A stretch of DNA of 64,000 nucleotides from Blasia pusilla (lineage: Eukaryota): contig CM114271.1 of NCBI GenBank assembly GCA_050084515.1, forward strand, positions 186,001 to 250,000, in the 5' to 3' direction. Within the stretch, counting starts at the first letter, position 1, and the number at the start of each line of letters is the position of its first letter. The translations under genes and the position numbers were made by a program. This document shows positions 1 through 64,000 of this stretch, one piece after another. The notes under the pieces were generated by a model. The model searched no databases and was not told where the DNA came from. It worked only from the letters and a program-made list of their open reading frames with translations.

Positions 1-289
1 TTCGTGCCCTTGGTTTGCTCCGCGGCGCCCCAAAGTGTAGTTCAAGTCCCAAACACTCTTGGAGACCTTCCCCCTTACTAGTACTTCTGGGGTTCTCCAC
101 CCTCCCCCTATCTTTTGGGAAGAGACATTCGGGCCCCTCGTTTTGGCCCTCAACCAAACTCCTCGTAAAATTGTTTTTGGGATGTTTCTCAACTTGTGCT
201 TGTGTGTTTGCTGAGATCTTTGGTGCGTTAGAATCGACTTTGCATAAGATTTCCAATGCCATTTTATTAGATTGCCTCTTCTTCGGCCC

Positions 290-730
290 AAGTCCACACC
301 CACCTTCTAGCAATTATGCTTCGATTCCTTCAATGAGATTTGGTGGTGGTGGTGTCTCTCTTCTCATGTGAATTCTCAACTTGGGCCCAAATCCATGGAT
401 AAGTTAGTGTACGAGATCTTCCTCCCTTTGTCCGCAATGTGATCTTAGTTCACGAGCTCCATTGATGTAATGTTTGATAGTCTCATCTTTCTGTTGCTTG
501 ACTTTTGCTCTTGATTGATTTTAACCTTTTGTTCATCAACATACTCTTGGCGAAATGCTTACTTAAGGACTTCATGGATATCCACTTTAGGTATCATCCC
601 TAGCAAAAAACCTAGAGTTTCATCCACACAATGTTTAAATAAAGTACATATGTCATCATCTTCAACAATCCATGCCAATTTAATAACATTGGAGAATTGA
701 ATTTGAATACAAGGATCCTACGTTTGGATC
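290..730 (-). pseudogene. gag: Decayed Ty3/Gypsy retrotransposon gag (Retrotrans_gag-like) remnant
   Basis: Manual minus-strand translation gives ...KVKQQKDETIKHYINGARELRSHCGQREEDLVH*LIHGFGPKLR..., resembling the Gypsy gag 'Q..DE.I..Y..R..EL...C......LV..FI.GL' region. It contains stops and frameshifts. Confidence 0.55.
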
Positions 731-1709
731 CTTGTGCATTGTGTATCTTACTTGAGATAATGCTATAGTAGCAACATTAATCCTCCAACCTCGTTTGTCT
801 AGCACAATTTGATATATCATCCATTGTCTTGGAAATCGTTCGTCGGATGGGGACTATTGGTGCAATCGGAGGTTCTCTTTCCACATATGCTTCCTCATCC
901 GACGGGAGACTATCCTAACCACATTATTGTCAATTATGTAGACTTTAAGTGACCATCTTTTTTTATGTACTACTTCTAGTTTGCAATCCTTGAATAGGAA
1001 TTCAAATTTCTAAGTCCCCACTATGGTTGTAAAACTCAAAATGCTTAAGAACCTCGCACTTTATCATTCCCCTAGCCACTCATACATTGGAACTCATCCG
1101 CACATTTCTACATTCATATATATATACTTATTGGTTCTCCAAGAATGAAGCTAGCCCTCAGCTAGATATTTCAATTTTGCTTACATGACTTGGCAAGATA
1201 TAATGACCAAGATCCAAATTTATGTCTCACAAGCATTCTTTAATCATAAGCTTTGAGATCTCTTTTATTCTTCCTTATGTGTCTATATCCTCCTCTCTAC
1301 CCTATTGATACTTTTTATACTAACTTGTCTACACTAGAATTACTTCTTCTATTTCCATCTATTTGTTTGCCTACATCAAACACTCCCAACACCATTAGTT
1401 CTTCTTCGTGGTCCATCAACTTACCACTTATGTATTGCACTCTTCCACTTGCCTCTACAATTTCCTTATGATTTGGCCCATAAAAATCCTCCTTTGGTTA
1501 ATCTTGGTAACATTATCATGACACATGCACCTCTCCTCCCTTAGAGAATAATCCACTTCAATGCCACAAGATTTGGATAACTCTAGATCTAATATTACAG
1601 TAAGAGTCTTTCTTCGAGTAAAGGAAACCTTCTAGTTATGGCAATGATTGATGCACGATGGGTTTTTAAACAAGTCGTTCACTAATTAGTATAAGATCAC
1701 GATATAGCC

Positions 1710-3900
1710 TTTCCACTCTCAAATGATATGGATTACAAATGGTTATGCTAAGGCACTTATTTCTTTGTTACAACTAAACTCGAAATTCCTAACAATGAAG
1801 CCTCTATAAGACACGTTATATATATTTACCAAGAAAATTGCACACTTTGTGTTAAAATCTACTTGAGGAGATCCATGTTTCCGTCAATCGCTAGTTGAGG
1901 CACATACAACGTGCAATCCCAAGTCCATCGGTATGTGACAATAATAAGTATCAATAGAGTTGGGAATTGCATGACTTGGTTCATGAACATCTCTCCCAAA
2001 TAATAAAGTAGATAGCAAACAAACCAATGCATATCTACAAAAGGATAGAATCTTTGTGTGGTATGGGTTAATGACAAGGAAATCAAGTACAACTTACGCT
2101 CTATCCCTATCCATGATTCTTAAACATACTCTACTCATTTTGTCTCTATAAATCAAAAGAGGCCTCAATAAAAAGCGGGTGATGGAAAAACCATCCAAAA
2201 TATAAACGAGAGGGACACTCAAAGTGTCGAGTAAGTACGTTAAGGCCGTAACTGACCTGGGAAAAGAAAAGGGGGCACTCCCTCCTTAATTAACTTGGGC
2301 ACGCTACAAGGCTATAGAGATTCGTTTCCTACAATAAATAATTGTAGTACCTAATGACAACCCATTTCTCAACTGGAGACTATGGGCGCAATCCGTAATG
2401 AATAATTCAAACCTCTCATCCATAGCCCTGTACATGTATATGGTTAGGTGGACGAATTGATGTCGGCATGAAGTTGACTATAGAGATGGGTCTTCTTCAT
2501 TGTTGTCTCTCCTTGTAGCCATGTCCCTTGTGCCACCATTTGGGCTCGCACAGCCTGTCACATAGGATCTGTCACTACAACGTCCGCCACCACCACCTCA
2601 GCCTCTCATGTCATATAGATATCAACATGGATAAGGGAATCCTCCATGGAGTAGCACCTCTCTCTCTGCATGTGGAAGCCACTCTTGCAAGCAATATTAA
2701 ACATGATATCCCACACAACATCGTGAGTGGCAATCCTCTCACCCCTAATTGGAAAGTGTACTAAATCCATACCAAGTGGATCCAAACTCTAGCGATACTC
2801 ATAGTGTGTCGAACCAACCACTGATGGTTTGGTCAAAACCGCATCACGCTAGTGTAGGTAAGTAGTGCAATATGGAAAGTCGGGATAAGGGGACGAGCCC
2901 CCATCCATGAGCTTGCCCCTTTTTTCAAAGCAAGAGCGATTATGGGCCTGAACCTCCATTGGAATATCCTCATCTTACATAATGACTCAAAGTGGGGATC
3001 CATCAAAGAAGATTGGAGCCTTGAATAACCAGAGGTAACTAGGGAGGAGAAAGTAGGCAGAATGGCTCTAGCATCACCTAGAAGGGAATCTCTACATGCT
3101 CTAAGGGAATGTTGTAGTGGGAACATGCCATCCTTAATCTGGGATATGTATTGTTGAAGAAGTGGTCTATCATTAGTTATAAATCTAGAGCAAAGAAGGG
3201 ATATCGCTATGGTCCAACTCCCCAAAAAATTGGACCTAATCGGAGGTTAAAGACCTACTCCACCAAAGGTAATTGGCCAAGAGGACTATCTATAAATTAG
3301 CTCCTCTATGGGGCACTCAAAGGAGTGAGGTCCTAAAAGATTCGACTCTATAAATAGTTCTATGATTATGGGCAATCTTTATATATATTCCTTAAAACTC
3401 TTTGACAAATGTCGCTTCTTTGAGGTGAAAAAATCTCCAAAATACTCTATATTCATCAATATCTCAAAACTCCTCAAGAATAGATTATGGTCAAATAAGT
3501 CTTCCAAGATGAGAAATCCACTCTCATTAAAAAAGTAACCAAGTTTTAATAGTATTATCTCAAGAATAACAAAGATAACTTGAGAAAGTAAGATGTCAAG
3601 TACTGAACTTTTAAAGGTCCCTTCTCTTTATACACCCAAGGGACCCACATGAGTACAACATAGGGCATATCCTAACTTATATCAAATAGCTCACTCTCAT
3701 AACTCAAGCCAATCTCCTTTGGACACAATAATTTTACCCTTTATCTTGTCCCAAAATATCATCATAAACCACTCACTATTCTCCCAACTACCCCAATTAT
3801 CCCTAGCCTTGACTTTTTCACCAACTATGACTACTTTAGCTTTATTTTCATCAAGACATCAACCAACTGCTTTTAGTTTATGTTCCCCATGTGTGCTTTA
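1710..3900. repeat. LTR-like interspersed repeat split into two halves (~1710-2140 and ~3500-3900), homologous to 36685-37716
   Basis: 1710-2140 aligns with ~36700-37125 (cgaaattcctaac; shared spurious ORF 'FMNQVMQ.PT...IVTY..TWDCTLYV'). 3500-3900 aligns with ~37160-37660 (aatccactctcatt; aaggtccc.tctc.ttata; aa.taccccaa). Confidence 0.65.
2370..3300 (-). mobile_element. 3' fragment of an RLE-type (CRE-like) non-LTR retrotransposon, degenerate
   Basis: Minus-strand translation: SWPITFGGVGL...FLGSW; GASSWMGARP; LDPLGMDLVHFPIRGERIATHDVVWDIMFNIACKSGFHMQRE...VDIYMT*EAEVVVADVVVTDP...KKTHLY. This matches the decayed zinc-knuckle / RHD / PD-DV / K..KY layout of restriction-like endonuclease domains. 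Confidence 0.6.
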
Positions 3901-3999
3901 CAACGTCTTTATCTAGAGTTAGGATTACATAATTGAGGTATCCTTGTAATTCCTTTAAGAGGTCTAGAAGTAAAATATTATTTTTCTAAACTAATAACT

Positions 4000-5482
4000 T
4001 GTAATGTACAACTCTAGGAAAAAGATATTCTTTCTATCGCAAAGTACTAAGTTCGTTCCCAAGAAACCACTGCTTCTTGAGTAAAGAGAGGTTTTATAAA
4101 GACTGTCAAGAATAAACTCCTTCTTCACTAAAATGTTTCACTAACTCCAATAACTAAATCTTCATTGAGACAAAAGAACAAAATGATTTTCTTTCCTCTT
4201 GGAAGAGACTCTTCTCAAGTGCACATGAAGACTGTTGCAAATCTTGAATAACAAAGCTCCGCGAAGACCTCAAAGAGACCTCAAGAATGGCGGCTTACCC
4301 TACTTTCAGAATTGAATCTATCACGACAGATTACTGATTGTCTAATAACTTTCGTACGCTCTTCTTGATTATCTTCTGGAATTCTGAAACTACAAGACTC
4401 AACTCTCATTCCTATTGCAGCCCAATAGGATCCACATTCAATTCCGCACATCAAAAGGCATGAGAGAAAACTCTTCTTTTGAATCAAAGAGTGGAAAGAA
4501 CTAGAAAGTATTACAAGCTTCAAAAAGTAGAAGACTCTTCAGCTTGGATCATCCCTCAACAAAACTTCTTACACACTCACTAAGATTGTGGATAAACTCA
4601 AGATACACGGAAAAATATTGGGGAATTCAAGACACAAGGGAATGATCCCTTCTTCTTCTGATTCATTCTTTAAATAGTCTTTTACAACGCTGATTGATCT
4701 TCCTATTCTAATCTAGATTTCTAACTGCTACTCCTAACCTAATCTATTCAAATTCTCCAACCCTCAACTTCTTATGACTGTTGGTTGCCCTGATGTTTCA
4801 TTTCCTCCTCCTTCTTAACCGCTCCGCCGCTCCATTTTCGACTTCCGAAACCGCCGTGACGGTTTAGTCTTCATAATCTTTGAGCTCTTCGCGGTCTTTG
4901 TAGTCTTTCTCTTTGCTATCCTATCTTTGCGCTGTTATCTTTGCACGAAGACTCTTATCCCTCTCTTGCCGCGAAGTTTCCTCCTTTCTTCTTTCTTTCA
5001 CTCTATTGCCTTCAAAATATTTCCTATCTTTCTATCCCTATTCTTAATACACCTTTCGGCTTTTGTGTCGACTCTTTGACTTCTTCTGCTTCTTCCTCTT
5101 CCTTCTTAGGGTTCTTAGTCTTTGCTCTTGAGTCTTTGCTCTTCATTCTTTGTACCCAATCTATGCACAAAAAATACCTTCATTCTTCTTTACAAAGAAG
5201 CTTTTCGCAATCTTCGTTGACAGTCTTTTACACAATCCGCGCTTCTTCTTCTTACTTATTTTCCAATATTTTCCTTGTTTTACAAAATTCTCACTCTTCC
5301 AAGACAATCCTTAATCTCTTAACATCTCCTGTCCTCTCATCAGAGTTCTGTGAGTCACTCTTCACACAATTTCTGTAATGTAAGACTCTTTACTTCCGGT
5401 ATTGAGTCTTTAGTCCTTGCTCAAGGAAGACCTCTTTAAAACTTGATCTTTCTCTCAAAATTTCAAAAACGTGGGCACTACA
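4000..5482. mobile_element. Solo LTR (1483 bp) with 5-bp TSD TAACT
   Basis: Starts TGTAATGT (4000) and ends GCACTACA (5482), an imperfect terminal inverted repeat with TG...CA. TAACT lies at 3995-3999 and 5483-5487. No recognisable coding content inside. Confidence 0.85.
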
Positions 5483-6679
5483 TAACTCAAACACTCATAG
5501 GAATGGAATGTACATTCTGAATAAAATTACAATAAGACACTAATATCACTTCTCCTCACCATCAAAAAATGCTTAACTTTAACAATTGATCCACTAGCTT
5601 TAAAAAACATCTAAATCTAGTGTGCCTTCTTACTACCATTGAAGAGTGACCAATCTACAACGCCACCATCTTAAGAAACCTTTGGATATGGTGTGCCTTC
5701 CGCCTTCCACTATAGTTTAACCTACCTTTAACACCATTAGATCTAGAAACGTCTACATCAAGTAGCACATCTCCCTTGCATCGAAAGAGCTTATCTGTAA
5801 GACCTTTACTAATCTTTCCTTCCATATCCTTCTCTTTTATATTTTGAACTAACCCCTACTTTAGCTCGAATCTTAACTCCTTTGGTTGCTAAATACACCT
5901 TATGTTTATCCCTAACTCTATTTTAACTTTGTCTTCAAATATTATTGATATACACATGCTCAAAGATGTTCTTTAAACCTTCCACAATATCCACACATTC
6001 ATGCAAGATTGTAAGCCATTTCACGAAATAGATAAAGTTTATAAGTGAACCAACTAACCATGCAAATTCAATTATTCCATTCTTGAAGTTTGTACATCTC
6101 ATGTCAATTCAATAGCAAAAAAACTCTCTTATTCATCTCTTCCTACCTTTTATCCCTACAACTCCATCCTACATTCTCCTCATCTACTACTTGTTTGCAC
6201 TTACCTTTTGAGAACTCCAACCCCTCTATTATCCTACCAAGAAAACTATGTTAGAAAAACTTGTTATTTGTTCTATGGTTATATCTCTGAAGTATATATG
6301 TCTTCCCTGAGTATATGCTCTTGTCAACACATGATATTGATGTGTTGTCAATAACTGACTAAATCTCATAGCCTTAAAGCTTATGGTGGGACCATGTATC
6401 CATAATGACCATCCATAGTTTTCTTGGTATGCATGGAACACGCCTACTTATACACCTACACGTATTCTGACATGTTTATTCCCTCTTAAGGAAAAGACCA
6501 TAATGTGCTTGTATCCAATGAAACTCTAGATCTAGATAAACATCTACCATTTTTTGGTGGAGAAAAACTACATGCCCATATCCTCTATACCCAATTTCAC
6601 CAATATATAATATTTTAAGACTTGCCTCGAGAACAACCCAGTGATACACTAGGCAAAAGCAACATCCTTAGGTTAATCC

Positions 6680-7555
6680 CTCGACATTTTCAGATACATA
6701 GCAGTAACCAAGGAAGAGAAGTCCCTTGTCACCCCGAAGCAAGGGCGGTGGAGTGGGAACGAATGATAGACTATTGGATGTCAGAATATGGGAAATTGAA
6801 GGCTGAGCAAATGACCCAGGCTCAGTCACACGTTGTGACTTTGAACTACAGCAGTCGGGCACGTTAATAGGTTTTGGTGTAAGCGCTAAACCTAACATGT
6901 GACTTGCACATAGTTAGCTTTGCATTGACTAGATTTCATTCAATGGGCATATTTATCAATCTAAGTATTTGTTTAAGTGCTCCTAATGAAGCTTGCATGT
7001 TTTCTATCACAATAATTGAAGAAACCCTATGCCAATGCTTTTTAACACATCATATGGGATCTAAATTTAAGGGGGTTCCAAAAAGAGATGTTTCTCTTCA
7101 TGGTACAACAACAGAGGATGTACCATTACCACACCAAAACTCCAAAAATTTCACTGGAGCTTCACGGGTAAGTAATTCCCTATTTTTAAAGATGGTGAGT
7201 TTGTAAAGCTTCTTAGTAAATTGGTCCATTCGATAGGATGTCTTGGAGGTAAGTTTTTTCTCGTGATAACTTTACATTTTCTTCACAGGAAGTCGAATCC
7301 GATATCACTTCCCACATGAATGAGGTGGAGAGCAAGTTTGACGAAGGTATGCGTGATATGAGATAAAAATTTGAGATCGGGCAAAGAGAGAAAGAAAATA
7401 AGTGGAGCGATATTCAGGCAAGTCATCAACTTCTCGAAGAGAAGTTGAGTGCTCTCATGCGTTTGGTGTCAAAATTGGCTGAGAATGGGAAAGAAACCAC
7501 CTCGAATGTATCAATGGATTATGCACTTGTAGACAAACCATCAACTCTCAAAAGT
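6680..7555 (+). pseudogene. CACTA TnpA-like (Ptta/En/Spm-type) gene fragment of the outer element, 5' part
   Basis: HPEARAVEWERMIDYWMSEYGKLKAEQMTQAQSHVVTLNYS aligns with inner-element HPDAKEDAWGRLVDYWLSEEGMLKAQKMVNARSKVMTLNHSG. A coiled-coil exon follows at 7290-7555. Confidence 0.6.
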
Positions 7556-7759
7556 AAGTTCAACTTCTTAGTTCTTCCTTGCTTTGTCTTTACATTTCTT
7601 TGGATTTTTTAGTTAGTGTCAAACTCTCTTTATGATCTAATTACTTACGTGGCTTGTGCAATCGAGATGAACTTGATAGCCTCAATATTATAGAAATTGG
7701 TATAGAGATTAAGAAGTCCCCTAAAAAAAAAGACAAACACTAGAAGAAAATAGTGGTTT

Positions 7760-8065
7760 TTATGACTAGTACTAGAATGACTGAGGTTCTTCATGACTCA
7801 AACATATGATTAGAATGTTTGCCAGTCGGATAGAAGTCATATCACACCATATAATAATAAAGTTGTAGTCATATACAAATATGACTAAGTCATAGAGAAA
7901 TCTTAGGATATGGTATAGTCATATTTGAAATGACTGTCATTGTATATTCTCAAGAAGGCTTTAAGCAATATGAAAGATTTTGGCGATGTAGTCAGTCTTG
8001 TGTATAGTCATACTGAAAATTTATATGACTCACTTGTGTAAGGAATGAAAAATGACTGAACGTGT
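7760..8065. repeat. Left subterminal repeats (ATGACT/AGTCAT motif) of the inner CACTA
   Basis: Multiple direct and inverted ATGACT/AGTCAT motifs next to the TIR. Confidence 0.8.
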
Positions 8066-8399
8066 CAAATCATAAACTAAATAGAAATAAGGTACACCAA
8101 CACTTAGATAAAAAAAAATGAGCAAAATCGATGGGGATTCTAAAATTTCACATACCTACGTGGCAAATGATATGGCGCGCAAGCAAAGAAGGAGCTACCG
8201 ATTGGGGGGGAAAATGAGCGAGGGAGTGTGAGCGAGAGGGGCCAGACTTGTTCCTTGAGCATGTGTTTCTTGTGAGTTGCCTTCCTTGTGATTTTTTTTT
8301 CCTTCTTAGTGGGTACATGCTCTCAACCTTCCGCGTTCCTGGCCTTCCTCGTTGTCGTGCAACCTCCGCTGCCTCCAAGAAGAAGAGTTGTGGAAGTGC

Positions 8400-8835
8400 C
8401 GTGTGGGAGCTAAAGGAGTGATGTCGGTTGGAACTTATTGTTGGGTAGCTGTGGAGGGAGTTCTGATGGTGTTGTGATTGTGTGCTGCTTGCGCGGAGCT
8501 TTGTTTTCGGCGCTTTTGTCTCTCATGGCCTCCTTGTCGTGCAAAGACTGCTGCCTCTCGGTTTCTTCTTGCCCCGCGTTGCATGGAGTTCTATTTTCGG
8601 CGCCTATGCGCATTTCAGTGGAGAAGGGGGGTTGCAAAATTGCCATGTGGGAGCTGAAGTATTGATGTCGTTTGGAATTGATTGTTGGATAGGTGTGGAG
8701 GGAGTTTTGATGGTGTTGTGATTGTGTGCTGCTTCTGCAGAGCATTGTTTTTTGTGCTTTTGTGTATTTCCCTGGAGGAGGAGGCTCACAGAATCGTGGG
8801 AGCTGATGCAATGAAGTCGGTTGGAGCTAGTTGAT
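8400..8835. repeat. Imperfect internal tandem duplication (unit starting gtgggagct.a; first period ~245 bp)
   Basis: Similar 'gtgggagct(a/g)a...tgatgtcg.ttggaa..ga.tgttgg.tag.tgtggagggagtt.tgatggtgttgtgattgtgtgctgctt' blocks at ~8403 and ~8647, plus a partial third at ~8796. Confidence 0.7.
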
Positions 8836-9149
8836 TGATCGATCAATTCAATGGGGCGGGGTGGGAGGAGTAGTGTCTTTTGTGGCTAATGGGACATGCG
8901 GATCATCGTTGGTGTCTGTTGTACATGGCACATTTGAAGAGTCATGGTTGATACACTCTCACATGCATTTTGTTGGATCCGTACTATCTTTTTTTTACTC
9001 TCTCTCTCTCTCTCTCTCACTCTCATTTTGCATATTATTCTTCCCTTGCTGGAATATGGGGCAGCGGTGTGGGATGCCAACACCTTTTCAACTCACAGTT
9101 GAAGGCGATTTGGGGTATGATGTCAACTTCCTCACCAATAGCTTGAGTT

Positions 9150-9624
9150 GGTGTGAGATTTGAACTTGGAGTGGCCACACCAGTATTTCAAGAAGCAAGA
9201 GAAGAAGGTAGATACTCTAAAATCCTGAATCAATGTCATCCTCTGGACTCATGCGAGAAATTCATAAGACACACATAGAGAGCATATGCGGATATCGCTA
9301 AGTTGGTAACACCTGAATTATTCAACACATTTTGTAGCCTAGTTTCATTGCCCAAAGCTGCTGCATTGGTAAATGTACTCTCACTCACCCACTCCCTCAC
9401 TTTCTCTACCTCCTTGAAGGCTACTGCCTAATGAGGATAAACTCTATCCCAAGAGCTCTGCGTGTGATCTTCTGCCAACATCCACAACACACATACAGAT
9501 AGCATATGCTGATTTTGCTAAGCTAGTATCACCGGAATTGGGCACCACATACAATCAATAGCATGGCCTTATTGCCCAGAACTGCTACATATATTGTCTT
9601 CTCTCTATTCTCTATCTCTCTCTC

Positions 9625-9668
<44 letters not shown>

Positions 9669-10110
9669 TATAAGATCTGAACTTGGAGTGGCCACACGAG
9701 CATTTCAAGAAGCAAGAGAAGAAGGTATACACTCTAAAATCTTGAATCAATGCCATTCTCTGGACTCCCGCGAGAAATTCATAAGACACACATAGAGAGC
9801 ATATGCGGATATCGCTAAGTTGGTAACACTTAAATTATTGAACATACTTTGTAGCCTAGTTTCATTGCCCAAATTCTATTGCAATGGTAAGTAATGTACT
9901 CTCACTCACTCACTTCCTCAATTTCTCTACCCCCTTGAAGGCTACTACCTAATGAGTACAGACTCTAGCCTAGGAGCTTTGCGTGTGGTCTCCTGCCAAC
10001 ATCCACAACACAAAGACAAATAGCATATGCCGATATTGCTAAGTTGGTAGCACCAAAATTGGATACCACATGCAATCAATAGCAGGGCCTCATTGCCCAA
10101 AGCTCATGCT
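9150..10110. repeat. ~520-bp tandem duplication separated by an (AG)n microsatellite (~9627-9666)
   Basis: 'tgaacttggagtggccacac...atttcaagaagcaagagaagaaggta...tactctcactcac...ccaacatccacaacac' occurs at ~9161 and again at ~9678. Confidence 0.85.
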
Positions 10111-13100
10111 TATATTTTCTTGTTTCACTCCATAACCCAAGCAATGGGCAAACGATCACAATAGAACATCACGGAGGAAGCGATGAAAATGTCTGACTTT
10201 CTCTTTTGACGATATATCCTGAGAAGGCAGAACTGAAGAACTATTTGTGGGAAACCCCTTGCTTGGGAACCCGGCTCAAGTTCAAGTTCAGGCCTGGGGC
10301 AATTGAGGAAGGGAATTGTTGAACCTTTCCTACCTACACTAAGACTTGGCCACGTAGGTATGATCTGAAATTCTGTCTTATTTGTAGTATATTGTTGGAT
10401 TGAGTGATTGATTAATTTGCACTGGTGGGAATCTCTTTGCATGGCTTGCACAAGAAGGATTTGTAAGTTGTTGGAATAGTGTTGAAGTGGAATAACCACA
10501 TCTCTCCTCTAATATAAGTAGGCTAGATTTTTAGCATTGATGTGAACCTCTTTCAAAACCCTGAACTTTTCTTGAAGTTTCTCATATACACCTATGTCAT
10601 CATTCTCCAAAAAAACAAAACACATGTTTCCAACTCATTTATAAGGGTATAGATTTGTAAGGGATTTGTGGCTTTGTTTGTGGCTTTCAGCCACAAAGTG
10701 AATTGAAACCCAATTATCTCCGACCCCAATGGATAGTAACTTACAGCCATGAAACAACTTTATGCAACCCTAGAACTAACCATCTTTGTGTAGTAGCATA
10801 GGACTTAATAAAACCCACCAAACCTGTCATCTTTAATTGCATAAAGTATAAACATGGCATAGTTGCAATGTCCTAGCCTATTCAGGTTCATCTCATTGTG
10901 GTTGTTGCAGAGTTAGGGATTGAGTTGGTCTTTCTGGCGTACATTGGAAGGAGGCAAGAGGTAACGGCTTGAAGTGGTGGACCTATAACTCGACCGAGTT
11001 AATGAAAAGACAAGCCAAGGTATTTTTCAGAGGACCACTACTTTACCCTGAAGGATGAATCCAGATGACCAACCACCGCTTGATGTACAAATTGAACTTC
11101 ATGGCAGCCTAGGACTACATCAAAGACAGACTTCCTTGGTTCAATACATCCAAAGTCTACTTACTGAAGTTCAAGTGATGATTTGTTCTTTACACTCATG
11201 TCACTAGCTAACACTCTAGGTGCTGTATAGCTGATTGTTGAAGAGGTGATGACAGCAAATAGATATTCTAATAATGTCCCTATCATCCACGTGTCCACAA
11301 AAGTGCTTTCTGAAGAAGAGAGCTCCGAAGAGAATGTAGAGATTTAATTTTCCTTTTGTTCAAATATTTGACATACAGGCGGTTTGCTTTGAGAAGTGAA
11401 TCAAAAGTCATGGTTTTGGTTTAACCTTTGTGTGAGATGTTTGCATTTGTCAATCATGCATGATAACTATCTTGATTCAACTTCTTGACAACATTTTTCA
11501 ACATAACCTTTCAGAATGGAGGGCCATTCATATGCCCTACAAGGTAGTACAATAGGTGGTAAGGGGGGGAACTCGATCAGACCTTAAGGCTATTCTTGAT
11601 TTTGAAGGCCTACGTGATGCAAGTGGGGAACTTCGGGATGGGTTGAATCATCATGCTTGGGCCTTGAAGTGGAGACGTCACAAGAACAATAGTGAGATAT
11701 GTGTGTATCGTTTCGTGGTGTATGATGATCTTATTGATGAGAGATGGGAGCCCTTGCCGAGTGATGTAGAGAATGTCCCTGGAGAGGATAATATCAAGGA
11801 TAATGAAAGCATTTTTTCTGATGGTGAAATGAAATGTGCAAATGCACATGAACAAGAGGATAAGATAGGGCAGACAAGGGAACTTGACCACGGGTAGGAA
11901 AAGAATCACGAGATGCAAAATAAGATTTCCATTGCATCTATAGTCAGAGAGAGTAGTAATACGTCAAGTGTGTGTAGACCAGATTCTATAGGGTACCTTT
12001 CAGATCTGAGTGCAACCATGGAGAGGGCAGATCTCAGCAAAAATGTCGTGGCTTCTGATTTGAGTATAGAGGGGCAAGAAAAATCTAAGGGTTTTGAAAG
12101 AGAGGCAATGAGTGATGAGAGAGAAACATCACCTCTGCACATTACAATGGAGCCAGATGGTCAAGGTAATGACAAATTTAGACATCCTAATACGCCCACC
12201 AACTCTTCAAACTTAGAGAACTCTGATATTGGTGATGGATTTGAGAGTCCAGACATATTGGATAAGGACCTTCATGCTCTACTCCCAATTGAACAAGAAT
12301 GGGCACGGAAGATAAGGGAAAACAAAAGAAGAGCAGCAAAAATTCTTGATGCTATTCCCTTAGAGTAAGTAGTTCACTACCTTGCATCAGATATGAAATG
12401 CAATAATATTGCATGGTTTTCCATTCCTTCTTGCATGTATTTTCCTTATTTGTAGAAAATGAGACTTGCATGATCTTACATAGATGATTGATGATGAAAT
12501 CATTGGTTGGTAAGGTTGAGACAAGCAAAGGCATCCAAGAAAGCCTCATGTTGTAGAGCAATAGTGGCAGAGGTAGTGGAAAAGCGACGAAGTTTGAGAT
12601 TGACATCAAAGGTCTTGGAGAGCTTACCAGGTCCTTCAATGCTTGAAAGCCTTAAGGATAATAAAATGAAAGATCCAGATTATATGCCAACTGAAGATTC
12701 AGAATACCAAAATAATGAGGAGGAAGATGTACATGATCCTCCATTCGTGAATAAGGATATTGGGCCGACATTCTATCCGATCCAAGTCAAAAGGGTGACT
12801 ACAATGATATGTTATGTACCATCTTCAGTAAGATTTTGTGTGGGATACATGATTCTTCCAATCTCTGTGTTTATTTATTATAGTACACTAACTTTTATTT
12901 CTCTTTCATATGCTCAGGGTATTGGAGGGAGAGAATTCCTCGAATCTCATGCATTATAAGGCACATGATCCAGGCCAAAGTGGGAGATCAGAAATGGGTT
13001 GGAAATATCCCCCATGGCTAGAGAGTGGTAGCCAATAGTGGGGTGGACCAATGGGTGCAAGGTGGTACATTCATGAGCATGAGCCGTCGATGTTGAATCA

Positions 13101-13919
13101 TGGCCCACATAGCTCTCATGGCTTGCCCCTAAACCCTCCCCCCGACCACAATGGGGTCAACAAACTCCTACGGCTGGACTCATGACCGCTCAAGGCCAAT
13201 GTCTTGGAGGCATGTCTTGGTCACAACCTAGAGTTGTAGAATGCCCATGGGTAGGCAATATCCAGCCATCTCTACCATCTGGATCTCACGCCGAATGGGG
13301 TCCTCATACACAAACTTTGACCTCTATGGGGATTCAATAGCAATGGGGACCCATTCAACCTAGTTCTTCAGACCAACCATGGGCAAGGCCAAGAGTTAAC
13401 TTCTTTCCACATTGTGTATTTGTGAATCAAATTCTCTAATTTTAAGGAATTATGACTCTTTAACTCTTGATCTTCTCATGATGACTCATAAAGTGGCCAT
13501 TATCCTTTCCTGGTTTTGTGTGTTTTTCCAGACTGTGAAGTCCTGATTTCTTGTCTATAGTGTTGATGAAGGATGTAAGAGTGTTATCTCCATGTGTGGA
13601 CAGGATGGAGCACCATGCCCTCCGCCCTCTTATCCAACTACAGGAGAAGGTTCAAACTCGACATTTTCTGATGGGCCATCGGGATTTGTTGGGACGAGTG
13701 TATATTCGCAACAAAGTGGCAGTCAGTCTTTCATGGCCCCTAGTCTCTCCAAACCCACAAATAAAAGTGGGGGTATGTCCACATGTAGCCGCTTTTGAGG
13801 CATGTTCTCAATGTCGACCAAGAATGTTTGGTACAATTGGTTAGTGATCTGGTCTTTTATTCCCTACATTTTATAACATGTGCATGTCTAAATTGATTTT
13901 CTTGCGTCTTTCATTTGTT

Positions 13920-16871
13920 CAGGTGATAGGGCAAGTGCAAGGAGAAGTAGGACCAAGAGAGATTTGTGGAACCGTGATGTGGATCAATGCAAGGACCAAA
14001 ACCTACTACCTAGATGTGAATTGTTGCCTATTGGGGTTCCAAAGACAAAGGTGCCCGGTTATGAGCCATGGTTGAATGACCTAAAGGTATGGACCCTACG
14101 CTATCTCGACTTATAATGTCTCGAGATGAGTAGGCAAGAGGCTACTAATATGGCAACAATTCGCAAGCACATTGAGAGTGCCTACACATATGTTGGGGCA
14201 CCATCTTTATGTTTGGACTTTTTGAAGAAGAGATGTGCATAATTGTTAAAAATAGAATGGTCCATGATGAAAGCATATTGGGTGGCCAATGGGGCTCATG
14301 TTGATGTCCTTTACCACCCTGATGCTAAGGAAGATGCATGGGGCCGTTTGGTAGATTATTGGCTTTCTGAAGAGGGTATGTTGAAGGCCCAAAAGATGGT
14401 GAACGCAAGATCAAAGGTTATGACTTTAAATCACAGCGGACAGGGAGGTTTAGAGGGGTTTTTTGTAAGTTATCCTTAGCTTTCATTTCTTTTATATTTA
14501 TGATTTCTGCACTTTGGTGTTCAGATTGTTAATGTTTGTCAATATTAGTGATTCAAATTGTATTGTTGGGTTTCTCCATGTATAGGGCAGAGGTGGATCA
14601 ACCACACGAAGCAATATAGGTGTTACTGACACTAGACCAATTCCACAGCAAGAGAGTCTTGTAAGCTAGCTATAATTATGTGTGAATTATTTCTTGTGTA
14701 TTGTGAGGTTTGTAAGTACATTTCAGATTTTCACCACCTGATATATTCACTTTCATTGGTTTTTATGCAATCTTACCAATAGGAAGGAGGTGCGACAGTA
14801 CCCTTGACCACGAAAAAACCTGAAGAGCAAACACCAACAGCAAATCATAGCCTTTACACTGGAGGTTCCCGAGTGAGTATAATACTACCAAGTTAAATCA
14901 GACTTATGATAGTGTTTGATTTATCTTCATACAAAGACTGATATAGCCTAGAGTTGGAGCTATATATTTGCAGGGAACATACTAACTATATGGGTATCAT
15001 TTTATTTTTCAGATGAGTCCAGAGTCAAGCATAACCACTCAACTTCTGAAGGTAGAGAAGAAATGGAGTGCAAATATGGGTATCACGAAGGGTAATCTTG
15101 AGCAAAAATTGGAGAGGAACCAACTCCTCTTGGAGAAGAAGATGTCAATCAACCAATCCCTGATTGAGGAGAAGTTGGAAAAAAACCAGAGAGAACAAAA
15201 AGAGGCCTTTTCCATGCTTGTTGATATGATCAAAAAGCTTTCAGAGAAGAAGAGACATAAAGTGAATACATGTGGTCCTTCTAAGAGTCATATTATGAGT
15301 CAACAAGAAGGTAAGAGTCCTCTCTCAAGTTAGTTTCTTTTGAAGCATTGGTGCAGTTATTAGAAATTGATAAATTTTCCTCTGAAATTACATGGCAGAT
15401 CTTGCTCGTGTGAAGGATGGCCCTTCAAAGATTGGAGTAGATGTTTTGGGTGCTCATAAGGAGATATCAAGGGACATGGATGGGCAAACTGAAGGGACTC
15501 GAGCTTGTAAGTATTGAGTTTAGAAAATCCTGATTTGGTTTATAAAAAGTATATCCTTTGTAAGTGCAGATTCTTTTAGTTTCTTATAAATACTCTTGTT
15601 GTGTGATAGTCAAGAAGGGAAATGAATCAAAACCCTGCTCGCCGTTTGAAAACCCTAAAGCAATAAGTCTCTTAGGTTTGGTTTTCTTCCCCTCCGTTGT
15701 TTTGTTATCCCTATCCTTTCTATAGTTTCAAAGAGATCTTTAATGTATTGTGGTTTAAGATTATGAACAACAAGTAAATGTGAAGTTCCAGCTTTGTGTA
15801 TCGTTGTTTGCTTTAACAACATACCTAAAACAACAACCCTCTCAGGTTTCCTTTTCTTCCCCTCTTTACTTTTGTTATCTTACACTTACTATAGTTTCAA
15901 AGATCTTCAATTTATTTCAGCAAGAGATTATGTACAGCAAGTAAATGTCAGTTACCAGCTTGGTGTATCCTTACACTTACTATAGTTTCAAAGAGATCTT
16001 CATTTTTTTCCAGCAAGAGATTATGTACAGCAAGTAAATGTCAATTTCCAGCTTGGTATATCCTTACACTTTTTATCCTTACACTTACTATAGATTCAAA
16101 GAGATCTTCAATTTTTTACAGCAAGAGATTATGTACAACAAGTAAATGTCAATCTCCAGCTTGGTATATTTCCCTCTCTGATATTATAGCTACATATCAG
16201 TAGCCTTCTATTGATGTACATTCAACATAACAAAATTGCTTTTCCTTTATTTTACTATCCTTTTGTACTATGCAGGTTTCATTGGTGGGGAGAAAGAGTC
16301 TTCTCCGAACAACAAGAGATGTGTTACAAGAGTGCATTCTCACGCCATTCAAGCTAGAAGTAGTGAACATGACAGTGATGTAAAGTCACAAAGCAACAAG
16401 AAATAAATTGGAAAGGTATGCATGTGGACTTGGAAGAAAAAATTTCTTGCTTGGCATGATAATCAGAACTTTATTCAAGTGCTACAATATTTCAATTGAA
16501 AGAATTGTAACTAATAATGTGTTGTGTTATATGTCCAACACCAAGTTTATGCATTTGTTTCCTCCAAAGACTCATCCGGGATCTTGGGTTTTCAGATTCG
16601 TGTGGGAGATAAGGTTCAACTCATAAAGCCTAAGCTCAGTAGGATAATTAAGGGCACTGGTGTTGTAACCGGCTTGAGTGGACAACACAAATTTCATGGG
16701 AGTGATATCCCATCAGGGGTGGTACGGGTGGATCTAAAGATTGTTCATCTTGCATTCTTGGATCATAAGTTATGGCAGCCAATTGAGGATGATATGCCAT
16801 CCCAATACACTCTGGGTGATGCTCTTAGAGGTTCAATACTTTGGCTTGAAGTAAATTTGAAGAAATCATAG
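13920..16871 (+). pseudogene. CACTA TnpA-like multi-exon gene (Ptta/En/Spm-type domain, coiled coil, C-terminal TNP1-like domain), decayed; may extend 5' to ~10.9 kb
   Basis: 14243-14479 W..LVDYWLSEEG..KAQKM..ARSK...NHSG.GG. 15013-15333 coiled coil. 16524-16871 'KGTGVVTGLSG..KFHG.DIP.GVVRVDL......L..P.EDD.P...TLGDA....ILW', typical of the CACTA ORF2 C-terminus. GT-AG introns visible. Confidence 0.7.
15650..16170. repeat. Intronic tandem repeat, ~4 imperfect copies
   Basis: 'tatagtttcaaagagatctt...gcaagagattatgtacagcaagtaaatgtca...ccagcttggt' repeated at ~15720, ~15890, ~15980 and ~16090. Confidence 0.8.
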
Positions 16872-17279
16872 GCTAATATTAGACGTTCATGCCTACATGT
16901 AGACAATACTTACTTACAGTAGTGCATGTTTTGTTGACTCGTTCCCTATGAAATCTCAGACTCCCCACAGAAATCACTATTGATTACTTGTAGTAATCTT
17001 TATGACCATTTTCTTTGTTGCTGAATTTACTTGTCTTCAATATGAGACTACAGAATCTTATTCTAGTTCATGTATTGGACAGTTAGTAGTTTCCAATCAG
17101 ATATTTGTTTTTACACCGCATTCTCAATTGATGAATGAAGTGTCCGACCTTAAATCTCCACCTTTCCTTTGATTTGGTTATTTTATCAATGCCTTGTGAG
17201 AATCAATGCATGAATGGATAGGCTACATTCTACAAGGAGAACCTTAGCCTTCTATCATGAGATCTACTTCTGATTCCCA

Positions 17280-18150
17280 TAACTTGAAGTCATTTAAATA
17301 TCATATGAATCATATTAGTCATAAATCATTAAATCATATAATGTAGCCAAACTCTAGTCATATCACACCATATGTAGTCATTTAAACTACTGATTTCAAA
17401 CATGTACCAAGTCATACTAAAACAATATGCAATCATTTAAACTATTGATCCAAACATGTACCTAGTCATACTAAAACAATATACATTCATTTAGAAGTCA
17501 GATATGTAGGTACCCAGTCATATTCATCTATCATGCAGTCATATTAATCAATCTTGGAGTCATTCAGACCTATCATGCAAAATATCAGTCATATAGTAGT
17601 TAGATTATAGTCATAAGAAAATATGTATTAAAAAAATAATTAAATATGGAGTCATTTAAAATAATCACATATTTAAGTTCCTAGTCATATTCTCAAAGCA
17701 TGGAGTCATACAAAGACCGCATCATTTATTGAGTCATATGTAACCATTTAAAGTCATTTAGAAGGAACAAAATGATCAATATGACTTAGTCATATTTGAA
17801 AGCTTAGTATAGGATTGAATGTGAGGTAATTTTTCTGAAATTCTCCCAACAATATGACTACAGTTGACTCATACAATATGACACATGTCATGATTTAAGT
17901 AGTCATACTTGACGACTTGCCACGTCATATGCTGATATGGCCGTCATATTATATGACTAGAGCTTGTCAATATTATTCACTTTAGTGACGTGTAAGTCAT
18001 TTAAATGAATGACTAGGTCTCTCATCCTAAAATGATTTGAGTCATGGTATGGTAGATGACTAGGCTTTTATGACTCGACGAGTCATCGATCATTTCCAGT
18101 CATTTTAAGACATATATGACTTAAGGGAGTCAAATGAGCCAGTCATAAAA
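17280..18150. repeat. Right subterminal repeats (AGTCAT/ATGACT) of the inner CACTA
   Basis: Dozens of AGTCAT/ATGACT motifs leading to the TIR. Confidence 0.8.
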
Positions 18151-19034
18151 CTATTCAATTGTTCTAGTGAAAGCCTCACATGAATGTTGGCTTTCAAGAT
18201 CATACTATTGTTTCTCGTAAGACGCTTTTACTCCCCTCTTTGTGAAATTGGACTCGTAATTTGGAGACATTTTACTATTCCTACTGAGTGTGGAAATGTA
18301 AACCTCTATTGGGAGTGAGTTTTTTGTTGTTAGATTCAGCTCCTTTAATGAGTGAGGCCTGAAAATCAGAGGTAGGAACTCTTATTGAAACTCATTTTAT
18401 GCCAGTAAGGAGAGGATTGATCATCCTCATGCAAGCCTCGGTGAGAAAGCCAAGTCAATGACGGCTACCAATTCCCAAGGTGCATTTCTATACCACTTAC
18501 ATTTTGCTTTCCATGAAATATTCACTTCTTTTCTCTTGCTGATATATACATTGCACAGATTATGCAAACCTAAATGGACAGGAGTAGAGATTGTGGGAAT
18601 AAGTGGCATGATTTACTCTTATACATCCTGTTCGTTGTATAGGTGCAGCAATAATGAACATACAGGCTTGACCAAAACTGAAGAAGAAGGTTAAGGTAGC
18701 CACGAAGTTGGTTGGGAGTGTGGGTAGTGTGTTAGAGTGTGATTTAAATGTCTTGAGCACCAAGAAACAAAGGGTAAATATTAAAGCTTTCCCGAGTTTG
18801 CAAGTAAAGTTTATGTGTTCTTTGTGGATATGTGACAACACTATACATGCATGTGTGTTTCCATTCTCATTTTCTAGTACTCAACTAGGTGAGACTTGTG
18901 GGCTTTTCAAGGAAGTTACCAATAGGTGGATGGAGCTTCACCAAGATAATAAATGTGGTTATAATAGTTAATCCACTATTGTAATGTTATTATGTTGGCA
19001 ATTAATCAAGTGTTTTGAATTGGTATGTGTGTAG

Positions 19035-19310
19035 TTGTGTTTGGGAGATGAATTACACTTTACGCAACCAAAGCTCAACAGAAATATATTGGGTCATGGA
19101 GTAGTCTCAAGCTTGAGTGGCCGAGACAAGTTCCATGGGAAGGATATTGGTCCAGGTTTGGTGAAGGTGGACCTACAAGATACAATGCAACCTGATTATC
19201 AACTATGGGAGCCAAACACAATGGATGAACCTGCCCAACTCACACTCGGAGATGCAATAGGGACTTGTATTATTTGGCCAGAGTTAAATCTTAAAAAGCT
19301 TGCTCATTAG
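19035..19310 (+). pseudogene. Last exon of the TnpA-like gene of the outer CACTA
   Basis: LGDELHFTQPKLNRNILGHGVVSSLSGRDKFHGKDIGPGLVKVDL...TLGDAIGTCIIWPELNLKK is clearly paralogous to 16524-16871. It is preceded by a gtgtgtag acceptor. Confidence 0.7.
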
Positions 19311-19537
19311 GAACTCTGATTTGGATAACTTTCAGAGCTTCGGAGATGGCATCAAAACTTCTTCAAGCCATTCTTTTACTAATATGCATTGTTTTCATTC
19401 AATCTCTATTTTTCTATTTTCCATGTTGAGGAGATTGTGACTCTAATCTATAAGGACTCCTCAGGTTGGGGTTGTATTATACATAAGATAGTTATGAATC
19501 TACACATCCTTCATTTGCAACATTGTGATTGTCACTA

Positions 19538-19710
19538 CTGCACCCTGAACATCTCACTTACTTGCTCTTGTTTTGGGGATTTTAGAGATAAAAATGCACC
19601 CTGAACATCTCACTCACTTGCTGTTGTTTGGAGGATTTTAGAGGCAACAATGCACCCTGAACATCTCACTCACTCTTTTTGAAATTGAGAAATTTTAGAG
19701 ACTACAATAA
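19538..19710. repeat. ~56-bp tandem repeat, 3 copies
   Basis: 'tgcaccctgaacatctcact...ttttagag' three times in the 3' region of the outer CACTA. Confidence 0.8.
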
Positions 19711-22700
19711 CTAATAATATCAGCGAGTACTCTTGTGCAAAAAGAAAGTTTTAGTTTTCTCATGAAAACAAAATCACTCACAATAATGTAGTGTGATCCT
19801 TGAGAATAACTAACATAGTCATTTGTATGACTAAGCCAGTCCAGATAATAACCAAATCAATCATTGTATATGAATCATATAGTCGTTAATATAGCTATTG
19901 TAGTGACATTAGTACCAATCTAGTTATTTAAATGACTCATGTCTCCAGTCATTTATCATGACTGAGCTAGTAACACCCAATCATTTAAAATGACTCAAGC
20001 ACTAAGAACATGACTAATACTTGACTCAACCAGTCACTTTACGACTCATATAGTCATTTTGAATGACTCGCTAAGTTGGAGTCATAGCATTCACAGACCA
20101 GTTGAGTCATAGAATATGACTCATACAGTTAATGATTATGAGAGTCATTTCTACCACGTGTCACAATGACTACAGACATTCCATTTACACGTGTCCTTGT
20201 ATGATTGCATGAAGACAATGTCCTTTCTCATGTTGTGCCACGTGGTCGTATGTGATTTGTTATTCAAATCCTACTCAACATGGTTATGACTGAGTCATTT
20301 ACAACACGTGTCATTCATTGGTGAAAATTATATCATCCTCATGCTATGTCATATGCGGATGTGGCATAGTGACATGGCACTCACACGTGGTACATTAGTC
20401 ATACATCAACGACTGAGATATCAATGATTAGAGTCATTTACCGATCGGGTAGCCCTAGTCATTTCTTGTAAATGACTTAGTTTATATGACTCTAACGGTA
20501 ATGAGACATTCTTAGTCATTTACCATGAAAAATGACTCGACCTAGTCATCTATTGGAGTCATAAAAACCAAGATTTCCTCTAGTGAGATCTCTCCTCGTT
20601 GGACTTGAGATCATGGCACGCTTAGTGGGTCCCCGCTAGCATGGAAGCCATAGACTTAAGAGTCTCCTCCATACATTCAAATTATCGTTCTCCAACCTCC
20701 CACTCCCCCTCTCCAAATACAGTGCCCACTCTGATCACATTTTCATCATGGAAGATCAACTACCTCAACTATTACCAAATCTGGTCCTCATTAAAATATG
20801 AGAGCTCCACTTCTCTTGGTCCCAATCTTCCTACTCTATTAGCGGTCCCTCCTACTTTACTACCATTTTACATGGTCGTCCCTCAATATTAAACTTTTGG
20901 GGGTACCTTATATAGAATTCAAAATTCTTGGAAATAAATGTGCGGACACTTTATAGAAACAGAAATAAGTTTAGGGTTGTATTCTAAACTTAGTGAAGAG
21001 TTACTAAAATTAAGTTTTAGAAGGAAAATCAGTTACTCAAGCGGTTATAAAGGTAATTTATATAGTTCTTGGTGGGTAGGACTATTTATACTGATTATAT
21101 GACTAGAGTGACTATGTAAAATTGGAATGTATAGGGGAGTTCTATAAAGATGTAGGTGTCAATACATGAAGTGTTCATTGTGGAAGTTGTTGGAATCTGA
21201 GATAATTGGGCCTGGTTTGTGTTGGAATGTCTGATATAAAGAAGGAAATATAGTGTGAATATGAAAACAATGTGCTTTAGGGGACAATTGGTTTCAATGG
21301 GAGTTGAAGGAAGAGTGTTCATGGGAAAGGTATCTATAAAGGAGTATAGTGGAAAGGAACATAAGTAAGCAAAATTACCATGCAAGCAATTGTAATAGTT
21401 GGAAAACTATGGATTACTTGTACCATAGAAGATATTGAAACTTACTAAGTGAGCATCCAAAACATAAGGATTAATGTTAGAAACATGGAGTAGAGATTGC
21501 AGAGAAATGAAAATATACCCAAGATAATAAATAGTGCACAATACAATTTTCCCTGTCTCCACAAGGTACATGTGCTACAAAACTAATGGGTACTGAAGAA
21601 AATTGCTAAGAGAGTTGGCCAAGTGTATTTATGTAGCCATCAAGACGCCCAACCTACAACCAGAGGCACATTCCTCCACCAGATTGTTCAGCACAAACTT
21701 CTCCAATTGATTTCAACATCAGCCTAGTAGATAATTCTTCCCACATTCCATTGTATGTCTACAGAAATGAACTCAACAAGCTAGACCAGCTCCAGACACA
21801 TAATAAAGCTTTGAAATTTAGGATTTCCAAACTTTCCTCACAGTTAGGCACAATGTCTCAGTCAACTTTAGCTTTTGAGGTTCAGAATGCTCAGTATATA
21901 GAGAACTAAGACAAAGCCACCATACACTTCAAAGATTTCCTTCAGCACACCAACTCAGATGTTGAAGGAAATCCTCACTTGCAGCTAGAGATAGCGTTGA
22001 TTAAGTCTGAAGAAGTGCTGCAGATTTTAGAAATATGGACAATTCAAACAAATAGATACAGAACACAAAGAAGTCAAATAGATTGTTAAAGCAAAATTCT
22101 AAATAGTAGTCAGATATTGATAGTCTAAATGTGAAATCATTCAGTAGTCAAATCTGAACTAAGATGAGTGTTAAATGTATTGTCTAGAGTTAATGTATAT
22201 GAGAGTGTATAAAGAAGAATAAGTAAGAATGAAAGTAAAGAAGTGCTTTTAGGATGGAAAATAAATATAGATTGTATTATGAGTTTAATTAGTGAAGTGT
22301 ATTGTGTTACATGGTCTGAACAGTGTAAATCTCAATTCTTAAGAAAGAGTAAGTTTAGGAGTTCCATGGTCAATATAGAGCTATAAGCATGAATACTGAA
22401 GCATAACTAGTAGAGTACTCTGGTGATGGGATCTAAGCTGAAAAATTCACACAAAATCCAAAAGCGTGACAAGTGCCAGAACCTACACATGATATAAGTA
22501 AAAATGGTGTGAGTTTGTAGTGTACCTAAACTATAGTAATGAAATAGTATGGGTAATAAAGTGGAAACAAGGAAGTAGTTAAATAGAAATACATAATGTA
22601 CCTGGGTAGAATTAGGCGCACTTCCTTTTCCCAAGTGAACCTGCAAGTATACCAGGCTGGAATGTGTCTAAGTCTATGACAAAGTTAGCCGAAGTGACTT

Positions 22701-23689
22701 CTGTCTTAACAATATCAAAGTCTGGAAGGATTGGTAGAGTACGAGGTTCATCTATTGAAGGAGGAGTGAACTCTGGTAGCTCTCTATTGGTGTGAGCAAG
22801 TTTCATCCTAGAAATGAGATGGCTTGCTTTTGTAGAACTCAATTCTATAATCATGTGAAGGGGAAGGTGAAATTCATGACGAAGTGTGCGGAGCTGGTCT
22901 AGTCTTATGCCACCAGAAGCAATGTTGAAAAGTCTATTGGCTTGAGAACGTGTGAGTGTTGTCTCCTTGAAATCAACTTGTTTATAACGTAGTGCCTCTT
23001 TTTGTATGCATGTAAAACAATGAGAGAAGGGAAGATTATAATTATGAGTGAAGAGTTTAGGGTGTTGAGAACTACAAGTATGCGATGAATAAAAATAAAT
23101 GTGTGATATAAAGTGTAAAATTTCAATGTACCTGTTGCTGGGCTGTCTTTGTTGTGTAGACGGAACTTCTAATCCCAATCTTTGCCTTGGGTTTTTATTG
23201 CTTGGATCTGGCGATTGATGACACCTTTCTCCCAAAATGCTGGAACTAGCCCTAAGTTGTCACAAAACCATATTTGATTTTCTATAGGCTAGACAAACTT
23301 GGGGGCGTCCGCCTCAGGAATACTCTCAATGTCATTGAGTATCATGGACGCGAAGTCCATATAGTTTGCGGGTACCTATAGGGTAGTTAGATACAAGAGA
23401 TGAAAGAATGTACCATGGAAACTGTAGAGGTTAAGCATAACAAACTAATCACTAGATGAAGCAATTTTTGGAGTGTGCGACGGTATGTTGAACTCGTGTG
23501 TGACCATCTGGTTGGTTGTACTAGCATCTCGCTGAATGTGTGTGGCCTCAGCCTGATGAACATGTTGCAAGAATGACATAAATTGATTTGATTGTGGAGA
23601 AGGCTTCCTGCCTCTCGTTGAAGAGTTGCTGTCACCTGAAGCTATCTTGCACACAATGTAGAAGAAATCTAACTCCAAAAAGCAAGCTT

Positions 23690-26600
23690 AGGCGTTCTGT
23701 CCAAGTGTTATGAAATCTGACTGAATTAAATTGCCAAGTATTCTAAGTTGATGACGAGAACGTACACGAGAAAGCATAACATAAAGTAGTCCAGGAGCAA
23801 ACACAAACTTTATAACTACAAAGCACTTGCTAGAAACTGTCAGCCCCGACTTTTGTGTGCTGTGATAGCGTAACCAAGAGTCAAGGGGAATTTTTTTTTA
23901 AAAACTTCTTTCCAAAAGTATAGTTGATAGTAGAAAAGCTTGTCATAGTAATGTTAAGTAGTTCACCTGATGTTGAAATTCTTACGGTGATAGAAAATAG
24001 TACATCGTGCTTATAATTTAAATGACTTACAATATCATGGGACTCATTCGCTGCCTGTGACTTTATGTCTATGTTAGACGTCAACATTACAAGACGACCA
24101 ATGGCAACAAAGAGAAGTTGATGGAAATCATCATCTTCAATCCATTGCTTGACCTCAGGCAGTGAAGATGCATATGTTGCAACGTGGACCGGTATTATAG
24201 AAGCATTTCCAAAAAATCTTTTCAAACAAAGAATGTTGTAGACATCAACATCACATCAAAATGTGCATATTATAATAGTGTCGTCCAAGATGAAATAAAT
24301 TGCGTCATTCTCACTCATAAAACATTGCTATAAGCAATGTGATATTTCATCTGGTGTGGATAACCTGTTTCTAACTATATTAAGGAAAGCCAAGTATTCG
24401 CCATCATGTGTGTGTCTCATTGGTGTAGAAAGTGTAGCTTGTATAGCATTTTGTAGAAGTGGTGAAGACAAAAGATGGCATGTCTTGCACAAAGGTTGTG
24501 AGGTAAGTTTACACACTGGGGGCAATTGTGCCTTATCTCCTACTAGTATAAAAAGCTTATCTGCAAATGGTGTATGGCAATATAAGGAGGAGGATTGGTT
24601 TAGTCTCATGGATACAATTTGTAATAAACGTGGGGTGTGCATTGAGCATTCATCAATTATAATGAGTTTTGCATCCCTAAGCTTGATGGTGGCATCTGAG
24701 GTTGGGTGCATATGTGGAACTTCTCTACGTACGTATGGGGATACAGAATGCATAATGGATGGTTGTTGCATGCTTGTGTAAACATACAGCGGCAATACCT
24801 GTAGTTGCTACTAAGAGGTAATTTCTACAAAGAAAATCTCAGTATTTGCACATAATACCAATAAAGTATGATTTCCCACAACTTGGTGATCCTGTTAACA
24901 TCAAAATGCTACATTAGAGGATCTTTATCTTATGGAAGGGGATCTGCTGCTCCGAATTTAAAAGACTCAAGTCTGGTGGAGATCTGGAACCAGGTTGGAT
25001 TGGCTGATTCAATGGTAGTTTGGGATCTCGTTGACGGAGTAGGGTATGAAGATCAAGCTGAATCTGGGGTTTAAGAATTGCCAAGGCCTTAGATAGTATT
25101 TCAGCAGTATGGACTTTGCTCCACAAATTGGCATTTGCATGGGATGTTATCAAGGTCTCTATATCAGTGACATCTGAAAAAATCTTACAAAACATGCACT
25201 CATGCAAGTATGTCCATTGATGTGAGTCAGAACTAAGAAGTAAATTCTCAGATCTGAAGGGGACATTTGGAAGAAGTTGTACATAAAAGAACTCATTCCA
25301 CTGATGAGGCGGGTGAAATTATGTAGATCTTACAAGTCTATCAGAATGAAAAATGGTATTACCTAATGCATCAATGCCTATAATGGAGTCTTGAAATTTT
25401 TTCGGAGATGTCTTGCAAATCTGGTGTGATGTCTAGAAGCGGGTAAATGTAAAAGTCTCCAGAGAGGGTGGCTTGGCACAATAGAGCTCAACGGGGTGTA
25501 TGCATGGAACTGATGAATGCTTTTGCTTAAGGAAGTTTGACGTGAAGGTGGATTGGAGTCAATATATTTTATAGATTGGGATCTAAATATAATTGGAATC
25601 TACATGGATGATAATGAAGCCTCTGTTGAAGAAACATAATGATTAAGTATGACGCCAGATACAAGTTTAAGTCTTATCTCATCCAAGTCCTAGACATCTT
25701 GTTGATTCAGTCTCGACGGTTAGTGACCTAGTTGGTTCAGATTTTAAGGCATACTTCACAAGGTAAAAAGACCAGTAAGTGTTTGCCACTCCTTGGATGT
25801 TCATGTGAGCCCCCCACAAGAGCAAGATCAAAGGATTATAGGGAATCACATTGCGGTGAGCATGCTTTGGTCTGAAATATGTCCACTGCATGGTCTTTGG
25901 GTCAATAAATGGCTCGGTGTTTAGATTTACATTAGGAGGGAAGCCTAAGCGATAGTAGTGTCGCTGCACTTGTTTTTTCCTGATAATACATACCCCTTCC
26001 TTGCATCTATGCAACTGCTTGGTAGTGACAAAGTCATGTAGTAAGGAGTCACATGAGGGATTTGATTCGTGTGAGGGATGATGAGTAGGTTTATGAGGTT
26101 GCGGAATATAAGCGCAAATTTTTGATGTAATCTCCTCAATGTCATCTTTGTGCATCCAGAATATTATGTGGCAATGCAGGCTACCTCTACCCTGCAGGTC
26201 ATACGTTATTACATAGTCCATAACCCGACCTAAAAGCTGGGGACCTGAGAATATGTACTGAGCAAGGAAAGTATGAAGCTTGGTATGAAATAGTTGAGAG
26301 AATTCAGAGGGTCCGTCACGCCAAGTAAACTTAGGATTGAACTTATGTAGAATTTCCTCAATATGGGCAATCTCAAGCCATCTTGTCGATGAAACCTCAT
26401 AAGATGTTAGTGTGAGAAAGAAATAGGGCATTCCCCATTTGTGTACCATAGCTTTAAGGTCTTTTAAGTGTTTTCTATGCGATCCGGGACTCCCAGGAAT
26501 TTGTGGGTTGAGTGAGTGTTTGGACAATTGGTGATATAAATATTCCTCACCCAGATATGGTTTCTCTTTGCGTAGTCTTTCAAGATCCTTATTGAGAATG

Positions 26601-28136
26601 AAGGAGCGAGAGGTTGAACAAAGTGAAATGGACTATCTCAACTGATACATTACAAGTGAGTAAGGCTTGAACAGGGAAAATGGGCTGAATGTATGTCTTT
26701 ATCTGAAGTGCAAGTAATCAAAGAAGGAGCGAGAACCTGGAAACAAGAAGGGAAATATTCCAATCTCTATAGTGAGTCTTCTGTCATGTGATGCGCCTAT
26801 GGAGTTTGTAAAGAAATGTTCCCTAATATTAGCTTCCTTTTTGAAGTAGAGGCAACCGTTGTAAAAAATGCATGAGGACTTTCTATTACATATAGGCAGG
26901 CAGTATGTGATGTCTTGGAGTATATTTAGCTCTAGTTGGTAGGGATTGTAAGTCATGCTATGGATAACTTGACCTTTTTCTTGGGCAGCTTTTTATGGAT
27001 GTTACCACTAATCCAGGAAGTACAACTAAACTTGCAGACGGATTGGGTAGTTCAAGAAGACATTTGTAGTCTTTCTAGAGGTCATTGATTGCAAAGTGGG
27101 TGAGAAGTACTTGCTTTAGACTATCAATAATAGCTTCAATCTTATCTCTTGATGCTGATTCCATATTCCAAGCAACAAGTGGGGAATCGATGAGTGATGC
27201 AGTGTGAGAAAAAAAAAAGTGACTAGATCACTGAAATCTTTACAAAACTTAGAGATACAAAGTGGCCTAGTTCGTCCGTACGCTCATAGAAGAGCTTCGA
27301 TGGAACCTGAAGATGCAGATAACTCGACATACGAGAATTCGCTACCGCTGCGGCTCTCGACTATTTCACTACTTGGGAAACTAGGATTATCTAACCCTAC
27401 ATTGCATCAGGGTGCCCCGCACCCGGGGCACCCTGATGCAATATAGGGTTAGATAATCCTAGTAATGCTACTCCGTAAACCACCTACGTCATATTACTAT
27501 GACTCCTTCGACGTCTAAGTCGGAACCATAAATCTAGGCTTCTCCTCATACAAGGGGGCCGATCAGATTAATGGTGTTCAGAGAAGTGGATGTTCAGAAT
27601 CCAACAATATGATTGAAGAATCCTTTGTGGAATCCATTAAATTTGTTGATAATACCAATTCTAGAGTCTACAATAGATAGTAGATGTAGATGAAATGGAT
27701 TGGGAGCTAATATGCTACGTATGTAAGCAAGAGTCATGTAGACATTTAAGCTAGTACATGGTTGATCATTGGTACAAAGATCACAGGCATAGAACTCTCC
27801 TTCCTTGGGAATAATGTACGGTGTAAGAAAACCATTACACAGAGCATAGGGAGGATAAGTGGTTGATTGTACAACGCACATTCGTGAACGTGGTGTTGAG
27901 TAAAGGACTACACCACAATACCCACAACATTGCATAGAGAGTATAAATGCATTGCAAATATCTTTCCCCTTAGATAATAAGGATTGTGCATTGGTCCAAT
28001 GGGAGCATACAAGCGTGCACTGGAGCTTTTCTTTGAGGATTTGTCGTGTACGGGCTGTTGGCCTGTGTGCTTTTAGGCGATTTTTGTGTGGTACAGTAAT
28101 TTGAGTTCTTTTGTTAGTATGAGGCCCGCAAGGCAT
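23690..28136 (-). pseudogene. Helitron Rep (HUH) / PIF1-like helicase, multiple stops and frameshifts, interrupted by a solo LTR
   Basis: Rep motifs GMPYFFLTLT, YDLQGRGSLHCHIIFW and YLVKYALK (25679-26527). Helicase motifs LTGSPSCGKSY and VATTGIAA (~24790-24900), LIIIDECSM, LVGDKAQLPPV, MRH..D.EYLAFLNIVR, and YAITAHK...FAPGLLYVMLSRV (~23760-23875). Cys-rich N-terminus at 27607-28136. Confidence 0.9.
27203..27606 (-). mobile_element. Solo LTR of the same Copia family as 43986-44432, inverted orientation
   Basis: Reverse complement is nearly collinear with 43986-44432 (TGTTGGATTCT...TTTTCTCACA). The flanks TGCAG and ATATG do not form a TSD. Confidence 0.9.
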
Positions 28137-28821
28137 GTTTCAATTTTTGAAAAAAATGGCGAGAGAGATAGACTGACATAGAGCTTGAGAGGGAGAGAGT
28201 AGTAGGGTGAGAGACAGAGAGATACAAATGGTGAGAGGTACACAAAGGAAGGAAAAAGGTAATGAACAGAAATAAGAGAAAATAAGGCGGTAGAGAGAGT
28301 TGAATAAACTTGATGAATTTAAAAAAAGTGAGAGAAATACATTGAGGGAGAGAGTGAGAGGAGGTGCGGTAAGAGGAGAGGAAGAGAGGAAGAGAGGAGA
28401 GAGGAAGCGAGGAGAGAGGAGAGAGGAAGCGAGGAGAGAAGAGAGAGGAAACTACCTTCAACCGAAAGAGATACTTTTTTTTGAAGAGAGTTTCCTTTGA
28501 TTTTAAGAGATTTTCCGTTGGGTTGAAGAGAGGAAACTTTTTGTGTGAATTTTTTTGCATTTTTTTGCTCAGTTATTAAGCAGTCCCACAGTTTTTTTTT
28601 CCTCTTCCATATTTTGGCAACCCATCTGAGTTCGACGAGTTGCAAATTGCACAAAATTTAGAAAACTGAAAAATCAGTGGAATCATAAGTGTGGAACCAA
28701 TCACTTTTTCCATCCAAGGTCCGGAAAAAATCTATCATTTGCCCTGGGCTGAATAGAGTTCAAGCTCAAAGTGAAGGTTCTGGAAAAATGAAAGTACAAT
28801 CTAAAACCTCATTTTGCATCC

Positions 28822-31800
28822 TCAAAGTGGTTTGTTTAAAATACTTGGCACTTTTTTGAGGGGCAGAATTGGTTGGTGGATTCCTACTCCTACCTCTGAC
28901 TCTCTTAAAACTACCAGTAACACATAGTACATATGCTTACAAGGGAAATACCTTTTGCCACTTGTCTCTCTTTGAACAAAGTCATCACATGAACATGTGG
29001 GAAAGCAACAGATGTGCACCACATACACCCCTGTGACACTTGAATTTACAGTGTTGTTCCTGACCCAATACATCCTTGCTATTCCATTCCCACTCTGGAC
29101 ATCTTTCGTGGCGATGATCTCCATTTTTGCTACCCGAGCTGATGCAATTCGCTTTGCTCTCTCCACCGTTGGCCTACATATTCTGTTTCTCTTCACCCCA
29201 TTTCTAGACTCAAACAGAAATAGTGGATTGAGATCATCCACCTTCTCCAGATACATGTTGACATCAATCTTGGGTTGAATACGAAATGCAAAGGTCTCTG
29301 TAATGCGAACATGCTCTAAACTTCCTCCTTCTATAAGTCTGAAACCAGCACTTGTAAGATTGTCCACTTCTTCTTGAGTGCAATTCGTACCTGCGGCGAT
29401 GGGCCAAATCATGGGGGTATTCCCCGGAGCTCCAATGGCAGCGGGATAAGACTTCCGGAAAGCGCAAGATTCATTTGGGCAAAAGAAGTACTTCAATTGA
29501 TCCCTGGAAATGTGAAACGATCAAAGGTTTTGATTCCCCAAAACCCAGGCAGTGGTCGTCCAGTCCTTGTACAGTTCTTATTTAGGAAAGTGCCGCATGC
29601 TCTCCTAATGCCATCAGATCCTGCCCTGCAAGTGGGTCCACGTCCGGGGTTGCTCTGAAATATATGCCAGCGTTTCAGGTTGCAATCCACCTCAATGACC
29701 GGAATCCCATATTGTTGAACCACCCCAGCGACCGGATGTTGCGAACTTCCAACAACGGAGGGCTTTTGAAATAAAAAATTCACTGATTTTGGAGAAGTTA
29801 CTCCATCACGGATCTGGGAGTAGTCCGGGATCCCCAAATACCTAGACAGCGTAGTTTCCTCATCCAAATCAATCACCGGATTCCTTCCTTGATGATGCCT
29901 CTTCACCTGCCTGAAGTCAAGATACTTATCTGGTCTTCACGAGTCTCGCTCGGACTGCTCTACCTCCATCTGTATGGGACGTCTGGAATCGCGCCCATGA
30001 ATTTCCCCACCAATGTTTACGTCTTGCTCAAGGGGAGTTCGTGGTACGCACCGGTTGAAGGCTTCCACATAGAGTTTTTCATCATTAGATCTCACAGCCG
30101 CCCTGACATAGAGCTCGTAGATCAAAGGCCCCCTTCCTTTTGTTATGCCTTTTGTGAGGAAGATATGGGATGTTGCAGATTGTAGCATTGCTCTTGCCTG
30201 GTCTTGTTGGCATGCTTCCACAAGTGAAATTCTTTGGCAAGCTTGTGACAACCTCCAGGAGGAATGAACACTTTCTGCTCCACTTGTGTTGGGGCAGAGG
30301 GCATTTTCATGAATGTTCAATCCCTGCAACGACGACAATGTGAGAAGGGAACAAAAATAGCTCAGAAGTCAAAGAAATAAGCTACCTGTCGGAACCACAT
30401 GGGTTGCAAGGCCGAGGCATCCCATGAACGACTCTGCGACCCGTCGGGTCTCGACGTGTTACAACACCCAGGAACCACCTATTGCAACCCGTCCTATTCC
30501 GACGGGTTGCAAGAACCTTTGGCCACTCTGGGCTGGAAGATCCAAGTGCAAGTCATCCGAAACCCATCTGGGTCAAACTGTTTCCAGGCCTTGTATACAT
30601 GCAACTTGCATACTTGTATATGAGTTGCACCAAAATTCTTGATGCAACCCGTCGGTTTCCGACTGGTTGCACACTCAGAAAACCCGTCCGTTTCTGACGG
30701 GTTGCACACTTGGGCAACCAGTCTGTTTCCGATGGGTTGCACATTCAGATAACCTGTCGCATCCGAAAAGTTTCTTGGTTTCTTCGGTTTGAAATCCCTA
30801 TAGTGTCCACACTTCTCAACTTGAGCTGCAACTTTTCCAACAATTCTCTGCGTGAGCTTGACAAGACGAAATAGTGAACTCACATGCCGTATGAAGTTTC
30901 CCCATTGTCTCATACGTACAGTCCACCAACTCAGCCAAGAGCACAATTCTTTGTACTTCCCCTTAATCGCATGCTTCCTCCACCACCCATGAAGTTCTTC
31001 TTGGCATTCCATGGTCCGTTTCAAGATTTTGCTGTCCTTACATCGTTGGAGTAGAGTGACATGCTCTGTCCTCTTATTCTCCTTGATGCAAGATTTGGTG
31101 TAACGGGTCACAGACTGTTGCCAATGGAAAGCATCCGACCTTTCCCTCTCCGGTTGAAACTCTCCACCCCAGAACACTTCCCTGATAGCAATCCACCCAG
31201 GTTGTGCATTGTCCGCCATGAACCCATAAATTTCCGGAGATAGCCTTTTGTTTTCCTTCACCACCTCCAATAAGAGTAACCAACACATCTTCAAACTGCC
31301 AACGTCTTCTGCTTTTACTTCACAGACAAATATAGTTTTGAGTCCCTTCTCCACATGGTCATAAACGTGAGCACCCATTGTCAACCATCCGTTCAGCACT
31401 CTGTAGCAAATATCAAAGCTTACCTAGCTGCCCTAAAAATCCTCCCCTTCCCTCATTCGATCTATAAGATCGAGGCCATTCGACGGACCTGTCGTTGATA
31501 TTTTGAAGATATAGACCCTGGATCCTTCACCTCCCTGGCCCATGAACTGCCATCTCTGAATGAATGGAAATATGGAGTTGGCCTTGATTCTGGAAATGGC
31601 ATCCATTTCGGCCATCTTTCCATCCAATACCCGTATTTGATGCAGCAAATTCCGGAAGCATTCAGGATCAACGAGCAATGTGAGATTTTCCCAAAGTTGT
31701 TTCTCCTCAGCAGCTGTGATCTCGCCCTGTCCAGGGATTCCAAGCAATTGTTCAAAAATTTGTGATGTTGTTGTGAGCTTGATCACTCCGGGCTTTGAAC

Positions 31801-32896
31801 CCGGAGAGTTTCTGTAGACCTCGGCCACTTTCTTCGCCACATCCTCCTTGATGTGTCTCTGAATTGCATCGGTCACAGGATGAGTGTGGGAGCCAACATG
31901 AACTGCCAACCTTGTGTACTCTGACGTGGAGCCCAAGTCGTGGACAATGAAAAATATGTTTGCAGGACACGCTCCAACGCAGAAAGGGGATGCCTGACAA
32001 TGAGGACATCGATGGCCTCCTGGCGGTATGGTGGCACCGACCTCATATGGAGTTTCTGCATTCTTGGGGGGGAATTTCGATGTATTGACCCGCCCGTTGC
32101 GCTCTAGATACGGGCATGCTGGATTTCTACACTCTAAGGCTCCAACGCATTGGCGGCGGGAGACAATCCAAGGACCATCTAGAATTGAAGCACTAGTCCG
32201 TTGAAGCTTGCACCATCGATGACAATCAGACTTTCTGTCCATACCCTTCAAGCGTCCTCCATCTTTCTTTTGAGCAAGAACAGCAAGTGGAGGCAACTCA
32301 AAAATGCAATTTCCATCGTACGTGGGCGGCAGCTCGTTGACAAGAATGTGCTTGAACATTTTCAAGGCTAGAGACGATAGCAAACTATTGCCTGATACTT
32401 GCAAGAGTAACGAGTAGGCGGACAGAGGGCCCGGTTGGTGTCCGATAGATCCATTGAGGCTGACGACATCCAAAATGTCTTCAGGAAGTACAACATTGTT
32501 ACGAGCGTGTGAAGTTGGAGTCGATGCCGAATCTATTGAGGTAGGAGTTGCAAACGCAGAGCTCGGTGCACTAGGAAATTCTTGACCATCTACTTGGGAA
32601 ACGGAGGAATTCAGATGCAAGCTGTAAACCCTGTAGTGACCATTTGCTAGAGGTAGGAGATTCCCTACTTTACGGCCTGCAATCACTGGCTGGACTATCT
32701 CACCTATTATGTCCTCCATACCGTCCATCCTAACATCCTTGGATACAAAGATGGTTCCAATTTGGAGAAGAAATCGAACTGAGAGAAAATTTTCATCCAC
32801 TGGTATGAAAGACTCACGAGCTTGCGGCCGAACGATTTCTGATTGAGGAAGGGTCGCTAGATGACTACCATAAGTGAGCTTCACATAATTCTCCAT
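28822..32896 (-). pseudogene. MULE-type DDE transposase with N-terminal GCM-like Zn domain and C-terminal SWIM Zn finger; 2 exons (intron 30324-30883); nonsense and frameshift lesions
   Basis: 31433-32896 and 30494-31399 share one frame, broken by two TAGs (DF*GS*VSFDICYRV). Catalytic candidates are SFD (31412-14), FMAD (~31212), DAFHW (MULE C/DxxH) and, after the phase-0 GTGAGT...TTGCAG intron, PNTSGAESVHSSW. SWIM: CSCDDF...PCKHMYYV. GCM-like: RRQCVGALECRNPACP...CPHC...C...GSHTHP. Confidence 0.85.
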
Positions 32897-32972
32897 TTCC
32901 GAAAGATTCCACTGGGAGGAGACTGAGAATAAGAATGAGGATAAAAATGGGAATGGGAATGAGAATGTTTAA

Positions 32973-32978
32973 TTTATA
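32973..32978 (-). promoter_or_regulatory. Candidate TATA box of the transposase gene
   Basis: TATAAA on the minus strand ~80 bp upstream of ATG 32896. Confidence 0.35.
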
Positions 32979-33399
32979 GTGAATAGGGACTCAGATTCTC
33001 CTAACAGAATATGACTGACAAGATGAAGTTTGGTACGTGAGATTGTCTGACATGATGGATTCAATTCTGTTGCAACTTGTCGGAGTCCGATGGGTTCTAG
33101 AATTTGGGAATCAGAGACGTGGGTTGGGAAGCACCCAATTCTAATTTTTTTTCCGTGTCCCAATACAAGTTGGAACCCGTCAAAGTCCATTGGGTTGGTA
33201 TCTGCTTCTTGCCGACCAATGGTCTTTTGAGTTGATTTTGCTAGCATCAAACACGAGACATCGCTTGCATTTGCTAAGGCAACCAATCGTTGGGGACTTT
33301 TGCAGGATTGTCCAACTCAGGGTAAATCTTGTGACCCGTCGGATTGCTAAGGGTTGCCTCGGAACTATGCATTGTCGCATTGTTACCCGAGGGATAGAA

Positions 33400-33880
33400 A
33401 AGCGTGCAACTTGTCGCTAATCGACGGGTTGCCCTGGTACCTCACCTATTACCCCAAGATAAGGGAAGCGTGCAATCTGTCGGATTCGGATGGGTTGCGC
33501 AAGTGCCTCACCTTGTAACGCTTACATGAAGGAAGCGTGCGACCCGTCGGCCTCCAACGAGTTGCGCGAGTGCCCCGCCTTCTTGCCTGAAGACGGCGGA
33601 GGCGCGCAACCCGTCGGCCTCAGACGGGTTGCGCAAGTGCCTCGCCTTGTAACGCTTACATAAAGGAAGCGTGCAACCCGTCGGCCTCCGACGAGTTGCG
33701 CGGGTGCCCCGCCTTGTTATCCCAAGACCCGTGCAACGCACCGGTCTCTGACGGGTTGCGCGGGTACCTCGCGTTGTTGCCCGAGGACGGCGGAGGCGGG
33801 AAACCTGTTGGTCTCCGATGTGTTTCCAAGATGGACGGATGCTTGGAACCCGCGGGAAGCGTGCAACCTGTCGGAGCCTT
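33400..33880. repeat. Array of palindromic repeats (~67-bp period) in the divergent intergenic region
   Basis: gcgtgcaacccgtcggcctc(c/a)gacg(g/a)gttgcgc units at ~33405, 33470, 33539, 33605, 33673, 33732 and further on. Confidence 0.8.
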
Positions 33881-33977
33881 CATGTTAGTGGTTTTCACGT
33901 CCAGACTTCCATAACGACCAACACGTCGCCGTCGGAACGACGATGCAACCCAACGGTCAGCCCAACGGCTCGAAAAG

Positions 33978-33985
33978 TATAAATA
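33978..33985 (+). promoter_or_regulatory. Candidate TATA box of the cargo gene
   Basis: TATAAATA ~240 bp upstream of ATG 34224, just downstream of the palindrome array. Confidence 0.4.
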
Positions 33986-35437
33986 GGCGAGGGTTCGCTC
34001 ATTTCCGGTTTTTCATTTCGCGAACTTAATTGCTCTTTTGCGCAGCTGCTGACCAGATACCAAGGGGCGCTTTACACGGCGACTCACCGCGAGACGATTC
34101 GAGCAAAAGATCGCGAGACGATTTAAGCGACTCATCAAGGTGACTCCTCAAGGCGACTCATCAAGGCGACTCATCGTGCACAGAAAGCAATTTCCTTGTC
34201 CATAGGAGGCATTTTCGGGAACAATGACAAGTAAAAAAACTCAAGCAAGCAAGGCTGGGAGCTTCACTCCCAAGTCCGGGACTCCTGCGTCACCATCTCC
34301 AGGGCCTCGTTCGGCCAATGAGATAAGGCATCAAGAGATCAAGGAGCGTGAAAGGGAAGCGGATATGCACAGGCAGGAGCTTCTTGCAAAATGTATTGAG
34401 GAGGCGCTCGAAAAACAGAACGCAGAGGCTGAGGCATCGCAGGCCTTGAAGAAAAGGATTGCCGAGGAAAAGCGTGAAAAGAAGCTTATGGACTCGTCGG
34501 TGAGGAGAGGAGAATTGGAAAAAGCTCAAAGGGAAAAAGCGATTGCGATTGAAGAAAGCCCGCCCATCCAACCGAAAGTGTTGAGATGCAAGAAATGTCC
34601 CTGATGAAGTCCGGGGACACAATCAATATAGCGGAAATGGCCGAAGTTCAAGTGACGGACGATGAGGCCATGAGGGCCACCAGCGTGGAGATGGTGGATA
34701 TCGCTGAAGAGTCAGGAGAGCGGTCTTCCTCGTCTCTTAGCCCGGCGGAAGAAATCGACCTCTATCGGACCGATGAGTTTCCAGTGGACTTGCGAGCTGC
34801 TGTCCCAGAGCAGTTGTCAGGCCAAGACACCAACCCAATCTTCGAGCGAGTAAGATACAATCTTTGTTCTTTGAGTTATGTGAAGGCCCATCTTGCAATT
34901 CATTGGCAATTGAGTGTAGTTTATTGACCTTGTCCCCGTTGTGATAGGTGGTAAAGCAATTGGCACTGATGGAGGGCCAGAACGCCCCGAGAATTCCACT
35001 TTTCCGATTCCGCACAATGGAGTACGTCTGCGAAATTCAATCTGACAAGAATATTGCAAAGTTGAAACAATCGGCAGCGACAATATCCTACGTCGACAAC
35101 TTCCCTCCGTTCTATGTTCAGCCTTACGATGAACATGGAACCCAAGCGCTGGTTACGGAGGAGGACTTGGAGGCGCTCGACACATTCGGGAGGATGAGAG
35201 AACAGGAATTCAGAAGGGCGATTGAGGGGACGGAATTCAGGTGGATGCAGAACCTGTATTTCTTCATATGGGATGAAAACCACAAGTTCATGGCGTGGAC
35301 CCACTTTGCAGAGGAGCGCCCAAACTCATTGGAGGCGCATTTTTGCGTAAAGGCAGTCGTGCTACATCCATACCCTCATCACATGGCGACGGTGGAGATG
35401 GCCATGCATGCCATGAACACTTAAGTTTCCTCTTGCT

Positions 35438-35980
35438 GCAAACCATCGGACTCGAACAAGTTGTTTGACTGCCGCTATTTTTTGGATGTTTTTGGTCGAA
35501 AGCAACTCGTCGGAGTTTGACGAGTTGCTCGATTGGCCGTTGTTTTAGGAAGGTTTTGGCCGAAAGAAACTCGTCAGAGTCCGACGAGTTGCTCGACTGG
35601 CCACTGTTTTAGGATGTTTTTGGCCGAAAGCAACTCGTCGGACTCTGACGAGATGCTTGACTGGCCGCTGTTTTAGGATTTTTTTGGCCGAAAGCAACTC
35701 GTGGGAGTCCGACGAGTTGTTCGACTGGATGCTGTTTTAGGATGTTTTTTTCCGAATGCAACTCGTCGGAGTCTGACGAGTTGCTCGACTGGCTGATGTT
35801 TTAGGATGTTTCTGGCCGAAAGCAACTTGTCGGAGTCCGACGAGTTGCTTGACCAGCCGCTGTATTAGGATGTTTTTGGCCGAAAGCAACTCGTCGGAGT
35901 CCGACGAGTTGCTCGACTAGCCGCTGTTTTAAGGGCGTTTTTGGCCGATAGCAACTCGTCGGAGTCCGAAAAGTTGCATT
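35438..35980. repeat. Intronic minisatellite: 9 x 64-bp units, each with the palindrome GCAACTCGTCGGAGTCCGACGAGTTGC
   Basis: Palindrome starts at 35438, 35502, 35566, 35630, 35694, 35758, 35822, 35886 and 35951. The linkers are near-identical (tcgactggccgctgttttaggatgtttttggccgaaa). Confidence 0.9.
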
Positions 35981-36684
35981 CGCAGGCACGGGAAGGTGAT
36001 CGGAGTAGGGGAGCTTGATTTTTGGCGTCAAATTGCAGCTTTAATTGAAATTGCGCAACCTGTCGGACTCCGACACGTTGATATGTTCACTTTTTTCGTG
36101 GAGACCACTCTCAAAATACAAATTATCTGACAACCCGTCGGAGTCCGACAGGTTGAAACCAGGCAATCACAAATCTGAATGCAATCCGCCGAACTCCGAT
36201 GGGTTGCAAAATTTAGCTTGTAGCTACCATTCCGACCATGAGCTGTGACGACCTGTCAAAGTCCGACGGGTCGCAAGAACCCATGTAGCTTGCAAAATTT
36301 CTTATATTGAGTTTGGATGTGCAGGATTGCATCCGAGGGGAATGTCACCCACCATTGGATCCAAGATTGCGTGAAGAAAGTGCCAACGACGCACCCGACA
36401 TAGTACAAGGGGTTCTTGGGCGACGCCCTTGTAAATGAGATGCTGGCAAAGGGGGCTCAAATAAAAAAAAAGACTTGGGCAAATAATTTTATTTCCCAAG
36501 ATGCAGCCATGACAATCCTTTGCTAGTCGAAGATACAGGCCACCAAGAAGAGCGCTTGATTGGAGCTGGAGCGGTGTCGTGTCGAGAATCTTTCTTCGAG
36601 CAAGGGCGGGCCTTCTAGCTGCGGTAGATGCGGTCGATGCAAGGTGAACTCTCTAATAAGTTCTCCTTTTCCAATACAAAATTA

Positions 36685-37716
36685 TGATGTACACTCTCCA
36701 TTCTCTCACGATAGGTATCACAAATGGAAGTGCCGAGGCGATCACTTCTTTGTAACATCGGACCCCGAAATTCCTAACTATAAAATCCCTATAAACTATT
36801 TTACGTTTGTACACGAGGAAGATAGCACAACTAGTGTTAAAACCTACTTGACCAGGCCTATTGACATCCATGGATCGCTATATAAGGACATACAAAGTAC
36901 AATCCCATGTCCTTCCATATGTGACGATAGGAAGAATCACCGGAGTTGGAGATTGCATGACCTGGTTCATGAACGCCTCCCCAAAGTAATAAACTAAATA
37001 GCAAGTGAACCAGTGCCTATCTACAAAGAGTACCTTGACATGGTAAGGATTGAGGAAAGGAAAGTCGGGCACAGCTCGTGCTCCACCCCTATCCATGCTT
37101 GACACACATTCTCTACTCTCCTCAAGAATGGGTTTTGGCGGAGTTATTCTCCCAAGAGGGGTAATCCACTCTCATTGGGGAAGTAACAAGCCAAAACTTC
37201 CGCTATTTTAGTATGACTAAACTCCTCTACGGTGACAAACCTCTCATCCCCACACACACACACCACATTCCAGAAATCTCTCAAAGAATAGACCATAGTC
37301 AAGTTACTCTCCCAAGAGGGGTGATCCACTCTCATTGGAAGAGCAAGCAATCCCAAAGCCATACACTCAAGAGAGACACGAGAGACTCAAGATGTGGAAT
37401 AGAAGGTGATGAACCCTTGAAGGTCCCTCCTCTTTATATACTCACAAGGATCCACAAGAGTATTTTAAATAGAACTTATCTTATCTTGTGCCACATGGCT
37501 TCCTCTCAAGGCTTAGCCAATCACATTTTGACACAAGTAGATTTCCTCTTATCTCTTCCAAAATATCCTCTTTTACCCACTTGATATTTTCCAAATTACC
37601 CCAACTAACCTAGCCACCAACCAAGACTACTTTTCCTTTTCATTAAAACAACTACTTTACTTTTATAAAATCATCTTTTATTTATTACCTCCTTTTCCTA
37701 AAGTTGGGCCCGCATA
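36685..37716. mobile_element. LTR-like insertion (probable solo LTR) inside the cargo gene; same family as 1710-3900
   Basis: Homologous to both halves of the repeat at 1710-3900 and separates coding blocks 36325-36643 and ~37810 onward. Exact ends and TSD uncertain. Confidence 0.6.
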
Positions 37717-40344
37717 AAAGAGGCACCACAAAAAGGTTTAAACATAAGAATCTCCTTTTTCTAAGCCAATTTACTTAATACTAATGAAACTCTATCTAAC
37801 ACTTAATGACGAAGGAGTTTACACACTGGTTGATTTTACTATACGACAGCGGAGGGAGAAAGTGTCTGTGTCTGAGCATGCTAAGTTCATCCAAGCTGTA
37901 GTATCTACAACTATGAAGTACACTGCAAGCAAGATCCAGCGCTACATCGCCATTCTCAACCTTGAACTTGGCCCTGATTTCTACAAGGAGTTGAAGGCGA
38001 TAATCAAGCGCCAGCGGAAGAGGGATGAAGATCCGCAGGGTTGGATTGGGAAGAAAGTGTCTCTCGATCGCGTCCATCGATTTGCCTTGTCTGGAATTTT
38101 GGAATTTAGGAGAATCCCACTAATGAAAATCATTCTCGAGGGCACAGAGGCCCAAAAGAGGGCGGCACACCATCCTCCGGGTGTCTCTCATCGAGTGATC
38201 TCCCATTGGCTCCGTGAATGGTCATTCTGGGACACGTTGCGGCTTCTCGGAAAGTCCATGCTCGTGGGTCTCCAAGCGGAGTTGAAAAGAATAGAGCCAG
38301 TTCCGGAGGAAGCAAACCTAGAGAGTGCTGAAGATTTTGAACTTTGGCTGGATGACATGCGGGACAAGCCCATAAAAAACCCAGGCTTTAGGACGATCTT
38401 CAAGGATCGCATCCTCCCTCAGGCAGACCTTGATGAAGAAATAGAGGCGAAGAAAAGGGATTTTGCAAAGAAAAAGCGAGATCTTCAGGAGCAGGCAGCC
38501 GATGCATCTCGACTAAGAGCTTCCCCACGCATGGTGTTCAGGTACCTCGTCCATTGTAAGAATGCAGGTACATGGCAAAAAATACCGGCATCTTGCAAAT
38601 TGTGGGCTTCTCCGCCTGATGGAGAGAAATTTTTCATGTACAACATGGAGATGGCTCAAAGCATGTCCGATTGGGAGGTGCTCGATCTGGCTGGACTGCA
38701 ACGACCCTGAGGACATAACCGAGAAAAATCTATGCCTGCTCTATGATGCAGTGGCCGCAAGTAGGGACGACATCCCCAATTTGGTGCAGCCTGAAGACTT
38801 TTTCGAAGGAGATGCGCAGGAGCAAGCCCTCGAGACAGCGGAGTTGGTGTCAGTTCCCAAGCATCGACACCCGCCATCGACAAATTGACAACGCTGGGAT
38901 GGAAGCTTCAACGAAATGGGCACGCTCCCTAGACGGTCCATGGGGAGGTCGAGGAGGTGGCGGTGGATCTCCTCGTCGCTGATTAGCCCTCGGGATTGCG
39001 CTTGTGGGACGAGAATCCGCCCGACGGTGTCCCAAACTGGAATGTCCCTCTTTCTTATGACCAGATCGCGCTCCTATTTTCCTTTGCAGACGCTTATCTC
39101 AGTGACATGGGCTGTTTCTTGGTTTTGATTGGAGGGAGCGAGGACGAGCTCTTCAACCTACAGTGCGTCAAGAGGTCACTAAAGTGGAGGACGGCGCAAT
39201 CGTGGGTCATCAAGAACGAGTACCCACTCTGATCCGCGACAAGTCAAATCCGAGTAAGGGCTCTAAATCCATATCCAAATTGTCTTGCTCTGACGGGTTG
39301 CATCTCTACATGCAACCCGTCGAATTTTCTGAGCTGGAGACTTTGGTGGTGCAATCCGTCTGAAAGCGACGGGTTGCAAATTTACCGCAAGTCTCCATTG
39401 GGTGAATGCAATCCGTCGGAACCCGACGGGTTCCAAGTGCTTATGCTTTTTCCTTGTGTTTATGGAATGATACAACCCGTCTGAAAGCGACGGATTGCTG
39501 TTAGCCAACCATGGGCTGCTCTAAGCCAACAACCTCTTGCCTTCCGACGGGTTGCTCACGGCAAAAAAAATCACTAACACTTGTAAAACAACCCGTCGGA
39601 CTCCGACAGGTTGTTCCAATGTTAAGACTATAACTAAGTTCTCTGGGGTTAATCGAAGTTCTTTGGGAACGAGTTGCACGTTGTGTCACCATTCTAATAG
39701 TATGCCTTTCTTGTTGTTGCATATTGAAATTAGCTCTTTCCTGTCCCTGACATTTTTTCCAACCTGCTTCTTTACAGATGGACCACTTCTTTGTCTACTG
39801 TTTTGTAAGGCCCGAGCTGAACTTCCAAGTGTTTCAGATCCTCGATCTAGTGGATCCATGCTCCAATGGGTACAACTTAGATAGTTTATACAATTCCCCC
39901 CCGGGAATTTACATGCAAGACGGTACCCTCTTACTTGGAGGAAGGGAAAAGTCACCAGCCCTGATGCAAACGCTCATCGAGCTCTGCTCAAGGCCGGGTG
40001 ACTTGGTGTTCGACTTAGTGGGCCTTTCAGGGGCGAATATCAGAGGCGCTTGGCAGAGTGGCAGGAACATTCTTTGCCTTGAGGGAAGGCAGGAAATATT
40101 TGACCTTTGCAAAGAGGCAAAGGCAGATTACGACACGCTAGTTGGGGCGTACAACTCTCCTCTGAAACCGAGAGCTCCGGTTCCAGACTCACCATTGGTA
40201 ATGACACCATCGTCACTTCCCACGATTCCAAAAATCGAGAGGGCAAGACCGACAGTAATTCTGGAAGAGCTCTCGGACGATGACATGTGAGTTCAAAGAA
40301 CTCAAGGACCCAGCTTGACTGCAGCGTTTTGGAGTGGGGATTCA

Positions 40345-41450
40345 TTTGATGACGAGGCAGAAGAATTCATAGACTATATCAAATGTACACTTCCGAGCTC
40401 CCTTTGGATGTAATAAAGCACAAGCGTTTTTTGAACGATGATGGTGTTTGTAAAAGTTTGTTGAATATTTTTTTTGGTCTTGTCGATTGTGATCGTCTAT
40501 GTACTCCGACAGTTTATTTTGCAACCCGTCAGATTCCCACGGGTTGCAACTTTCCACTTTTTGACCACTACACCTTTTTAACCACTTCCAGGCAACGTGT
40601 CGGATTCCGACAGGTTGGCTGCATGAGTGACCAGACTCTTTCCCTGTTAGTCCAACTTTAGAGGCATTGTGGCAGGCTTCTTCACTTTGCCTCCTTCCCC
40701 TAGTATCGTCAAACAAGTCGTAGGCTTCTTCTCTTCTCTAAGACGTGTTGGATTCCTACTATCTGTCGGATTGCCATGATGGTGTTTCCAAGGACGGAGC
40801 ACATATTGATATTGGATGGGTGTCACCTTGCAGAACGTACAAGATATACTGTCGAGGAAGGCGATGGGACTCAAATCAGGTTACATGGGACCGTTATGGT
40901 GTACCTAGGGGGGGGGGGGCAAGGATCTCGAATTCGCCAACATTTTCAATCCCCGTCTACAATCGGCCAGAGGAGCCACTTGTATCCCAGGACATTATTT
41001 TTGTACAGGAACCTAGGAGTTTTAGGAGTAAATTTGTAGATGACGAGGCTGAAGAAATCATAGAGTAGATCAAATGTACATTTCCGAGCTTTCTTCGGAT
41101 GTAATAAAGGACAAGATTTTTTCAAACGATAATGGTGTTTGTAAAAGTCTGTTGAATACTTTTTTTGGACTTGTCGATTGTGTTCCTCTACCTACTCAGA
41201 ATGTTTATTTTGCAACCTGTCTAATTCCGACGGGTTGCAACTTTTTAACCATTTCCAAGCAAGCTGTCGGATTCTGACAGCTTGGCTGCTTGAGTGATCG
41301 GACTCTTTCCCTGTGAGACCAACTTCTGAGGCATTGTGGCAGGCTTCTTCACTTTTGGCTCGTTCCCCTAGATTCGTCAAACCAGTTGTAGGCTTCTTTT
41401 CTTGTCTAAGACGTGCAGGATTCCTACTACCTGTCGAATTGCCATTTCGG
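40345..41450 (+). repeat. Imperfect direct repeat (~430 bp; ~40345-40775 and ~41038-41450) covering the 3' end/UTR of the cargo gene
   Basis: 'gatgacgaggc.gaagaa.tcataga....atcaaatgtaca.ttccgagct...ggattcctacta.ctgtcg.attgccat' is present twice. Confidence 0.85.
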
Positions 41451-42433
41451 ATTCCCAACCTCTTGGATTTTCGTGGGTGCAGGGTGGAATGGAATCACTT
41501 CTGTGGAATGTGAACCACTACCTACTCTCTTCTAAAGATTTCATGAATTTGAAAGCAAACAAAAATTTCAAATAGGTCAACAAGTTTTGAAGAGAGGAGG
41601 TGGATTTGGCCCTTTTTTTGAAAGAGAGACTCTCCTCTCTTCCTCTCTCTTTCCACAATACCAGCCCCCGAGTGAGAGGAAGAGAGTAGAAGAGGGAGAG
41701 ACACACAGTTATAAAAAAGGGGAGAAATGCAGAGATGAAGAAATAAGATTGCTGAAAGCATGGAGAATGGATATTTGCTCGCTTTGTGTTTAACCTGAGT
41801 TAGCCACTAGATTGGTATTTACTCCAGATTGGAGCTATGAAGAACCGTGGGGACAAATAGACTTGCACCTCACACAAGAGAGCATCTGAAATACCAAGGA
41901 GTGTAATATGAATTTGTATTGGTTATGACTGGATGTTAGCTTTGTACCATACCCAACTTTGGCATGTGGTGTTCGAGAAATGTTCCAAGTTTCTGGTATA
42001 GCTCATAGTGTATTGGAGGAGGGCGTCTGGTTCGGATCAAGGCAATGGTCTAGGGACCAATAGAGTCTAAAGACAATTTTAATTGGCTCTAAAATTGGAG
42101 TCTCATTCTTGTAGAATTAGAGACTAAGTTTCTAGGATGATGGAAATTATGGAGCAAGAACTACATTAATTGAGGTGCTTCTATTCATCAATAAGGAACG
42201 TAGGTGGATAAAGCTATGGGTTTATGCAAGATTGTCAACGAGAGCTTTGGAGTTTGACAGAGTCACGGGGGGTGTAGGCACTTGAACGAGTTATTGAGAG
42301 ATTTAGAGGATGAAGCTAAAAGCATTGAGCAGTGTGCGGATGCAGTTAGGGGAAGAAAACAGAGAGGAAGTACATAAGGAGCTTGGAGACATAAGAAATC
42401 GGAGAGGGATATTCTTAGAGAGGAATTCAAATG

Positions 42434-42577
<144 letters not shown>

Positions 42578-43985
42578 CCGGTTTTATGCAGGCTGGACCT
42601 GTGGGAGGTTTCGCTGATGGTTTGCTTCTGCGAGGAGAAGATTAAGAGGAGGTTTCTTCGATTGAAGGACCTATGCCTGGAAGTGTTGCTAAGATCTTTT
42701 ACCCGTAACTGTTCACCCGAAAGTGTAAGGAGAAATCATATCTACGTTGGGTTCAGTGGAAAGGGCTCATAACTGCTATGGGTGTGTTTACATATATGAT
42801 TGACCTTAATCGGATTTTGGTTGAAATCGACTGTCCAAGTCTGGAAATAGGAGCAGCAGCAGTTCCAAGACCGTGCACAACGCCAGGTAGATCCTGGTAG
42901 ATTGGGCAACGTTGTGCTCTATGCAATCAAGGCGAGGAAGCCGAGCCAACGTTGACAAGTGAATAGCGCGGAGCTTTAGGGATACAAAGGAAGATGGTGG
43001 TTTTGTGAAACCATCTCCAACCGGATTGTCGTGCGCATACACGCCACTACACCACATACATCGCTGTCACCGAACACACACACAAACACGCACGATCCCA
43101 TGCTAACTCATGGTATCCAAACAACGAGACAAAGAGAGAAGAGGTTTGATAAAGAGAGAATGAATTCTCAAGCTCTCTCTCATTGAGGTATACCCCTCCC
43201 CTCTCCCAAGCTCTGTCCATGGTAACCTATGCTCCCAATTCACCTCCTTGGCTTTTGACCTGATGTTGGAGGTCAAGGGCCACTTAACAAAAATAGAAAG
43301 TTGATCATATACTCAAAATGCTACTTACCTAAAATAGTAAGTTCCTCAATATGGCTCCAAATGAGCCGAAACGAAGGGAAACTTGCTCTCCTGTGGCTTG
43401 AGCGGGTCATCCTCAACCTACTGAGCGTGTCCTCCACTTCTCAAAAAGGCGCTCTACTAGATCTCACCGATCTATCCTAAAAGACGAGACAGGATCCAGA
43501 GGTAGATTCAACGCCTGTGCCTCGTTTGTGTGGAGGTAGAAGAAGAAAAATCTTTGGAACTGGGTCCGAATTTGCTTTAGCCGTCAGAGAAGCATCAGCT
43601 CAAAGGGATTGGCGCTACATCTGTCCCGAATCGAAGGTTTCCGATCTGCTGTGATTTGGGAAGAGCATCGACCAACAGACCGATCGACTTACATAAGGGT
43701 TGTGAGAAACGAATCAGTCTGAAGAATAGAAGAATAAGTAACGACAATGAAATGAGCATAGCAGCTAGGCAAAGCTCAAAGTGGGGGACTTACCTTTCTT
43801 CACATACGGTGAAACGCAAGAAGAACGTGCAAGACGAGTGATCTGGGTTGGTCGACAGCCTGAAAGTGGGACAAAGACGAAATTGAGTAGAGTGAATTGG
43901 AGACGGAAAAAGAGACGTATCAAACTCATTACGACTCAAAGCAAATGGCAGAAAACTCATTATTATCAGCAATAGATCACACGAG

Positions 43986-44432
43986 TGTTGGATTCTCAAC
44001 ATCCACTCCTCTGAGCTCCATTGATCTGATCGGCCCCCTTGTATGAGGAGAAGCCTAGATCGATGGTTCCGACTTAGACGTCGAAGGAGTCATAGTAATA
44101 TGACGTAGGTGGTTTACGGAGTAGCGTTACTAGGTTTATCTAACCCTATATTGCATCAGGGTGCGGGGCACCCTGATGCAATATAGGATTAGATAAACCT
44201 ATTTTTCTTCGTTTCTATTAATAGAAAAGAAGAAAAATAGGTTAAAACCCTAGTTTTCCCGAGTAGTCAAATAGTCGGGAGCCGCAGCGGTAGCGCATTC
44301 TCGTATGTCGAGTTATCTCCCAGTTCAGGTTCCATCGAAGCTCTTCTATGAGCGCACGGACGGACTAGGCCACTTTGTATCTCTAAGTTTTGTAAAGATT
44401 TAAGTGATTTCGTCACTTTATGTTTTCTCACA
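43986..44432 (+). repeat. Copia 5' LTR (447 bp) containing two long hairpins
   Basis: TG...CA termini, immediately followed by the PBS. Homologous to the solo LTR at 27203-27606. Confidence 0.9.
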
Positions 44433-44444
44433 TGATATCAGAGC
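44433..44444 (+). promoter_or_regulatory. Primer-binding site (initiator tRNA-Met type, one mismatch)
   Basis: TGATATCAGAGC versus canonical TGGTATCAGAGC. Confidence 0.85.
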
Positions 44445-44504
44445 AGTAGGTTTTCTAGTATTTTGTATCTGGCGATCTAGTGTGTTTGCACAAAATCTTG
44501 AGAG

Positions 44505-47500
44505 ATGGCTACTTCTTCGTCAGTTCGTGCTCGCCCTCCTCCGCTGGGTGAAGGGAAGTTAGATGGGTCTAACTATACGTTGTGGAAGTTCAAAATGAGA
44601 AATGTTCTCGAATCATTTGAGATCTGGGAAACGGCCACAGGGGTCGATTCAAATCCACAAGCTAGTTTGAGTTCTGCCTGCTCATCTTCATTTGGGGATA
44701 TCGATCCTGTTGTATTGTTGGCATGGAGACGCAGAAACGCTGATGCTCTATATGCAATTGTCACGAATGTAACTGATTCTGCATGACTCTCATTCAACAT
44801 ACAACCACTACTGCTGAGGCGTGGAACATTTTGAAGAATCAGTATGAAACGAGGAATGAGACTCGGATTCAGAATCTGGAGAATCAGCTTACGTCCGAGA
44901 AATTTTGAGAAGGAGAAAGCGCGGAGCAATTTTTGACAAGGATCAAGAATCTTCAAGATCAGATGGCGTCCGTAGGAATTTCAAAGTCTAGCGAAGATTT
45001 TGCACGTCAGTGCATAAGGATTTTTCCTCCAAGGTATGATAGTTTGGTCACTACACTGAATACTCAAGTAAGACCCACGCCGCTTACTTTTGAACAATTT
45101 AGTGCAATGTTGGTAGAAGAGGAAATGCGCTTCAAAGCAAGAGAGGGAAGTGATGCAGCATTTACTACCAACGTACAGAGAGGTAGAAATCACGATAACA
45201 GTTCAAATGTCAAGAATAAATTTCCACGAAAAGCCTTCAAATGCTTTTATTGTGATAAGCTAGGTCATCTTATCAAAGATTGTAGAAAGAGGAGTCAGGA
45301 TGAGAAGAACGGTTGTTTAAGATCTAAGAAGGAGTCTGGAAATTCTGTAGAACTGGGAGAACATGAAGTAGATGCTTGGGTAGCAATAGAAGAGTTTTGC
45401 ACACAGGCAGAACATTCCACTAAGACAAAGAGTGAAGATGCATGGGTGCTCGATAGTGAAGCATCTAGGCATATGACCAATCATAATGATTGGTATAGCT
45501 CCTTACAGCCTCTACAGGAGCCCATCGTTGTTACTGTTGGGAATAATGCAAAGTGCCCTGTAGAAGGGAAAGGCACAATTTCTTTAGTCTCACAAAAAGG
45601 AGATGAAAAGAAGTTAAGCTGATGTCTTTATGACGTACCCGAGTTGAAGCGAAATTTGATTTCAAGCAGTATTATGTGATCGTGACCTAGAAGTTCGTTT
45701 CAAGAAAACTGGAGCAGTCATTGAGGATGCCAATGGGAAAGTAGTGAGTGAAGGTATACGACGTGGAAATATCTACGAGTTGTATGCTTTCACGATAAGT
45801 GTAGGTACAGATCTTAGTAGCAGTAAGTTGTGGCATGAAAGATTTGGTCACCTAAGCTTTCCCTTACTAAGTCAGATGCAGAAATCTGGCATGGTTGCTG
45901 ATTTACCAACAATTTTTGGAGTGTCGGATACTTGTGAAGCTTGTATGATGGGCAAGCAACACCGACAACCATTTCCACAAGAGTCCAGCAATAGGGCAAA
46001 GGCTCCTCTAGAGTTGATACATGCTGACCTTTGTGGTAAAATGAGAACAGTGGCATTAGGTGGTTCTTCCTACTTCTTTTTAGTTGTCGACGATTATAAT
46101 AGGAAGATGTGGGTGTGTTTCCTTTGTGATAAGGCAAGTGCTTTTAGAAAATTTAAAGTATGGCACAAGCTGGTTGAGAATGAGACAGGAAAGAAGGTAC
46201 AAAAGCTTCGCACCAATCAAGGAGGAGAATTCTTATCAACAGAATTCAACAAATATTTGGGAGAGCATGGAATCAAGCGACAGTTAACCACGGCACATAC
46301 ACCACAACAAAATGGAGTTGTTGAGCGTCAAAACCGTACAGTGGTGGAGATGGCAAGATGTATGATGAAAGCAAAAGGTTTGACAGAAGGATTTTGGGCT
46401 GAAGTTGTTAATACTGCCGTATACATTCTAAATAGAAGTGCTACCAAGTCAGTGCAAGGCATAACTCCTCATTAATCATACTCAGGTAAGGTACCATCAG
46501 TCCAACATTTCAGGACTTTTGGTAGTGAGTGTTTTGTACATATTCTTGAAGCATCGAGGACCAAGTTGGAGTCCAAGAGCAGGAAGTGCATCTTTATGGG
46601 ATACAGTGATGAGTCTAAAGCTTATCGCCTTTGGTGTCCTGAGGAAAAGAAGATGCTTGTGAGTCGTGATGTGGTGTTCCAAGAACAGCCTCGTCAAGTG
46701 GCGGATATCAGTGGTCCGTCCACATTATCATCAAATGAAGAGATAACCCACCAGAGCACACCACAAATGTTTACACCAGATCATCAAGAAGAAGAATTTG
46801 GTGATGATTACAAAGAGCAACCTGCTCTTCCACTACGGTCATCATACCCTAAGTGGATAAAGCAGCTCTTGGATGGTAAAGATCCACCAGCAACTGATGA
46901 AGTTGTTACACATCCAAGGAGATCCAAGAGACTAGAGGAGCAGAATAGAGCTTCCGCACATCTCGTCAATATGGCCCTGATGACAGAGGTCTTGAAGGTG
47001 GAAGAGCCATCATGCTTGGATGAGGCCCTGGCTCATCCTCAATGGAGAGAGGCCATGCAGATGGAGATGGACGCTATTCAGAGAAATAAAACTTGGACTT
47101 TGGTTGAAAAGCCAAAGGACAGGAAGATAATACGCACCAAGTGGGTGTACAAGACCAAGTACAAGTCGGACAGTACATTGGATAAATTCAAAGCGAGGTT
47201 GGTTGCACAAGGATGCTCATAAATCGAAGGTTTTGACAACTATGAGACTTTTGCTCCCACTGCAAGGATGACAACCATTCGAATTGTTCTAGCGGTTGCA
47301 GGAACAAGACGTTGGCATGTATACCAATACGATGTGAAGTCTGTTTTTCTGAACGGGAGTCTCAAGGAGGAGGTATATGTTTCTCAACCACCAGGTTTTG
47401 AGACACCCGGATCAGAAGAGAAAGTTTGTTTACTTCATCGAGCATTGTATGGGTTGAAGCAAGCCCCAAGGGTATGGTATTAACGAATAGATACATTCTT

Positions 47501-48520
47501 TCGAGAGAAGGGTCTCATCAAGAGTCCTTCAGAAGCAAATTTTTATGTGTTTTGCGAAGATGGGATGTATATGTTGATAGTTTTGTATATGGATGATCTG
47601 ATCATCACAGGAGATCACAGTAGGAAAATAGAGGAAATGAAGGGAGTGTTGAAATCTGAGTTTGAAATGTCAGATTTAGGTCTTCTGCACTACTTTATAG
47701 GACTGGAAATTTGGCAATCGGATTCTATTTTTCTCTCTCGTAATATGCTAGAGAAATCTTGAAGGCATTCGGGATGACCGAGTGTAAGGCAGTGGTCTCG
47801 CCAATGGAGGTAGAGTTGAAACTCTCGATGGAGGATGTTTCACCATTGGTAGATGAAATGTTATACAGAAAGCTTGTAGGCAGTTTGATATTTTTGTGTA
47901 ACACTAGACCAGACATTAGCTTCGTGGTGGGAGTGTTGAGTAGGTTCTCAACTAAGCCTCGTGAGAACCATTGGAAGGCAGGGATGCGTGTGTTGAAGTA
48001 CATCAAAGGTACTATCGAGTACGGCATCACCTATGGAGCAGGGACGGAAATGATAGGTTTTTGTGACTCAGATTGGGCAAGAGATTCAGATTCTCGAAGA
48101 TCAGTTTCGGGTTATTGCTTCTTGGTAGGATCAGGTGTGGTGTCATGGGTCAGCAAGAAGCAACCTACAGTGGCTCTCTCTTCTACCGAGGCAGAGTACA
48201 AGGCGGCTTGTTATGCTTCTTGTGAAGCAGTATGGTTGAGATGGATATTGAGGACATAGAGAAGCACCGAGAAAGTGCTCTTTGTAATGTGGTGTGACAA
48301 TCAGAGTTGCATTGCCATAGCACATAATCCTGTGTTTCGTGCTCGTACGAAGCACATAGAGATCCACTACCACTTTGTTCGTGAATTGATCGAAAGAGAG
48401 GTTTTGAAGTTAGTCTATTGTCCAACAGAGGATAATCATGCAGACATCTTCACGAAAGTCTTGAGCGGAGATCAGCTTCACCGACATCTGAAGGATCTTG
48501 GCATAGGTCCAAGACAGTAG
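44505..48520 (+). pseudogene. gag-pol: Copia gag-pol polyprotein with several stops and frameshifts
   Basis: KLDGSNYTLWKFKM (gag N-terminus), CFYCDKLGHLIKDC (zinc knuckle), WVLDSEASRHM (protease), LWHERFGHL (GAG-pre-integrase), LIHADLCG / TPQQNGVVER (integrase), KARLVAQG / LYGLKQAPR / LYMDDLI (RT), GFCDSDWA / TEAEY / RTKHIEIHYHFVRE (RNase H). Confidence 0.95.
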
Positions 48521-48537
48521 TCCACATGAGAGTGGAT

Positions 48538-48549
48538 ATTGAGGGGGGG
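48538..48549 (+). promoter_or_regulatory. Polypurine tract
   Basis: attGAGGGGGGG immediately before TGTTGG. Confidence 0.85.
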
Positions 48550-50209
48550 TGTTGGCATGTAGGGTTTAGGCCCCTACATGTAGGGGCCGTAAATATCCTT
48601 AAATAAGATATTCAATGAAAATTGAGAGAATTTTGAAAGAAGGATTATATTTTTGTCTTGTAGGTATACTCAGTGTTTCCAATGATAGTATGGATGAATG
48701 ATTCCCATAGAGCAGTTTGTCCTCTTGACAACGGATAGCTTTGCATGTGACCTGGAATAGTTGATTTCCCTTACTTAAAGCCCTTAAGCCTTATATTTGA
48801 CTGGTCCCCCTATTGACATACAATCGTCTTATTAGGAAGGAAAACTTCACATATGCTCCAAACAAATCACGAGTGGATTTACAAGTGACGACCCCTAAAT
48901 CAGTGGCCGACAAAAAATGAGGACGAGCAAGAAATGAAAGAGAGGAGTCAGAGGACAAGGGTTTGGATTGGCAAACAACGACCAACTATTCACAATGTTC
49001 TCAGATGAAATCACTGACGGACAAACATTTAGGGTTGAAGGTAATACGGATGTGGATGGCAGGCGACGAAGGCATGGAGGTGCTAGTGAGCGAATCGGTC
49101 TAGAATGTAGATGGTGGTGATACGCATCCAACGAATCTAATTACAACACAGATGCAGGTTCCCACGTTCTTTTGTACAGCGCGTACATCCTCAGCAAAGC
49201 GTTTGATTCCGATTCGGAGGCTGGGCATTGTGGGGGATGGACAAGTTTGCTATCGCGGGGACGATGACTTCAGTGGAAGTTGAGTAGTCTGGGGTGGATA
49301 CTCACTTCTGGATCTGAGACACTCGCCATTATGACTAGTTGGCTGCGATCACATTCCCTGAGTCTGTTCTCATGGAAGTCAATCAAACGGGACACCATTT
49401 TGGTAGTCAGTTCAAATCCAGTGCGGAATTCACTGGACACTCCGCATGATGCCTTAACTGTTGGTCATGTGGGAAGCCCGACGGTGCCTTTGAGACAGCG
49501 GAGCTGCGTCATCGTTTCGATGTCCAGGTAGCGAAGTCAAGATGATGGATTGCGCCTAAATTTGACAGATCTGCCGGTTCACCCTCGAAGACATGGGACC
49601 ATCGCATGCTCTGTCGAAAGCTTTGAACTCAAATCCAGACCACACGGATTATATCTTTCGCTTCGCTGACTTAAGGGTAAGACTTGAGAAGCACAGATGC
49701 GAGACTACTGCTTACCCATACGAACACCGATACAGAGTTAGAAGATCAGAAGTGCGTTTATTCCAAAATTTCTCCCCTCAGGGAACTCAAAGACAGCCAT
49801 GATCTCGAGATAGACATCAAAACTTCCCCTTGTAGAAAAGAAGAGTGTATGAAGTGCTCTGGTTGTGAAGTTCCATATTAATTTTAACGTGAAATGATAC
49901 AAGACGATAACCAGTGGTTGTGCAAATGAACCAATTCGGTATCAGAAAAATTTTCAATCCGTCGTTCCGTACGATCCTCCCGGTGCAAACTAGAATATGG
50001 TGATGATTTGCGAGGCCGAACATGAAAGCGGCCAGGTTAGTGCTTGGGCAGGCACTAGGTGACTCGCACGACGATTTTTGAATTTCTGCCATTTACCGCA
50101 GATTCTTTTCTTCCAGACCGAGAGAGAGGGACACGAAAACTTTTTCTGGTGAGTGCAAACAAGAAATTAAATGCATGGACTTAAGTGTGATACAAAGTAA
50201 TTGAGGTTT

Positions 50210-50848
50210 CTAGAAATCCTCATCTATTCTGAATACTGGTTCATTGTAGTTTCCGTAGTCCAGACGCCGTCTTCTTACGCCCAAAATTGGCTCCTTCCTT
50301 TGAGAAGCTCTCTGACAGTACGAATCAAGACGTTCGGTCAACTGCTTCACAAGGGACCATTCGTGCTGAGCCTTGGCTTCCAAGACCTCCTGTATTTTCT
50401 CAGCGCACAATTCTCCTAAACCATGGAGGCGAAAGAAGTCTGCTTCTTCTTGCAGTGCTCTCAGATCGGAAATCTCATCCAGCCAGACCGTTCCGTTCCT
50501 CAGATAGTTTAGGACATGCTGGAATCGTACCGGGTCTCGATCGATCCAGAATCCCTCATCCTTCATGTGCCGAGTTGCCCAAGCGGCCAGCATAGAATTG
50601 CTGTCCACACAGAGCGTTTGCGTCGAAGTCTCCATCAACTTTCCTCCGACATTCAAAAGCACCCGATTCTTACTCTCGCTCTTCTTCCTTGCGCTCTTCT
50701 CCCTCTCATCCTCTCCATGTTCCGCATCACACACTTCCTCCATCTTGTCTTCGCCGCAGCCCCCTGCACGACTACTCCATGTCTCGTCTCCTCCTCTTTT
50801 CCCCTCCGATCGATTCTCTCCGATTGTAGACTGTTCCCTTCCTTCCAT
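50210..50848 (-). CDS. BTB/POZ (KCTD / K+-channel tetramerisation-type) domain protein, single exon, 212 aa from the first in-frame ATG
   Basis: Intact ORF with RVLLNVGGKLMETSTQTL...SMLA...FWIDRDPVRFQHVLNYLRNG...LQEEADFFRLHGLGELC. The ORF track starts at GTG 50911; the first ATG is at 50848. Confidence 0.88.
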   Translation of the reverse strand: MEGREQSTIGENRSEGKRGGDETWSSRAGGCGEDKMEEVCDAEHGEDEREKSARKKSESKNRVLLNVGGKLMETSTQTLCVDSNSMLAAWATRHMKDEGFWIDRDPVRFQHVLNYLRNGTVWLDEISDLRALQEEADFFRLHGLGELCAEKIQEVLEAKAQHEWSLVKQLTERLDSYCQRASQRKEPILGVRRRRLDYGNYNEPVFRIDEDF

Positions 50849-51187
50849 GACATTTCGCTGCGCCGGATTACCACTACGCAATCCGACCCGATCACCTCCT
50901 TTCTCCTCCACGTCCGTCTATAGTCCGCGTCTCTCTCTCTCTCTCTCGAACTGCCCGAGGCTCCGGGCAGAGTAACGGAGACTTCGACGAACTTCACGCC
51001 ACCGTAACCAGCCATCCACCTCTCCGCTTTACGGGCGAGGGAGGATTCGAACTTCCAGTTCCTGCTACCTCAAAGTAGCTGTTGCTCGCCGTAACGACTT
51101 CTATTCTTAGCTGCCTCCACCGTATCCCATGCTCCATCCTATTCCTAGACCGGGGCCTCTAGAATCTAAATCAGTGTGGGTCCCACA

Positions 51188-51336
51188 GAATTCTCGGATT
51201 TGTTCATTGAGGTGTCCCATTGATATATTTAGCTCAGATTATTATTATTTTATATAAAATACATTATTAAAAATACCAATGGGACACTCAAATGAACAAA
51301 TCATAGAATTCCTTGTTCATTTGTGTGTCCCACTGG
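51188..51336. repeat. MITE-like inverted repeat (39-bp arms at 51188-51226 and 51273-51311) plus a third partial arm
   Basis: gaattctcggatttgttcattgaggtgtcccattgatat versus the reverse complement gaattctatgatttgttcatttgagtgtcccattggtat. The spacer is AT-rich. Confidence 0.75.
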
Positions 51337-54300
51337 TCATTTTTATATTTTTATAATAAGAGATAAATTCAGTATGGTACAAAGTTCAAATAATCAGAGC
51401 TATTTTATTTCATTTTCAACTCTAGAAAAGAAAAGCAAAACAAATATTTTGTTCTTGCTTGAGATGTTTGAACAGGTTCCCTCCTTTTTCTTTTGGAGAG
51501 AACTTTGTAAATGTACGAGTATACAATCCTTACATATACACGCACATATACATACATGTTAAAAATATTTTCTGTTCAAAATATTAAAATAATTTCATAT
51601 TTCCATGCATAAATCAAATACTTGTACACAAATGAAGAAGTTCTCCTCCCCTAATAACATACATAAATTACTTTTGAAAAACTAAACCAAAAAAATGATA
51701 AGAAAAATGCACAATTTCAAAACAAATTATATGATTATCAACAACAATGGAAGAAGACTAGGTTAGAGACGTGTTTATTGAAAAAATTCACGATGAAGTA
51801 TAGAGATGTGGATGGAAAATAACACTCGTAAAAAAAGTGGGATGATTTCCAATCAAAAAAAGGGATTCAAGAGATATAAATAAAAATAGTTATTAAAAAA
51901 GTAAAGATCATAAGAAAAGACACTTGGAAAGATGTTCCTAAGTGAATTCAAAAAAGATTACAAAAGATTTTCCATTAATGACATGAATCTATGGACCTTC
52001 TCAAGAATATCTTTATCAGCCTTATATCGCTTAAGTCCCTTAGGGATAGTGCGATGCACGGATCCATATTTAAATTTTCACTTTCTTTATCAATTATTTT
52101 TCATGTGAGTCCCACTTAAGGTGAAAAAAGTAATTTTGACATAAACTCAACAACGCATGTTCAACGGAGGAGTAGCCACAAAAACCGCATCCTCCAATTA
52201 GTATATAAATTTGGAGCGTACTATAATTCTTTAATCTTATTTTTCATTTCTTATAGAAATTCCAAAATTTCCATAAGAAATCTTTGATACATATATAGAC
52301 ACACATACAAAATATTTGAACTTGCTAAAGTTAGAGAAATTTCAAAGAAGGAAAAATCACCATCAAAACCTCTAATGATCGTCTATATGTAAGAAATTCC
52401 AACATATAGAATATATTTCAACTTTAGTATTAGTTACATGTAGTGCAATAACATTCTATGATTGAAAATTATCCCCCTATGATTCATGATTCTAACATCA
52501 TAATCATTAATTATTCGCTAATTAAGAATTATTCCCTATACAATTTTATAACATGAGCTCTTAATTAAGTTGATCAATCTCTTCTTCAAACTTATCCAAC
52601 TTTTGTTCTTCATAATTAACATGATAAAGAAATTAGAAAACCTTTATAACTTGGTTACCATATATCATCTTGTCTATGAACAAGTAGTCTCTCAAACCCC
52701 AATTTGTTTTTACTAAAGGATTAAGAAGAACTCTAATATTTTAATCTAGAGACTTATGAAAGATTCTTCAAAGATTCCAGCATTCATACAACATCCTATA
52801 ACATGTATATTTGCACCTCTGAACATACCAAAAGCTCCATACATGCAAATAAAATAAGATATATTCATACAAGATTTGATAATTGTATATTTGTTGAGAT
52901 TTCTTCACAAGGATATATACTTGCCTCATAGGAGAGAAAGGAAAAAGCATTCAACTAAAGTCCAACAGGAAAGTCTTGTGTATCAAATTCAATTTACACT
53001 TCTCCTTCTATTCTCCTACTTCATGAATTCCTTTTCAAAATCAGATTCTCCACAATCATCATAGCCAACCATATCAATGCACATCACTCTATTTCCTCCA
53101 ATAGTACTCTCAAGCGAACCATTTCATTAGACATGCACAAACATTCATATCTATGATGTGTTTTTGCAAGTCTCTCATGTACTCTAGTTACTTACTCAAC
53201 CAAATGAAACACTAATTCGTTCCTAACTTGCTTTTAACTTATAATCTCTCGCTTATATGATATATCTATTGATCCTGTCTAACATTCTTTGGTAGCATTT
53301 AGACATAGATTCTACTAGCTCCATTGAGACTTTGCAAAGTCCATTAAAATTTCTCCTCATTTATCCTCATTTTTATGAAACACTCCTTGAGTTACTTTAG
53401 TATGGGCTTCTCATTCATATCGTGTCCTATCGTAGGTCTTGCAACTTGATTTACATCTATGTTGAGTTTATGTGTTCCTTCCTAAATCACATTTACTTCT
53501 ATTACTTCTCCAACTCATACTTTAGTCAATCTTTAACACTATGATATCATACTACCTCTCATTAATTTATTGCTCAAAAAATCTCTATCTTTGGATCTTC
53601 ATCTTATAACGATGGATTCTATATTATTTCCACCCCGGGATTTACTCCCAATACATACAACTTCTTCAATCTCTCCCTATAACTGTACTCCCCAAAGATG
53701 CATCACGTAAGCTCCCAAATAAATATGTGCAATATTTTTCACCAATAGTTCATTCCATCCTTCTCACATAAGTTAGCTCTACTTTCGCCTAAATGTCTCT
53801 AAGCTTATAGGGAGTACCGTGGTAGGATGATGAGAACTTATAATTTTGATTCTCTCTAGTTCTTTTTAGTCTCGATTGTGACGCTCCCTCATATTGTAAC
53901 AAACCCAAAATTTTCTCACAATCCACATCCTTGAGTCCAAAATTCTCCCCACAAAGATTCTATATCTATAACTATAGCACGTGGTCTAGCATCCTTCTAC
54001 CATATAAATGAAAAAGTTACTTATTATTCCCCTATTATCCCTCTAGCATCCTAAAAGTTAAACACACATATTACAAGTGAAGGTAGGTAACCTAAGGCCT
54101 CTTAAATGGCGCATGAAAAACTTCCAAATAGAGAGAGAATAGAAATTGAGTACAATTAATTCATGAGATTAGTTATGTTGAAGATTACGCAATATTGTTG
54201 AAAGATAAATATAATTATATCAACCAAAAAGGAGGTTCTATGCTTCGGGACGCAATGATGTCCATAAATGATTAATTGAGAAATATATGTAGAAATTGAT

Positions 54301-57300
54301 GGGATTTGGGCAAAGTGACAAGTATTGTTTCACTATAAAATCTAACTACCTTATCTTGTATCTTTTTTTCTAGTTTTTTTCAATAATTATGGATATGATA
54401 GGAATCTTCTCAATTTCTAATTTAACAACCTATTTAATCTTCATGATGGAAGAATTATCTTCTTAACCTATTTTTATGGGAATGAACATGTCCCAAGAAT
54501 CACTAGGCTTATTTCATTGCTTAGTTATTCATGAGTGCAATTTACTCCCAAATTATTGTGCTTGAACCCTCTCATAATCTTTGAAATATTCATTATTGAG
54601 GTTATCTTTGCACTATAGAGAACTTCATGACAGAGGCCTATAATTAAGTTATTGTAATGGTTTTCTTTTCTCTTATAAGGTACTTTACATTTATTTGTGC
54701 ATAAATGCATCCAAATCAAGACAACAACCACACCCACGAAAGGCTATGAGGAGCCCTCAAGATCTTTCCCTTTCTATCCTTAATTTCAACTCTTGAAACC
54801 AAATATACCTTGAACCGATTTTGTTCACAAGTCTTCCTTTCTTCCATGCCTAGGATGCTATCATTCATCCCTACATTTTACAACTTCAATTTTATGTCTC
54901 TATCTCTTTCATACAAACACTAAGAGAGATTATTATCGCTCATAGTATAATCCGTATATTTATAGCAACGGAATTTCTCAAGTATTATCATAAAAATCTA
55001 AAATATATTCTTTGCCAAAAAAGTTTTTTAGGATAAATGTCTTAATTTACGCATGGCCTCTTGGTGATCACGATATATATCCTAATGTAGGAAACATCAA
55101 AGTCATCAACTTGAACGAGCCATACTTATCCATCCCCATTCTCCTTAGTAGAATTTTAGGAAATTTGTGAGGCTATTGATTGAATTTTGTGAGGCATAAA
55201 ATCTTGCCTTAAAGATGGTTTACTTCACTAGGTTTGTGAGCTTTTGGGAGGGAAAAGGAGGCTACCTCTTAATTCTCATAAGATAGGCTATCTTGGTTCT
55301 TATTTCTATTTAGTTCTTAGTTCATTTAAATCATTTAAGCTAGAGAAAATATCTATTGAACTTCTCATTAGTAACAATTTTCAAAAAATGTTATCCGAAT
55401 ATATCTCAAATCATATTTCAAGCACCAAAATTAAGTTTGGAAGGATTTCCCAATGAATTTTCTCCCATAAAAATACTTTCCAAAAATAATATCACAAAAT
55501 ATTCCTACATTTTCCTACAATATTTTTTCCCTTCCTCTTGAATATCTTCTTGTCCTTTTGGATCAGTTTCTTAAGACTTGCATATTTCATATATATTTTT
55601 TATTTCCAAAAAATGTAATCAAATACTAAAAAATAACTCGAACAAGGATGATCTTTTTAGCCTTCATTTATCATGTTTATACTCTTTCTTTTGAAACTTA
55701 TGCGGTTGTACTCTTTATCCTTATTTTCTCAAAATTCATGTATCTTGTCTCGATAACCTATATGTCCATCTTTTTTGTTTCTCCTCCCGCAATCAAAAAC
55801 CTTTTTATTCTTGACCATTCTTATTTTCCTTTACTCTCTAGCTATTAGTATATCTCTTGACAATATAAATGATAGGAATTGAGATCATAATCAAATGAGC
55901 TTTGGCCTCTTAAACAATACATCTACTAAACACTATTAAGTTAGAATTAAATTTTACTCTTTCTTAAAAGAGCCCTATTTTAAAAGTTCCTTTTGTAAAA
56001 GAGAAAGGAAACATTGATATAACAAAGAATTTAATGCATTTATGTTGCAAAACTCAATCCAACCTAATAAGAACTAAGCTTTCATATGTAGATATAGGCT
56101 TATAGCAACTTTTCCCCTTTTCGACAACATCAATTATAACTTTGAAAATACACTTTAGATTATGAAATTAAAAGAATAAAATATGACAAAATGACAAAAA
56201 TGAGAAGATAATATGTTATAGTGTGGACTCTAGAGAAGTTCAAAATTAATAATTTTAGTTTACTTCAATTTCCAACTCACACTAATCAGAATCATCATAT
56301 TTGATCTCATATAGAGAAACATAAATCCGATATGTATCTTCTTTCTCAAATGCATATTTTCCAAGATTTAAAAAGAGAAGCTATGATGGTTAGCAAACAA
56401 AGATGGAGGAGGACATATTTCTTAGAGATGCTTATATGCAAGGATCCATCCTACTAAACTGTTTCAAGATTTTTATTTCTTTCCACTCATTTAGACTCTT
56501 CAAACTACAATGTATAGATCGGAAGAATATATACACACTAATTATCCCAATGCTTGGCTCCTCATACGGTGCTTCTCTACTGCGATCATGGCCAAAGATC
56601 CAATAGAATTTCAATCACCCAAACAAGTTCCTTGATAATTCTGCATAAGAATACAAATTTATATTTGTTTCAATCAATTGAGGAACATGATCATAAATTT
56701 TCAACTGCATTTAAAATCAAGTACGTTGTCTTCCCTAGCCCACTCGGAAGGCCTAATAATCAAGGTGGAGTATATATGCCATTTGTATGTGGAAAAATAA
56801 TTGCATGTCTTTCTCCACTAGTTTTTGCTACTTAATTTTTTGGATAATTGTCATACAACCAGGTGCTTATAAAATAATACTTAGGACGAAATTTTTTCAA
56901 GAAAAAAGGTTTAACTTTTTTTCTTAATTGTCACCTTATGAATAGATGTGTGTGTAAGTTTAAACTCTTATATTAATTTTAAATCAAATTTCCCACATAA
57001 CTCTTCACTCACATTTTAGGAATCTTAGAATTTATAGATCTAGAATCTCTACTCTTATAAGAATTTAGATTTCACAATTCTTACTAGTATATACTCCCCT
57101 ACCTCTTGTGAGATTTCACATGGTGTTGTTTGCACGCTCTCATCACCCAAATAGCCTTTCCGCCAAATTTCTCATGAGCTCGACAGGACCAATACCTTTA
57201 GAAAGATTATTTCATTTGAATAAGTATTATGTGCTTATGTCATTGTTTAGTTGAATCTTTATCCACTTAGCACATAGTAACTCTTAACACATATAACTAT

Positions 57301-58259
57301 TGAAAGGTCGAGAGAATATCCTTCGAAAAATAAACATTGCTTAATGGATTAGGTATCATATGCAAATGCAAATATGATTTAATTTAGAAAAGGAAATAAT
57401 ATGTCCTTTGGAATAGATTGTTTGTTTCTTAAGAGATTGGAAGGATTCATGTAGATACATTCAACTATCCCACCTCCCTTCCATTTGACTTCAAAACATT
57501 TCAATAAGAACTTTGAAGAATAAAAAAAACATGGACAAAGAAAAGTATGTAAGTTAACGTATCAAAAAGAGGGATGAGGGGAAGAAGAAGCAAAAGACCC
57601 ACTAACCATCTTATTTTTAAAGTCCGCTTTTATTTCAATACTCATATGTTTATGCCTCATCTCCTAAAGATACATATACATCTTGTAGAGCAATACAAAA
57701 TATGAGGAGACTCCAAGCCTCAAAGCAAGGAGTCCATACTTCAATTGAAAATTCAAAAAAATCATGTTCTAAAATGGTATTTATGACGAGCTTAATTTAT
57801 GATTTTCATAAGTCTATATGCCCAAAAATTTTGGGAGAAAAAAAATCCTTGAACCCTATCATTGGATACTATCTTGTACGATGGGGGCTTGAGCCCTTAG
57901 GATAAATTTGGTCCACACTAAAGAATTACATAGGGGTGCTAGGTCACTTTAACTTATGCATTTCAAAATCTTTGGAGATAGAATCTGCTTCTTAAGGATA
58001 ATATGGTATGAGTAGAACATAAGTTAACCTTGCTAGTGATCATCAAAGCAACCAGATAATGAGAGAGGAATTCCAGAGGAGGTAGAAATCTTGATCAATA
58101 AGTTTATTTGAAGCAAAAGAAAAGTGTGAGATGCAAGGGAGAAACATGCTAGATGTACACATATTGAAAAGAGGGATGGATGAAATTTGGAAATAGATGA
58201 AAAAGAAGGAAATTGGGCATCTTACTTGAGAGAGATGTAGAAGGCAATAATGTTCTTAG

Positions 58260-58765
58260 TTAGAGAGATGGAGGAGATAGTGGCGTCGGTCTCAGTGAGT
58301 TGCCTGAGGATTCCGCTTCAACTGATGATGGCTTGTCTTGTTTTAGTTCTTTTTTCCCATCCATTTCAGCGCCTTGGGGTCGAAGGGGATGGGGTTGATC
58401 TTCAAAATTGACAGTTTTCCCACCTTCTGAGGTGGTGCCACCATCAGAGGCAGAATCATTCAACGATGATGGAATCTCATCGACACTAGCCAAAGTCAAT
58501 TGAACCACACTGTCAATAAGTTTGTCCGAAGGTTTGTTCCTATTGGAGGCTTGCACTAGCTCCATTGCACTTGTGAGCATTTCTTGTTGCACTCTAATGC
58601 TCTTGCGGTTGGTGACGGGATTGGAAAGCTTCAATTGTTTGTACAATTGTACAAGATATCCTGATGCACCCTTGCTCGGTTTCTTCAATCTGAAATTCCC
58701 CACTTTATAACAAAATTTAGAAAGAACACGTCCCTTCCAAGATGCACTCTTTTTGGGTAGACTCT
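58260..58765 (-). CDS. Probable terminal exon of the CFAP97D-like gene (low-complexity, disordered C-terminus)
   Basis: Open frame of ~165 codons in otherwise stop-rich AT-rich DNA, on the same strand and just downstream of the CFAP97-like exons. Splice connection not resolved; a possible small exon lies at ~58960-59035. Confidence 0.45.
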
Positions 58766-59128
58766 CTTAAGATCATATTGAATTAGTTGATCCATATTAT
58801 TGCTAATGAAAAGAAAGTCATATGAACCTAATCATATTGATTCCAAATGAAATGGATGTTGAAAGCTTTTGAATCTCCCTCAAGGTCCAAGCAATTCATT
58901 TTCGGGCAATCACTAATGGAATTATTTTACTGAATTTTTTCGACAATAATACTATTACCATTCTTCTTTCAGATAATATCATCTTATCTTCTTGAGATCC
59001 AATGGATCTATAGTGTGGGATCATGCCCTTTTCTTTTCTTTAGATCATTATTTCTCTAGATCATTCCATTAAATGGGGATTTTCCTTATTCTTAATGATC
59101 TGTAATAGGGGTTTTTCAACTTCAATTT

Positions 59129-59774
59129 CTAAAGGAAAGATAAAATGTAAATCCTAGGATACATGATAATGGATTTGATCGCGAACATGTAAGCATCTCC
59201 AGGCAAGAGTGGGTCTCCTTTCTTCTTCAAGTGGCAAAAATGACTCTGAGGACGATTATGAATCTTTCGAAGCCGCTCCAATATTTGTTGGTTTTCTTTC
59301 TCAATGAATCTCAACCTGCCTGGCAAACACATCCCTATCTATTATTGAATTGAAAGTTATTGGATCTCAACTTTAAAGCAGTGCATATTTTTCTTGACAT
59401 TATGAGTGGTGCATGAGTGTCAAAATTAAACATCTCACCCAAGTCTAAATTAGGGCTTAACCTACGTGATCATTTCCTTTATAAACACACTTCAACATAA
59501 TAGTTAATGACAATATAACATTGAGATTAACAATCTACAAAACTTTGAATATACCTTCTTCAACAATTTGTCTCTTTCTATTCATAATTTGATGGCTCGG
59601 TTGTTGAGGAGGACAATTATCAATAGAAGGTTTCATATTCCTGATATTTCTTAACATCCGAAACAAGTCTCGTCTAAACTCCCACTTCATGAATGGAGTA
59701 AACTTCATTCGACGTTTCATTCGATTATCAATAGCCGTGCCACTAAACTCAGCCCCCGTTGAAAATCCCGACAT
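59129..59774 (-). CDS. CFAP97 / Hemingway (KIAA1430)-domain protein, cilia/flagella-associated; exons 59774-59555 and 59319-~59160
   Basis: Spliced translation across a phase-1 GT-AG intron (59320-59554): ...LRNIRNMKPSIDNCPPQQPSHQIMNRKRQIVEEGRLRFIEKENQQILERLRKI. This matches the 'KP.IDN.PP....H...N.KK.Q.EEER...IE.EN..LL.KL..I' signature. Confidence 0.75.
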
Positions 59775-62700
59775 GTCGATAATATTTTCTCTACGATGAA
59801 CTTTGCGTATAATCCAAAGCACAAATTTTACCTTGAAATGCCAGCAGATGCCAAAATTAGTGAAGAGAGTGTGCAATCATCTAATAAAGATATGAAAACG
59901 CAACGGTTGTCAAGGGCTTGTGCACTCAAATTAAGATGCATCTTCTTCATTCAGATAAATCAAGATGTAAATTGAAAGATCTTTTGTTTCCAATGAAAGG
60001 TACTATGATATCCTGCATGCTCTAAATGAAATCTCAACTATGACTTTCATATAATTTGGTTTCCTTCCTATGTTGGTATTTATGAGCACATGAGACGTTT
60101 GTTTATGGCAACACTCTTTCTTGAGAGGGCCCATGAACCAAAATAAAATGACAGTTTCCTCAATTCGCTAAAGTCCATTGGTCTTATTGGTCCTAACAAG
60201 AAAGTGCAATGATTTGAAAATATATAGCATTCAATGATATGACAAGGAGCTCATTCTATAACTTGTATTCTACAAATGATATGAGAGCAAGCCTATTTCT
60301 ATAATCAAAAAATACTCTTAGAATTGTTTTATTCTTTGTGTCTCTGTTGTCGGAAAACGAATGTTACTTAGTTGCAAAATTGTTACAAACCATTCATATG
60401 CGACTAGTCTTAGTTTATGACTGAGTGCGACTATTCTGAAAGGAATAAGGATAGTTTCATTATAATCATTGTCAAATCACATTATAGGCACAAAGTATTT
60501 ATATTTTACTTGTATATAAATTCATCTATATTTTGAGATTTCTTTACAAATAGATTAAGATCTATTGTATGAATAATCTTCCTGAACCTTTTAAGAGAAA
60601 TATAATTAATCTTAATTTGCAAGTACCCTTTGACTAATTTGTGCCATATGCTTAATATTGTCAGGATTTAGATAATGAAAAATTCAAGATTTTATTTTCT
60701 TGATAAAAAATCAAAATTTTCAACGAGTAATATGATCTTTAGTCTAAATCTCTAAATTATAAGAAAACTCCAACGAGTGAAATTCTCACTTTTGATAATG
60801 ATGTGTCTATTAAATAAAATAATCTGAAAAAAACACTAGTATAAATTTTACTCAAATGCATTTACTCATATCATAATTATTCTTTTAATTATGTAAGATA
60901 TTCAAAATGAATTTTAATATGTATTATTTATCTATCTGTGGAGAAGGATGGATTATTTTTTGGACTTAGATGTCCAAAAATAATTGCAATATAATGAAGT
61001 GATTTTTTGGAATATAATGATATTTTCTTAGTGTGTGATACATTATAATAGGCAGGCGTAAAAAAATACCAAAGTGGGATGATGAGCCAATAACTAAATA
61101 TCTAGCAATCATAAGATTGCTTAAAACTTTAAAAAAATGTACATCCTTAAATTTTTCAAGAAAATTATCGTAATTGATAAAATGATTTATCAATGATTAT
61201 AAATTTTTATATTTTTAGTCATATTCCTTAAATCAATTGATCCATTATCGTCAATAATTAATAATCAGAAGCTAATAATTTACCATTTTTTTGAATATAG
61301 CATGAACTTATTTACTAATTAAAGGGATTAGATTTCACTTATATCTGCATATTTTCAACTCCATGATAAATTATGAAGATGATGTCTCTTTTGCAAAATT
61401 TAAAATTTTGATTCTATTTCTTCCTTAGCAAAGTTAATGGCTAAAATTATCCAAAACCTATTTAAAAATAGTTTGACTCCAATTTTGAAATATCAATTTG
61501 AACATTATCATGTAACATGGTCAACTCTTTCTATTAGTGGATCTCTCATTGTAAAAAGGGAATAATTTCAATAACTTCCTTCATAGGAGTCCCAAATATT
61601 TGTTGGCAATGTGAATTATGTCATTATAACAAATTTTGAAATAAATTTCTATTTATATCGTTGATCCTCATATCACGAAAATTTCTATTTGAAGGTAAAA
61701 AATATCAATGGAAAGTTTATTCCATTGATATTTTTATAGGAGTAGTTTTGATTAAACAAGATTATAATGATTATACCCAAATTGAGTTCCCAAATATTTT
61801 ACATGTTTGAATATCAATGAGGTATGAAATTTTAAGGGACAATAGAATGGAAATTAGAAGGATTTAATTATAATTGATAGTTGATGTTTGTGGATATAAG
61901 GGAAGGCCAAAAAAATTTCTTCTTATTTATCTTGGTAGTATGTTGGTTATCTAAGTTATCTTTTGCCATATTTCAGAACATACTCACATAGATACATATG
62001 CATCATATAGAAGCCAATATATACTAACTAACTTGGAATATTATGAAATGAACTATATTACTTAGTATTTACATAAGATCATTTGAAAATTCAGCACTAG
62101 TGATAATCATTTCTTACAATATTTTTTACACAAAAATATTTATTTAAATTATTAATAATAGTTTAGGTATATTTTTAAATTTGATTGATTCATAGTGTTA
62201 ATTAACTTTTTTCTGATAGAGTCAAACCAAACTAAGCTTGAAGGAGAGAATAAAAGAAAAAAAATTTATTCTTATTAACCAAGATTTATATGGTTGATGT
62301 AAAATAAAATTTGAAAGTTCAAAATTATTTTGAAAATGAAAAACTAAGTTTTCTTGAATATTCCCAATACATAAATATTAATCATTTAAGTTAGTGAATT
62401 CAATATACTTGAGATCAAGTAGGAGATATTTTGAGGCTTAAATTCCCAAATTTAATATTCTTCCTATAGAAAAAAATTTGCTTTTGATTATTTTTCTCAA
62501 AATCATAACATGTGAATATTCCAAGATGGAGAATATGTAGACAAAAAACTACTCAAACCTTGATCTACTCCATAACTTAAATTGAAAAAGTTTTCGAATC
62601 AACGAAAATCATAAGAATAAAATTGGATCAAAAGGCTAACAAGATAATAAGTATGAAGATGAGCTTGTTAAACCTACAAATCCATATTTATTAATTGTGA

Positions 62701-64000
62701 ATTCATTTTGTTTATAGCAAACTATCAATGTGCCTTTTAAGGATAATGCCTACATAAATTATCATTCTTATGCTTATAAAACATAGTTATCTTGTTTTGT
62801 TTCAAATAGTTCTGTGGATAGATAATGAATATTATTTCTATGCAAATTTTTTGTTTCTTTTAATCAAATGAAATCTCTTATAAGATAATAATGGATCAAT
62901 TCTAATTTGCAACTCAATGGATAAGAAAAATAATATAAAAATATGATTACATGAAGGATTTTAAGTTAGACATTATGTATATGATAGATATGGTTCCCAC
63001 CAAGGAGCCAACGTTGACTAATAAAAATAAGCTATGCAAGAGGAGAGAAGATAGTTGGATCAATAAAAACAAGGAAGTTAGAAAATTTCCTTCAAATGGA
63101 AAGTGCTTTATAGTAAAATTTTCCTTTTAAGAATACGCGATTAATGACTAGGAAACATGAAGCCTAATTTCCAAGAGATGCAAATTCTTATTCTTTTCTG
63201 AAATTTCCTTAAAAAAGTGATATATTGTCATGTCAAGATCAAGATGAATTTCTAAATCAAGACTACTGATTAATAAAATAGTTTCAATTATTGAACCACT
63301 AGGTTATTTGGTAAAAGTGGAAGATACACGATATGGATGCAAAGATCTTAGTGCCACGAAAATAAAATTTCTATAAGTTGTGGATATAGGGATCTAAGGA
63401 TGTAGAGCCTTCATCTTAGCTATGGTAGCTACAGGTAGAATTGGTTCAAACTATCATCAACAATATGGTATAAGTTGATAAACATGTCTATTGTTTATTG
63501 AGACTAAGCACGATGAGCTATAAATATTGCATGTAAAGTTGGTTGGTGAGTAATAACGTTTTGACCCATCACAATATTACCACTAGGATATAAGGATCCA
63601 AAGCATGGACTTAAGGGTATCAATTTTATTTATATTGTATTGTATAGATTGAAAAAAATATGAAGAGTATGATATGAGATGATAAATATCATAATAATTA
63701 AATTAGGGATTTAAAATGTGTGTGTTTTTAGTAGAATTTCTAAGTAAGTCACATCCTTATACATTCTTAAATCTTATGTAAGTTCAATCTCTTACAACAG
63801 TCAATCTAACAATAGAATTTTGTAAGATAATTCAAATATGCTAAAAATCAAAAAATATGAACACACTGTTCTAGAATATCTTTTGCTTCTTCAAATGTGT
63901 TTGGCATAAGTCCATATTTTTATAACGTTATAAAAGTGTAGCCAAAATGGTTCAACTCCCACCAACATGCTTCATACGAAGAGTTAATTTTACTAACCAT

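Follow-up and report, generated by a model that had tools for sequence, protein, structure and literature searches.

Transposases of the Mutator superfamily have a DDE core in which the second Asp is followed by a C/DxxH motif, and a zinc-finger DNA-binding module upstream. Among elements with further genes, VANDAL21 (genes VANA, VANB and VANC) combines a DDE-type transposase with intron-containing accessory gene(s), and its short motif, located in intronic, intergenic and terminal non-coding DNA and partly in tandem arrays, is a binding site for the accessory protein that the element itself encodes (PMC5735166). Certain phages and plasmids encode fusions of an N-terminal ParB-CTPase-fold region with a C-terminal N6_N4 (beta-class) methylase (PMC12704722; PMC4738411). 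A prokaryote-type beta-class amino-methylase fold is also present in the liverwort lineage, where Marchantia MpDN4MT1a/b, which are host genes, encode N4-cytosine DNA methyltransferases that are proven to be active and have TSPPY as their catalytic motif (10.1101/2021.02.12.428880). Other mobile elements are pertinent too, e.g. the fungal Starship giant transposons, which are moved by a tyrosine recombinase and have DUF3723 as an accessory gene (10.1101/2021.12.13.472469), and retrotransposons carrying prokaryote-like DNA-modification domains of DNMT or Dam type (PMC5890265; 10.64898/2026.05.21.726589).

The locus considered here, one candidate DNA transposon of 13.3 kb (~28,361-41,669) in a 64-kb stretch of DNA (the window), has something in common with each. 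The favored reading, held to be probable though well short of secure, is that this is one decayed copy of a cut-and-paste transposon, Mutator-like (MULE-type) but divergent, in a bryophyte-like plant genome, and that the accessory protein would act on the element's own DNA. For the combination of transposase, methylase-like second gene and 27-bp palindrome, no description was found in the literature.

Layout, ends and decay of the element

Two divergent intron-containing genes flank a common spacer (Table 1). A preliminary description of this DNA had given a 1.3-kb spacer with candidate TATA boxes and a plus-strand gene of five or more exons, and both are borne out: 1,327 bp separate the start codons, TATAWAW occurs in the spacer exactly twice, once for each gene and on that gene's strand, and homology to Riccia proteins (tblastn of P0024, P0009, P0012, P0004 and P0020) places at least six exon segments.

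Table 1. Coordinates, within the window, of the genes, repeats, candidate ends and in-frame stop codons
Feature	Position	Strand	Remarks
Left candidate target-site duplication copy	28352..28362		GAGTGAGAGGA; exact direct repeat of 41670-41680; 9-11 bp usable
Candidate left terminal inverted repeat	28361..28405	+	GA-rich, ~45 bp, imperfect; provisional, low complexity
First palindrome copy	28617..28643		3' flank of transposase gene
Transposase pseudogene	28822..32896	-	Multi-exon; Cys/His-rich module at the N-terminus, then a DDE-like core, SWIM-like finger at the C-terminus
Transposase open reading frames	31433-32968; 30494-31423; 29937-30368; 28822-29520	-
Seven palindrome copies	30381..30740		Transposase intron that follows the exon ending in conserved ...WGNFIR
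Two in-frame TAG codons, transposase	31424..31435	-	31435-31433 and 31426-31424
Transposase ATG	32896-32894	-
Divergent promoter spacer	32897..34223		1,327 bp; nine palindrome copies; 67-bp tandem array 33397-33824
TATAWAW, transposase gene	32972-32978	-
TATAWAW, accessory gene	33978-33984	+
Accessory ('cargo') pseudogene	34224..40290	+	At least six exon segments by Riccia-protein homology; ATG 34224-34226; stop TGA 40288-40290
Accessory open reading frames	34206-34604; 34948-35424; 37748-38710; 38987-39232; 39751-40290	+
Accessory exon segments 1-3	34224-~34600; 34987-35418; 36326-36556	+	Second contains the WDENHK region
64-bp tandem array, ~9 units	35415..35995		Accessory-gene intron; one palindrome per unit
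In-frame TAG codons, accessory gene	36401-36403; 36524-36526	+	Within alignment to conserved SHATVQYDWIQ... region of Riccia proteins
Accessory exon segments 4-6	~37800-38700; 38918-39229; 39793-40287	+	Fifth with motif-IV-equivalent, sixth with motif I
In-frame TAG codons, accessory gene	38930-38932; 38984-38986	+	Second within motif-IV-equivalent (VDLLVAD*PSGL)
Six palindrome copies	39275..39614		Last intron of accessory gene
3' non-coding region with duplicated block of ~430 bp	40348..41445		40348-40777 and 41039-41445, 86-88% identical
Candidate right terminal inverted repeat	41626..41669	-	CT-rich on + strand
Right candidate target-site duplication copy	41670..41680		Directly outside inverted end

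The element is probably bounded by a 9-11-bp target-site duplication, a candidate of a length that recalls the Mutator superfamily, together with GA-rich inverted ends of ~45 bp. Alignment of the left end with the reverse complement of the right gives a local score of 45, while 187 control pairings scored at most 28 (0/187 at 45) and other orientations of the end pair 25-35; both duplication and inverted ends are known from a single copy, in low-complexity sequence. The duplication of 8-11 bp expected in the preliminary description thus has a candidate of 9-11 bp at this copy, and the candidate ends, ~28361 and ~41669, fall slightly outside the extent proposed there (28600-41500). GC content is 0.43-0.50 within the element and 0.26-0.45 outside. 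The surroundings are a transposon graveyard, with Helitron and Copia neighbors.

Six in-frame TAG codons interrupt the coding sequence, two in the transposase and four in the accessory gene. Where the transposase of this copy reads F*GS*V, its relatives have L[E/H]G[A/T/S]WV, and the alignment is ungapped. The two genes are both pseudogenes here, and 28,361-41,669 is a relic, the copy itself being incapable of any activity.

A palindrome confined to the element

When searched for with the pattern GCAACCCGTC-N7-GACGGGTTGC, the recurring 27-bp palindrome is matched 26 times if 3 mismatches are allowed, always within 28617-41238, and 0 times in 100 shuffles. Allowing 5 mismatches raises the count to 38, all of them (38/38) within 28617-41285, with none in the other 51 kb of the 64 kb and none of the 38 inside homology-supported exons, so the palindrome reported in the preliminary description is internal to the element and non-coding throughout. 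In consensus the motif is GCAACCCGTCGGA-N-TCCGACGGGTTGC, a 27-bp dyad with perfect 13+1+13 symmetry; 83% of arm cells pair, compared with 26-41% when the arms are slid, and in the 64-bp array a change in one arm, C6>T, is compensated by G22>A in the other. Copies are present in both 3' flanks, the introns of both genes and the divergent spacer, some being arranged as 64- and 67-bp tandem arrays, and each ~430-bp block in the 3' non-coding region carries two.

Because the same palindrome is confined to it, and a candidate target-site duplication and inverted ends enclose it, both genes are assigned to one mobile element, as had been supposed. That the Mutator-like transposase gene merely lies, by chance, next to a repeated gene of other origin, from a host family or another transposon, is a highly improbable alternative: though the linkage of the two genes is observed at one locus, with one visible copy and two metagenome scans for their co-occurrence empty, the graveyard setting offers Helitron and Copia sequences nearby and the candidate ends are of low complexity, this alternative has to contend with a single 27-bp dyad that both genes have in their introns and flanks and that occurs at no other place in the 64 kb, and with the enclosure of both genes by the candidate duplication and ends.

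The analogy with VANC made in the preliminary description holds in part. An element-specific motif has accumulated in non-coding DNA, partly in tandem (38 motifs; 64- and 67-bp arrays), but it is a 27-bp perfect dyad, whereas the VANDAL21 motif is 9 nt, asymmetric and arrayed in one orientation (PMC5735166). By analogy, the palindromes would be putative cognate sites of a dimeric DNA-binding protein encoded by the element, much as VANC proteins bind the arrayed non-coding motifs of VANDAL elements.

A divergent Mutator-like transposase

The transposase probably belongs to the Mutator superfamily, an assignment that the preliminary description had also made and for which architecture and nearest language-model clusters argue. 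Ten relatives were found (6 from Logan, 3 from ENA and 1 from Calypogeia fissa), with E values down to 0; residues 118-656 of one, P0001, align by tblastn to 32425-30839 with 38% identity (E 1e-116), and the open reading frames of all the relatives stop at the ...WGNFIR exon end. The core has a D..D-x26-DAFH pattern, with FMADNA...x26...DAFH[WF] conserved, and 9 Cys and 3 His are invariant in the family. Among language-model neighbors MULE clusters are nearest (0.94, 0.93 and 0.93), and MULE is common to 10/10 of the best named matches. Unlike in the Mutator superfamily at large, no Pfam MULE match was obtained for any of 11 proteins, the MULE/Transposase_mut profiles PF10551 and PF00872 giving 0 families at E<=0.1 with the window reading frames and the 10 relatives. 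Of the earlier designation as a minus-strand GCM-DDE-SWIM transposase, the reading frames, the MULE-like layout and the CxC-x14-CxH present in the sequence remain; the labels 'GCM' and 'DDE' have no profile behind them, and SWIM (PF04434) is sub-threshold (E 0.015, 15.3 bits, cut-off 19.6).

The palindromes might instead be bound by the transposase, via its Cys/His-rich N-terminal module, with the second gene a captured or decaying passenger as in Pack-MULEs. Mutator-type transposases bind repeated motifs within their own elements, and a 2026 preprint on the AtMu1 transposase (10.64898/2026.08.24.746577), which reportedly describes sequence-specific activation of cognate copies, counts in favor. 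So does the outcome of the transposase profile search, which found no Riccia protein although Riccia has many accessory-family genes; this also argues weakly against obligatory linkage of the two genes. However, the second gene is full length, with its own TATA box and introns, and the palindrome is present in those introns and in its 3' flank. Further, the accessory family is multicopy and dispersed in Riccia, which suits a gene carried by a transposon more than a fragment captured from the host. Even with the degenerate catalytic motif of the accessory domain (below) added on its side, this alternative of transposase-bound palindromes and a passenger gene is rather unlikely.

The accessory protein and its possible action

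The accessory gene is of ~1,200 codons, with a ~600-residue insertion between its two ends. A search of 1.84 billion proteins gives 18 representatives of its family at E<=1e-3; 15/17 of the relatives looked up are from Riccia sorocarpa, on 7 different sequences, and four further cluster members bring the gene models in that species to at least 19. The 'cargo' gene is accordingly one member of a family and no isolated case.

Several comparisons support a resemblance of the predicted C-terminus to phage and plasmid DNA methylases of the beta class (N6/N4). Pfam N6_N4_Mtase (PF01555) matches the window gene with E 1.8e-4 (22.0 bits) and the best family member, P0022, with E 9.4e-6 (26.2 bits), the gathering threshold of 26.7 bits being reached by neither. 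PHROG methylase families match the window gene at E 2.3e-5 and 3.4e-5, and PHROG 3008 gives the best such match in the family (E 2.4e-7). The family profile matches DpnA at E 0.03, and hhalign aligns the C-terminus with an adenine methylase from a Streptococcus phage (92.9%, E 3.6e-7, residues 190-246 of 249), the detected part of the methylase fold amounting to only ~55 residues. With tblastn, the 25 phage records listed out of 48 all fall under methylase, hypothetical or unannotated features, and, among the plasmid matches listed, 39/40 records fall under methylase genes. SAM-binding motif I (D-x-F-x-G-x-G) is matched in the region that aligns to phage adenine methylases; it is intact in the Riccia proteins (DFAGGWG), while the window copy has DLVGLSG, with one glycine replaced.

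The beta-class catalytic motif IV is (D/N/S)PP(Y/F/W) and lies upstream of motif I. At the position expected for it, as placed by position and the class definition and not by a tool alignment, the canonical motif is absent and the family has D[L/M]P[T/S] (DLPT, DMPS), with neither the second proline nor the aromatic residue; the window copy has D-stop-P-S (D-TAG-PS). With D[L/M]P[T/S] in place of DPPY, binding of SAM or DNA is a likelier role for the methylase-like domain than base methylation. The beta-class methyltransferase of the preliminary description is therefore retained as a C-terminal likeness (Pfam, PHROG, DpnA, hhalign), with the case for DNA methylation weakened by the non-canonical motif IV. 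Unlike MpDN4MT1, with which the comparison is by description and not by sequence, the accessory family is multicopy and has D[L/M]P[T/S]; and where the methyltransferase-carrying retrotransposons have DNMT- or Dam-type enzymes, the element here is a DNA transposon, and its domain is beta-class-like and probably inactive.

For the N-terminus, kinship with ParB or DUF3723 is a lead only. There is a DGNHR motif (WDGNHR in Riccia proteins), and the language-model Atlas gives ParB_N at 0.91 (10/30 matches) for the N-terminal region and DUF3723 at 0.96 (186 and 174 shared features; 12/30 matches) for residues 165-420 of a Riccia protein; there are also weak fold matches and ParB-HTH leads. The ParB domain claimed in the preliminary description is not upheld by other approaches: Pfam finds ParB_N (PF02195) in 0/21 family members and in none of the window reading frames, hhalign of the family with a bona fide plasmid ParB, which itself scores E 2.6e-6 with PF02195, gives a probability of 0.05%, and AlphaFold is not confident for the DGNHR region (pLDDT under 62). 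DUF3723 (PF12520) is likewise absent by Pfam from 21/21 members and from the window reading frames, and the likeness to the Starship gene, as a DNA-transposon accessory gene and by nearest language-model clusters, is without HMMER similarity. AlphaFold predicts a well-folded helical domain (pLDDT 85-94), which would occupy the place of the DNA-binding HTH of ParB.

That the protein is an active amino-methyltransferase of DNA, brought by a true ParB domain to parS-like palindromes and marking element DNA, as the preliminary description had considered possible, is very unlikely. Its domain order would mirror the phage ParB-N6/N4 methylase fusions, as far as described in PMC12704722, motif I is intact in Riccia, there are the ParB_N and ParB-HTH leads, and a beta-class methylase of prokaryote type, MpDN4MT1, is indeed in use in liverworts (10.1101/2021.02.12.428880); against it are the residues at the motif-IV position, with the above proviso on placement, and the failure of any profile to find ParB. 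Also unlike the phage and plasmid fusions, the accessory gene is eukaryotic, intron-containing and carried by a eukaryotic DDE transposon, with ParB undetectable by profiles, a non-canonical catalytic motif and the ~600-residue insertion. From VANC it is set apart by description: a methylase-like, possibly ParB-like protein, and not VANC, mudrB or Ulp1.

On the favored reading of a Mutator-like element with an accessory protein acting on it, the transposase of intact family members would cut and paste the element, and the accessory protein, comprising in order a DGNHR region (the ParB/DUF3723-like lead), a helical domain, a long linker and the beta-class amino-methylase-like C-terminus, would then act on the DNA of its own element. 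A bolder version, considered unlikely, is that in this bryophyte Mutator-like family the accessory protein descends, in eukaryotes, from ParB-methylase fusions of phages or plasmids and is kin of Starship DUF3723; as a dimer on parS-like 27-bp palindromes throughout the non-coding DNA of the element, it would protect or mark the element's chromatin. If true, sequence-specific self-recognition of the VANC type would have evolved a second time, independently, and the family might also be related to the liverwort 4mC machinery or be its source.

Gene layout, transposase and ends

At 28-42 kb the GC content is 0.43-0.50, against 0.26-0.45 elsewhere (2-kb windows, whole window). The region is regarded as a dead copy of a Mutator-like element whose accessory gene is of a new type and which carries a lattice of dyad motifs. 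Given the positions of their start codons (see table), the transposase and accessory genes diverge from a 1,327-bp spacer, in agreement with the preliminary description of two genes facing away from 1.3 kb with TATA boxes; TATAWAW occurs in it exactly twice, once per strand, each at its own gene's side.

With Pfam the transposase returns only SWIM, below threshold (E 0.015; 15.3 bits, cut-off 19.6), the CxC-x14-CxH signature being present. Its 309-residue frame finds three relatives at 48-49% identity, and a profile of these extends the set to ten (Logan assemblies supply six, ENA assemblies three and Calypogeia fissa one); one relative, P0001, aligns by tblastn to 32425-30839 with 38% identity (E 1e-116). 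None of the ten has a Pfam family at E<=0.1, a metagenome scan with the alignment gave no match, and PDB sequences gave the profile nothing useful, the best E of 0.32 being to a ferredoxin-like Cys pattern. In the alignments VSFD is followed by FMADNA and, 26 residues on, by DAFH[W/F], and the relatives share the exon end WGN[F/Y]IR. The Mutator superfamily pattern is the second catalytic Asp and then C/DxxH, with which the conserved FMADNA and DAFH[W/F] presumably agree. Because of this fit, and because the nearest named clusters in Atlas, a protein language-model search, are all MULE (0.94, 0.93 and 0.93; 10 of the best ten), the transposase is called Mutator-like, apparently of a divergent lineage unseen by curated MULE profiles. 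It had been proposed as a GCM-DDE-SWIM transposase: the Mutator affinity is probable, the cysteine-histidine signature is present, SWIM stays sub-threshold and 'GCM' was confirmed by no tool. The N-terminal module is rich in Cys and His, of which 9 and 3, respectively, are invariant among the ten relatives. An invariant C-x2-C-x5-C-x3-C-P-A (P0001-P0003 and P0028-P0034; window 32100-31900) draws weak ferredoxin-like 4Fe-4S hits (NCBIfam E 0.017-0.5; PDB E 0.32), and could represent a zinc module or, with lower probability, an iron-sulfur site.

No long terminal inverted repeat was found by blastn, which returned only palindromes and GA-rich matches. A search for 8-12-bp direct repeats flanked on the inside by sequences inverted relative to one another yielded a candidate target-site duplication. 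The inner 60 bases at these candidate ends score 45 as reverse complements, against 25-35 in the three wrong orientations and a maximum of 28 among 187 control pairings, in which one or other end was matched to sequence from elsewhere in the window. On the plus strand the left end is GA-rich and the right end CT-rich, the flank past the right end being GA-rich again like the left, which fits a GA-rich insertion site. Some 0.8 kb to the right lies a long (GA)n microsatellite (42436-42574), which, taken with these flanks, also suggests that the element sits in GA-rich sequence. The element is thus probably, though not certainly, about 28361-41669 (13.3 kb, with a duplication of 9-11 bp), the ends being of low complexity and judged from a single copy.

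Adjoining it on the left is a Helitron remnant (24328-26632, minus strand, perhaps up to 28139) with Helitron_like_N (E 5e-20) and PIF1-like helicase (E 5e-9) domains; also on that side lies an inverted repeat at 27380-27463 (40 nt, 98% complementary, 4-nt loop) unrelated to the 27-bp palindrome. To the right, a Copia-type LTR retrotransposon (44909-48259, plus strand) encodes gag, zinc knuckle, integrase and RVT_2 and is disrupted by in-frame TAA at 46473, 47220 and 47481 as well as a frameshift near 45.6 kb; no LTR pair of at least 60 nt was found for it in 41.5-52 kb. An open frame at 50210-50917 (minus strand) with a BTB_2 domain (potassium-channel-tetramerisation-type BTB/POZ, E 4e-15) is probably a host gene exon.

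Features of the element, in window positions
Feature	Position	Strand	Remark
Candidate target-site duplication	28352-28362 and 41670-41680		direct repeat GAGTGAGAGGA
Transposase stop-to-stop frames, four in succession	31433-32968, 30494-31423, 29937-30368, 28822-29520	minus	
Transposase first ATG	32896-32894	minus	
Transposase-side TATA box	32972-32978	minus	TATAWAW match
Transposase in-frame TAG	31435-31433, 31426-31424	minus	alignment to relatives
Accessory-side TATA box	33978-33984	plus	TATAWAW match
Accessory-gene first ATG	34224-34226	plus	
Accessory-gene stop-to-stop frames	34206-34604, 34948-35424, 37748-38710, 38987-39232, 39751-40290	plus	
Accessory N-terminal exon	from 34224	plus	low-complexity
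Accessory segment	34987-35418	plus	32% identity, E 1e-15
Accessory segment	36326-36580	plus	26% identity, E 8e-4 with P0012 (small search space)
Accessory segment	37928-38680	plus	tblastn
Accessory segment	38918-39256	plus	34% identity, E 8e-17 with P0004
Accessory segment	39793-40194	plus	tblastn
Accessory in-frame TAG	36401-36403, 36524-36526, 38930-38932, 38984-38986	plus	inside Riccia protein alignments
Palindrome, transposase 3' flank			1 copy
Palindrome, transposase intron			7 copies
Palindrome, spacer			9 copies; six or seven in a 67-bp tandem array
Palindrome, accessory-gene intron			12 copies; eight in a 64-bp array
Palindrome, accessory-gene last intron			6 copies
Palindrome, accessory-gene 3' flank			4 copies, within a duplicated 430-bp block

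The palindrome lattice

With 3 mismatches allowed, the pattern GCAACCCGTC-N7-GACGGGTTGC occurs 26 times, always within 28617-41238, and not at all in 100 shuffles. Raising the limit to 5 mismatches gives 38 copies across the spacer, the introns and both flanks, as had been claimed, none lying outside 28617-41285 in the window and none in a homology-supported exon. This confinement, with the candidate duplication and inverted ends, bears out the view that one element holds both genes. The consensus of the 38 is GCAACCCGTCGGA-N-TCCGACGGGTTGC, a perfect 13+1+13 dyad, and 83% of arm cells are paired, whereas sliding the partner column lowers this to 26-41%. Within the 64-bp array the arms are GCAACTCGTC and GACGAGTTGC, a compensated change at pair 6-22 (UA in 8 cells); probably this was one event that tandem duplication then spread, and as evidence for maintained dyad symmetry it is therefore no more than mild. 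No Rfam family was found over 27500-42500, and a metagenome scan with the pattern gave no match.

The accessory gene and its domains

A search of 1.84 billion proteins with the 320-residue exon gave 18 representatives at E<=1e-3 (best E 2e-9, none at 1e-10). All but P0021 were looked up and assigned: 15 to the liverwort Riccia sorocarpa, one to an ENA assembly and one to Logan. The Riccia representatives are hypothetical proteins on 7 different sequences, and one cluster adds four members, including the full-length P0024 of 1,207 residues. The family is multicopy in Riccia, which answers in part the earlier question of whether the second gene is single-copy or occurs apart from this transposase. 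With Riccia proteins tblastn recovers six or more segments of the window gene, upholding the proposal of five or more exons; NCBIfam gave only chance-level rows on six ORFs. No Riccia protein is among the ten transposase relatives, which is weak evidence against obligatory linkage of the two genes. Sixteen sequencing runs contain part of the stretch, the largest share being 0.28, so that none reaches half; no RNA run is listed as containing it.

The cargo had been read as a ParB/methyltransferase fusion, and it is the methylase-like end, over about 55 residues, that holds. The last exon matches PF01555 at positions 165-220 of 221 (E 1.8e-4, 22.0 bits), and Riccia proteins reach E 9.4e-6 (26.2 bits), the cut-off being 26.7. 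PHROG DNA-methylase families are matched at E 2.3e-5 (window) and 2.4e-7 (P0025, a family member), and the family profile reaches DpnA at E 0.03 and M.RsrI at E 1. By hhalign a Streptococcus phage Javan597 adenine methylase scores 92.9% (E 3.6e-7), the 57 aligned columns lying at its C-terminus, and a Synechococcus phage methylase only 45.6%. Weak tblastn matches occur in 48 phage records (25 of the 25 listed fall under methylase, hypothetical or unannotated features) and in 42 plasmid records (39 of the 40 listed fall under methylase genes). The motif I exon had no hit when searched against longer proteins, and a PDB sequence search with P0025 alone gave nothing useful. These matches support a beta-class arrangement, with motif I last, as detected over those residues only. 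In beta-class methylases a catalytic (D/N/S)PP(Y/F/W) motif lies some 150 residues upstream of motif I. At that position, placed by the usual layout of the class and by spacing rather than by tool alignment, the family has LDLPT, LDMPS or MDLPT, and the window AD-TAG-PS. Since the motif is non-canonical, the domain is, at face value, less likely to methylate bases than to be a pseudo-enzyme that binds SAM or DNA.

For the N-terminal half the ParB label fared less well. Riccia proteins carry KFSTWDGNHR where the window copy has WDENHK, and WDGNHR is reminiscent of DGxHR, a signature of the ParB/Srx fold. Among 21 family members Pfam detected neither ParB_N nor DUF3723, PHROGs and NCBIfam had nothing for this half, and aligning the family to a plasmid ParB (itself matching PF02195 at E 2.6e-6) with hhalign gave a probability of 0.05%. 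PF02195 was not found in two phage records, tblastn with P0011 (DGNHR region plus helical domain) had no phage match, and the N-terminal family profile found nothing useful among PDB sequences (best E 0.9). AlphaFold is unusable for the window WDENHK exon (pLDDT 40.1); for the family member P0008 the DGNHR part is below 62 and the helical domain that follows, residues 331-555, is at 85-94. Foldseek, suggested earlier for both proteins, found no match for this model at E<=0.001 in PDB or BFVD. In Atlas, residues 165-420 of P0024, the relative of window 34987-38700, have fungal DUF3723 clusters as closest neighbours (0.96; 12 of 30 hits; 186 and 174 shared features), with ParB_N clusters at 0.91 (10 hits). 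These are leads only, and a ParB-like reading is tentative, somewhat short of an even chance. DUF3723 is a conserved accessory gene of Starship transposons (10.1101/2021.12.13.472469); a literature search found no paper naming both DUF3723 and ParB.

Decay of this copy and possible working of the family

The transposase reads GEDF*GS*VSFD (asterisks for stops) where all relatives have, ungapped, L[E/H]G[A/T/S]WVSFD, and DGNHR and the motif I glycines of the window accessory gene are also altered. Both genes are pseudogenes, and unaided the element can neither move nor act. All six in-frame stops breaking them are TAG, which supplies 233 of the 902 stop trinucleotides in the element, so that six of six has a probability of about 3e-4 by composition; no frameshifts were seen in homology-supported segments, and the neighbouring Copia element, unlike the two genes, is broken by TAA. 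Codon reassignment is rejected, since the relatives' residues vary across the six sites (E/H, W, E/A, Y/F, F and L/M). Deamination at CAG/CTG sites could be the source, without clear support: the duplicated 3' block has 23 transitions and 30 transversions.

In intact members the transposase would excise and insert the element, making the 9-11-bp duplication, and the dense, element-specific dyad sites in all non-coding parts would be binding sites of a dimeric element-encoded protein. In VANDAL21 the accessory protein VANC21 binds a short motif and removes silencing, the motif having accumulated in introns, intergenic and terminal non-coding regions, partly via tandem-repeat formation (PMC5735166). 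The motif anatomy here, a short motif throughout the non-coding parts, is the same. The binder may be the accessory protein, which would be favoured should its helical domain prove to be an HTH of ParB type, or it may be the transposase, with the second gene a passenger. The preliminary observation is confirmed and its interpretation partly supported.

Methylases inside retrotransposons have already been described. In Iyer et al. (PMC4738411), ParB-HTH-fused methylases are listed for some chlorophytes and chytrids only, and land plants are said to have few N6A methylases; a 2025 ParB survey places ParB-N6/N4 methylase fusions mainly in phages (PMC12704722), and Marchantia is described as having host beta-class 4mC methylases with TSPPY (10.1101/2021.02.12.428880). 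Literature searches on ParB with Mutator-like and methyltransferase, and on Mutator-like transposase with methyltransferase in liverwort, gave, respectively, an unrelated paper and nothing on point, so that the combination is absent from print as far as these searches reach; a Riccia genome descriptor makes no mention of Mutator elements.

Among the helper genes of plant Mutator-like elements are mudrB, VANB/VANC and Ulp1-like proteases, which determine how the elements escape silencing. A helper that combines a methylase-like domain of prokaryotic type with a DNA-binding half possibly akin to ParB/DUF3723, together with dense dyad sites, would be a new solution to that escape. The lineage concerned, liverworts and their relatives, is one whose epigenome is already shaped by an amino-methylase of prokaryotic origin. 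If the Atlas link is real, DUF3723 itself may be ParB-like, and fungal and bryophyte transposons may share an accessory module; a true DUF3723 link would also be a first functional handle on a conserved, unexplained Starship gene. The value of the dead window copy is as a pointer to the family, whose protein and 27-bp site are a concrete pair to test.

Follow-up and report, generated by a model that had tools for sequence, protein, structure and literature searches.

A ParB/sulfiredoxin-fold and methyltransferase-like accessory gene in a palindrome-rich Mutator-like element family of Blasia pusilla

We analyzed a stretch of 64,000 nucleotides from Blasia pusilla (contig CM114271.1, positions 186,001 to 250,000), referred to as the window. 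It contains a decayed copy of a Mutator-like (MULE) element, which carries a transposase gene and an accessory gene of four exons, located head-to-head on opposite strands. The following features were assigned (window positions):

28361..41669: Mutator-like (MULE) element, decayed copy, 13.3 kb, boundaries common to genomic copies
28352..28360, + strand: left 9-bp target site duplication, GAGTGAGAG
41670..41678, + strand: right 9-bp target site duplication, GAGTGAGAG
30884..32896, - strand: transposase exon 1, Cys/His-rich N-terminal part; two in-frame stops in the window copy
28822..30323, - strand: transposase exon 2, region of the third acidic residue and, at the C-terminus, a SWIM finger; the window copy has a stop and a frameshift here
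34224..34849, + strand: accessory gene exon 1, encoding a charged N-terminus that is probably disordered; the window copy has a frameshift here
34948..35420, + strand: accessory gene exon 2, predicted ParB/sulfiredoxin-fold domain; donor lost in the window copy
35272..35286, + strand: position of the P-motif (Box II), DENHK in the window copy, DGNHR in most copies
36325..39253, + strand: accessory gene exon 3, segment after the ParB core, long helical region, linker and first methyltransferase-like half
36575..37848: nested insertion of 1,274 bp with TGTCG...CGACA ends and a 4-bp duplication, unrelated to the family
38981..38992, + strand: position of methyltransferase motif IV, DLPS in 28/30 copies; stop codon in the window copy
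39778..40290, + strand: accessory gene exon 4, second methyltransferase-like half; PF01555 (N6_N4_Mtase) at E=1.8e-4, below the cut-off
40000-40035, + strand: position of the SAM-binding motif I, DLVFDLVGLSGA, in exon 4

The borders of the element were set with ten copies, each fetched with 20 kb of context. All three of these copies that show both ends in order are flanked by a 9-bp duplication (0-1 mismatch), and a 29-base pattern of the left end has 762 exact matches genome-wide (control: 0). In less damaged copies the element measures about 12.5 kb. Long terminal inverted repeats were not found; the ends consist of short degenerate inverted tracts, which are purine-rich or pyrimidine-rich. 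MULEs lacking terminal inverted repeats exist, for example VANDAL. Exon 1 of the transposase contains the first two acidic residues of a putative DDE triad, as read from the motif. The SWIM finger (PF04434) was found with E=0.015 and 0.0073, which does not reach the curated cut-off, and the Pfam MULE HMM gave no match to the transposase. In the ESM Atlas the nearest named clusters of the transposase core carry PF10551 (MULE; scores 0.93-0.94). The protein was classified as a predicted MULE-type transposase with SWIM finger, the MULE placement coming from one line of evidence, the Atlas clusters. The transposase was seen beside the accessory gene in this genome only; a search for transposase relatives with Riccia locus tags gave only two unnamed proteins, both on short contigs.

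The window copy is dead. Apart from the stops and frameshifts in the transposase and in accessory exon 1, it shows DENHK in the P-motif, a cysteine at residue 28, the lost splice donor and the stop in motif IV, and exon 3 is broken by the 1,274-bp insertion and, near 38848, has lost about 370 bp. Other copies are numerous. A search of the genome (390 Mb, 26 contigs) revealed 2,869 candidate copies; 150 of these were scored, and the best-scoring 30, including the window, were fetched. Apart from the window itself, the 150 scored copies are 82-89% identical. About 2,900 candidate sites exist for each of two exons, so that the family occupies a sizeable part of the genome. With two distant homologues as queries, the genome search led back to this family, at 80-94% identity to the sister copy L018. 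Long accessory frames are visible in less damaged genomic copies.

Copies of the nested 1,274-bp insertion occur in or near two other fetched copies (96-98% identical) and in a third (85%), and a remnant of 71% identity lies at window position 1690-2136. The insertion may be a solo LTR or a small DNA element. Some loci of the family are rearranged. At L045 and L046 (C7 near 21.0 Mb), the segment running from promoter array to intron 2 has the opposite orientation to the remainder of the element, and its break points lie close to palindromes; this may be due to recombination between palindromes or to an assembly artefact. Rearrangement or nesting is likewise seen at L043/44, L047/48 and L039/40. 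The window contains several further features. Long inverted repeats at 27203-27606 and 43986-44432 were rejected as ends of the Mutator-like element, as they belong to a copia element. This decayed element (43986-48259) starts with the LTR at 43986-44432, and the inverted LTR copy at 27203-27606 holds a near-perfect 84-bp hairpin (27380-27463). A Helitron remnant is located at 24328-26632 (- strand), with pieces of Helitron_like_N (E=5e-20) and PIF1 helicase (E=5e-9). A BTB_2 (BTB/POZ) domain (E=3.7e-15) is encoded in one open frame at 50210-50917 (- strand), which is probably a host gene, and a long (GA)n microsatellite lies at 42437-42575.

Exon 2 of the accessory gene was first noticed as an open frame of 158 residues (34948-35424, + strand), which the preliminary description took as the extent of the exon. 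The frame was retained, whereas the end had to be moved to 35420, since the splice donor at this position reads GT in 29 of 30 copies and TT in the window copy alone. The apparent stop at 35422-35424 is therefore intron sequence, which rules it out as the end of the gene. Exon 2 is thus a true internal exon of the four-exon accessory gene. The acceptor is AG in 24 of the 28 copies in which it was located, the next acceptor after the exon 2 donor in 22 of 26, and the phases match.

It had also been proposed that DENHK lies two G>A changes away from the ParB-like motif DGNHR. This was confirmed by the codons of the genomic copies, GAT GGA AAY CAC AGG in the majority and GAT GAA AAC CAC AAG in the window; the DENHK of the window is decay of a dead copy. 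Among the best-scoring 30 copies, 20 read DGNHR, as the preliminary description had suggested checking, four read DGNHK, and six forms occur once each (D*NHR, DGNHG, DGNHT, DGNHM, DENHR and the DENHK of the window). Further loci chosen with outside queries gave DGNHR in 20 of 24 cases, with two pairs representing the same place and three repeating earlier loci. In homologues outside this genome (n=115), DGNHR was found 78 times and EGNHR 11 times. The phosphate-binding motif GxxR, absent from the window copy, is present in 92 of the 111 homologues that cover it. Residue 28 is arginine in 17/30 copies and in 82/92 homologue rows. The form DGNHK recurs in genomic copies L009, L011, L014, L025, L085 and L087, perhaps as a sub-lineage which spread with an altered pocket, or perhaps by repeated deamination at one site.

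A phmmer search of 1.84 billion representatives revealed 114 relatives of exon 2 at E<=0.001 with 26-50% identity, and a word-index search for longer homologues added one more, giving the total of 115. Of the 30 homologues looked up, the named ones belong to Riccia sorocarpa (12) and Adiantum nelumboides (1). Also conserved are IPLCR, Arg 28, GY at 47-48, three Trp and a closing Asn. The AlphaFold2 model of L018, built on 75 homologue sequences, reached a pLDDT of 92.9 and a pTM of 0.87. With this model, Foldseek gave a best E-value of 9.3e-3 and none at E<=0.001; the 33 matches listed all come from the ParB/sulfiredoxin superfamily, namely Noc, ParB, KorB, PadC, sulfiredoxin, SbnI, a serine kinase and two hypothetical proteins, which we take to be ParB-like. 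Comparison with 48,161 chains by VIA-align gave 16 matches with Z>=2, the top twelve of which belong to the ParB/sulfiredoxin superfamily, with KorB in first place (Z 8.7, rmsd 2.2, 91 aligned), PadC (Z 8.0, rmsd 2.8, 95 aligned) and sulfiredoxin (Z 6.9, rmsd 3.5, 89 aligned); unrelated matches reach Z 2.1 at most. This agrees with the ESM Atlas, in which clusters near exon 2 carry ParB_N (11% of members), DUF6551 and fungal DUF3723 (scores 0.92-0.94).

The ParB domain was missed by sequence-profile searches. Pfam ParB_N (PF02195) matched neither the window exon nor L018 nor the 75 aligned members; no relative of the exon was found in PHROGs or in viral contigs, and the PDB sequence search returned 0 matches at E<=10. 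Of two metagenome scans for homologues, the first gave none and the second three. A search of the genome with PF02195 detected one unrelated bacterial-type gene only and not this family, and hhalign against the ParB_N gene from contig C23 gave a probability of 2.5%. Nevertheless, a chance signal can be dismissed, because 114 proteins were found at E<=0.001 and the fold search is topped by the ParB/sulfiredoxin superfamily alone. We therefore consider the ParB/sulfiredoxin fold of exon 2 secure. The ParB/sulfiredoxin-like domain of the preliminary description is thus borne out by the fold searches with L018, and the GxHR motif, on which that proposal also depended, is present in the homologues. 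Two observations stand beside these results. The fungal DUF3723 clusters score 0.94 to the ParB-like exon in the ESM Atlas, and no paper linking DUF3723 with ParB was found in the literature searched. A canonical ParB_N gene (L108, C23:42397-45663) lies in a part of the assembly that is intronless and gene-dense and resembles DNA of a bacterium or prophage.

The accessory protein is predicted to comprise about 1,200 residues, in which the N-terminus and the ParB domain are followed by a helical region and, after a linker, by a permuted N4/N6-methyltransferase-like domain. That the ParB exon is spliced to the methyltransferase-like part, as assumed from the beginning, is suggested by the conserved, in-phase splice sites and by predicted gene models. 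In Riccia sorocarpa (P0118, P0016 and P0154) and in the fern Adiantum (P0060), both parts belong to a single predicted chain, with which exon 3 can be aligned from its first residues onward. A homologue on a metagenome contig (L051) contains an intron at the same place and shows the same domain order. Architecture and intron are conserved at about 35% identity. Furthermore, 40 of the 115 homologues end right after this intron position, as intron-blind gene callers would leave them. The helical region was modelled at mixed confidence; alignments to ParB and Noc run on into it, but with an rmsd of 15-19 A. Its best helix-turn-helix (HTH) match (Z 5.4) stands among unrelated helical matches, and neither an HTH nor a C-terminal dimer domain was demonstrated by structure comparison with this model.

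The methyltransferase-like part is similar to phage DNA methyltransferase families (PHROG 3008, E=4e-9), both halves align in order to CcrM, although weakly (E=0.11), and Riccia P0127 matches PF01555 above the cut-off (E=1.9e-7). The motif IV region precedes motif I, which is the permuted (beta-class) order of N4/N6 DNA methyltransferases. In the catalytic motif [DNSH]PP[YFW] of these enzymes, the aromatic residue stacks the target base (PMC4738411). This motif was not found in the accessory gene, where DLPS prevails; Riccia shows DLPT, DLPS, DMPS or DMPT, L051 DYPE and Adiantum DVPF. Therefore, the base-stacking aromatic residue is mostly absent.

A further feature of the element is a 25-bp palindrome, CAACCCGTCGGA-N-TCCGACGGGTTG, which occurs 38 times in the window at <=5 mismatches, always inside the element:

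28618-28642: 1 palindrome, left arm
30382..30739: 6 palindromes, transposase intron
33073..33758: 8 palindromes between the head-to-head genes, partly in a 67-bp tandem array
35439..36273: 13 palindromes, accessory gene intron 2, partly in a 64-bp tandem array
39276..39613: 6 palindromes, accessory gene intron 3
40522..41284: 4 palindromes, right arm

None of the 38 overlaps an exon (5,253 non-coding vs 6,778 coding bases; 0 in 50 shuffles). The 20-kb contexts of genomic copies contain 29-55 palindromes each, and the palindrome is unchanged in copies that have diverged further (about 72% DNA identity). In its degenerate form, it has 7,639 exact sites genome-wide, inside or outside the family. 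On the 4.8 kb of L051, no palindrome array was seen.

In addition, we analyzed whether the accessory gene was under selection while the family multiplied. Changes shared by four or more of 30 copies were compared with singletons as ratios of non-synonymous to synonymous changes (N:S), excluding C>T and G>A; the copies were picked by score, which lowers the non-synonymous counts in both classes. For the ParB exon, shared changes were 13:32 and singletons 59:18 (p=3.7e-7). With 8-11 full copies, the ratios for shared and singleton changes were 14:38 and 49:26 in the ParB exon, 10:42 and 75:32 in the first helical part, 14:36 and 69:36 in the first methyltransferase-like half, 7:13 and 69:25 in the second, and 13:30 and 152:52 in the transposase core. 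All nine regions analyzed in this way point in the same direction, eight of them significantly (linker: p=0.066). The last exon gave no signal in 30 unmasked copies including intron and tail (22:9 vs 119:34); the signal is present when the exon is trimmed and masked near gaps. Purifying selection on the accessory gene is as strong as on the transposase and shows that the accessory gene helped the multiplying copies. Deamination-type changes per site amount to 0.071 (CG), 0.071 (CHG) and 0.026 (CHH) in the ParB exon and to 0.059, 0.055 and 0.005 in the methyltransferase exon. C>T and G>A changes at CG and CHG thus exceed those at CHH 3- to 11-fold, as would be expected from plant-type methylation. 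As the copies are heavily deaminated, any protection of the element must be incomplete or have lapsed.

Dimer formation was modelled with two copies of the Riccia homologue P0018 (156-560) with ATP and Mg, without alignment. The model scored 0.67, compared with 0.00 for the best of three controls; individual runs gave 0.16, 0.67 and 0.68, with contacts agreeing in at least 25% and a pLDDT of at least 49. Of the solved pairs, 21 of 30 reached the mark used for a dimer, compared with 0 of 23 single chains; for eukaryotic proteins, 17 of 29 passed, but just one of the seven that lack an older solved relative. In the modelled interface, the helix and loop preceding the P-motif (residues 189-218) of one chain contact the segment that follows the conserved Asn (residues 315-346) in the other. 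Such an interface is typical of closed ParB dimers. The pass may stem from a memory of solved ParB dimers; it indicates likeness and not binding.

Taken together, we propose that the accessory protein is a palindrome-directed, nucleotide-gated dimer which protects or activates its own element in a role similar to that of VANC, and we assign this reading a probability of about 0.5. The protein would act as a dimer and would recognize the two-fold symmetric palindrome amassed in the promoter and introns. NTP binding at the ParB domains would close the dimer, which could then stay on or spread along the element and keep it expressed or transposition-competent against host CG/CHG methylation. As the methyltransferase-like domain is under selection but has mostly lost its motif IV aromatic residue, it is more likely to bind SAM or DNA or to flip bases than to set an ordinary 4mC/6mA mark. 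A stronger version assumes a ParB/parS-type system in the plant nucleus, in which an NTP-gated clamp would load at the palindrome and spread over the 12-kb element, while the methyltransferase-like domain would write a non-canonical base mark or block host 5mC, enabling thousands of copies. A survey of ParB-fold proteins describes binders of CTP, ATP and GTP, with a specificity that is not readable from sequence or models (10.1101/2025.10.10.680097). This, the helical region without an assignment and a dimer model that indicates likeness only are the reasons why the dimer is placed at even odds, and why the sliding clamp appears improbable to us.

The best of the alternatives, still an unlikely one, is that the palindromes are bound by the transposase or by a host factor, the ParB-methyltransferase protein being non-specific in sequence or acting through the transposase. 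The transposase has its own Cys/His-rich N-terminal part as a possible palindrome binder, and a Mutator transposase alone was reported in the available part of a preprint to activate its own copies sequence-specifically (10.64898/2026.08.24.746577). The accessory protein without a demonstrated HTH and the homologue L051 without a palindrome array fit this explanation as well. It is at odds with the distribution of the sites, only 5 of 38 being located in the arms compared with 19 in the accessory gene introns and 8 in the shared promoter, and with the red algae, in which ParB-domain genes adjoin inverted-repeat arrays on elements of another transposase superfamily (10.1101/2025.02.11.637652).

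Slightly less probable is a ParB-fold domain that resembles sulfiredoxin, the serine kinase SerK or DndB in being an enzyme or switch which uses ATP/ADP or GTP, and that regulates the fused domain with no DNA-entrapping clamp. DGxHR-type motifs are typical of this non-clamp group, and sulfiredoxin, SerK and SbnI lie within about 2-3 Z units of KorB. The best structural matches, on the other hand, are the CTP clamps KorB, PadC, Noc and ParB, the conserved Asn and the segment following it form the modelled dimer interface, and symmetric DNA sites are abundant. ParB-methyltransferase fusions analyzed in vitro include ATP binders, which would suit a switch, and 17 of 28 purified proteins bound nothing (10.1101/2025.10.10.680097).

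We consider it equally doubtful that the protein is an active 4mC/6mA methyltransferase marking its own element, with a ParB domain that only targets or licenses it; this would be compatible with the proposed palindrome-directed dimer. Purifying selection on both halves, the Asp and Pro of motif IV and the Asp/Gly pattern of motif I, which are kept in Riccia, the fern, L051 and this genome, the similarity to PHROG 3008 and weakly to CcrM, and the aromatic residue kept by the fern would agree with such an enzyme. This genome, Riccia and L051, however, carry Ser, Thr or Glu in place of the aromatic residue, the motif I sequence DLVGLSG of this genome is atypical, and the second half gave no selection signal in the 30 unmasked copies. 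A mere passenger role of the accessory gene, with no benefit to the element, might be suggested by the decay in every copy examined, but is largely refuted by purifying selection equal to that on the transposase and by the conserved architecture and intron.

ParB-type clamps and N4/N6 methyltransferases are prokaryotic tools, for which a role in self-recognition or anti-silencing in eukaryotic transposons has been suggested for algae only and never tested. The family described here offers what such a test requires, as its nucleotide pocket is conserved, its candidate DNA site is sharply defined, a liverwort genus supplies natural intact homologues, and selection is evident. If the palindrome-directed dimer is true, Mutator elements would have two unrelated anti-silencing systems, of which this one would possibly be the first ParB-type NTP-gated DNA clamp in plants and a possible tool for targeted chromatin spreading. 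A ParB-methyltransferase accessory gene has been published for algae, and it appears that the land-plant Mutator form with palindrome and altered motif IV has not. No land-plant case of such a transposon gene was found in the literature searched; Repbase, supplements, subscription papers and Iyer et al. 2011 may hold one. In its accessible text, an Arabidopsis atlas of transposon products gives no ParB (PMC13547354).

Several known systems resemble parts of this element. The same two domains in the same order are found in phage and prophage fusions of ParB with N6_N4_Mtase (10.1101/2025.10.10.680097; PMC4738411), which are frequent in phages according to the ParB-fold survey, in whose accessible text the words plant and transposon are absent (10.1101/2025.10.10.680097). 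These fusions are prokaryotic and intronless, in contrast to the gene described here with its long helical region and linker between the domains; they are likely its ultimate source. The CTP clamps ParB, Noc and KorB share the predicted fold, GxxR, the upstream Arg, the downstream Asn, the modelled N-domain dimer and palindromic repeated sites. The accessory protein differs from them by an insertion of about 45 residues in the fold, the GNHR motif, the lack of ParA, and no demonstrated HTH or C-terminal dimer domain.

VANC is likewise an accessory protein of a Mutator-like element with motif arrays in promoter and introns; its targets are short motifs multiplied in non-coding tandem arrays of the VANDAL promoter and introns (PMC5735166). 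It is unrelated (DUF1985/DUF287, MAIN-like) and, as described in the source available, binds 9-bp motifs in the same orientation and not a 25-bp palindrome. In the liverwort Marchantia, MpDN4MT1 also contains a prokaryotic-type beta-class N4/N6 methyltransferase domain, but it shows the motif TSPPY and is a host gene for sperm 4mC, with no ParB mentioned in the accessible text (10.1101/2021.02.12.428880). Red algal Plavaka elements (PAG2/PAG3) carry a ParB-like accessory gene beside inverted-repeat tandem arrays and a PF01555 methylase on the same element; their accessory genes were linked to massive amplification, and homologues were reported on Chondrus Mutator elements (10.1101/2025.02.11.637652). 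In Plavaka, ParB-2OG oxygenase and methylase-SET are two genes, whereas ParB and methylase are predicted to form one chain here. A gene of this kind has been described for Sola1-1_Ec32 from Ectocarpus, which encodes a protein of 1,104 amino acids with ParB-like and N4/N6 DNA methyltransferase domains opposite to the transposase; it was proposed to bind and modify its own element, and similar proteins were noted in green and red algae (PMC12477816). The same proposal was made for Ectocarpus and Bostrychia elements (PMC12477816; 10.1101/2025.02.11.637652). Likened by description, Sola1-1_Ec32 and the element analyzed here both combine ParB-like and methyltransferase parts in one gene on the strand opposite to the transposase. 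Ectocarpus is a brown alga with a Sola transposase, whereas the element described here belongs to a land-plant-type genome and is a MULE present in thousands of copies, in which the palindrome is defined and motif IV degenerate.

Follow-up and report, generated by a model that had tools for sequence, protein, structure and literature searches.

A decayed methylase-like gene with degenerate catalytic motifs, probably a non-catalytic accessory gene of a giant MULE-like transposon in Blasia pusilla

The element and its contents

The window, a 64-kb stretch of Blasia pusilla DNA, contains an element of 17.2 kb from end to end. Its left terminal inverted repeat (TIR; 27203–27606), which includes a 40-nt hairpin at 27380–27463, pairs in inverted orientation with the right one (43986–44432) over ~400 nt at ~90% identity, as seen with blastn and MAFFT. 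Target-site duplications of MULEs measure 8–11 bp. The sequence flanking the TIRs, TGAT(G/AT)CAG, is near-palindromic and could represent a duplication or a further stretch of the TIR; of the nine bases beyond it, 3 match.

A broken MULE-like transposase gene occupies 28822–32968 on the minus strand, in four ORFs (31433–32968, 30494–31423, 29493–29936 and 28822–29520), with in-frame TAG stops at 31433 and 31424. The last of the ORFs gives a weak match to the SWIM zinc finger (E 0.015; 15.3 bits against a cut-off of 19.6). The protein search, made over the length range 453–1,444 aa, returned a single relative, P0012, with 37% identity over 545 residues, and no Ceratodon homologue. No PF10551 MULE domain was found in P0011 or P0012 by Pfam at E up to 1, and P0012 has no relative in the PDB. 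The neighbours of the transposase in the language-model atlas are MULE/ZSWIM RNaseH-like clusters at 0.88, under the atlas line of 0.9, and we treat this MULE assignment as a lead only.

The element is rich in copies of a CpG-rich palindrome of 23–31 nt. Between the divergently oriented genes, a tandem array with a 67-nt period (33464–33717) carries one palindrome per unit, and a second array that holds the palindrome (35459–35977) has a 64-nt period and 8.1 copies. These arrays flank two open frames on the plus strand, 34206–34604 and 34948–35424, which have no assigned function: neither gives a Pfam match at E up to 0.1, and the latter has no PDB match below E 0.46. Downstream of the methylase-like gene described below, two direct repeats of ~430 nt (40348–41445; 82–88% alike) each contain palindrome copies. 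All 18 palindrome matches in the window lie between the TIRs, where 0 are expected by chance. Many copies have a GANTC core, the sort of site that would suggest a CcrM-like specificity, but we give this no weight because the core follows from palindrome arms that end in GA and TC. The window has no Rfam match.

The methylase-like gene

A gene resembling DNA methyltransferases lies on the plus strand of the element. Direct translation bears out the strings reported by the first-pass annotation at the positions it gave: 38963–39127 reads VDLLVAD*PSGL...VPNWN...LLFSFADAYLSDMGCFLVL, and 39943–40083 reads REKSPALMQTLIELCSRPGDLVFDLVGLSGANIRGAWQSGRNILCLE. The first of these stretches belongs to an exon at 38888–39253 with sequences like motifs IV, V and VI (AVDLLVAD*PSGL, VPNWN, LFSFADAYLSDMGCFLVL and WVIKNEYPL). 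An intron follows (39254–39777, GT..AG), with palindrome copies at ~39273–39612, and then a second exon, 39778–40290, which is uninterrupted over 170 codons and comprises the motif X-I-II half (REKSPALMQTLIELCSRPGDLVFDLVGLSGAN...LCLE) and an acidic tail. The GT donor at 39254 and the AG acceptor at 39776–39777 join the exons in phase 0; the first exon is broken by three in-frame stops rather than one (TAG at 38930, TAG at 38984 inside “motif IV” and TGA at 39230).

Upstream of the first exon, the coding-looking frame shifts at ~38700 and ~38885. The open frame at 37849–38710 is probably the N-terminal part of the gene, since it aligns collinearly, though not significantly, with the Ceratodon N-terminus (E 0.12) and since whole-genome shotgun (WGS) reads break at its left edge: loose ends pile up at 37848, 427 reads on one side and 485 on the other. 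The family sequence thus begins at 37849, and another repeat lies to its left. The window copy also contains a nested insertion. A tblastn search found no second copy within the 64-kb window, where the linkage between gene and transposase is seen at one locus.

Copy number, decay and transcription

The gene belongs to an abundant family. A 1,966-Mb sample of the WGS data (1% of the run) covers it to a depth of ~945, equal to ~0.13% of the letters, and 13,977 of 21,772 genomic reads are less than 90% like the window copy. At 38985, 674 of 681 WGS reads have T, which gives TTG (Leu) and removes the motif IV stop; this stop is therefore specific to the window copy. The majority read letters at 39929 and 40037 likewise restore the residues found in Ceratodon (DGTP and GAS). 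The window copy, which has three in-frame stops as well as frame breaks and a nested insertion, is dead.

The family as a whole behaves differently along its length. When reads are aligned at 80% likeness, WGS depth is ~1,223 over the second exon, ~583 over the intron and ~204 past the stop codon, and this contrast of exon with intron and 3′ flank argues for coding constraint among the diverged copies. In each of three runs, RNA reads from other copies (14, 13 and 21) break exactly at 39776 and share one common upstream sequence, which supports use of the acceptor at 39776–39777. RNA depth over the second exon is 17–43, with the first mate on the minus strand. The C>A change at 40272 is present in 76 of 1,226 WGS reads, yet in most RNA reads. 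A minority of copies is transcribed and spliced.

Relatives in Ceratodon and metagenomes

Judged by protein sequence, the closest relatives of the window gene are from a moss, Ceratodon purpureus. Four proteins of this species (P0004, P0008, P0009 and P0010) are uninterrupted, 758–810 aa long and annotated as ordinary hypothetical genes; their locus tags indicate at least four paralogues on four chromosomes. They are 89–92% alike in the domain versus 78–80% over the whole length. By BLASTP, the first exon matches residues 435–522 of P0004 (E 3e-9) and the second exon matches the same protein (E 4e-14) in collinear order. The fragments P0005–P0007 and a metagenome locus, L001, are further members of the family. 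The intron of L001 is at the same protein position as that of the window gene, and identity between distant lineages is 30–42%.

Other searches were less productive. When metagenomes were scanned with the window exon, none of 234 pattern matches proved to be a relative; with P0004 as the query, one locus emerged, L001. Among proteins of 98–314 aa, a word-based search with the second exon had no match. A HMMER scan of 1.84 billion representative proteins returned six matches at E ≤ 1e-3, the best of which, P0002 and P0003, are low-complexity repeat proteins that were dropped as spurious.

Kinship with beta-class DNA methyltransferases

The sole Pfam family matched by the second exon is N6_N4_Mtase (PF01555; E 1.8e-4, 22.0 bits). 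Five of five relatives, scanned separately, match the same last ~50 positions of this profile (E 1.8e-4 to 0.063; 13.6–22.0 bits), all of them, like the window exon, below the curated gathering cut-off of 26.7 bits. In a sequence search of the PDB, the top match of the second exon is M.RsrI (E 0.005). The family profile matches DpnA/M1.HpyAVI at E 5.5e-5 and CcrM at E 0.016, the latter in an alignment that is collinear from DLIFADPPYNL through motif II; chains of the N4CMT enzyme score more poorly than either (E 0.65–0.71). By hhalign, the C-terminal half aligns with four phage proteins at a probability of 93.8% (E 1.8e-7), and these four are genuine PF01555 members (E 6e-31 to 1e-44 each). 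In the language-model atlas, 22 of 30 matches are PF01555 clusters. Among the 15 matches listed in a tblastn search of phages, 11 are methylase or methyltransferase genes, three are unannotated records and one is labelled hypothetical proteins.

Because these independent methods and libraries agree on one family and one register, the match goes beyond chance. The absence of any SAM methyltransferase match from profile searches, which by the first-pass annotation would have refuted the kinship, was not borne out: Pfam (PF01555), the PDB search (M.RsrI), the family profile and hhalign each gave one. On these alignments, we regard the C-terminal half as a real remote homologue of the beta-class N6-adenine/N4-cytosine DNA methyltransferases. 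The earlier proposal of a beta-class-like domain, with motif IV placed before motifs X and I, is well borne out for the X-I-II half but weakly for the other. When the motif IV half is aligned alone with the phage methylases by hhalign, the register is again collinear, with a probability of 3% (E 0.015). The “motif IV” residues may thus be read, on the basis of two collinear alignments and not of statistics, as a degenerate catalytic motif.

The kinship is distant. Outside ~55 columns, identity to any methylase is too low for a phylogeny, and P0010 finds DpnA alone in the PDB, at E 1. AlphaFold2 models reach a pLDDT of 33.0 for P0004 (10-row alignment) and 42.6 for the second exon (7 rows), values too low to show a fold.

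Catalytic motifs across the family

The canonical motif IV is (D/S/N)-P-P-(Y/F/W/H), and the SAM loop of motif I is F-x-G-x-G. At the position of motif IV, the window has D-stop-P-S and the majority of reads D-L-P-S; all four intact Ceratodon proteins have DAPE, and L001 has GAPE, in a comparison that covers three lineages. The motif I loop is V-G-L-S-G in the window, S-A-(N/S)-T-G in Ceratodon, S-A-S-T-S in P0005, L-A-S-T-G in P0006 and S-D-G-C-G in P0007. The full FxGxG is absent from seven of seven aligned sequences, each of which also lacks the canonical Phe; only P0007 retains the first Gly, and P0005 lacks the second. Against this variability, three residues are invariant in the seven: the motif I Ala and, in second-exon numbering, D79, the motif I Asp that follows strand 1, and E102, the motif II Glu with which strand 2 ends.

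In all the sequences compared, replacement of DPPY and FxGxG is thus a property of the family. Two explanations had been offered for the unusual residues, decay of this copy and family-wide loss of the motifs, and both apply: the stop is an accident of the window copy, and the replacement of DPPY and FxGxG is shared. Some members might still bind SAM, since P0007 has G-x-G.

Interpretation and alternatives

We put at roughly 60% the probability that the window holds a decayed copy of a non-catalytic accessory gene, of beta-class descent, carried by a giant and abundant MULE-like TIR transposon. The C-terminal region would descend from the PF01555 N6-adenine/N4-cytosine DNA methyltransferases, and in each lineage seen the (D/S/N)PP(Y/F/W) tetrad and the FxGxG loop would have been replaced, with the motif I Asp, a Gly-Ala pair and the motif II Glu left intact. 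The gene would have been maintained as coding while the family diversified, with a minority of copies still transcribed and spliced. To judge from the motifs, canonical base methylation has probably been lost. By analogy with VANC of the VANDAL elements and with accessory genes of the red-algal Plavaka elements, both discussed below, the protein may be a DNA- or chromatin-binding accessory factor for the transposon, possibly acting at the element's own CpG-rich inverted-repeat arrays. It is tempting to go further and propose that the dead beta-class methylase of giant moss MULE-like transposons is a sequence-specific reader of these arrays, one that binds the palindrome sites, perhaps flipping bases there, and so either protects the element against cytosine methylation by the host or recruits the transposase; this stronger version is speculative, and we think it rather improbable. 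The palindrome binder might instead be encoded by the open frames at 34206–35424.

An unlikely but serious competitor is that a methylase gene or fragment was captured in the manner of a Pack-MULE and is decaying as a passenger of no use to the element. The many lesions of the window copy, the divergence of most genomic reads from it and the low RNA depth, which comes from a minority of copies such as those with the 40272 C>A change, all fit such a passenger. It accords poorly with exons that remain much easier to align among diverged copies than the intron or the 3′ flank, with four uninterrupted Ceratodon copies that are more alike in the domain than over their whole length, and with an intron position and 30–42% identity preserved across distant lineages. 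Slightly more doubtful than the array reader is an active SAM-dependent methyltransferase of DNA (or of RNA or protein) with an unusual loop, which would mark the transposon DNA with 6mA or 4mC. In the beta class, the motif I Asp, the Gly-Ala pair and the motif II Glu contact SAM, and all are conserved among the seven aligned sequences; moreover, P0007 keeps G-x-G, the motif IV Pro is present in all three lineages and the red-algal PAG2 is described as a putative N6-adenine methylase. On the other hand, the fourth position of motif IV is never aromatic, L001 is without the Asp, six of seven sequences have lost the FxG of motif I, and the comparably degenerate METTL14 and DIRS1 domain are regarded as inactive (PMC4738411).

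Two further explanations seem to us far less probable. A host gene, or a domesticated copy, lying between repeats would not be transposon cargo at all; the few copies that yield RNA could include a domesticated locus, and the Ceratodon proteins carry ordinary gene annotations. This is difficult to reconcile with a WGS depth of ~945 in 1% of the run, with the enclosure of the gene together with a transposase by 400-bp inverted termini of 90% identity, with an intron and flanks that carry a palindrome confined, in the window, to the TIR element, or with the four or more paralogues on four Ceratodon chromosomes. Least probable of all is a fortuitous resemblance to methyltransferases. Each single-sequence score is indeed below threshold, the N-terminal half scores weakly and the AlphaFold2 models are poor, but independent methods and libraries converge on the same family in the same register, and all five lineages match PF01555 at identical profile positions.

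Comparison with known systems

The window gene shares with the beta-class enzymes CcrM, DpnA/M1.HpyAVI and M.RsrI the homology of motifs X-I-II, the motif I Asp and motif II Glu, and the collinear order of IV, V and VI followed by X, I and II, the motif IV half being weakly supported. It differs in scoring below the Pfam cut-off, in having D-L-P-S, DAPE or GAPE in place of DPPY and, in its family, a Ser/Ala/Thr-rich loop in place of FxGxG, and in being eukaryotic, intron-bearing and transposon-borne, its product extended by a long additional N-terminal region and an acidic tail. MpDN4MT1 of Marchantia and N4CMT of bdelloid rotifers are likewise eukaryotic members of the PF01555 family, but they are active host enzymes, and N4CMT is matched only at E 0.65–0.71 by our profile; MpDN4MT1a and b are reported to cluster with prokaryotic 4mC methyltransferases.

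The nearest parallel is in red algae. A preprint describes a PF01555 accessory gene, PAG2, and inverted-repeat arrays in giant Plavaka elements and in a Mutator element of Chondrus (bioRxiv 10.1101/2025.02.11.637652). As described there, those elements resemble ours in size (17–19 kb, against 17.2 kb here), in combining a transposase with accessory genes that include a PF01555 type, in their tandem inverted-repeat arrays (here 33464–33717 and 35459–35977), and in having copies that are mostly degenerate and weakly expressed. They differ in that our host is a land plant, our transposase is MULE-like and not EnSpm, and our catalytic motifs are degenerate. The likeness of PAG2 to the window gene is one of description. 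The red-algal elements (PAG1–3) also have a SET domain fused to the methylase and an accessory gene of ParB-like/2OG-oxygenase type. Pfam found no SET, ParB or 2OG-oxygenase domain in the window ORFs or the Ceratodon proteins, but this is not strong evidence, because the red-algal work needed HHpred to find these weak domains. For red algae, giant DNA transposons with an accessory gene of the PF01555 type have thus already been published, and the window gene is a further variant. Our literature search found no paper on a MULE or a moss transposon that carries an N6_N4 methylase.

Degenerate methyltransferases are known elsewhere. The DIRS1 retrotransposon has an inactive methyltransferase domain for which binding rather than catalysis has been proposed in a 2015 survey (PMC4738411). 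The DIRS1 domain and METTL14 keep the amino-methyltransferase fold and, like the window gene, have replaced catalytic and substrate residues, and DIRS1 is also a mobile element; they belong, however, to other methyltransferase groups (M.EcoKI/TaqI-like and MT-A70), and the DIRS1 domain is part of a retrotransposon polyprotein, whereas ours is encoded separately in a DNA transposon. The anti-silencing protein VANC is the product of an extra gene of VANDAL MULEs, elements in whose non-coding DNA short motifs are repeated in tandem (PMC5735166). The similarity is a functional analogy only, in that an extra MULE gene accompanies tandem non-coding motifs: VANC is not a methyltransferase homologue, no sequence relation is expected, and binding or hypomethylation would be hypothetical here.

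Significance

Transposon accessory genes that handle chromatin are rare; published examples include VANC of VANDAL and those of the red-algal Plavaka elements. The 2015 survey states that amino-methyltransferases of this type are few in land plants (PMC4738411). If our preferred reading is true, a high-copy land-plant transposon carries a bacterial-type methylase scaffold stripped of its catalytic signatures, an enzyme turned binder in genomic conflict, and the red-algal observation extends to land plants. Should the protein be a reader of the arrays, it would stand beside VANC and the red-algal PAG module as their plant equivalent, and “self-epigenome-handling” modules derived from phage- or bacterial-type methylases would be old and recurrent in giant DNA transposons across Archaeplastida. 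For annotation, the warning is that such genes should not be labelled active DNA methylases. An intact Ceratodon protein and, as its candidate target, the 23–31-nt palindrome form a candidate pair for a direct test.

Nature of the methylase-like gene

The methylase-like gene at 38950-40115, with exons at 38888-39253 and 39778-40290 (+), is an accessory gene of a transposon, descended from beta-class DNA methylases and present here as a decayed copy. What the first-pass annotation had observed is confirmed, and its interpretation, either copy-specific decay or a family-wide inactive pseudo-methylase used as a DNA-binding scaffold, was partly right; from the sequence, we infer that the protein may have lost catalysis and could have a binding role. 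For red algae, giant DNA transposons bearing a PF01555 accessory gene have already been published. Given that precedent, what is new here is the land-plant lineage, the degenerate motifs, and the lack of a SET fusion.

Likeness to methyltransferases

Judged by profile and database matches, the C-terminal half is methyltransferase-like, and the domain claimed in the earlier annotation is borne out for this half by Pfam, by M.RsrI and DpnA, and by alignment to phage proteins. PF01555 (N6_N4_Mtase) is the single Pfam family matched by the second exon (E 1.8e-4, profile positions 165-220 of 221), with a score of 22.0 bits that falls under the family cut-off of 26.7 bits. The top PDB sequence match of this exon is the beta-class enzyme M.RsrI (E 0.005), followed by DpnA (E 0.16). 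When 1.84 billion representative proteins were scanned with HMMER, six matched at E ≤ 1e-3, four of them true relatives: P0004, from the moss Ceratodon purpureus, and the fragments P0005, P0006, and P0007. The other two, P0002 and P0003, are low-complexity repeat proteins and were set aside. At least four paralogues exist in Ceratodon, each 758-810 aa long and uninterrupted in sequence. All five relatives scanned match the same end of PF01555 (E 1.8e-4 to 0.063). A profile of the family alignment reaches DpnA/M1.HpyAVI at E 5.5e-5 and CcrM at E 0.016, and the bdelloid N4CMT chains at E 0.65-0.71 only. With hhalign, comparison to four phage proteins whose membership in PF01555 is beyond doubt (E 6e-31 to 1e-44) gave a probability of 93.8% and E 1.8e-7 over 54 columns spanning motifs X, I, and II. 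PF01555 clusters also make up 22 of the 30 matches of the Ceratodon domain in a language-model atlas. Of the rows listed for a phage tblastn search (15, all weak at E 0.01 to 0.9), 11 coincide with methylase or methyltransferase genes, three are in unannotated records, and one coincides with hypothetical proteins. Two AlphaFold2 runs gave pLDDT values of 33.0 and 42.6.

The first exon matches Ceratodon residues 435-522 (E 3e-9) and thus belongs to the same family as the Ceratodon proteins. That the N-terminal half is itself methylase-like is less certain than for the C-terminal half, and the case comes from collinear alignments. HMMER aligns the family's "DlivaDaPeGl" to "DLIFADPPYNL" of CcrM and, further along, "LtDvGcill" to "LKDDGAIWVI" and "WvgyNplP" to "WRKSNPMPN". 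The alignment of this half to the phage set by hhalign has the same register, at a probability of 3% and E 0.015. The beta-class motif order proposed earlier runs collinear with both CcrM and the phage proteins; on these results, we treat it as likely, not proven.

Decay of the window copy and changes in the family

The strings reported at 38963-39127 and 39943-40083 (+) are identical to those found on direct reading of the sequence, and the GT donor at 39254 and the AG acceptor at 39776-39777 connect them in phase 0. The frame of the first exon holds three stops (TAG 38930, TAG 38984, and TGA 39230), and the coding-looking frame shifts at about 38700 and 38885, upstream of this exon; the second exon has 170 open codons. 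Raw reads carrying the same species label, from three RNA runs and one WGS run (X17), were mapped to 37700-40400 at 80% likeness; for X17 the sample was 1,966 million letters, roughly 1% of that run. WGS reads have loose ends at 37848, 38680, and 38847-38850, so the window copy departs from its family by an insertion and rearrangements.

In X17, 21,772 reads were placed on this interval, for a mean depth of about 945 (table sum). They amount to about 0.13% of all letters in the sample, which puts the copy number at about 480 for each Gb of genome. No more than 173 reads reach 99% likeness and 13,977 are under 90%, which argues that the family is large and old and the window copy one worn member.

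Copy-specific decay and family-wide change had been put forward as alternatives; both hold, the stop in motif IV being copy-specific and the departures from DPPY and FxGxG family-wide. Among the best-supported 40 of the 752 differences from the window seen in WGS reads, position 38985 (A in the window) is T in 674 of 681, so that the motif IV TAG is TTG (Leu) in the family. The majority letters at 39929 (652/954) and 40037 (1,234/1,265) change Leu to Pro and Asn to Ser, the residues of Ceratodon (DGTP, GAS). Motif IV is D-L-P-S in the family read majority, DAPE in all four Ceratodon proteins, and GAPE in the metagenome locus L001, which matches P0004 residues 419-749 at E 5e-84. The canonical Phe of motif I is absent from all seven aligned sequences; its first Gly is kept in P0007 only and its second is gone from P0005. 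All seven keep the Asp after strand 1, an Ala that follows it, and the motif II Glu. With motifs IV and I now inspected over multiple copies, as the earlier annotation had proposed, the family by these readings is without canonical catalytic motifs in all three lineages with a readable motif IV.

Retention and expression

There are signs that the gene was kept. WGS depth at 80% likeness is about 1,223 on the second exon, about 583 on the intron, and about 204 just beyond the stop codon; the intron of L001 lies at the same point of the protein; and likeness among the Ceratodon paralogues is 89-92% in the domain versus 78-80% overall.

Three RNA runs from stranded libraries gave second-exon depths of 17-43 for first mates on the − strand and 0-6 for those on the + strand, which, for the usual library type, indicates RNA of the + strand; depth on the first exon is 0-5. 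Reads whose match ends at 39776 (14, 13, and 21 in the three runs) all continue into one common upstream sequence, so the acceptor is in use, but in other copies. Variants rare in the DNA occur in the RNA reads, such as 40272 C>A (76 of 1,226 WGS reads) and a gap of four letters at 39957-39958 (none of about 1,215). Transcription is limited to a small subset of copies. RNA reads also show 5-6 additional C after 39895, absent from about 1,200 WGS reads; reads with this insertion and the gap at 39957-39958 probably derive from a single, rare copy that is expressed.

The 17.2-kb element and comparable published elements

Inverted repeats of about 400 nt at 27203-27606 and 43986-44432, about 90% identical, bound 17.2 kb. 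No clear target-site duplication was seen at their borders. Within each lies a near-perfect hairpin (27380-27463 and 44129-44201), the left one of 40 nt, 98% complementary, with a 4-nt loop. The transposase gene, four ORFs at 28822-32968 (−), is broken by two TAG stops, and the one relative found in the database, P0012, shares 37% identity over 545 residues. Pfam recognised no MULE domain in the transposase ORFs or P0012. We use "MULE-like" as the best label, loosely held, on the strength of a weak SWIM match (E 0.015), atlas neighbours at 0.88, and the long termini.

Allowing up to three mismatches, the window contains 18 occurrences of a CpG-rich palindrome, AACCCGTCGGANTCCGACGGGTT, all within 30486-41236 and against none expected by chance; a repeat search found 37 looser copies. 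The copies lie in non-coding DNA: a transposase-gene intron, two tandem arrays (33464-33717, 67-nt period; 35459-35977, 64-nt period), the methylase-like intron, and its 3′ flank. Between the arrays are two open frames with no recognisable domain (34206-35424, +). The right arm also holds a perfect (AG)69 microsatellite (42436-42574).

This architecture is strikingly like that of the giant Plavaka DNA transposons (17.4-19.1 kb) described in the red alga Bostrychia, their accessory gene PAG2 being compared by its published description only (10.1101/2025.02.11.637652). As described there, each carries three accessory genes, one combining a PF01555 DNA methylase domain with a SET domain and another ParB-like and 2OG-oxygenase domains, beside tandem inverted-repeat arrays; homologues are reported in Chondrus Mutator elements, and the copies are mostly degenerate and weakly expressed. 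Our open frames at 34206-35424 beside the palindrome arrays recall the arrays adjoining the ParB-like PAG3. No SET, ParB, or 2OG domain was recognised in the element by Pfam of window ORFs and Ceratodon proteins or by a PDB search of one ORF. The Bostrychia authors draw a parallel to VANC of VANDAL elements (10.1101/2025.02.11.637652), and VANC (PMC5735166) offers a functional analogy to the methylase-like accessory gene. Iyer and colleagues report that DIRS1 retrotransposons carry an inactive MTase domain, and note that such enzymes are few in land plants (PMC4738411). In our literature searches, no publication described a MULE or a moss transposon carrying such a methylase gene.

Nested and neighbouring sequences

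The interval from about 36300 to 37848 is probably a nested insertion of another repeat. Its ORF at 36560-36997 resembles 1695-2041 (39-50% protein identity, about 74% DNA). A different sequence family occupies 37700-37848, with an RNA depth of 94-242 in the three runs, first mate on the + strand. At 37848, RNA reads (118, 234, and 149) exit into one common sequence, and WGS reads of the transposon family also break there. Immediately left of the element is a Helitron remnant (22612-27200, −) with Helitron_like_N (25679-26632, E 5e-20) and a PIF1-like helicase (24328-24807, E 5e-9). Directly after the right terminus, long ORFs at 44909-48259 (+) resemble, by eye, Ty1/copia gag, integrase, and reverse transcriptase. 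At 50210-50917 (−), a 235-codon frame, also read by eye, resembles a BTB/POZ protein of the potassium-channel-tetramerisation type and is possibly a host gene.
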